This document shows, piece after piece, positions 1 through 64,000 of a DNA stretch of 64,000 nt; positions within the stretch are counted from its first letter, which is position 1, and each line of letters begins with the position of its first letter. The position numbers and the translations under genes were made by a program. The notes under the pieces are model-generated. The model worked only from the letters and a program-made list of their open reading frames with translations. It was not told the origin of the DNA and made no database searches. The DNA is from Octopus bimaculoides (Eukaryota), in the NCBI RefSeq assembly GCF_001194135.2, contig NC_069002.1:37120646-37184645 (forward strand), in the 5' to 3' direction.

Positions 1-1869
1 CTGCTATTTACACTAGTTTTAATTTAATTTTGTTATGTTTATATTTTTCATTGATTGCATCTCTTTATTGAAAGTTTGACCATCTCTCTCTCTCTTTGCT
101 CTCACCCCCCCCCCAGTAACCCTGCTACGTCTCCCCCTCGTCGAGCGATCGACCAGCTGGACTTCATCATTACGTTAAGTCTGCTTAGTAGAACAGCGAG
201 AGAGAGAGAAAGGGAGAAAGACTGAAGTTTTTCAATGGAGGAAAATATTCCTGACTGCTTCAAGACGCGTCAGAGTCCGATTTTCGTCTTTCCTCGGGTC
301 GTTAAAATTAGCCAGTTATGCACCGAACTCCATTCAACTGACTTACATATTATTCCCTACGGAGGAAAAGAAGAAAAAAAACCAGATCAGTTTGTGTCAA
401 ATCTATGTTAGCAGTCGTTATTTGTTTTGATGTTTAAAAAGGTCTTGAAGATTAATAAGAAAAGCTTGATTAAAGCTTTCAAGAATCGATGTTTACACAT
501 ATATTTATATGTGCATACATTTATATACTTTCTCGTCCCTCAATTCTTTCTTTCTTTCCTCTTTTCTTTCACTCACACGTTCTCTCTCCCTCTCTCTCCC
601 TTTCTCTCTCTCTCTCTCTCTCCCCCTTTCTCTCTCCCTCTCTCATAGGTTTCTTTAAGTTCAAATTTATTAATTCGTACATAAACAAAAAGCTGTTATT
701 TACTCTTTTCGCGATAAGTGCTGGGAAAATAGAGTCGAGGAAATCAACTGAGCATATTACGGGTAGTAATCAACAGCAAGGATAATGTTACAGCCTATTT
801 AATAACGAAAATATTCCACATTAAAATATAAATCCAAGACAAAAAATATAATCATGAGCGAAGAAAGAAAGAAAGAAGATACCGGAGAAATTTAAGCACA
901 AAATATAAAGAGGGTACAACATTAAATACTTAATGGCTAGGTTTATTAATTATGACGTTGATCTATTGAACCTTCGAGCCAACGCGGAAATATCATCGCG
1001 GTTACCCTACCAGAAATAGGAGCTAAATCCCTCTGAATTCACATCCTACTTCAAGAAGAAAACATGAGAGACAAAATACAAAAAGAAAGACTTGGAATAT
1101 TGTCTGCTCGATCAAGGTTGACCAGGGGCCATTCAAAAAACAAGAGCCAACGAGGAAGCCTCTACGTGGTTGTTCGAACTGCTAGACTCAGCAACCAAAT
1201 GTTACCCTCGTATTCCACACCCTGCCGCCGTCATAATAGATACGTAATGTAATATCGAAGAGAAAATGGGATGGTTGTGATTAGAATACCTTTGATTAAT
1301 AAGTCAGCTTATTTTGTCTGTCTTTACGTTCTGAGTTCAAATTCCGCCGAGGTCAACTATGCTTTCCTCCTTTTGGGGTGGATAAATTAAGTACCAGTTG
1401 CGTACTGAGTCGATCTAATCGACTGGCCCCCTCCCCAAAAATATCGGGCCTTGTGCCTATAGAAGAAAAGATTAATAGGTTTGCTCACTCACTGTTGACT
1501 TGTGATTAAATGACGTTTATGAATGAGACCACCGACATTAGACTTTTTACTGTAGAACTTATAAATGTCTTAAATATAACTACCGTAGGCTACGTGCTAA
1601 GAAATAGCAGACGCAGGCGTGCCTGTATGGTACACCGACTGTGTATACTAAGAAAACAAATAATAAAATCAGTGTGTGCACTGATTTTCCCACTGATTTA
1701 AACGAGTGTCTTAAATATAAACCTACTTTGTGCAAACTGTTATTTTGCGGCCATAGTCAAGTTGATATCTTTTGATTTTTTAAAAATGCATTTATTTTTG
1801 TATGGGATATTGTGCTCTCTTTTCCTTTTATGCAAACTGTCAAATTTAGCCCAAATGTAACCCTGTACA

Positions 1870-2455
1870 TATCAGCTTCCATTAACAACGGCATGTCAGT
1901 TCCAGAACCTGGTGCATGCATTCCTTGGAAGATCTTTGAACACCTCCTTGATGTTGGCCACCAGCTTGACCTTGCTGTTACAGGCAGAGCAGTTGCTGTA
2001 CCCCTAAATCCATGGGATTACAATTGGGGGAATCAGGAGGCCAGAAATTGAAGCTGATGAAGTTGTAGAAATTCTCCAACAACCACTTCTGACTCTTTCC
2101 AGAGGTATGGAAAGAACCAAATCCTGCTGCCACACATATGATGGCCTTCCAGCAGCAACTCTTTCCAGCCAAGGATTGACCACAGTTTCCAGCAGCTTCT
2201 GAAATGAGAGCCTAAGGCTCTGTTCGAAGATGTGGGATGAATTCTGGCATGCAGATGCAGTCAGAACACCTGCTGTGTCCCTTCCTGCTGCCCACGGCTT
2301 CATAGTCTCCATTGCAGCTGCACATGCCATGTCTTACATCCTTCACTCTGTTCAGAGCGCATTGAGCAGCAGCAGTCATGATGTCAGCATTTTGATGCCC
2401 AGCAAGAACCATGATAAGAAACTCTTAGGTAGTCGAGTACTATTTTTTTCCCACC
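1870..2455 (-). mobile_element. Degenerate, internally deleted Tc1/mariner-superfamily (maT/DD37D-like) transposon
   Basis: Frameshifted pieces LLETVVNPWLERVAAGRPSYVWQQD, HTSGKSQKWLLENFY, FWPPDSPNCNPMD (cf. WPPxSPDLNPxD), LVANIKEVFKDLP; an N-terminal-like piece at 2212-2412 abuts the catalytic C-terminal part. Confidence 0.78.
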
Positions 2456-4750
2456 TGTTTTGTGTTTGTGTGTGTGTGTGCATGCATGAGTGCGCATATA
2501 TATGTGTATATATATATATGTATGTATATATGCATACGTATACACCATATATATACATATTTATATGCATACATACACACCATATATATATACATATTTA
2601 TATTCATACATGTAATAGCATATATATTTATATTTAAACACACACACACATACACACACAATATACAAGCAAATTCTGTCTGTCTGGGACCCCTGTATCT
2701 TAGTCTACATTTGTTCTACATAGACATATTATACCATTTGGGAATCAGGATGATCCCAGAATTGAAAATCTGCCTTTCCTTAGGTTCTTGAACATCCAGC
2801 ATTGGGATCTGATTTAAAAGCATTTGGGTTGCTATTTCTAGCAGGTAAAGCTTGGCTGATTCATGCCATCTTGGTTGGCATTTGTCAGACGACATCAGAA
2901 ATGAAGGGGGAAATAAATGACATTTGCTTTGTTAATTTCATGTTGAGATAATTTGGGACAAATTGGTGAACAGTTGGAATTCAACCTGGGACTGGAACAA
3001 TAGAATTATTGCAGCACAGAATTAATTCTCATGCGTCCTTAACCTCTCATCAAACACCACTGGGGTATATAGTCATTATAGATGTATTATAGACATGCTA
3101 TTTAGCTCTCTTTAGTTTTGGGCCACAGGCCCAGTTAACCCTCCACAGGAGCAAGCTTAAAAGTCTGCAGACTGCAATTTTTAAGCTAGTATATTATATA
3201 TGTGATATACACACACACATATGTGTATGTATGTATGTCTGTGTCTAAATGTATATAATAAATGAGGTTTGAAATATCTATAAATATCTATTTTGTCGTA
3301 GGTCATCTATCAGATAGAAAGCAATTGATAGAAAATATCAGATATCTCATAGAAAATTGAAGCCGAGTGGTGCAAATTACAACAAAACTGGGTTTTTTAT
3401 CAGATCAGTGACTCGCTACCATTGTCCTTTTTGTTGTTGTTGCTGTTGTCCTTGTACTCATTGTTGGTGTTGCTAAGCAGTGACAATGAGCTCTTGTCTT
3501 GACAAACCTATGGTGTGTAGCTGAATATTAAAATCTGATTAGGTATTCAACTACTATATTTTTCCACCTGTTTTGCATTTATGTGCTTACCTGTGGCGTC
3601 TTTATTGTACCTTTATGCTGTTATCCAAAGTTTTAGGTGTTTTAATAACTTATGAACACAAAATCTTAAAGACAGCGAGGTCATTTATTATTTTACTTTC
3701 AGTGACAGTTAAATGCTACCTCTTCAGATTCACTGACTCCATTGGCACTGCTTTTTTTAGGTTCATGATTTTCAGTTTGAAGTATTGATTGTCATTCATC
3801 CTAAAAGTTTTGTTGGCCAACATTTCATTCTAGTGTCTACCTTTCAGTTGGTCCTCTTTAAGGATACATCACAATCATCATCATCATCATCATCGTTTAA
3901 CGTCCGCTTTCCATGCTGGCATGGGTTGGACGATTTGACTGAGGACTGGTGAACCAGATGGCTACACCAGGCTCCAATCTGATTTGGCAGAGTTTCTACA
4001 ATATTGGTTTCAAATTTTGGCACAAGGCCAGCAGCTTTGGGAGAGGGGTGAAGTCAATTAAATTGACCCTAGTGTTTAACTGGTACATATTTTATCGATC
4101 TTGAAATGATGAAAGGCAAAACTGATCCTGGCAGAATTTGAACTCAGAATCTAAAGACAAACAAAATGCCACGAAGACAAAAGTCTTCGAAAAGGCTGGA
4201 AGTGGCAACGAAAGAGCAAAAACCAGACATTTGAATATTTAACCAATTGACTAATAATAAATGAGTGGAATTGAACCAGTGTGTGTGTCAATTATACTGG
4301 CATAATGACCCTCCCTAGACACATCAAAATAGTATATGTTGCTAAAGAGGATTTAAAAAAAAAAAATCTTCTTTTCTCATTTTCAGCTTCATCAAAACCT
4401 CAATACTACTAAATGATTTTTTAGGTGTTGGCATGTCTGAGTAGTTCAAAAGCTTGCTTTGCAACCATGTGGTTTCAAGTTCAGTCCCACTGAATGGCAC
4501 CTTAGGTGTCTTCTACTATAGGTCTGGGCTGATCAAAGCCTTGTGAGTGGATTTGGTAGAAGAAAACTGAAAGAAGCCTGTTATGTATAAATATGTGTAT
4601 GTATGTATATATATATNNNNNNNNNNTCAAGTGGTCAGTTTATGCTCATGAACTCAGACTAAAACAACAGGCCAATGACATGCAATTAAATGAGGATCCA
4701 ATTTTGAATCCTGGCTTAAAAAGTTGGTAGCTGTTTGCTACATATTATAA

Positions 4751-5418
4751 ACACCAACTTAATGATTTTTTTCTATTATAGGCACAAGGCCTGAAACTTA
4801 GGAAAAGGGGGCCAGTCAATTTCAATGATTCCATGAAAGAATGAAAGGCAAATTGACCTTGGCAGAATTTAAACTCAGAAGCTGGAAGAAATGTTGCTAA
4901 GCCTTTTGTCTGACAAACTAATATTCTGCCAATTCACCATCTTCAAATACCAACTTAATAATGGTCCCAAATTTTGGCACAAGGCCATCAGTTTTTGAGG
5001 GGAGGGTGAAGTCAACAATATTGACCCCAATACTTGACTTGTACTTATTTTATCGACCCTGAAAGGCAAAGTCAAACTCAGTGGAATTTGAACACGGAAC
5101 TTAGAGACATATAAAATGCTGCTTAGTATTTTGTTTGGCATGCTAACAATTCTGTCAGCTTACCGTCTTAAAAACACCAACCTAATAATCTTTCCTACTC
5201 TAGGCACAAGGCCTGAAATTTTTGCAGAGGGGCCAGTCAATTAGATTGATCCCAGTACACAACTGGTACTTAATTTATCAACCGTCAAAGGATGATAGGC
5301 AAAGTCAATCTCGGCAGAATTTGAACTCAGAATGTAAAGACAGACGAAATACTGCTAAGCATTTCGCCCAATGTGCTAACGTTTCTGCCAGCTCACCGCC
5401 TTACACCAACCTAATAAT
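4751..5418 (-). mobile_element. Three head-to-tail tRNA-type SINE copies separated by a repeated 16-bp motif
   Basis: Each ~200-230-bp unit has GGCACAAGG...TTTTATCGAC...GAAAGGCAAA...GAATTTGAACTCAGAA (reverse complement of a B-box-like GTTCAAATTC); motif ACACCAACYTAATAAT at 4751, 4947, 5174 and 5403. Confidence 0.85.
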
Positions 5419-6529
5419 GACAATCATTTTACTAAATTCTCAATTATTCTCAAAAAAATTAATTAAAACAAAGGCAGTGTATTTCAACAGAAATACTTTA
5501 ATGAAAGGAATAATATTAAATCAATCTGAGAGATTATAATATAATAATTATAATATAATAATATTATATCAATCTGAAGAAGCTAAGATGCATTAACTAT
5601 CCAGTTTTGCTTAACTAGTTTCTAAGCTCAAATCATGCCAGAGTGAACTTCATGTTTCATCTGCCTGGGGAACATCAACTGAGTACCAGTACTCCCTACC
5701 TTTCTCCCTCCTCTATAAATGTGGAACCTGATCTTAATGAAAAGAAATCAATATTTTGTCATTTTTTGCTCTGAAATGAAGACAACTATTGATCTTCTTA
5801 TATTTTTGCCTTTATACTTCCAGTTCTTCCCGGCGAGCAAGAGAATCTCTATGCAGTCATTCAAACCAATCAGAAACAGCAACAAAATCCCTCTCGATTC
5901 CTATACAAGCAGATGAGATGGCTGCAAACACCTTTGACCATAACACTGCTCAATCAGGGGGCTGACATGTGGCTACACAACAACTTCTGGTACATTTTAG
6001 CAAGTATATGCATGTGTGTGTGTGTGTGTCTGTGTATGTGCGCGCATACATATATAAGGTGGTGCCCCAGTATGGTCACAGTCTAATGACTGAAACAAGT
6101 AAAAGATAGATATCATCATCATTTAATGTCTGCCTTCCTTGCTGGCATTGGTCAGATAGTTTGACAGGAGCTGGCAAACCATTGAACTGCACCAAATTCC
6201 GCTGTCTGCTTTGGCATGGTTTTTACGGCTGGATACCCTTCCTAACACCAACCACTTTACAGAGCAGACTGGGTACCTTTTGCATGGTACCAGTACTGGC
6301 AAGGTCTGCTTTGACAAGGCTTTTACAAATGGATGCCCTTCCTAATGCATCTAATAGCATCCAGTCCACTTTACAGAGTGGACTGGGTGATATTTACATG
6401 GCACCAGTGCTGACAAGGTCTACTTTGGCATGGTTTTTCGGCTGGATTCCCTTCCAAATATCAACCACTTCACAAAGTAGGCTGGATATATATGCACACG
6501 TGTGTGTGTGTGTTTGTTGTGGATTTGGA

Positions 6530-7500
6530 TAATTCACCTCTGGAAACATGGGTGTTTCATCCAACATCCTTAAACAATCCTAATTCAGGGACCTTTTCAG
6601 TGGGATAGGCTATTCAACCTGAAGAAGATTCTAACTGGGCTCCACCTACGAGGTCATGCACTGTTTATCTTGATATGAAATCACCATTTTCTGCATATAT
6701 GGTTGTGATGCATGTGCCTAGTGTACCCTTATCAGACAGGTAGTCCTGATGGGGATATTGGGCTTCGTATATTTGTACCCAAGTGTCACTATGATGGTAT
6801 GCACTGCTCTCTTACTAAATAATAATAATAATGGTTTGAAATTTTGGCACAAGACCAATAATTTCAGGAAGGGGGTTGTAAGTCAATTACATTCATCCCC
6901 ACTAATCAACAGGTATTTATTTTATCAACCCAGGGAGGATAAAAGGTAAAGTTGGCATCATGTGATGTAATACCAAACAATGACTCATAACTTCTGATCT
7001 CAACTGATTGGAAGTGTTATCATGTTTTGTCTTGGTATAAAAAGATGGGCCACAGCAAATATTCTGCTCCATACCACAGATTAGTTTGTCAGTTGGTTGA
7101 CCTTAATCAGTTGAGCATGTCCCATTTTCAGCTGACAGAATGCATCTCTGATCACAAGGAGTAGTGGGGGAGCAACATAGTCATGTGTTGAGGGGAAATT
7201 CTTTGGGGTTTGAATAATTCACCTCTGGAACATGGATGTTTCATTCATCATCCTCAAACAATCCTTATTCAGGAACCCTTTGAGTGGGGTGGGCTACTTG
7301 ACCTGCAAAATATTCTAAGCCCCACCTGCGCGGTCATGCACTGTTTATCTCGATATGAGATCAACATGTCGTGTACATATGGTTGTGATGCTTGTGCCTG
7401 GTGTACCCTTATCAGACGGGTAGTCATTATGGCTACATTGGACTTCATATATTTGTACCACACTGTCACCTTGATGGCATGCATTTGTGTGGAAAGAGAC
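6530..7500 (+). repeat. Two copies (~6530-6812 and ~7210-7490) of a ~280-bp interspersed repeat segment
   Basis: Both share GATAATTCACCTCTGGAA...CCCACCT.CG.GGTCATGCACTGTTTATCT.GATATGA...GTGTACCCTTATCAGAC.GGTAGTC; family not identified. Confidence 0.7.
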
Positions 7501-7589
7501 CCTATGAGACCTCTGACAGCAGGCTGCTGTCCACTCTCACAGAATCTACCAAAGTAAACAAGATCAAGCACTCTGAGAAGTAAAACAAT

Positions 7590-7590
7590 A

Positions 7591-7621
<31 letters not shown>

Positions 7622-7660
7622 TGATAATAATAATAGTAATAATAGTAATAATAATAATGA
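7590..7660. repeat. (AAT)n microsatellite at a SINE tail
   Basis: Directly visible AATAAT/AGTAAT run adjoining a SINE at 7660-7820. Confidence 0.9.
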
Positions 7661-9704
7661 TTTCAAATCTTGGCATGAGGCCAAGCTAGTTTGGGGAGTT
7701 GATTACATCAACCTGTGCTTAACTGGTACTTATTTTATTGACCTCAAAAGGGATGAAAGGCAAACTTCAATGAGACTTGAACTCAGAATGTAAAGATAGA
7801 TGAAATGCTGGTAAATATTTAATAACAACAACAACAACAACAATAATAAATAGTAGCATATAGGGAACTTGAAAAATAACTAAAAGTCATTTAGTGCTGA
7901 CTTATATTTTAGCTATATGGTGACAATTTGCTTTAAGATATAATTATTAATCAAATTAAAACTAATAATAATAATGAATTTATGAGAAAGTTTCTCTTTT
8001 TTCTGGAAATGTTTCACATGGATGCCACTAAAAACAGCCATAAAAAAGCCTAATTTTGTGAAAATCATTGGCAGAAAGTTTCTGTTGTCAGTTTGACATT
8101 TACATTGATGTAACTATTCAGAACTTATCTGATAATTAATGCTGTAAATTAATTTGCTGACAGCAATTTAGCTGGTTTAACATGTGTTGTATTTAAGATG
8201 TAAATAGACCAGTAGAATAAGTATTATTACAACGAGATAGTATTTATAAGTAAAAGATTAAAATGATTTAAATCCTAAGCTGTCAATGCTTTTGTTTCAA
8301 TTGCATTTTGTTGTTTTCCCTTACCAAATTTCACAAATTTTAATGTAAATATAAAGATGTTCTAGATATTCAAACGGTTTAGAAGGTTCAGCCCTGGGTT
8401 ACATTTCATGATATTTTTTCAGATTACATTTTATGGTATTCCCAGTTCAGGAAATGGAAGACAACATAGAATTAAGTATATTACAATCAAAACTGCCCTC
8501 CAGGCAATTTTTCTACTAGTCATTATAAAAAGGATATAAAATACCCCCCCCCCCCCACACACACACACGTATATGCACACATACATATATATACATGTGG
8601 GGGAGGAGTGAGGCACATATGTGTGCATGTGTCTATATGTGTCATCATCATTTAGCGTCCATTTTCCATGCTGGCATGGGTAAGATGGTTTGACTAGGTA
8701 GCTGGTAAGCTGGAGAGTTGCACTGGACTCCAGTCTGTTTCAGCTTGGTTTCTGCAGCTGGATGCCCTTCCTAATGCCAACCACTGCACAGAGTGTACTG
8801 TGTATCTTGTACGTGCCTTTCACGTATCATCAGCATGAGTGCCTTCTACTTGTCACCAGTACTGGCCTCAAAGCTTGATGTGTCTTCACAGCAAATGGCA
8901 AATGTGTATTTCTATATAAATATATATGCATGTACATGTCTATACATGTGTGAGAGTTGATTTCCAGATGTTGAGCCTCATAAAGGAGATGACAATGGAC
9001 CAAGATGTCTGACAATATAAGGTTCTCAAGAAGATCCATTCCCCTCAGTGAAACGGAGTTCTGGAAGTGTTGTGTGTTCCATTCACATGTAACATTAAAT
9101 TTTTCACACACAGACTACTCCAATAAACCAAACTACATCTCCCCTCCTCTTCTTCATGCATTGTGCTCGTCTCTCCTTCCTTACTCCTCCAGTCCAATCC
9201 TGTCCTCTCCACCCCTGACAACTGTATCATTGCTATCCTCTCATCCCCTTCTATGCACCTGAGTTTCAAAAGTCACTGCTCCACCACCCCCTTTCCATTC
9301 ATTTGGACTCCCTACTCACACACCCTGCACCATCCCATTCATATTTACGTTCTTGTACCTTGAGAGTATACTCTGGCACACTGCCACCATTTCTCTCATT
9401 GTAATGTTACAGTAAACTCCTCCAATATTATTATTACTGTCCTTTAAATTTGAGGCTTTGTGCTTATGTTCTGACTGAAAATCCCACGGAGGCTAACTCT
9501 ACCCTCCGTCCTTCCTTGTTGAAGATCGATAAAATAAAATAAACTACCAAATGAAACTGTATGTTGATTTAGTTGTCTACAGCCTTCCTCTAAAACTTAT
9601 AAGCCTTGTGCTATTATTAGAAATCAATAAAAATGTAATATCAACAACATTAAATTCAAACGAATTACCAAACTAATTCAAGAAGAGTGAAAAATTGTTT
9701 CTAC

Positions 9705-10510
9705 TAAAAGCACAAGGCCTGAAATTTGGGATGAGGGTGCTAGCTGATTACATCGACCTCAGTACTTCACTACTACTTATTTTATCAACACCGAAAGGAT
9801 GAAAGGCAAAGTCGATATCAGTGCAATTTGAACTCGGAACGTTATAAGTCGGGAAGACATGTCGCCCAGCATTTTCGGCGTGCTAACGATTCTGCCAGCT
9901 AGCTGCCCTAATAATGATAATGATTTCAAATTTTGACACAAGGTGAGCAATTTCGGGAAGGGGTTTAAGTTGATTAATCGACTCCAGTGCTCAACTGGTA
10001 CTTATTTTATCGATACCGAAAGGATTGGAAGGCATAGTCGACTTCGGCAGAAATTTGAACTCAAGCCGACGAAATGCCGTTAAGCAAATAGCCCGGCGTG
10101 CTAACGATTCGACCAAACTCACCGCCTCAATAATAATAATAATTGTTTCTAAATGTTGGCACAAGGCCAGTAATGTTGCGAAACGAGGGAAGCTGATTAC
10201 AGCTGGTTCTTATTTTGGTGCTACTTAAATAGAGGTCCCCTCTATGTAACCTTAACCATAACTAACCTAACCCTAAAAACCTTAGCGAGTGTGCACTGTA
10301 AAAACATATCGTTAAGTAGATGTATCGGGACCTCTGTATTTAAGTAGTGCCCTTATTTTATCGACCTTGAAAGGATGAAAAAAGCCAAGTCGGCATCGGC
10401 AGAATTTAAACTGAAATCGTTACGCAGTCGGAAGAACTATCGCAAAAGCATTATTTTCCGATACATAGTAAATTCAAACAAGCCACCTCATAATAATAAT
10501 AATAATAATA
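9705..10510 (-). mobile_element. Second stack of three copies of the same SINE family joined by (AAT)n
   Basis: Same internal motifs as 4751-5418; the third copy is interrupted by a MITE at 10217-10351. Confidence 0.82.
10217..10351. mobile_element. 135-bp MITE with ~23-bp imperfect TIRs and 8-bp TSD, nested in a SINE
   Basis: Left end GGTGCTACTTAAATAGAGGTCCC; right end reverse complement GGCACTACTTAAATACAGAGGTCCC; CTTATTTT at 10209-10216 and 10352-10359; removing it restores the SINE motif CTTATTTTATCGACC. Confidence 0.8.
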
Positions 10511-10662
10511 AATACATAAATAAATAAATCACATGCTATAGCATGAAAGAAAATTTGTCACAGATGACAAAAAAAAAAAATTTTTTTTTAAAAACGGAAT
10601 TTGAAATCAGAACGTGAAAAGCGGATAAAATGCCGCAAAGGATTTAATCCGACGTTCTAACC

Positions 10663-10960
10663 TAGAGGTTCTCAACAGGAGTCCACGGTCAGACCCCTGG
10701 GGATCCATGGAAAAACATAGTAAAATTGTGGATGTACAGTAGTATTTAAATGTCCTTGAAAAAATGTTAGGTTAATGTTTACATCTCAAATGTTATTATG
10801 GATGAAACTACCTCAGTTTCTTTCTCCAACGTTTCACATAGTTCAGCTTAGATGTGTGAAAAAACAAAATAACAATTTTGAAAGAAATATCTATAAAACT
10901 AGTTTTTAAACATCGAATGGTTACGGGGGGGGGGGGTCCATACGTAAACGAGAACCACAA
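10663..10960. mobile_element. Probable hAT-type MITE
   Basis: Left end TAGAGGTTCTCAAC and right end CGAGAACCACAA resemble the CAGTGGTTCTCAAC TIR class; no convincing TSD. Confidence 0.45.
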
Positions 10961-11098
10961 CGCTTAACCTAACCATTCAACACAGCTACAGCCTCAAAGA
11001 GGAGAGAGAACAATAAAACGAAATTAAAAATCAATAAAACCTCCCCGATACATCTATATTTATTAAGTGGTGCCAGCCTACAATAAATTCTCCCTTCC

Positions 11099-11193
11099 AC
11101 TTCCGGTTAATTATCTGTTATTTTGTTTTTTTGTTTGTTTGTTGGTTATACTTTTTTTGTTGTTTTCCTCCCTTGTTTTGTTTGCAGATGGCG
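11099..11193 (+). promoter_or_regulatory. Putative KAT7 core promoter / 5' leader start
   Basis: ETS-type ACTTCCGG at 11099-11106 and YY1-like AGATGGCG at 11186-11193 in a visibly CpG-richer region upstream of the ATG; TSS not determined. Confidence 0.4.
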
Positions 11194-11362
11194 CTGTGTG
11201 TCTCCCCCAAATTCCGCCAGTCTTGTGTTGTTTGGCGAAACTTGTTGCATTATTATCATGTCGACTTCCTCAGCCGTTGCTGTTCTTCTGCTTCTTCTTC
11301 CCTGCACTAAGGCCTCATTCCTTCATAGAACCGTTTATTCTCGATAGGAACAGTTTTAAGTC

Positions 11363-30180
<18,818 letters not shown>

Positions 30181-31153
30181 CACTTGCACCGACTGCAAGA
30201 TTCGCAAGACCCTTGGTATAATTTCTGTTTAGCTGGAGGGCAGAATGGGTGGGTGGGTGGTGCTGGTGATTGGTGACATATCAGCCCTGGGGAAGTACAT
30301 TCCAACTGTTACTCAGATTCTGACTTCATTTCTGATCCCTTTTTTTGTTTTTTTTTCAATACACCAGAGTCAAGCGTGTGTATGTAGAAACTTGTATATG
30401 ACTTTGTGTATGTGATAGAAAGGATTATACACTGTGTGTATATGGATATATACATACATGCACACATATTTTTGTGTGTGTGTATGTGTATGTATGTATA
30501 TATATATACATATATATATATGTGCATGTGCGTATAAAGTGTTGGCATAGCAATCTCATGGTTCCTGGTTCAATCTCACCACATGGCACCTTGGGCAAGT
30601 GTCTTCTATAACCTCGAGTACAATGCAGAAGCCTACTGTACACAAATATATAATGTGTGTGTCTGTCTGTTTATCTGTTTTGTGTGTTTATGTTTGCACT
30701 TGTCTGAAAACCGGTATTGTTTATGTCATCTCCCTTTGTGTCCTATAACTTAGCAGTTCTGCAAATAGATATCGACAAAATACCAGACTGAAATAGTGCT
30801 ACAGTCAATACGCTTGACTAAAACACTTGAAGGCAGTACTCCAGCATGGTCACAGTCCAGTGATTGAAACCAGTAAAAGAATAAATACATACACATAATG
30901 TAGATGTGTGTAAATAGATAAAAATATGTATGTATATTTATGTGTGTATGTGTATATATATATATATATATATATGCGTGCGTGTGTATATGCATATGCA
31001 CATGTGGATAATATATATTTATATAAAATAGCAATTTAATATTCACAAAAGATGTGTAAATATTCCTCTATATGTATAATACTTGCATTGGTGCTTGTAC
31101 ATACATACACACACACACACATATATATATATACTTACACATGTATATGTGTT

Positions 31154-31197
<44 letters not shown>

Positions 31198-33347
31198 CAG
31201 ATATGCATACACACATTCATCCAAACATATATATACTACAACATACGCCCACATAATCTAATTGCTTTGATCTCATTGCACATATGTGTGCATGCATATA
31301 CACACATCTGCGTGTGTGCATATATATATATACACACGTATAATGTGTATGGTTTTAGCCGGTTAGTTGATGGTGTGTGTGTATATATCTATATATGTAT
31401 ATGCACAGATGTGCATGTATATGTATGTTTGTGTGTGTATATGTATACTATAATATATTACTTCCGTAATTATCAAGGGAAGATGAATATCAGCTGTCAG
31501 TTTGGCGTGTAAATAAGAAAAGATTGAATATTGAACTTTAAGAAACAGTCTGGAAGTGTTGTCTCTTTCTAGGCCAAAATTGATGAATGGGAAAAGGCCA
31601 GCTGTAAGAGAGAGAAGGAGGGAATGGAAGGTGGACCTGAAATGATGATAATGGTTTGATTGGAACATTTCTTTACAGCCTGAAAGATAAGGAAGATGTC
31701 AGAGCACTGACTGAGCAATGGTCTTTGAATCTCATTTGTTTCTTTATTTTAGGGGTTAGGGTACTTTTATATTTTTACAAGAGAATGCTTAGGGTTCCAT
31801 TGTTTTACTAGGATTCATATCTGTGAGTGTATGTACATATACATATACATACATACACATACATCTGTGTGTGTGTATAATTACACATGTATGTTGTTTC
31901 TTTTGCATTTCAAACATTACAAGTGAAATTGTTGTGATGATGCCATCTTGTGATACCAGTTTACCTCTTGTCGACTTGGCTGTTTCTTCATTCTGTCAAC
32001 CACAACAGAGATAGCTGCTAAATATGTTTACTGCTTATCATCACATCTATTCTTTCTGACGATTCTAAGTTCACAATGAAACTTTACAAAAGACATTAAC
32101 GCTTACATGCTCGTCAAAACTTGTGTGCACCAATGTCCCAGTCAAACTCATTGGAAAAACTACCAAAGGGTACTGGAACTTCAGTGAAATTGCCTGGAGC
32201 TAAAATATTGAGAGTTCAAGTGTTAGTTTGAAGCTGTAAGATCTCAGCTAGATTTGGTTGAATCTAGTATTGAGATCTCCAAGTGCACAAGAGTAATTAA
32301 GATTATGAGCACTAATGAAAAAACAAGGAGTAGATGATTATTTGAAGAATAGGGCTTTGTTTTTCATTTGAAGGGGTGATTAAATCACATGACTGGTATC
32401 TTCAATTTATTGAAGGATAAAATATTTATTTTACACAATAACAAGGCTAATAAAGTCTTTATTAGTTTATTAATAATGAAATTCCTTTCATCCACTGGCA
32501 ATTAGCTGTATTGACTCCCTGTCGTGGAGAGAGGTGTCCGTGGGGCCATTCTGGCCTTTCCCAAATGCATCATTGACAGTTGTTACTAGGCATTGAATTC
32601 CAGGAGTAAAACTAACTTTTGCTCACCACTTCCACTTCAGTACTTGCCTCCTCTTGTGGTGTATTCACCTGATTATAGCCCATCCTCATCCGAAAGTAAT
32701 GATGGGCAAAGTTACTCCCAGTGAAATTTGAAGACCACCACAATCAGAGAGTTAAAAACATGGCTCTAATCTCCATGCTGGACTCTGTTGTGATTCTATC
32801 TTCATTAAGAAACAGTTAATGAGCTTTTTAACAATGGAATACATAATCATTTAAGTTGGTAAAACCAAAACTGTCCTGTGATGTAAGATTAATAATTTAT
32901 TTCTGACAAGGTGTTATTTTAATAGAGAACAAAACCCCTTACCGTAAACCCCCCACCCATTGTTATGTCTTCTGTTACCATAGTCATCTATATTATTGTG
33001 TGGTTAGGGATATACGCCACCCCCCTCCATCAAATGTCACCTCTTGAATGAATACTTAATGGCTGACTGGTAATAGTTCTCAGTGGTGTGAAGGGCAGGG
33101 GTTTTTCGCACTCCCTTTAAACCTGCTGTCAGCATTGGTGTTAAGAGTTACGGTATAGCTGCAAAACGCCTGGTCTGTGGCACCATTTGCTTCAATCATC
33201 TGTTTCTGACATCTCCGTCATGGGTGGATCTGTTCTGTGACGAAGTTCTCCGGTTTTCCCCAACCCCCCGAAAAAAAATTTTTTTTCACTCACCACCCTT
33301 TCCTTGCATCTCTTTTGTATTTGGTCAACGATTACAAAAAAAATTTA

Positions 33348-33353
33348 AATAAA
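33348..33353 (+). terminator. Candidate KAT7 polyadenylation signal
   Basis: AATAAA at the end of a ~1.8-kb repeat-poor stretch, just before a microsatellite and gap. Confidence 0.3.
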
Positions 33354-36300
33354 AGCACATACACACATATTTATATATATATATATATATATNNNNNNNN
33401 NNNNNNNNNNNNNNNNNNNNNNNNNNNNNNNNNNNNNNNNNNNNNNNNNNNNNNNNNNNNNNNNNNNNNNNNNNNNNNNNNNNNNNNNNNNNNNNNNNNN
33501 NNNNNNNNNNNNNNNNNNNNNNNNNNNNNNNNNNNNNNNNNNNNNNNNNNNNNNNNNNNNNNNNNNNNNNNNNNNNNNNNNNNNNNNNNNNNNNNNNNNN
33601 NNNNNNNNNNNNNNNNNNNNNNNNNNNNNNNNNNNNNNNNNNNNNNNNNNNNNNNNNNNNNNNNNNNNNNNNNNNNNNNNNNNNNNNNNNNNNNNNNNNN
33701 NNNNNNNNNNNNNNNNNNNNNNNNNNNNNNNNNNNNNNNNNNNNNNNNNNNNNNNNNNNNNNNNNNNNNNNNNNNNNNNNNNNNNCAGAAAAATTTAACT
33801 ATTAAATTTTTATTCTACTTTTTAATCATTTATTATTGGTTGTTGTTGTTGTTCTTACCTTTCCAAACAGCACTGCGTGGGGCTGCACCAGTCAGTCAAA
33901 TGCTGAAGGAGAATCTTACTAACCATTCATTTGAAAGGAAGTGAGGAAGAACGTTCTAATTAAAGTGGGGGGGGGGGGCCTAATCCCTGCTGTCATTCAT
34001 TTCTCTTCTATAACAGCAATCACCAACCATTTTTCTACACCATGGACCAGTTTCATTGTTCTAGAGACCAGGGTGGGGATCACATAACAAAACACAAAGT
34101 GCATAATGTATTGTTTCATGTGGTTTTGTTTGTTGTTGGTGGTTGCAACAGTGAGAGCCTCACAATATAGAAACGTTTCTCACGGCCCCAGCAGACAAAA
34201 TGGAAAAGGCATTGCCCTGGCGGATGGAAAGGGAGAGAGATGTGCTGGAACAGCCATCTCTCCCCTGATAGCAGTGAACAGGGATATATATTCCTGAGGC
34301 CAAGAACACTGGAGGTCTCCACTGCCACAGGCTTAACCAGAAACCTGTCTGAGAGGGACCGATGCCTTGGCAGTTTGCTTCTCTCAACCCAACGAGAAAC
34401 GGAGTCTGGGCTGGTAGCTGACAGCACCAGGTTGAGAAGATGTCACGGCGTGTGGCATCCCAGATGAGGGCCTACCAACCAATATGGAATGGGGAAAATT
34501 GTCATTTAATTTACTTATTACAGATATAAATGCAGAAACACCCAGCAGACTGCAATAGTCAATGAGATAGGATTTTAAAATGTTCTTTCTGTATGACCCA
34601 GTACCAAAAAATCTCTGCCAGGAGGTTGGAGAATTAAACAGAAACAACATAGATTTGAGAGGACATTTGATCTTGCTTAAGGCCTGACGATCTGTCTGGT
34701 GCTGATGCTGTGTTAAAATGCATCCAGTACTTTCTGCAATGGGATTAGAAACTGGTCAGTAAGTACAGACAAGGATGACCTGTCCAGTCCATACAAACAT
34801 GGAAAATATAATTGAAGTGTATTGGACAAAATACCCTGGACCTGCTAGAAATAGCAGCCAATTTTCTTTAAACCACACCATTGTCTTTTAAGAAAGGACG
34901 CATGAGATACTGTAATCCTTAATATTCAGAAAGACAGGATGGTCACTCTCTTTTACTAGAAGTCAGTTTGATCTGCTAGAAATAACAACCAAAATTCTCT
35001 CAAATCCTAGCCTGTCATTAAAAAGAAAATGAAGGACACAGAATAATGTTCTGAAGTTACTATGCCTTAAAGAAAGCTGGAAGGTCGTTTACACGGTTAC
35101 CTCCCTTCAGCTATATTTCATTAAAATGATTTTTTTTTTTTTCAATTATCTTAGATGTTTTCATAACCGTACGCATCTATTTATTATCGCCCCTTAGACA
35201 ATATATTCTTAAATTCGTTTTGTATTTTATTGATAGCTTTAACATACATGCACGTATTTTATAAGTGACGAGATTATCATCATAACTTACAATCAAGAAC
35301 GTTTAAAATAAGATACAGTATTTGTCACATAAAACATTGTGCATTATCCTGGAATATATATATATACATATAAACATATACTTATATATATATATATATA
35401 CCTACACATAGACACATGTATACACACGCATACATACAAACATCTATACATGCATATATACATACATATGTAGATATATATGTATATACATACACATTCG
35501 TTTGTTTTGGTCTTTTGACTACAGCCATGCTGGAGCACCACCATTAGTCAAGCAAATCAACCCCAGGCCTTAATCTTTGTAAACCTAGTACTTATTATAT
35601 CGTTTCCTTTTGCCAAACCACTAAGTTACGGGGACGCTAACACACCAGCATCGGTTGTCAAGCGATTTTGGGGGCACAAACATATACAACGGGCTTCTTT
35701 CAGTTGCCGTTTACCAAATCCACTCGCAAGGCTTTGGTCAGCCCAAGGCTATAGAAGACACTTGCCCAAGGTGCCACACATATATATAAATACATATGTA
35801 TACTTACATATACATACACGCATTCTTTCTTTGTTTCAGCCATCCGACTGTGGCCATGCTGTATCAGCACCTTTAGTTAAATTGACCCCAAGACTTATTC
35901 CTTGTAAGCTTAGTACTTATTCTATCGGTCACTTTTGCCGAACCACTAAGTTATGGGGACGTAAACACATCATCGGTTGTCAAGCGATGGTAGACACATA
36001 CATGACAGGTTTCTTTCAGCTTCTGTCTACCAAACTCACTCACAAAGCTCAAGGTTGGCCCAAGGCTTTAGTAGAAGACACGTGCCCAAGGTGCCATGAA
36101 GTGGGACTAAATGTGGACCCATGTGGTTGGTAAGCAAGCTACTGTGCCTATAATATATATACACACACATATATACATACATATACAGACATTCAACTCA
36201 AGATTTCACTTTGGCATGACAATGTTAATAACCTGAAATTAGTCAGGCAGCCTTTGGAATAAAGCATTAGGAAAGTACAGAGCATACGAAATTAAAGAAA

Positions 36301-39300
36301 CTACATCTAATCCTCGGTTCTTTCTGCTACAAAATCCAGTGATCCGAGTTGTGTGCTTGTGCATCACCTCATAGCTTTCTCGGAGCTTCTAAAACGTAGA
36401 GCACTTCATCTTGGAGGTCGTAACAGCAATTAGCTAATGTAGTTGATTCTGTAATTCACAATCCCTTATTTCTTTCTGTGTGTGTGAACAAAAGTTTTTG
36501 GAGGTTGTTTAGCCATTAGATTAAAAGCCAGAAACACTGCATTTCAACCACAACAGATCCCCACATTTTCAGGTGGCCATCTTGGACGATATTTATCCAA
36601 TACGTCCCCCCATTGTACAAAACAGTCGGATGTGATTTCAGAGTAATTTGACAGTTATTACTTCTAGACAAAACAAGGCCTTATCAATGCCCCTTCGTTA
36701 ACTGAGCTGTTCACACTGAATATCATCATTACGTTCATTATCACAGATTTTATTTTGATATTTTATTAATATTTTGTTTTGTTATTTGGCCCTTAATTTT
36801 AAACTTTGTCATTATTCTGAGTCACTGGTTCAAGATGCTGTTATGTGGACTAATTAATAGACAAATCTCACCATTGTTAATTAAATAGATGGTATTTATC
36901 TGCTCCTAATAATAAAACAAGGTTTCAAAGAAATACAATAATAAAAAAACAGAAAAGCAAAACTTAATGGCTCGAGAATACTATTTTTTTATTATTTTGG
37001 GACCAAAAGCATTTGATTACAACAGATATATTTATGGTTCTCCTACATAATAATAATAATAATAATAAAAAAGAACAAAACTTTAAAATAAAACAAAACT
37101 ACATTTTGTTTCAATTGTTCATGTAATTGTTCAAATAAAATCAAATTGATGTTTTCAAATGTGAACCATAAGACTTCCTATGATGATGGGAATGTAATGG
37201 GGAACGAAGAGATGGAGGGGGGGAAAAGAGCCCCCAGCGGGACATACTTCCAAGGATCAGCAGACAGCGTTGTTTGGTGTCAAGAGATGACACGATATTA
37301 GGGTACAGATTCCATTTCTTCTCTTGTTTTAGCCTTAAAGACATGCAAACAAATACACACACAGCTCAACCATTTGTTTATGAAAACAATCTGGCAATTT
37401 GCACTGAAGAGAGTCTATGTGTTGCCATTTATGAGAGAGAGAGAGCAATAAACTCAGCTAAAATTTATGGGGGGGGGGGATGGTGGTGGTAGTGGTGGAA
37501 GTCAATAGCCAGATACAAAAACATATAAACGTGGTGAGATGAAAGAGAACAAAAATCGAACAGAAGAACATGGGGGGGGGGNNNNNNNNNNAAAAAAAAC
37601 AACAACAAAACAAAGCAGCCCTATATTTCTTAACACATAGATATCTTTATATATAATGTGAATGCATTCAATAGTAGAATGCAATCATTTGTAATGGCTT
37701 GAAATATTTACACCAATTTATCAGTAATTAGAGCCAGTTGCAACATCTGGTCCAAAGATCACTCCACCACCACCACCACCAAAAATAAAAAGTTGGTTAA
37801 ATGCAAACACAACTATTTAAAAGTCATCATTTAACTGCAGTATTCACATGCATGCATGTATATATACACACATGCACATATACTATTTCATTAAAATGCA
37901 ACAGTTGGGATTTAATGCAAACAATGATTTGAAAGAGAAAAATGCAAGAATGTTTTCTCTTCCAGAAATTGAACTCTGCCAGTCAGCTTCACAGGGCAAG
38001 AGAATTAGCAACCACACTATTTGTACTGTTTGCTAATCAAATCTGAGTAGGTGTGTATTTGTATGAAACGGGGGGGGCACTAATACAAGAAGGATTAAGT
38101 ATGTTTTAGCCAGGAACTTTTCAATTTTGTTTAAGTCTTGAGGATCCATCTGGAAAAATGTTCTTCAGAGGCAAAAAAGAACCTCCCTTCCCCCCTCCCA
38201 CAAGAAAAAAAAGGATATAACTATGAATACAAAATTATCAACTCAAAAAAATGAAGCCAACAATATTATTGAAAAGGTCAGATGAGGAGTTGAGTTGATG
38301 AGAAGTGATTGAGAAAGTCGGAATCAATGTTTCTATATGCAAATGACAGAAGAAAATATATCAGTTTCTGTGATCTTATGGGAGTAAAAATGACATTAAT
38401 TTAGAGTTGATGAAGATGAGTTTCAGATTTAAAGCTACAAGGTTTTCTGGAATTACTGCAAAGCTAGTTTTAACTATTATTCCTTCTAAACACCAGGAAC
38501 TGAACTAGTTGGCCCACTGCCACACAACATTGCCCACTAGAATCCATGTCAAAGCAGCTTCAAAGAGTCCTTATTGTTAAACTATAAACCTTATTTCAAG
38601 TAAAATCTTTGAAATGGAATAGATCCACCTTGTTGTTGAAGAAAGAAAAGGGAAAGAAAAAAAACTCAGGTTGTAATAAACAAAACAAAGCAACAAGCAT
38701 AAATAAAGGAACTCTAGACACAAGATAATTATAATCCAAACACTTTAAATCTCATCTCCATATCTCATTATAACTAAAAATAGAAAAAAATATATATTTT
38801 ATATATAATTTCATTTATATAGAATTAAATTGTTTAAAATATTCCATAACCATAAAACACAAACAGAGCTAAGAAAATAAAAACAATTACAACTTTATGG
38901 TGATGGTATGACTAAGAGATGTTCTCCATTACTCCTCTAGTTCATTAAAGATTCGTCTTTAAAGAAATAATCTCTCTCTCTCTATATTAATTTCTAACAA
39001 GAACTTTTAGAAAGGTTCTTTAGAAACCAAATTTCATTATTACTAATTAAAAGAATTAGCATCGACCTTTTGAAGCCATTGACATCCCAATCAAAGCTAA
39101 AGCTAGACATATTGTCTTATCGAATAAAAAAAAAATAAATAAGAAAATCATTTAAATAATTAGATGAAATTAAGTAAAGAGATAAAACTATGAAGCAAGA
39201 GCATTTTAAATAAGCAGCATGAAGAAACTAAAATGTGAATTTAAAAATTATTGGAATTGTTGGCCATTAAAATCTAAGTGGAAGATGTTAAAATCATCCA

Positions 39301-41386
39301 AGCAGAATAATATACAAAAGTAACGACAGAAGGGGATTAACTCCTCCCCTTACACTCCCACCCAATATTATATAAAACAGAATGTTATGATGAGTATAAA
39401 ACATTTCAAAGTACAGGCACCATACATTGGTCTGAGATTATGACAAATTGAGGATTATTTTGGGGAGTGTCAAATGGCCACAGAAAAAAAAAAAAAAGTT
39501 CATAATATGAAAGAGGTTTCCTTACTAGAATAGAAGACTAAAATAGCACAGTCTAATTATTTATAATGATAACTAATTTAAGATAAACTAATCTGGAGGG
39601 AAAAAAGTCTTGTAACAATGTTTTAGAGACTGAAAATTATACTAATTAACTAAATAACAAAATGCAAAAACTATAGACTCAAAGACAAGTCATGAAGCAT
39701 TGAGTCACCAGATATTACAAAATGGCCTACAGAAGGGTCCATACATGCTGGCCTGCATATTAAACTCACAAGATACATAACAGAAGGGTCTGTACAATTT
39801 GGCTCAGATCCAAAGTGAAATTAACAGTAAAAATATTTGTTCCATATTGAAATATACCAATGCAATTTTTGGTTTTTAATATATTCTTCTAAAATTACAA
39901 AATATTTAACATATTTGTTCATGAGATGGAAATATGAGAAAAGGATCCCAGCAGCACCTAGTGATTAGGTTTTGATACAAAGACTTTACATTATTCTTTT
40001 CAAAGTCAAACAGTGCCACCGAGGAATTTTTGCTGGAATTTGCTAGATCTGGTTGATGTTAGCTGCTAGGACCAAGCTTTACAAGTGCTTATCAATATAG
40101 ATATGATGAACAAGTGAATGCAAAGAACAAATTAAAAATAAAAATTCGAAAAATAAACGAAAACAAAAAACTATACAAATGACAGGTGGTTGATTGGAAA
40201 GGTTTAATATTAAAAACATAAAAATGTTAACACCAAAACCACCACACATGGATGAGATGATAATCTGATTAAGAAGTTTAAAACTATTGTTTCTCTTAAG
40301 TTCTCCACCCAATATCCCTGGAGATGAAATGGGATAGAGTAAATGAGTTTGGCAAATAGAAAGAAGGAACAGAGATATTCAGACTTGTGTCTGTAACGAG
40401 AGTCTCTGACAAGATGTTAGTGTCAATTATAAAACTGAAACAATCAATCATTGAAAGGAAAAAGGAAAGTTGTACAAATAATGCTAACTTTATATCTATA
40501 TGTTCCATTAACAGTGTAGTAGTGGTGATTGTTGTTGCTGCTTGCAGTGTGTTGTAGTAGTAGCAGCACAGAGTTCCATGAACTACTCCATTGGCATAAA
40601 AATATCGGGCCCAATCTCCTACTGCTGCTGCTGCTGCAATAAGAATGGCAAAAGACCACACAAGAAAGATTGGTCTGTGGATGTGAAGATGAGTTGTGGC
40701 AGGAACAATAATGAAGCCAGTTCCACACAACAGCAAAATAGCCATTGGTTTTTATCAGAATGAGAGACGAATCTGAAAAATGAATGGAGGGGAAAAAAAC
40801 AGTAAAACCAAAAAAAAAAAAAAAAAAAATAATAATAATAAGAAAATAAACAAAATAAAATTTTCAAAAATGGAACAAAGAACAAATTAATTACCCGTCA
40901 GGTAACTTCTGTTGTAGGCTACTATTAAGGTGAAATTTCACTTTTTAAATAAATTAAAACTGATGCCCATCGAAGTAAGCTAATTTACTGAGAATTGAGC
41001 AATTATTAACTATGATACTCAACGTAGTTTAACTGAAATGTTTAATACACAAAGAAAAGCTATTTATCAAAGTCATCACTATTGTCCTCGTGTGCTACAA
41101 TTTTGAAAACCACTTTTGATAGAAATATCAAAACAACCGTATAAAAAACTTTACAATGTTAATTTAACAAAATACTATTAAAATTTATTCGTTTTGTCTG
41201 CAAATAAATTTCTAAAGAAAAGAATTTTTTTTTTTTAAAAAAAGCAAAAGGTAATTATATCAACTAGTAATTATTTTATTGACCCCAGAAGAATGAAAGG
41301 TAAATGAAGTGAACCTTGACAGGTTTTGAATGCAAACGAGGCACAGGTAAATACTGCAAAGACTTAAGTCCGATATCCATCGTCTT

Positions 41387-41424
<38 letters not shown>

Positions 41425-41466
41425 AAAAACAACAAACAATAAGTGTGAAGATTACCTATGTGAAGT

Positions 41467-41667
41467 TTATTTAAAAGCCAAGACTGCTTTTAATGAGAGA
41501 TGGTCTGATGGAAAGATTCTGTTTGGAATGAATTTGCAGTCAAGCACATTCTGTTTACTGGGAACTTGCAAGACACCGACAGCCTCTAAGCTGGTGGAAC
41601 TGTAGAAAACATAATCCAAACATTCCCGGGTGTGCAAAGTCATGGTGGTCAAGGCTGGTTCATTACT
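41467..41667 (-). CDS. EEP gene last coding exon (LDY and PSDH motifs)
   Basis: tttgaag|[23 protein letters not shown]...[19 protein letters not shown], stop TAA at 41467-41469; an alternative in-frame acceptor lies at 41727. Confidence 0.9.
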   Translation of the reverse strand, partial: SNEPALTTMTLHTRECLDYVFYSSTSLEAVGVLQVPSKQNVLDCKFIPNRIFPSDHLSLKAVLAFK

Positions 41668-44600
41668 CTTCAAAGAAATTGAAATAGTTAAAATATCAGT
41701 GAAATAATCACATTCCATTTTGGTTTCCTACAAAACTCTCACAACAAATTAACATTCATAATAACAAGCAGCTCAAAAAAATATTGATCTTTTAATAGTT
41801 TAACTGCAGGGGTGACGACCTATTCAAGAACAAAAAGAGAAATAAAATCCATTTAGGAAGATTTTCCTACCAAATAAACTGGATAATATTGCTTCCAAGT
41901 AATTTTCACAAAAATAACTTGTTCGTGATAAAATTGTTTGGAACAAATTGGTTTTCTAACACAACTATAGCTTTTATACTTATATACTAACACCACCAGT
42001 AGAGAAAAACAAATGTTAAACAATGATGATGGTGAGGAGTACCCATAGAGATGCCAGGGTAATTTTGAAAGCTAAGTTTATACAGAACCATGAAAAATAG
42101 AATTTCTTTAGAAATCAAGTTTTTTTTATTTCTTATGTTAAGTCATGGGTTGTACCAATGGCGCAATCAAAGGAGAAAATATCTTTGAAAACTGTATCCT
42201 TTATTAGCTCAGAAGTGATTTTTATGTTTAAAGCAACAAGGGAATGCACTTCAGTAATCTACATACAAGAAGAAACTGTTTTGCCTCTTGTTACCTTTTT
42301 CCCATTATAATGGTGCCATTAAAATTATTGAAAACATTATGTGTTCAGCAAGCTGCTTGAAATAATCTCAACTATGGAACAAAATCAAAGACATAAATCT
42401 GTTTATAATATTATTCTGCTAGGAATAGTAATTTGTTGGTAACGTTTTATTCATCATTGTTTTAATGTCTACTTTTCCATGCTTGCATGGGCTGGACAGA
42501 GTTTAAGGAGGTAGATTTTCTATGGCCTAATGACCTTCCTGTCACCAATCCACACTTGTTTCTAAACAAGTAATATTTCCCTATGGCCAGACATATTTTC
42601 ACAGAATATTCAAAATAAAGACCACTCTCTCGAACATGGGTTGCGTGGATCTCCTTGACAGCATTGCACAAGTACAACACGAGATCTTGTCGTTGGTATA
42701 TGTACATCTTTTACCATACACTGACCATGACTGTTGTCAACAGCTGGATTTGGTATAAACATCATGCCAGGTTGTTGGGTTTACAACCAATGAAACACAC
42801 CGTTTTCCAAGGGATGATTGCTGAAGCACCATGCCCTATGACACCACGCTCGGCAAAAATCATCTGTAGGAAAGCCCCAGTGGCTGACATCCGCCTGAGT
42901 ACACACCTGATTGACAGTGCTGCGAATACAAGGACTGTCAAGCACGCAGTCAAGTGAAGTGATGCAACATGTGGCTATGCTTGAACAAAGAAACTCTTTC
43001 ATGCAATTCCATGTTTGCAAGTGACATTCAGCAAATCAACTCAGTTTGACTGACATTGTAGTAAATATGTTTTGTTGTTTAATTAATAGTGCTAGATAAA
43101 ATTTGTACTCTTTGAAATGTTTAGTGAGATGCAAAGACCTATGTGCCAAATTTGGACCATTCGGTGACAATTCCTTAACAGTCAATTGTGCCAAATTTGG
43201 ACCATACCATATGATTTTGATTTTTGTATCCATTTGAATATCAAATTTACATGGAAAATAATTGTGTTGTTGGATGTAATGAGCACGTTCTAGAGGGTTA
43301 AATAAAAGGTAAAATTCAAACAGTTTCAGGTAGTTTGGTAACCAAATTACAGGTTGTTAGGTAACATGAGTTAATTAGATGAAATTATGACAAAATGTTT
43401 TAACTTTAGCATACTTCAAAATACTATGTTCTATATAACAGAAACAATTTTAGTAGGGATTAACATAACTTTTATTGATAATGTGTGTATCAATGAAGTC
43501 TCTTGACACTAAAAGTCAAAAATATTTATCAGGCAAACAATACAATTTACTAAGATTTCAGCTACAATGCCATTGATGACAAATAAGTGAAATTCATATA
43601 ATAAAGCAAACATTATAATGCTTACTATGAAGTAGAAACTAGATTTATGTTTTAGTAACAGGTTATCCAACTATTTTCTCTCTAAACCCCACCACCACCC
43701 ACAAAAATGGAAGAAAAGAGAAATGCAGAAACAATAGTTCTTACCTGTACAACAGCATAGGCACTCTTAAGACTGGATGAAGTGTGCTGGAATCCTTCCC
43801 AAAGATGATCTACAAGTGCCGATTTCTGTAAAATATTCAGCAATTTAAGAAATTCATTCTGTTTCTTCAAACTTTACATTGACTACTACAAATCAGTAAA
43901 ATATCTACCAAACATCTTCCACAAACAAACTAATTTTTCCTAATTACTATATTAGAACTACATCTTTTTTATTTAAATACAAAACTTTATGTACACTTGT
44001 ATTTTATTGAACAAACTCCAAAATGGGGGGGGGGAGAAAGTGAAGGAGAGAGAGAGAGAGAGAAGGGGGAAGATAGAGAGAAAGATTTATCTCATCATTT
44101 TTTATTTTTGGGGTTTAGTCATTGGACTGTGGCCATGTTGGGGATGGCCTTAAAGGGTTGAGTCAACCAAATAGACTCCAGCATTTATTTTTGAAGCCCA
44201 CTACCTATGTCAGTCTGTTTTTGCTAAACTGATAAGTTATGGGGACTTAAATGAATAAACACCAGTTGCCAAACAGTAGTAGAGGATAGACACAAACTCA
44301 ATGCAATGGGACTGACCCTGAAACCATGTGGTTGGGAAGCAAACTTCATACCACCAAAATCCAGCACTTCACTATATCTGGCAAAGACATTTAGGGCTCA
44401 ATTATCCAGTCTATCTACTTAAGGAAAGTTAGAGCCTTCTTAAAACAGCAAGAGAAAGAAAAAGATTGAAAACACTCTTGCAAATACTAGTGTTTCAACT
44501 TATGAGTTCAAATTTTTTTAGTATGAATAAAACCTGCTATAGGGTGCCCCCCCCCCATCGAGCGGGGAGGTGTCAGTTAACCACCTGCTACAGGCTGGCC

Positions 44601-47600
44601 CCTTGTCCAGTGGGGAGGTGTCAGTGAACCACTTTTATACTGGCCAAGTTACAATATACCACAACAGGAGAAAAATAAGCTGCAGCTGCATGTAATTAAT
44701 AATTCAATTGAGAATTTAATTTAATTTTATATAAATTTGTTCCATGGTGAAAAGTGAATTGAGATCAGTTTTGGACAGGGTTCTTTCTTCAAAGAAAAGA
44801 GACACGTAGTCCCAAGTTAGATTGAGAAGATCTTAGAACCAAAGACAGCTCCGATTTTCTTGCAGTGGAAAACATTTTAGACTGATGAAAAGTTTGGCAT
44901 TTTGGAATACGTGAAGTTTAATGGTTAAAACTATAAATGAAAAACGATGAAATCTAACAATAAAAGATAACTTTCTTAAAGAAATTGCACATAAAAATAA
45001 TAAAACCTACCGATCCATCGGGCATCTCCATTGTTTTAGAAGATTGTAAAAGCTGAATCATGGCATCTGCTAAGTAACCTTCCGATGCCAGTTGATAGCC
45101 AGGGGACTTTGGGCTAGAATTGAAGTCTCCACAAATCACATGAGGGTTAGAGTCACTGCCAGCTCGATTTACAACTTCCCTGATAGCTCGTGCAATCTAA
45201 AACATAAGAAAAAAAAACAAACTATTAAGGTTTTTCTCCATTGGCACAAGGACACAAATTTGTATTTGTAAGTCAATTGAAAACCAACCATGCTACTTTT
45301 GTAACATTTTATTGATGTAAAATGAAGTGAGACAAAAATGACCTGAATAGGAATCAAACTTACGACTAAACTAAATAGACTAAACAATCTGATATTACAT
45401 TTCTGCAATTCTTCCATAACAAGGATGATAACAGCCATCATTAAGGCCACACAATTAGAGGAAGATCACTAATTAATTGAACAGCATAATTATTGATTGC
45501 AATTTTGACACCCCACCACCACTACCATATCTAGTTTATCTGTTTACCCATGTTACCATTTGTTAGACAAATATATTGAGGTATAGTTTTACAGCCAAAT
45601 GCCCTTCCTGTCACTAATTTATACCTGTTTAACCATTTAGCATTTAAACTGGCCGTAAAAATAAACAATCACGTCAATAAAATGATTAATTTTAAAAAAT
45701 GTCAACATGCTAAAGAGTTAAAGTAAAAAAAAATTTTATTCCACAAATCTTAGAAAGCAGCAGAGACGATGACACCACCACCTGCAGCTCAGCAATTTTT
45801 GGAGAAGCATAAATTGAAATTAACTCTCACATACACCAGCAAAAACTGCCTCTATCGCTCTATGTACATTCACATACAAATGACAAGCTTCTAGTTTCCA
45901 CCTTATCAGATTTTATTCCAAAATATTAGCCAGCCTGTGTTGAAAGATTTTTGTTCAATATGTTATACAGTTGAAAAGCAAAGCCAGAACCACATAGTTG
46001 CAAGGCTATGCCATCTTAACAGCAAATACACTGAGCCCAAAAGAAGTCACTTACCTGGACACACTGAATGTTCGGAAGCTTGAAATTGCCCCAGTTGATA
46101 TGAACATTTCCAACTGTGATAAACTTGCCAGTATTTTTACATCGAAGCCTTGTAACAAGAAGTACATCAGGCAGACACATGAAGCGACGTACTGATTCTT
46201 TAACTTCTTCCGAGAGACTCATTTCTTGAATGTCCTATACAGAGAAATACAATTGCAGCCACGTATTAAGTAGAATTAAAAACTTAACATTTTTGAAGAG
46301 GACTTGAGATTTGGTCCAGTAGAAAAAAGTTTACATCAAAATTTCTGCAATGTTATAGGAGAGTAAGTGACACCTCCAATCAAGTTTAGATGTAATTTTT
46401 TTTATTTAAAAGCAAAATATATTTATCTTAGCTTCAATAATAGAAGAAAGCATAAAGAATTTCAGTTTTGGTCCCAAGCAACAAAAATTTGTATTAAAAA
46501 AAGTTGTGAGGTAAAATATCATGAAAAAAAATAGAAGGCAAAAATTTGTTGCTACAGGTAGATTGTACTAACTAATTATGTACTACTACTATTTTTTATA
46601 ATTGTAAAGTATGTTTAGAAAGTAGTTACTATGGACTTTTCATAGTGAGGCCAGGCAGTGGACAAGTTTCATGACCAACCATTTCACCTTGGTGAATAGT
46701 TGGAATTAGAACCAGCCTAGAAGAACTGAATACAGTACTGCTATTTACAAAGACAGCAGCTCTCCTCAGCAGTCATTTTACATCCATTGTTCCATGCTAG
46801 CATGGGCTGAACAATAAATACTATTGAGGCTTTTTTAACAGCTGGCTGCCCTTCCCATTGATAACCCAGGGGATATTTTTTTGTTTTGCTCTACTTGTCT
46901 TCAGAAGCACAGTTATAAGGATAACGTTTCTCACAAGGAATGTCGAACAAAAACTGTTTTTAGCTCAATGTTTTCATAAACACACAGATTGTAAACACTC
47001 ACTCAGACACACACACACACACACATGCGTGCAATGAACTTCCAAAGTTTCTGTTTATCAAATCTGGAGCCACGACAGAAGACATGATCCCATGCTAACA
47101 TGCAGTAAAACAGAACTTGAGCCGACATGAAACAAAGTGAACTCCATATCCCACACGACCAAGCCTAGTTGAGTGGGAGAGAACTTTGGGTTCTTTAGTC
47201 TTGGATGTTACAAGGCCACCACTTCACCAGTGCTGGAAAAGAAAAAACAAAACAAAAACAAAACCCACTGTGTAAAATGGCAGATATTAGGAAGGGTACC
47301 AGTCATTAAAACCAAACCAAAGATATTAGAGTGCAGCAGTCTTGCAATTTGTTGGGTCCTTGTCAAACTATCTTGCTGATGCCAGCATGAAAATAGACAT
47401 AAAATGATAATGATTACAATGACGATTCTGTCACATAAATTGCAGAGCTAGTAACAGGATTTAAAGAGCAAAAGCTCCTCCAGGCTACTTGTCCAACAAG
47501 TGTAATGAACCTGTCCTCAGTGATCCTGCAGATGAAGCCCAGTTGTCCACAACAAAAGAGATATATATATATTTACCTTGTCTATTAACTGTTTGAGACT

Positions 47601-49486
47601 GTAAGCTGTATTTTCAGGATCAGAAAAACGACTTGTCTTATAAAATGTTGTTTCCCCTTCATCATAGTTTTCATGAACTCTTTTTTTGTAAAAACCTTCA
47701 TACCCCAATCTGAAATTAAAGTAAAATTAATCAATAAGTTACAATGTTTTAATTAAAAAAAAATACAGCTTACAGAATATATTATAAATTTTTTAAAATT
47801 ACAAAAATACAGAATTACAACTCTTCATGGCAGTGAATGCAGACAACATTGGAATGTTCTTGGCAAACATGGATATTACAATTCTTACATGTAGTACAAG
47901 TCTTCCTGTCTTTTTTTAGGCCACATAAAGAACATCTTCCTTTTTCTTGGGCTGAGAAATCTCAAATGAAGTTTTCTTTTTTTGTTTCGTTAGAAGACTG
48001 TTGTTTATCACGTTCTTGTTTAGCATTAACTCCAGCAAGCTCCTCTCCTAACGGAATTAGGCACCGTCTTCTTTTATCCTTGAAACTTTAAAAGTGAAGC
48101 AGTTTAGCAACAATGAAAGCATTCACTGCACTTATATCAATCATGTTGTAGAATATAACCATGGGCCATCTTCGAGTCATTCTGTTGTAAGTGTATATAT
48201 ATCCTTACCATCTTATCTAGAGTATCAAATCCTCCTTTTGTTTTGTTGTAACATGTTATAACTCCAGGTTTCTTCTCAGCACTTTTCGAATCAATTGAAG
48301 GCTGAGAATGCATTGTACTCATAAGTGTGACTCTGTAATTTTTCTTGGGACAATAAGATAAGATCATAGAATCCTTTCGAAATCCAAATATTGTGCTCTT
48401 GATTTCTCTTTCTTGTCCATTTGTGAAAGCACTTGCCAGTTCAACTCTGTTCTTTCTAACTGTTCCAACTGAAGTAGTTTTCTTGCTAAGCAGCTTTCGA
48501 ACCAATCCTAGACATGGAAAAAAATTATCACAAATTCTATTGCAACCAGTTTTTTCAAGTTCTTCTACAAGGTCTTCAACAACTCTTGAACCTCCCTTTT
48601 ACTGGGCCCTTTCCAGTGTAGAATTGCATTTTCTAGGCATAAGATGTTTCACTGTCACATATTGCTCATACTCAGAATGGGTAGCGCCCTCTGAATGAAA
48701 CTAATTGTTCAACTCTCATGCGTGAAATTGGAACATATCGATCTTGCAAATTCTGATTCCACATTTCAAATACTTCATATCTATGTATATATGTGTGTGT
48801 GTGTATACGGGTGTCTGCTAGCAGCTAAGCCCGGTTTCATCCAGCTCGTATGGATGATGTGGTTGTAAAACCTGCTCTGTGTAAGCATTCAACTTGCTTA
48901 GGCACGCTTATGTTAAAAAACAATTTTAGAATGACTTTTTTCTGTCAAAACGCTAAAAACAGCTGACCAAAAGAAAAACACCCAATCAAGATTCAATCAA
49001 ATCAAAAAATATACCCAAATACTAAGCGAACAAAGATGAACCATACCACTTCCAATGCGCGCACACAGAGTTGAAACGCTGTTTGACTTATTTTTTCAGC
49101 ATACAATTTTCATCACCCCACGACCAAGTAGGACATCATCCCTTCCTCCCTTATTCATCTACCACCCCTTCCTTTCTCATTCATAAACACAAGAGTATTA
49201 TTATAGTAGATTATCTTGGTAACCATATACAAAGCCCAGCATCACCACTGGATTATTCTACATGGCTGTGAATTTTTTGCGCAATCCCACCCAGTCATTT
49301 GACCACAAATCCCAAGACGAGAAAGAATCGCCCATGTCAAATTTATATGTATAGATATAGATATCATCATCATCGTTTAACGTCCGCTTTCCATGCTAGC
49401 ATGGGTTGGACGATTTGACTGAGGACTGGTGAAACCGGATGGCAACACCAGGCTCCAATCTAATTTGGCAGAGTTTCTACAGCTGG

Positions 49487-49527
<41 letters not shown>

Positions 49528-49904
49528 ACTACATATGTGGGAAATTCTATGGTTTGAACTAAGCTTTATTGCCAATTCTTCAACTGATAATGCCGGGTTT
49601 TNNNNNNNNNNNNNNNNNNNNNNNNNNNNNNNNNNNNNNNNNNNNNNNNNNNNNNNNNNNNNNNNNNNNNNNNNNNNNNNNNNNNNNNNNNNNNNNNNNN
49701 NNNNNNNNNNNNNNNNNNNNNNNNNNNNNNNNNNNNNNNNNNNNNNNNNNNNNNNNNNNNNNNNNNNNNNNNNNNNNNNNNNNNNNNNNNNNNNNNNNNN
49801 NNNNNNNNNNNNNNNNNNNNNNNNNNNNNNNNNNNNNNNNNNNNNNNNNNNNNNNNNNNNNNNNNNNNNNNNNNNNNNNNNNNNNNNNNNNNNNNNNNNN
49901 NNNN

Positions 49905-49954
<50 letters not shown>

Positions 49955-51304
49955 TATATACACACACACACACATATATATACATACATATACACATATA
50001 TATGCAGATATACAGGAGTGGCTGTGTGGTAAGTAGTTTGCTTAACAACCACATGGCTCCGGGTTCATTCCCACTGCGTGGCATCTCGGGAAAGTGTCTT
50101 CTACTATAGCCTTGGGCTGACCAAAGCCTTGTGAGTCGATTCAGTAGACGGAAACTGAAAGAAGCCCGTCGTATATTTGTATATATATATATATATATGT
50201 ATGTGTTTGTCCCCGCCCAACATCACTTGACAACCAATGCTGGTGTGTTTAGGTCCCCGTAACTTGGCGGTTCGGCAAAAGAGACCGATAGAATAAGTAC
50301 TAGGCATCTAAAGAATAAGTCCTGGGCTTGATTTGCTCGACTAAAGGCAGTGCTCCAGCATGGCCACAGTCAAATGACAGAAACAAGTAAAAGAGTAAAA
50401 AGAGAGTATATATAGATATATATATAAATATATAAATCAGAAATGATCTAATTATAAACCTCACAGAGAGACTTAAGCAGCAGTGTTATGATAAAGCAGT
50501 TGTATACTGTCAACTCAACGTGACAGTCCCAATAAGGGAATCATACTGCTGCTATTTAGCCTGGACCGCTTCCTGTCAGCCTTGACACATTTCCTGTGTC
50601 CTTATGTTTGTGAGGGGGAGACAAGCACATCCACCCAGCCTAGCCTGCATTCAGGGACATGTTTCTGAGTCTTTGCTCGTCATCAGCCTGAAGTACCAAC
50701 ATTAGCTGGCTGAAAATGCCTGTCAACCCCTCGCAAACANNNNNNNNNNACATGTTTCTGAGTCTTTGCTCGTCATCAGCCTGAAGTACCAACATTAGCT
50801 GGCTGAAAATGCCTGTCAACCCCTCGCAAACATATATATTTCAAGTGAAAACACATCCACTGATTACAAAAATTAGAAATGATCTAATTATAAATCTCAC
50901 AGAGGGACTTAAGCAGCAGTATTACGATAAAGCAGTTGTATACTGTAAACTTAACATGACAGTCCCAATAAGGGAATCATACTGCTGCTATTTAGCCGAG
51001 GAAGCTGGACAAATGCCTGACTGGCCTTCGTGCCGGTGGCACGTAAAAGCACCCACTACACTCTGAGTGGTTGGCATTAGGAAGGGCATCCAGCTGTAGA
51101 AACTCTGCCAAACCAGATTGGAGCCTGGTGTAGCCGTCTGGTTTCACCAGTCCTCAGTCAAATCGTCCAACCCATGCTAGCATGGAAAGTGGACATTAAA
51201 CAACGATGATGATATATACATATATAAACATATGTTGAAGTAAATGTTTTTTTTTGTGTTTTTAAATGGCTTATAAACACCTTCCATGCTGCAATTGTGT
51301 TTAC

Positions 51305-51361
<57 letters not shown>

Positions 51362-51654
51362 ATATACATACACACACATATATGTATACATATACATAAA
51401 TATATATACATGTACACATATATATATTTACATGTATATATATATATATGTATGGATACATGTATATATATATGTATAAATAATACAAAATGGGACAAGG
51501 ATGCAAAACATCCAGACAGTTAGGTGATACACGAAAGGGACAAAACATAGATACACGATACCAAAAAACCCCAAAAAAGGTCATTTGGAGTTTTCTCTCT
51601 TCAGTCGAGATCCAGATTATCCTTGCAATTTCGGCTGGTTGTATATGTATGTAC

Positions 51655-51709
<55 letters not shown>

Positions 51710-54700
51710 CATATATATGTATTTATAGATTTAAACCAAAATTTAGCAAAAATATTGTATCTGTTATCAAACGTAGCAAAATACTCACAAGTGAATTTTT
51801 GTATTTATATCAATTTAAATAAGAGCTAAAATCTGATCCGTTTTAAAGACTTTATTATGACTTATGATCATTTCGATGCAATATCCAGATCGATTCATGC
51901 ATATTATAAAATATGGGATATTGTATCTCCTCAGGGTCGTATTAATACAAAGCAGACAGTAAAAATAAATAACATTCATAGACAAGATTCATAGTTGGCC
52001 TATAATTATATGTAAATAAACAAGTTGAAAAGACACGAGCTGCAATACCACCGTACAGCATATCAGTGTTGAAACCGTAAGAAGACCAAGCAAATGATAA
52101 CTGATGCAAATTTATGATGTTATTCTGTGAATTTCGATAACAAACCAATACGGAATGCTGTACATTTCAAAAAAGACCATTGGAGTTATGAAAGTAAATA
52201 AAAAATTCAGACTGAAAAAAACCGTTAGATATTAAAAATTTTTTAAAAATATAACAATATATTTTTTACACAAGTTAATGGTCACATCCACGCCCAACAA
52301 GCTTCCGCACAGTTTCTGTTTACCAAATTTCACTAACAAACTTTTCATTAACTAGAGTTATTTGTGAAAGGTGCTACACTTTGTGATTAAACTACACACA
52401 ATCACACACAAGTCAATCTGGAAAGTTAATAAAATAAAATGACTTACTTTTGCATATCAGGAGAGAGTGTCTTGCTATAGTACTCCGGTTCTACTTCCTG
52501 CAAACATACAACATCAGCATCTATGTAGGAGAGTTCAGCCATCAACCGTTTATGACGAGCTGGGAGCTCCAGAAAGAGTTTTTCTTCAGCAGGATAACGG
52601 TCTTTTATAACCTTGTGAAAATGACAGTCGGCAAGAATATTGTACGATACAACACTGAACTGTCTGCTCTTGTCCATAATTGTGTTGCTAGGGAGGGCTG
52701 GGTTGAATCTGAAAGTGCGACTGAGCAAGGTGTCTCGATTCGGGCTACTTCCTGAAGGACTACAACTCAACCCAGAACTTGCTGAGAGTTTAGGCAACTG
52801 AGGAGGAGCTGCACTCTGAGATGTAGGCAGTGGATGTTTCAGAGAGGGTTTCGGATTACTAGGCTGAGATTTCGGCAGTGACTGCCGAACTTCAACACTG
52901 TCTTTGGGAGGGACATCATCCTTGTTCACAACAACATAGTCTGTTAGTAAAGCATCAACATTTGAGCTGCTCTGTGTACTTGACTGAGAAACTTCTGTGG
53001 TTTCTGTCTTGTTTACTTTGCTTTCACCAGCAATCCTAGATGCTTGCTGAGAGCTTCTACTGGTCTTCTGGCCGTTAGCAACAAGATCTGCTTCTTCCTC
53101 AGCACTACGAGCTTTCTTTGAGCCGTGTGCGTCTTCCTCTGAGGAATCAGCTTTACGCTTTTTGCTTAGATCACATACTTGTTGAGATTCTGTTGACGTC
53201 TTGGTGCCGTTGATACCGTCAACTGATTCAGCTTTTGACGAGCCAGATGAAGTAACTAATAAAGGAGTACTGACAGGAGCAAAAGTGCTAACGGGGTGAC
53301 CTGCTGCTGAGTATGCAGGTTTGTTAAGTTGTGGTGTATTTACAGAACTTCCTGTGTTGTGCTGAGGTTTGGATGACATCATCTTGCTATCATGGCTGCT
53401 AGTTGTCACATTTAGTGCTCCACAACCGGTTACTGGAACTCCAGTCTTTGGATTTGATGTAACTGCTAGACTAGGCACTTTGTCGTGAGGTCCACTGAGA
53501 GGTTTGCTTCCAACTACAGTAGCATCAGGGACCATCGATTTCACTTTGAAACTGTCTTGGCTGTTGGCTGCAGATGCCTTTAAATCAATAGTTTCCTTCC
53601 TAAATTGATCTGTATTCCCAGGTGGGGACAAAAGGGGTTTAGGTTTATTGGCAGACAGATTGACTTCTTGAGGCTCTGATGCTCTTACAGTCTGAACGAC
53701 TGACTTTTGGGGATGTTGCAGCTGTTCACATTTCTGCTCTAAATTAAAACCTTTAGCATAGCTGACTGGTGATCCCTGTGGCCGGGGCATGTATGGATTT
53801 GACCCATCAGATTTAGGCATGTAATGTCCACCATACGGCTTCTGAGTCATATCAACTGGTAACCTTCCACAACCAGGATCAGAGCTCTTTGATGAAGACA
53901 TATATTTAGAGGGGTCCATGCCAAAAACAGGCACGGGTTGGGATTTCTCATGTAAAGATTTCGTTCTGTCTGTGTCTGCAGATGTGTTACTACCATGTGA
54001 CAATGTCTCCATCTTATTTGGAGATGGAGGCACAGAAGGAGATTGGCCAGAAGGGTGTGAAGAAATAGGTTTTGAAGCAGAACCCATGGCATGTAAAACA
54101 ACTGGCTTTGAAGAAAGGCCACTTTCACTAGATTGTATCTGAGGTTTTGGAGGAGCAACACCAGCCATGTGAGTTACCTGTGGCTTTTGTAAGGCAATCC
54201 CAGCCATATGTGTCACTGGAGGTTTTGAGAGTGCTGGCGATGGAGATGAAACTTTTGGTGGGACAGTTCCTGTCATATGAGTTATCTGAGGTTTACCAGA
54301 TGAAATGCTTGTACCATGAGCAACCACAGCCTTAGATGTTACCACCCCTGTCATATGAGTAATTTGAGGTTTGGCTGAATGAGCCATAGGAGGTTTCGAT
54401 GCAGCAATACTTCCAGGTGGACTGCCTGGAAGCTTGGCAAAACCAGCGCTGGGATGATGAGCTTCTTGAGTGGCTGGTTTGGGGGGCATTGTTCCCATAT
54501 GCCGTGACATGGCTGCACTATCTGCTGGAGACGAGGGTGTCTTTGGCATGGCAGACATAAGCATTGGATTTGAAGGGAATGTTGGAGAAAACGATTTGCT
54601 GGCTGACATATCAGATGTTGACATTGGTGGTTTTGATGACGACGAATAATAAACAGGGTTTGATGGAGCTGCATCAGATGGCAAGATAGGCTTCATGGAT

Positions 54701-57700
54701 GATGCAGTCACATGTGGTTTGTCCAAATAGTAAGGTTTGCTTTGCTTATGTTCTGCAGCAGTACTAGAAACTACTTTTGTATCAACATGTGTAGTGACCA
54801 GCGAAGGGGCCGTGGATATTTCAGCTGCTTGAGGAACTGATTTCAGAGACATCTGTGTAGCAGGGAGGGGTTTGCTGCAGTGGGTATCACTCTGCTGGGA
54901 ACTTGTTTTACTGTACAGAGAAGGTGAAGTCATTGAATGTTTTACTTCTGATGCTGGGCTATTTGGTTTTAAAGTAACCTTAGTTGGGGATGCAGTTACA
55001 ACAGGTGGCTTGCCAACTGAAAAATCTGGTGTTGGCTTACACGAAGGTATCCTTTGGGGTAAGGCAGCCGTAGTAGGTGGAGCATGCGCTGATGAAACTG
55101 ATTTGGAAAATCCGGTGTGTGGTGTTGATATCGGATATGATGTACAACTAGCATGAGGTGGCTTCAGAGACAAATCGTGTGTATGTGAAGGGTCTATATC
55201 TCGAGTGCCACTTGATACTCCAGATACATTCCCTGTACTCATTGCTTTCTCACTTGGCATTCCGCTCGTAACTGGTTGCTTATCTTTTGGTGGTGTAGAC
55301 TGAGGTGGGGTTTTGATATTAGAAACCATGGGCAAAGGCTCAGTAGGCCGAACAGAACTTACTGGAGTTGGAGAAGGTTTTCCTGAAAGGGATTCAACAT
55401 TGCTGGTCTTGGTACTTAGAGTAGATAACGAGGCAGGACCTGATGGTTTAGCAGGTAATGATTGTGAAGAAGTATAGCTCATTATCTTGGGGGTGACTGG
55501 TGAGCTATGTCCAGGTTGCTTTGAAGATAAATCAACACCTGTTTTGCTTGGTGACACTGCCAGTGAAGAACCTTCAGAAGGTCTTTGAGGTATTGTAGAG
55601 TGATCAGGTAACTTAGCAGGTGAGAAAGTAGAAGTGACAGGACTGGCTAATTTTACAGGAGAGCCATGCATGGTGACATGAGATCTGACAGGAGATCCAA
55701 CTTGGCTTGCTTCAGTGAAATGTTTAGAAGGAGAGTAAGCCATAATAGAAGGAGTGTGTGATTTGAGTTCAGGTTTTACAGGAGATTTAGCAGGGAAACT
55801 GCCGACACTAGGCACTGCAGATGGCTTGGATGATGGTGAAGTCACATTAGTTGTTGTTTGTGGTGGTGGAGTTCTCTCCATAGCAATGGTAGTCTTGGCA
55901 CTTGGAGCTTGAATTACAGGGGTTTTTGCACTAACCATGCTGAGCGGCTGAGTTATAGAAGGTTTTGCAGTTTTATCAGAAACAGCTTTATCTGACGGTA
56001 AGGGATGAGGTTTCATTTCTCCAGTGTTAGGTGGTTTACTACAAGTCACAACAGATTCAGACTTTGATGGAGAGCTCTTCAATAGGGGTGATGAATCAGG
56101 TACGTCTTTGCTTATTTTTGCAGAAACAGTCTCTGAATTAGATTTAGTCAAAGATGACTGAACTGGCAGGTCTTCAGTTTTGGGAACACTGGCTAATATT
56201 GGAGAAGATTTTGGTGCACTTTCAATTACAATGGACTCTGATTTAGAAACTGTTTTTACTGGTTCTGAAGGTTTGGTAAGATTCACTGGAGATTTAGCAG
56301 CAATTTTGGAAGGGGATTCCCTTTGCTGCTGGTGTTCAGCAGACACTGGTGAATGAAGCCCAGCTACAGCAGGTGGCGCTTTTGATATGTGAACTTCAGT
56401 TTGGTGTTTCACTGGACTCTTTGACAGATCAATTACACCAGTCGATGGAGTGGTCATTTTAGCTGTGGCCATTACAGTTGGTGTACTTGTTACAGTAGCT
56501 TGTACTGCTGCTGGTTCAGCTTTCTTGGGCGAGCAAACTGCTGAAAGTGGTTGCTTTGTGGGAGTTTTCTTGGGCGATGGCGTCTGAGATATCTTTGTCG
56601 GACTCTCAACCACATCAACTTCCATATCAGTCTCAATTCTTTCTGTTGTTTTCGATTCAGTAAATGATGTTACAGCTGCTGGAATCTGTTTCTTTTCTTC
56701 GGCTTTCTTCTCAGATTCAGCCAACTTGGGCTTCTGATCAACAGTACTGCTTTTGCTAACCTCAACGGTAGCCCCTGCTATTTCCTCTGGAGCAACTTTA
56801 GTGGATTCCTTTTCTGGAGATGTTTCAGTAGCTCCTTTGCCAACACGCTTCTTTTTCAAAGCTGGTGAAATAGATTCTGGTGATTTTTCAATTTCAACAG
56901 CGCCCCTTTTGCGACATTTTGAATCAGAGGAGATGGACTGTTCTGATTCTTTGGTCGTGCCTTTAAGACCAGAGTCCTCACTGCTCTCCTTTGTTCCACT
57001 CTTTGCATCACTTACTCGGTCAACATCACTCACCGCTTTACTTTCACTTTCCTCAACCACATCACTACTTTCTTTCTTGCCTGTTTCTTTCTCTTCCTCT
57101 CCTGACTTGCTCGCATCTTCACCACTGACTTCCTTTGATTGTCCCCTGCTCCTTGCACGAGCAGCACGCCCCTTCGGCTCTTCAACAACAGAATCAACCT
57201 CCTCCTCCTCTTCTGCAGCTTTCTTCCCCTGGCCCCTACTTCTGGATCTCGCCGTTCTACCTTTCGCTACTTCTTCAGTCACTGCATCCTCGGATTTTCG
57301 ACCCACAGACCTCCGGCTCCTCGACTCAGGACGCGCTTCACTATCAGCGGAAGCTTGCTTTTTGTTTGGAGTTTTCCCTTTGTCCTGATCCTCTTCAGCA
57401 CTAGCCTCTTCCTCTTTAGTAACAGTTTCTTTGACAGACGGAGATTTTCCTTTACGTGTTGCAGCACTTTGTCCCTTCTTTTCAGCAGCAGCAGCTTGGC
57501 CCCGCCCTGCTTTACCCCGTGCTGGGGTCTCTTTCACTTCAGATTGAGACTTTGACCGGCTTCGGCCTTTTGTAGCGGGAGTAGTGGTCTCTTCCTCAGA
57601 TGATGACTCTTCTTCCTCTTCAGCTTCTTTACTTTGCCGACTCTTTCCTTTAGCAGCACTTTTGGCAGAGGACTGCCGTCCTATCGTCCGACCACCACTG

Positions 57701-59100
57701 GCTGGGGTCTTCTTGGAATCACCTAAAAATTATGAAAAAATACACATTTTATTTATATCCACACAAAATCCAAATCTGTTCACAATAAACCCTACCTATA
57801 GTGGCACCAAGACTGGGTGATGCTATTAACAGTAAAGGATCCTGGTAGGTGCAGACTCCAGTTATTAAAGCTCGAATGAAATAATTAAATGAGACTTAAT
57901 AAGGCTCAACTTTCAAAGACCCTCATCAGTTTCAGCTACTCCAAAAGAGAACCATTCTTCAGATCATTAATGCCTTCCTCTTTATTGCTAATCATAGTGT
58001 ACAGTTACCATTTATGGTAAATTGCCACACCAGATTATTGAACCAACTGGAATACTTTATTCACAACTGGCAAAGGGCCAGTTTCACGGTTTAGTATTCA
58101 GATTACTCTGCCAAGTGTAATGCTTATCGACTCACATTGCTTTGAATTAATCAGGCATTGTCTCATAGCTTTGACATTTTGGTGATATGATAGTTTATTT
58201 TTAGAATGACATTGTAGGGTAGGTGGGAGAGGCTGGATCTGGCTGGTTTGAACATAAAACGAGTAGAATATTTGAGCCAGACACGGCCAGTTCAAATGCT
58301 AAAAGGTTAACGTGTAAGTGAAATAGAACAGTTGAAAACTGAAACCAGGTCACGAGGATTAAATCTAAGCTCTATATCTCTTGCCCTAGCTTAAAATGCA
58401 AGATTAAAAATTAATTCACTCCAATCTACCAAGTAAGAATAGGGACCACCATTATAACCACACTTACCTGATGGCAATAACTTAAATTAGCAAATGTGAA
58501 AGTCTGCTAGAAATTACCCCCTACTGTCTTTATAAAGCAACAAATGTAGTCTTAGAAGACAATGTCAGAGGAAAAGACAGTAAGGTCTCATAGATCTGGG
58601 GATCAAAGCTAAACCTGTTGTACATATTGCTTTTTACAATATTAGAGCTACTCATTATTTTACTTACAGCACTATTACTGTATTTTCTGACCCAAATTAA
58701 CAAGAAGAAAAAAGGAGATCAACTTTAGGCACCGAATTGACTTTGGAGGACCAAACATTCCATGTGAAATGCAGTGGGATTTGGAAAGACAGGAACAATA
58801 TTTGAAGGATTACACTAGATACTACACTGATTTGTAATGCTGGAAAATTATGGTCAGTCAATTCTAAATGTCCACTGACATAAATATAGTCTGCTGAGAA
58901 GTTAGTGACAACACAGTAACCAATAGTAGAACACAATACCTGATTGTTTACTGGCAGGAGTCCGAGGTGAACGCTGACTTGCTTTGGGAGTTTCTTCTTT
59001 CACCTTACTTTTTGCTCCTTTTGCTGCTGCCCTACAAATGAGAACCATAAAGTTTTCAACATAGTTTAGCAATTAAATAGCAAGAAAGCAAAACCTATTG

Positions 59101-59138
<38 letters not shown>

Positions 59139-59958
59139 CGTGTGTAAATGGAAAGAAAACAGAACTTCAATATTCAAGTTTTGTATAAAACAATGAACAA
59201 TCCTTTTGTATGGTAAATTAGATTCTAAAATAACTAAAGTAATAATAAAACAAGTGAATAGTTTACCAAAGTTAAACTCTTTTGATGCCAATCTGTCTAA
59301 GACTACTTTTAGTTCTAATATGAACTTAAAATGTTCGTATTTAAATTAAAGCTTCTATCATAAACTTCATGTGAAAAATATTTTGCAGTTTTAAACACTT
59401 GCTCAATAACAAGAAACTTATTTTACTAAATCTTTACAAAAATGTATCTTAACAGAAATATAGTCACCAGAAGGTGAAAGATATCAACACACTATTCCAA
59501 AATTTGGTATAGAGTAACAAAGCTTTTGTCCACCTATCTGATTATTTGCTAATTATACCAATTATATTTGTTGAAAGAGTTCCGAGCCATAAACTAACTT
59601 GGTCAAACCATAGAAATATGTAGAAAAAATGCTGAAATAATTACAGCCACATAATTATTACTTAGTACCATTAAGTAGCCAAGACAAACTGAACTCTCTA
59701 TTTACACAAGATACGCAAAGATTACTTCTATAACTCTGTAGATAAGAGAAAATGGAGGTATACAACAATAAAATCAACTTACTTTCCTTTAGGCGAAGGG
59801 CTGGCAGCACGTGTCTTGGGAGTGGGCTGCTTAGCTGTAGTGGAGGAACTTTGACTGCGAGACACTCGAATAATGGGACTTGGAGAAGCAGAAGCTTTTA
59901 CAGCCGCCCGAGGGCTACGCCGTGGGGCTGGACTAGATTCTTCACCTCTGCGTGGCAT
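41467..59958 (-). CDS. ~2107-aa protein: ~1770-aa low-complexity/disordered N-terminus plus C-terminal EEP domain of the CCR4/PDE12/Angel/Nocturnin family
   Basis: complement(join(41467..41667,43745..43825,45011..45196,46055..46234,47577..47709,52448..57722,58940..59031,59783..59958)) = 6324 nt, phases consistent, all GT-AG. EEP motifs: [78 protein letters not shown]. Subfamily cannot be assigned by eye, so no symbol is given. Confidence 0.9.
42630..43301 (+). mobile_element. 3' part of a decayed piggyBac element (PGBD2/3-like transposase C-terminus and right end)
   Basis: NMGCVDLLD then, frameshifted, [41 protein letters not shown]; 19-bp subterminal direct repeat TGTGCCAAATTTGGACCAT at 43142 and 43187; terminal CTAGAGGG-TTAA at 43290-43301. 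Confidence 0.75.
43745..43825 (-). CDS. EEP gene coding exon 7
   Basis: ttacag|[27 protein letters not shown]|gtaaga. Confidence 0.9.
45011..45196 (-). CDS. EEP gene coding exon 6 (GDFN motif)
   Basis: ttttag|[40 protein letters not shown]...PDGS|gtaggt. Confidence 0.93.
46055..46234 (-). CDS. EEP gene coding exon 5
   Basis: gtatag|[10 protein letters not shown]...[40 protein letters not shown]|gtaagt. Confidence 0.92.
47577..47709 (-). CDS. EEP gene coding exon 4
   Basis: tttcag|[44 protein letters not shown]|gtaaat. Confidence 0.92.
48110..48680 (-). mobile_element. piggyBac transposase relic (PGBD4-like DDD core)
   Basis: Frameshifted [31 protein letters not shown]; ORF 48137-48505 has [48 protein letters not shown]. 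Confidence 0.85.
50015..50400 (+). mobile_element. tRNA-derived SINE, second family, near full length
   Basis: A-box-like TGGCTGTGTGG, B-box-like GGTTCATTCCC, GGCAAGTGTCTTCTACTATAG-like body, (TA)n middle. Related copies near 4425, 17010(-), 17288, 23095, 27590, 27860, 30540, 35500(-), 35830(-), 44100(-) and 61850(-). Confidence 0.8.
50434..50997. repeat. Partial tandem repeat A-B-A' containing the hammerhead candidate
   Basis: 128-bp blocks 50434-50561 and 50870-50997 differ at 8 positions by my count. Confidence 0.85.
50650..50692 (-). ncRNA. Minimal type I hammerhead ribozyme candidate
   Basis: Minus strand reads UUCAGG-CUGAUGA-C GAG CAAAGA CUC A-GAAAC AU GUC-CCUGAA: perfect 6-bp stem I, both core motifs, short stem II with a C.A closing mismatch, palindromic ACAUGU stem III, GUC cleavage triplet. 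Folded by eye. Confidence 0.72.
51008..51213 (+). mobile_element. (GAT)n-tailed SINE-like repeat, third family
   Basis: AGGAAGGGCATCCAGCTGTAGAAAC...CCAACCCATGCTAGCATGGAAA...GATGATGAT; reversed copies at 3885-4000 and 49363-49491, older copies near 6120, 8640 and 13825. Confidence 0.8.
52448..57722 (-). CDS. EEP gene giant coding exon 3 (5275 nt): disordered region plus start of EEP domain
   Basis: tttttag acceptor at 57723-57724; stop-free frame continuous with the 1697-aa ORF in the track; ends ..[26 protein letters not shown]|gtaagt. Confidence 0.93.
58090..58310 (-). mobile_element. Reversed copy of the piggyBac-type MITE family
   Basis: Shares TTTTAGAATGACATTGTAGGGTAGGTG..GAGAGGC and ends ATGCTAAAAGGTTAA. 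Confidence 0.7.
58940..59031 (-). CDS. EEP gene coding exon 2
   Basis: tttgtag|[31 protein letters not shown]|gtattg; phase 2 to 1. Confidence 0.82.
59783..59958 (-). CDS. EEP gene first coding exon ([17 protein letters not shown]...SPSPKG)
   Basis: Acceptor ttttccag at 59982-59983, ATG at 59958, donor GTAAGT at 59782; ends in phase 2, matching the next exon. The acceptor implies a further upstream non-coding exon that was not located. Confidence 0.8.
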
Positions 59959-60736
59959 ATTGCAATTCTAATATCATAAACCTGGAAAAAAATTTTTATA
60001 TAAGTTTTTGGGAGGGGTTTTTTTTTTTCAGTTTAACAAAATTGAATCTATATTTATGAGCTACATTAAAATTAGATAACTTAGAATAAAAACAGAAAAT
60101 TCATGAGACTTTAATCCAAAAAGATAGTAGCTTCTATCTCCAAGAATGAATTCAGGAAAACAGTGCATACTATTTTGCCATGCATGTAGGAGGTGAAAGT
60201 ACCCTGCATAATAGACAGGTACCTGCCAAAAACATTTAAGTTTTCTTTCTGACAGTTTTCAGTGTACTTATAAACAAGTATTACATACAACACGATCATT
60301 ATGAATACTAACTAGGTTTTGGGTTTTTTCTTTATCGTGAACAGTTAAACGAGAAAGCAGTAAGCATGCAGCAAGAAAATAAAGATCATAAACAGAGAAT
60401 TTGTGTATTACAAGTCCAACCCTATGCACAGCCTTTTATGCTAATTCAAATGAATGATTTTCTGAAAAATACAACAAATCTTCCAAAGACAGAATGCAAA
60501 ATTCACATAAGATAATCACAACAAACAACATTATTAGCACATCTTTCAACTTGATTCCATTTAATAACCATACAGCCATCCAAATGCTTCCTCTATGACA
60601 ATTAAATACCCATCCAAACTTCATTAACAAAATATTACCACTGAGCACTCCACTGCAAACTTATCTCCTTCTCAACTAGTCCTACACACACCAACACACT
60701 GTGAGGTAGCCATGCATCTCTTCTACAGCAAGACAC

Positions 60737-60769
<33 letters not shown>

Positions 60770-60984
60770 GCATATATATATATATACACACACACACATA
60801 CAATAACTTCATATTTTCCCCCCCTCTTCTCACTCCGTTTCATCATTTCTCTCACATCCTTCATCCTTTCCTGTCCCTCTTCTCTTCCCATCCTCTCCTC
60901 CCTCTCTCTCTCCCCCTCCTCTCCTTCACTATCTTTTTCTACCCCCTCCTCTCCCCCACTGTCTCTCTTTCTCTCTCTCCGTCT

Positions 60985-61847
60985 CTGTAACACCCAAGGG
61001 AGAGGAAAGTCCTCATGAGATGATGGACAAAGGTTGCAAATCGACTCAACCAACATCCCAAAAGTAGCAAAAGGTCCCGCCTAAAACCAACACTGATGGA
61101 GATTGAAAGAAGGCTGCAACAATCCTATGTGAGGGAGAGAGCAGACAAAGGAGCCAGGTTTATAAAAAACATTAAGTCAAACCCAAAGGCATTCTTTCAT
61201 TACGCCAGAGAAACAGCCTCAGTACGCTGCAAGACAGGACCCTTCCAACTAGGATCAGTGAGGTACTGAATGACCAGTTCAAAAGTGTCTTTACCACCCA
61301 GTTGGAACACAGAGAAGCGAACGAACCAGTGGACTTCTTTGCCGCCTCACCTATAACCAGTGAGGCAGTTACAATGGAATACATTGACATTAGCGAAGAA
61401 AATATACTACTAGCTGTAGATGAAGTGGACACAAACTCAACTGCTGGTCCTGATGGTTTCCCAGCAATCCTCCTAAAATTGTGTAAGCATGCCCAGGCAA
61501 AACCCCTCCAGATTCTCTTCCAGAGCTTTCTTGCAAATGGCAGACTGCCAAGCAAGCTGAAGGGGGGAATAATATGCCCAATCCATAAAGGGGGAAGCAG
61601 AGCAGATGCCAAAAACTATAGGACTATCTCTCTGACTTCACACATCAGCAAAGTCATGGAACGGATAGTCAGAGGGAAACTAATCGCATTCCTTGAAGAA
61701 AATAACTTGCTGAGTGATACCCAACATGGCTTTCGACCAGGTAGGAGCTGCCTGGCCCAGCTCTTACAACATTATGACTGGGTGTTGAGGCAGTTACTCA
61801 ACAACTCAAATGTGGACGTAATATACCTTGATTTTGCAAAAGCTTTT
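60985..61847 (+). mobile_element. CR1/L2-like LINE fragment, N-terminal half of reverse transcriptase
   Basis: IKSNPKAFFHYA; AGPDGFPAILLK, ICPIHKGGSRADAKNYRTISLTSHISKVMERIV, QHGFRPGRSCLAQLL, VDVIYLDFAKAF, then abrupt truncation. Confidence 0.9.
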
Positions 61848-62287
61848 TTATTGGGTTTTTATTTTTGCTGAACCGCTAAGTTACAGAGATGCAGACACAC
61901 CAGCATCTGTTGTCAAGTGATGGTGGGGGATCAAACAGACACACAAATATATACACACACAGACACACATACATACAACAAACTTCTCTCTTTTTCCATC
62001 TACCAAATCCACTCACAAGGCTTTGGTCGGCCTGAGGCTATAGAAAAAGACTCTTGCCCAAGTATATATATATATATATGCATGCGCACGCGTACCTATA
62101 CATATGCACATGTGCCTATTTGTATGCACGCGCATACCTGTCTATACGTATAAGTAACACTAATAATAAATCAAGGCATAAAAGTAAACAAGCTTTTGAC
62201 GGCTTTACAGATATTTCAAAATTATGATACTTTTATGCTAGGTGGTTCAATTAGTTTGTCCAACCCTTGTATATACATACATATACA

Positions 62288-62325
<38 letters not shown>

Positions 62326-62949
62326 NNNNNNNNNNNNNNNNNNNNNNNNNNNNNNNNNNNNNNNNNNNNNNNNNNNNNNNNNNNNNNNNNNNNNNNNNNN
62401 NNNNNNNNNNNNNNNNNNNNNNNNNNNNNNNNNNNNNNNNNNNNNNNNNNNNNNNNNNNNNNNNNNNNNNNNNNNNNNNNNNNNNNNNNNNNNNNNNNNN
62501 NNNNNNNNNNNNNNNNNNNNNNNNNNNNNNNNNNNNNNNNNNNNNNNNNNNNNNNNNNNNNNNNNNNNNNNNNNNNNNNNNNNNNNNNNNNNNNNNNNNN
62601 NNNNNNNNNNNNNNNNNNNNNNNNNNNNNNNNNNNNNNNNNNNNNNNNNNNNNNNNNNNNNNNNNNNNNNNNNNNNNNNNNNNNNNNNNNNNNNNNNNNN
62701 NNNNNNNNNNNNNNNNNNNNNNNNNNNNNNNNNNNNNNNNNNNNNNNNNNNNNNNNNNNNNNNNNNNNNNNNNNNNNNNNNNNNNNNNNNNNNNNNNNNN
62801 NNNNNAATAATAAATCAAGGCATAAAAGTAAACAAGCTTTTGACGGCTTTACAGATATTTCAAAATTATGATACTTTTATGCTAGGTGGTTCAATTAGTT
62901 TGTCCAACCCTTGTATATACATACATATACATGTGCATATATATATAAG

Positions 62950-63660
62950 TTGGTTCATCTGGGACACCTGACAGGAAGAGGTCCAGCCTCGTCTTGAAGA
63001 CACCTATATCCACCGCATGCAGGTCTCTCAGATCCTTCGGGAGGATATTGAAGAGCTGTGGGCCTTTGAAGCCCAGGCTATTGCAGTATCTTGTCCTACA
63101 TCTTGATGGCAAATTTGGAGTCCTTGGCACTATGCAATGGCGTCCAGTTCTTTTACTTGTGTAACTTTCGATGCCAAAGTTTGGGACAATTCCTTCGAGG
63201 ATCTTCCAGATGTATATTATGGCCTATCTTTCTCGTCTACACTCTAAGGAATAGAGTCTTAATCTCTTGAGTCTTCCCCAGTAGCTTATATGCTGCTTAG
63301 AGGCTGTCTTTTTCGTGTAGTTTCGTTGGATTGACTGAAGTTCTGAGATTAATTTGACACTGGTTGGTGACCATAACTGAGAGAAATAGTCAAATTGGCT
63401 TAGAACAAGTGTCCACCAGAGCACCATCATGGTTTCCTGATCTCTAGTTCTAAAAGTCCTAAGAATCCATCTGGTCAGCCGGCTGCATTTCATTGCCAAT
63501 TTAGCAACATGCACATGGAAGGAAGCATCATTACTCATGTAAATGCCCAGGTCTCGCACTCACTGTGCCTCTGGAATTGCAATCCCACTCGGTCCAGTGT
63601 ATTTAATTGGTATTGCATGCTGATAGCACAAGGCTTCAAACTTTTCAGCATTAAACTGTA
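62950..63660 (-). mobile_element. CR1/L2-like LINE fragment, C-terminal part of ORF2, in opposite orientation
   Basis: [96 protein letters not shown], with stops and frameshifts. Confidence 0.88.
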
Positions 63661-63689
63661 TATTTATATATAAGTATAGATATATATAT

Positions 63690-64000
63690 ACATATATATG
63701 CACATAAATATGTATATATGAATGTATATATATGTATGTATATATATGTATATCTATGTATATATATATGTATATCTATGTATATATATATATGTATATC
63801 TATGTATATATATATATGTATATCTATGTATATATATATATATATCTATGTATATATATATATATCTATGTATATATATATATCTATGTATATATATATA
63901 TCTATGTATATATATATATATCTATGTATATATATGTATATCTATGTATATATATATATATCTATGTATATATATATATATCTATGTATATATATATATA
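63690..64000. repeat. Compound (TA)n / TATCTATG satellite running off the window
   Basis: Repeated TATCTATG followed by variable (TA)n. Confidence 0.92.

Follow-up and report, generated by a model that had tools for sequence, protein, structure and literature searches.

A long disordered arm joined to a CCR4/PDE12-type EEP domain in Octopus bimaculoides: a possible nuclear, nucleosome-tethered phosphodiesterase

Gene structure and transcript support

The window is a stretch of 64,000 nucleotides of Octopus bimaculoides DNA (NC_069002.1, positions 37,120,646 to 37,184,645), in which a gene of eight minus-strand coding exons, all with GT-AG junctions, extends from 59958 to 41467 (Table 1). It encodes 2107 residues with a single terminal stop: a long N-terminal arm (residues 1-1774) followed by an EEP catalytic domain. 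The ends of the interval coincide exactly with the ATG and the stop codon, and an in-frame stop is found four codons 5' of the ATG. The translation is identical to a RefSeq protein named 'mucin-17 [Octopus bimaculoides]' (P0121).

Exon 3 is open over 1758 codons, which has a chance probability of ~1e-41, and its other two frames contain 74 and 150 stops. The part of the EEP domain that shares exon and frame with the arm includes N1784 and E1832. A full-length RNA-seq contig from another octopus (L001; SRR3401912, an octopus meta-transcriptome, PMC11662614) connects all eight exons, including exon 3 straight to exon 4. The locus is one real gene, with arm and EEP domain in a continuous frame, and the fusion proposed in a preliminary description of this DNA is borne out by the shared exon and by this contig. 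An EEP-only isoform, starting for example at M1772, may exist.

Table 1. Features of the arm-EEP gene (window coordinates)
Feature	Position	Strand	Residues	Remarks
Coding exon 1	59783..59958	-	1-59	ATG at 59958; RNA contig maps to 59982-59782
RRSPR	59908..59922	-	13-17	candidate HMGN/Dsup-like arginine anchor for nucleosome acidic patch
Coding exon 2	58940..59031	-	60-90	K/A/S-rich
Giant coding exon 3	52448..57722	-	90-1848	5275 nt; nearly all of arm and first ~75 EEP residues, one open frame
Basic/acidic N-terminal arm region	56611..57720	-	91-460	three KGRxxRSRSRGQ-type repeats (aa 141, 243, 273) and E-rich tracts
S/T/P-rich disordered middle	53191..56610	-	461-1600	71 S/T-P sites
Four KPQ[IV]THM[TA]G repeats	54160..54372	-	1207, 1233, 1256, 1269
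Classical bipartite NLS, KKRK-x11-KKAR	53107..53163	-	1610-1628	predicted
Conserved linear motif	52870..52941	-	1684-1707	[DE][YF][VE][VI][VI]xxx[DE][VIL]Pxx[DN]SxEV
Conserved N-terminal extension of EEP	52699..52728	-	1755-1764	strand in AF2 model
EEP catalytic domain (PF03372)	41470..52668	-	1775-2107	end of exon 3 and exons 4-8
Intron 3	47710..52447	-		both N gaps, microsatellites, piggyBac-type transposase remnant
Coding exon 4	47577..47709	-
Coding exon 5	46055..46234	-		NVHINWGN segment
Coding exon 6	45011..45196	-		GDFN
Coding exon 7	43745..43825	-
Coding exon 8	41467..41667	-		LDY, SDH; stop 41467-41469; transcript runs on to 41456
Catalytic codons	52639-41; 52495-97; 46100-02; 45125-27	-	N1784; E1832; H1937; D1976
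Catalytic codons	45119-21; 41614-16; 41500-05	-	N1978; D2059; D2096/H2097
3'UTR exon	40242..40774	-		inferred from related octopus transcript; 3'UTR intron begins 11 nt past stop

The RefSeq name, the S/T/P-rich composition and the N gaps within the locus could suggest an artefact, either two genes fused across gaps or a secreted mucin; this reading is refuted. Fusion is ruled out by the exon and frame common to the arm and the first 75 EEP residues, and by the contig spanning all exons. A secreted mucin is ruled out, as no signal-peptide-like or TM-like segment was found in the arm and no DNA tandem repeats in the S/T/P-rich middle or the giant exon. Orthologues have the same architecture. 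The name 'mucin-17' is a misnomer.

The two N gaps (49602-49904 and 50740-50749) both lie within intron 3, in which no coding exon of this gene was found using the PDE12 alignment and the RNA contig. As human PDE12 aligns gaplessly over the exon 3/4 junction (..|LGYEGFYKK..) and the contig joins the two exons, no coding sequence is missing at the gaps. A perfect 83-nt duplicate flanking the 10-N gap points to an unmerged assembly overlap.

The EEP domain and its active site

Among enzymes with the CCR4-type EEP fold, PDE12 is 2',5'-phosphodiesterase 12 and also a mitochondrial poly(A) nuclease, ANGEL2 is a 2',3'-cyclic phosphatase and Nocturnin (NOCT) is an NADP(H) phosphatase. PF03372 matches residues 1782-2097 of the octopus protein with an E value of 4.5e-15. 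All eight catalytic residues (N1784, E1832, H1937, D1976, N1978, D2059, D2096 and H2097) are intact, in agreement with the preliminary description. The AlphaFold model of the domain has a pLDDT of 95.7 and fits CNOT6L and PDE12 about equally, CNOT6L being the top Foldseek match (E 1.5e-27, TM 0.79), followed by PDE12 (1.8e-26), ANGEL2 (7e-24) and NOCT (1e-22). By sequence, the nearest solved structure is PDE12 (E 3.7e-28), which aligns over the whole EEP domain with ~28% (27-29%) identity and the same eight catalytic residues. ANGEL2 (4e-17) and NOCT (4.5e-13), both aligning only in part, are farther from the octopus domain than PDE12 and CNOT6L. Identity to CNOT6L/CNOT6 is ~25%, and the CNOT6L Mg2+ ligands E240, D410, N412 and H529 have conserved octopus equivalents. 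The octopus domain is apparently an active Mg2+-dependent RNA or nucleotide phosphodiesterase, to judge from these residues.

The substrate pocket differs. In the sequence alignment of the loop regions, Pro365 and Phe484, which sandwich the adenine in CNOT6L, correspond to N1942 and T2054. The Pro/Phe pair is also conserved in PDE12 and Ccr4, and the Phe equivalent to F484 in plant CCR4 as well. The 'HP' and 'GF.G.LDY' pocket residues of PDE12 are likewise replaced. The earlier remark that the NVHINW segment fits none of the known enzymes thus reflects a real feature of the family. Because the adenine-sandwich residues are replaced, strict poly(A)- or 2-5A-specificity like that of CNOT6L or PDE12 is unlikely.

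Relatives and relation to PDE12

The closest relatives, with EEP domains 45-53% identical, are found in gastropods, bivalves, annelids, a nemertean and a brachiopod. They are catalytically intact proteins of 545-1146 residues with homologous disordered arms of ~200-800 residues. Armed orthologues are also present in chelicerates and a myriapod, with EEP domains 31-36% identical to that of octopus. The subfamily had been described as possibly lineage-restricted, which does not hold with this distribution, and the N-termini of the known CCR4, PDE12, Angel and Nocturnin enzymes as far shorter, whereas the closest relatives have arms with the same modules. Orthologues include Patella KAK6170497, Pecten XP_033740793 ('unc-89-like'), Mya XP_052808907 ('futsch-like'), Owenia CAH1798443, Tubulanus XP_074663057 and Centruroides XP_023241899. 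Like the octopus protein, the protostome orthologues start with MPR…, followed by tracts that are first basic and then acidic, and carry a bipartite NLS as well as the EEP domain at the C-terminus; unlike it, they have shorter arms without the S/T/P-rich insert and without THM repeats. On these comparisons, the gene belongs to an uncharacterised protostome family that combines a long disordered basic arm with a C-terminal CCR4/PDE12-type EEP domain, and is its orthologue in cephalopods.

An octopus orthologue of PDE12, CNOT6, ANGEL or NOCT with an acquired N-terminal extension would account for PDE12 ranking first by sequence among the solved structures and for automatic names of relatives such as 'PDE12-like' and 'CCR4-like'. 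This very improbable alternative is largely refuted. The preliminary description had proposed a search of this genome for separate CNOT6, PDE12, ANGEL and NOCT orthologues, and a separate PDE12 was indeed found: XP_052821724.1, 624 residues, with the PF21171 N-terminal domain. PDE12 and an arm-EEP-type gene also occur together in Owenia, Patella, Sinanodonta, Mya, Strigamia, Protopterus and Branchiostoma. In a neighbour-joining tree of EEP domains, from which ANGEL and NOCT were left out, the octopus domain falls outside a PDE12 clade with 100% support. PDE12 is the sister group (82% support for the grouping), and the new clade as a whole is weakly supported as monophyletic (44%). Identity to PDE12 is only 27-29%, ANGEL2 and NOCT score lower in both sequence and fold, and the octopus protein has neither PF21171 nor the LRR with which CNOT6 docks on CAF1. 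Since O. bimaculoides has its own PDE12, the arm-EEP domain is classified from sequence and tree as a paralogue, not an orthologue, of PDE12; nor is it an orthologue of CNOT6.

The chelicerate and myriapod orthologues are catalytically dead through loss of the active-site E, H and D, so that catalysis is possibly dispensable for the conserved role of the family. The protein might then be chiefly a nuclear scaffold or adaptor, whose conserved function would rest on the arm and on the EEP domain as a ligand binder, the octopus catalytic residues being dispensable. The dead orthologues do keep arm, NLS and domain, and dN/dS is 0.14-0.25 within residues 1051-1650 of the arm. However, octopods have all eight catalytic residues, as do nearly all sampled members from spiralians, deuterostomes and cnidarians, apart from Acanthosepion, Tegillarca and Owenia, where the sequence has gaps or the model is truncated. 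Among octopods, the arm has a dN/dS of 0.31 and the EEP domain one of 0.09; both are under purifying selection, with a much stronger constraint on the EEP domain. A scaffold role is therefore doubtful.

The arm and the proposed function

The arm contains 18% Ser, 11% Pro and 10% Lys, with a pI of 9.64 and a GRAVY of -0.78. The Pfam search of the protein returned no domain besides PF03372, and AlphaFold applied to residues 1000-1780, with only four close sequences as input, gave a pLDDT of 35 and no secondary structure. The arm is intrinsically disordered and basic, and the earlier statement that it contains no recognisable folded domain stands.

BLAST alignments reach into the arm, as far as residue 1609 with Pecten, and the segment 1684-1707 forms a separate match to Patella (E 8e-7). 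Residues 91-460 are weakly alignable to the Owenia and Pecten arms. NLS, YVV and LLxR motifs are common to the octopus protein and its orthologues, the YVV motif to spiralian ones only, and most of the spiralian and arthropod orthologues checked have the bipartite NLS in the corresponding place. As judged from these alignments, a modular arm is shared across Spiralia. The S/T/P-rich middle is absent from the non-cephalopod orthologues compared. Its KPQ[IV]THM[TA]G repeats do not vary among four octopod sequences, recur in the giant-exon ORF of a decapodiform (P0164), and were found in no further protein among 380 fetched. In this comparison, the ~1100-residue insert with its repeats is the sole cephalopod-specific part of the architecture.

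RRSPR is the sole RRS.R of the octopus protein. Within the first 60 residues, RRS.R occurs in 8 of 20 orthologues versus 0.36 expected, and no more than 4 in any of 5000 shuffles, which ignore relatedness between sequences; it is missing or changed in the other 12. The variable position is Pro in octopus, and limpets have RRSSR and a spider RRSAR. The motif is short and lies within R/S-rich sequence. RRSAR of HMGN2 and RRSSR of tardigrade Dsup are acidic-patch anchors by cryo-EM (PMC12487698). Like HMGN and Dsup, the octopus protein is disordered, basic and K/S/A-rich with an N-terminal RRSxR. It has no overall homology to them and no Pfam HMG14_17 match, its motif is joined to an enzyme domain that both lack, and nucleosome binding by this motif is a prediction.

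A cytoplasmic mRNA deadenylase, with the arm as a scaffold or P-body-like condensate tether and chromatin not involved, would fit a fold whose nearest relatives are PDE12 and the poly(A) nuclease CNOT6L, and a long S/T/P/K-rich disordered region typical of condensate scaffolds. Unique regions of CCR4-type enzymes determine localisation and partners (review, PMC6284557). The equivalently placed NLS, the lack of an LRR or other CAF1/NOT-docking module and the replaced adenine-sandwich residues make this rather unlikely. PDE12 is reported as mitochondrial in titles cited in the same review, whereas the octopus N-terminus is of a nuclear type, with a predicted NLS and a basic disordered region.

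Because the arm modules RRSxR, bipartite NLS and [DE][YF]VV[VI]…DVP…DS.EV are conserved, the best reading is a nuclear, possibly nucleosome-tethered EEP phosphodiesterase with a long arm, to which a probability of about 0.55 is given. The nuclear or chromatin tethering first suggested gains support from the NLS and RRSxR. The NLS would bring the protein into the nucleus, where RRSPR, like its HMGN and Dsup counterparts, together with K/R-rich tracts, would tether it to nucleosomes or chromatin. With its flexible arm, the enzyme would gain access to RNA associated with chromatin and hydrolyse its 3' phosphodiester ends through the EEP domain, or act on a related nucleotide substrate. The cephalopod insert, with its S/T-P sites and four repeats, most likely adds phospho-dependent partner-binding sites and not a fold. 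The motif at residues 1684-1707, by its consensus, may resemble a SIM or LIR β-strand motif.

Gene model and transcript

The window has a GC content of about 36% and many microsatellites. On its minus strand, a 5.3-kb open frame is preceded by two short exons for basic peptides and followed, in the direction of transcription, by five short frames carrying EEP motifs. Reading of the junctions gave eight exons (see the table), with canonical GT-AG borders throughout and consistent phases, for a product of 2107 aa with a single terminal stop. An in-frame stop lies four codons 5' of the ATG. The preliminary description had placed the gene at 41467-59958, which are the exact limits of the coding sequence. 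The translation is 100% identical to database protein P0121, named 'mucin-17 [Octopus bimaculoides]' by NCBI.

Features of the gene and its surroundings (window positions)
Feature	Position	Strand	Remark
Exon 1	59958-59783	-	GT-AG junction reading
Exon 2	59031-58940	-	GT-AG junction reading
Exon 3 (giant)	57722-52448	-	GT-AG junction reading
Exon 4	47709-47577	-	GT-AG junction reading
Exon 5	46234-46055	-	GT-AG junction reading
Exon 6	45196-45011	-	GT-AG junction reading
Exon 7	43825-43745	-	GT-AG junction reading
Exon 8	41667-41467	-	GT-AG junction reading
3'UTR exon	40774-40242	-	SRR3401912 contig; 3'UTR intron
Intron 3	52447-47710	-	contains both N runs below
N run	49602-49904		inside intron 3
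N run (10-N gap)	50740-50749		inside intron 3
83-nt perfect direct duplicate	50657-50739 and 50750-50832		either side of the 10-N gap
133-nt repeat, 92% identity	50429-50561 and 50865-50997		encloses the 10-N gap and the 83-nt duplicate
piggyBac-type transposase remnant	48598-48140, fragments down to ~47818	-	inside intron 3; 153-aa ORF, Pfam DDE_Tnp_1_7, E 3.9e-17
ORF with MYST zinc finger	22672-23367	+	Pfam zf-MYST, E 8e-22
LINE-like reverse-transcriptase fragment	61302-61871	+	Pfam RVT_1, E 2e-8
LINE-like reverse-transcriptase fragment	62894-63559	-	
480-N gap	62326-62805		adjoined by the LINE-like fragments
Long microsatellites (examples)	49480-50060, 51180-51720, 62225-62850, 63650-63940		(TA)n, (TATG)n, (TG)n types; abut N gaps

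An orthologue of 2108 aa (P0124), 85% identical to the O. bimaculoides protein, is encoded by a 6903-nt contig built from the reads of SRR3401912. In blastn, this contig matches every one of the eight exons at identical borders and runs from exon 3 directly into exon 4. As SRR3401912 is an octopus meta-transcriptome (PMC11662614), it provides evidence at the RNA level, from a related octopus, that the arm and the EEP exons are carried by one mRNA. In this transcript, 11 nt follow the stop codon (41456-41466) before the splice to the 3'UTR exon, the 3'UTR intron being very near the stop.

The human PDE12 alignment is gap-free across the exon 3/4 junction. The shorter of the two N runs in intron 3 most probably marks an overlap that the assembly left unmerged, with a true gap length of zero or less. 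Since the PDE12 alignment is gap-free, the contig joins the exons and the 83-nt duplicate flanks the 10-N gap, no coding sequence is hidden in the gaps of this intron.

The joining of so long an arm to an EEP domain could be suspected of being a gene-fusion artefact. Exon 3 encodes the start of the domain (~75 residues, N1784 and E1832 among them) in one frame with the arm, so that the fusion is intrinsic to the exon and independent of splicing. With the RNA contig joining all exons, the artefact was rejected. Given the base composition of the exon, a stop-free frame of 1758 codons would arise by chance with a probability of about 1e-41, and the other two frames of the giant exon contain 74 and 150 stops. 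Both parts of the protein are under constraint: compared with the SRR3401912 orthologue, dN/dS (Nei-Gojobori) is 0.09 for the EEP domain and 0.31 for the arm, with 0.14-0.25 in the stretch aa 1051-1650. The gene model and the fusion of arm and EEP domain are real with near certainty.

An in-frame methionine at aa 1772 (window ~52675-52677), 10 residues before the EEP core, is invariant in octopods and not kept outside cephalopods. It could in principle serve as the start of an EEP-only isoform.

The EEP domain and its place among CCR4-type enzymes

The sole Pfam match in the protein is PF03372 at aa 1782-2097 (56.4 bits, cut-off 24.5). The catalytic and metal-binding set had been described as intact, and all eight residues (N1784, E1832, H1937, D1976, N1978, D2059, D2096 and H2097) are indeed present in the alignment with PDE12, Ccr4 and plant CCR4, as well as with D410, N412, D489 and H529 of CNOT6L. 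The domain was modelled by AlphaFold2 from 55 homologues with a pLDDT of 95.7 and a pTM of 0.94. A Foldseek search of the PDB returned CNOT6L (E 1.5e-27, TM 0.79), PDE12 (1.8e-26), ANGEL2 (7e-24) and Nocturnin (1e-22), all with probability 1.00, TDP2 and bacterial EEPs being far behind. By sequence (phmmer) the order is PDE12 (3.7e-28), CNOT6L (2e-19), ANGEL2 (4e-17) and NOCT (4.5e-13). The octopus protein is, by its modelled fold, a structural member of the CCR4-type EEP phosphodiesterases, predicted to work likewise, and its residues make a catalytically competent domain likely. The enzymes of this type studied so far (CNOT6/6L, PDE12, ANGEL1/2 and NOCT) have nearly the same active site and yet differ widely in substrate.

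In CNOT6L, Pro365 and Phe484 stack on either side of the scissile adenosine, which is also contacted by Asn412 (PMC4032980). In the alignment these residues correspond to N1942, T2054 and N1978 of the octopus protein, where only the asparagine is kept. The Pro ('[HD]P' after H..W) and the Phe ('GF.G.LDY') are kept in PDE12 and Ccr4, the Phe also in plant CCR4. Where PDE12 has 'HP' after NTHLYW and the Phe of GF.G.LDY, the octopus has WGN and HTRECLDY, and the two pocket positions are taken by M, T, Q or S in the long-armed proteins of spiralians. The remark in the preliminary description that the NVHINW segment fits none of the known enzymes thereby acquires substance, as a family-level change of the pocket at N1942/T2054 in the alignment. 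With such a pocket, the enzyme is unlikely to be strictly specific for adenine in the manner of CNOT6L or PDE12.

Relatives were collected by an exhaustive HMMER scan and by name look-ups, and 51 EEP domains were placed in a bootstrapped neighbour-joining tree with Kimura-corrected distances, a distance tree rather than a maximum-likelihood one, which covers neither ANGEL nor NOCT. The octopus domain falls in a metazoan clade apart from PDE12, LRR-bearing Ccr4, plant CCR4 and the zf-C6H2 EEPs. Bootstrap support for the monophyly of this whole clade is moderate only (44-78%).

PDE12 gives the best phmmer score, and the gene could be read as its orthologue. In the tree, PDE12 is monophyletic with 100% bootstrap and the octopus domain lies outside that clade. 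O. bimaculoides has its own PDE12, XP_052821724.1, a protein of 624 aa with the N-terminal domain PF21171, and Owenia, Patella, Sinanodonta, Mya, Strigamia, Protopterus and Branchiostoma likewise have both a PDE12 and a gene of the clade of the octopus domain. The relation of the locus to PDE12 is therefore one of paralogy. PF21171 is carried by nearly all of the 120 true PDE12s among the matches listed, whereas a Pfam scan found no match to it anywhere in the 2107-aa protein. With the pocket residues also replaced, orthology to PDE12 was rejected. The protein differs from CNOT6 by the same replacements and by the lack of the N-terminal LRR that docks on CAF1: no LRR was matched by Pfam in the octopus protein, and fungal and holozoan Ccr4 matches carry PF12799, PF13855 or PF23598. 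ANGEL and NOCT, both absent from the tree, score below PDE12 and CNOT6L in phmmer and Foldseek. A separate subfamily of CCR4-type EEP enzymes is very likely. The earlier suggestion of such a subfamily was reasonable, being upheld against PDE12 and Ccr4 by the tree and the separate PDE12 gene.

That this subfamily is restricted to one lineage, and that the N-termini of its relatives are far shorter, proved wrong at the level of the family. Long disordered arms are also found in proteins with EEP domains 45-53% identical to that of the octopus. In molluscs these are from Patella (1049 aa), Lottia (917), Mya (918/970), Pecten (1047), Sinanodonta (1014), Tegillarca (1110), Plakobranchus (1020), Arion (960), Bulinus (889/1034), Batillaria (837) and Nucella (1063/1146); elsewhere, from the annelids Owenia (1062) and Helobdella (680), the nemertean Tubulanus (985), the orthonectid Intoshia (897) and the brachiopod Lingula (545). 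At a greater distance (31-36% identity) are the relatives from the scorpion Centruroides (1024 aa), from two spiders, Nephila (931) and Parasteatoda (719), and from the centipede Strigamia (1018). A word-indexed search with a 355-aa EEP query had returned only relatives of up to 545 aa, missing the identical 2107-aa protein and all long-armed orthologues; its negatives are therefore unreliable for C-terminal domains of long proteins, and taken alone it would have wrongly backed the restricted distribution. The long-armed orthologues were recovered by the exhaustive scan, and a query with the arm also corrected the picture.

In the chelicerate and myriapod proteins (P0157 of Centruroides, P0163 of Parasteatoda, P0167 of Strigamia and P0172 of Nephila) the Glu, His and Asp of the active site are gone (e.g. 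CLQQV, NVQIPP, GGEFN), but the arm with its MPRK… start, RRSxR and NLS is kept, and so is the EEP fold. Judging from these substitutions, they are natural pseudo-enzymes of the family. With presumably active spiralian and dead arthropod members, the family provides a natural pair by which catalytic and scaffold roles could be told apart.

None of the relatives for which the source was looked up is from an insect, a nematode, a teleost or a tetrapod. This would explain why full-text literature searches found no description of a long-armed EEP family. In databases, the octopus protein is present under automatic names only. The locus is a conserved but unstudied protostome branch of the CCR4-type EEP enzymes, with a distinctive arm expanded in cephalopods.

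The arm and a possible link to chromatin

The arm (aa 1-1774) consists of 18% S, 11% P, 10% K, 9% A and 8% T, with 2.3% F+Y+C, and has a pI of 9.64 and a GRAVY of -0.78. As first described, no folded domain is recognized upstream of the EEP domain: the full Pfam scan gave no match in the arm, and scans of fragments at E <= 10 gave neither HMG14_17 nor any other meaningful match. AlphaFold2 returned a pLDDT of 35 and no secondary structure for aa 1000-1780 from a shallow alignment of four sequences, which is weakly consistent with disorder.

The database name, and an S/T/P-rich composition, would suit a mucin. No signal-peptide-like or transmembrane-like stretch was found in the arm, where the N-terminus is hydrophilic and the maximal 19-residue Kyte-Doolittle value is 0.86. 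TRF detected no DNA tandem array in the giant exon, and the arm has only a few repeated 5-mers. With neither a signal peptide or transmembrane segment nor a tandem-repeat PTS array, the mucin reading was rejected. 'Mucin-17' is a compositional misnomer and, like the RefSeq names 'futsch-like', 'unc-89-like' and 'starmaker-like' in this family, an artefact that needs correcting.

Five modules recur along the arms of the family, and the octopus protein has all of them, with segments at aa 1-17, 1610-1628, 1684-1707 and 1755-1764. The first is an N-terminus of the form MPRx(T)R…; in 8 of 20 orthologues RRSxR comes after it, at residues 13-44: RRSPR in the octopus (aa 13-17, its sole RRS.R), RRSSR in limpets, RRSVRLSS in the database protein P0142, RRSTR, RRSGR or RRSAR in chelicerates and RRSNR in Mya. 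These eight compare with 0.36 expected and a maximum of 4 in 5000 shuffles. N-terminal alpha-methylation (X-P-K) of the MPR/MPPK N-terminus was also considered and dropped, most orthologues falling outside that consensus. The second module comprises K/R/S-rich tracts with KGRxxSRSRG-type repeats (RGRP AT-hook-like cores in several species), then acidic tracts. The third is a bipartite NLS, KRK-x(9-20)-KKxR, in the corresponding place in most of the spiralian and arthropod proteins inspected (octopus aa 1610-1628). The fourth, in most spiralians checked, is a 24-residue motif, [DE][YF][VE][VI][VI]xxx[DE][VIL]Pxx[DN]SxEVxxSLP (octopus aa 1684-1707), and the fifth, LLxRxFxxNP, directly precedes the EEP domain. 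Composition-corrected BLAST alignments run from the domain into the arm as far as aa 1609 with Pecten and about aa 1660-1669 with others, and a separate HSP covers the YVV region, the fourth module, with Patella (E 8e-7). By sequence comparison, the arm is neither featureless nor unique to the octopus lineage.

What is specific to cephalopods is an S/T/P-rich insert of ~1100 aa between the acidic region and the NLS. Its four KPQ[IV]THM[TA]G repeats are invariant in four octopod sequences and are found again in P0164, a 1413-aa giant-exon ORF of a decapodiform genome, where the exon has the same …SPDMQR border at its end. They occur in no other of the 380 proteins compared.

In cryo-EM structures, RRSAR of HMGN2 and RRSSR of the tardigrade protein Dsup act as arginine anchors on the nucleosome acidic patch, and more proteins of the RRSxR type were predicted in protostomes by the same authors (PMC12487698). 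The octopus RRSPR, in a disordered basic protein, resembles the RRS[AS]R core, but has Pro at the variable position. As scans of arm fragments gave no HMG14_17 match, the link to HMGN is one of a short motif, which lies in R/S-rich sequence and is missing from 12 of the 20 orthologues.

A mechanism may be proposed from these elements. The conserved bipartite NLS would direct nuclear import, and the N-terminal RRSxR would mediate association with chromatin, the arm serving as a long flexible tether with many S/T-P sites. Using a base pocket different from those of CNOT6L and PDE12, the EEP domain would cut chromatin-associated RNA at its 3' phosphodiester ends, or hydrolyse a related nucleotide. 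Judging from the NLS, the protein is probably nuclear. RNA 3' ends are a putative substrate at somewhat less than even odds, and binding of nucleosomes by the candidate RRSxR, which is argued by analogy, is more tentative still. The nuclear or chromatin-tethered role first suggested was a reasonable proposal, and the conserved NLS and RRSxR now put specific motifs behind the tethering. The full reading is given a probability of about one in four: an ancient, undescribed protostome family in which RRSxR and the NLS would tether, through a long arm, an EEP nuclease with a non-adenine-specific pocket to chromatin, the arthropod members having become dead scaffolds and the cephalopods having doubled the arm with the KPQ[IV]THM[TA]G module. 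If true, it would exemplify the 'untapped realm' of HMGN-motif chromatin proteins (PMC12487698) and add a functional class of CCR4-type EEPs. Confirmation of the nuclear and acidic-patch link of the arm would tie hydrolysis of RNA or nucleotide phosphodiesters directly to chromatin, and give the HMGN/Dsup motif class an enzyme-bearing addition.

Other features of the window

Scans for Rfam families and tRNAs found none in the whole 64,000-nt window. The piggyBac-type remnant in intron 3 includes a downstream ORF with a Cys/His-rich tail; it is probably a dead insertion, as its frames are broken. The ORF with the MYST zinc finger belongs, as one of its exons, to an adjacent gene for a MYST histone acetyltransferase, which runs on the other strand. 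The LINE-like fragments lie just 5' of the gene. Long microsatellites abut nearly every N gap and probably explain the assembly breaks there.
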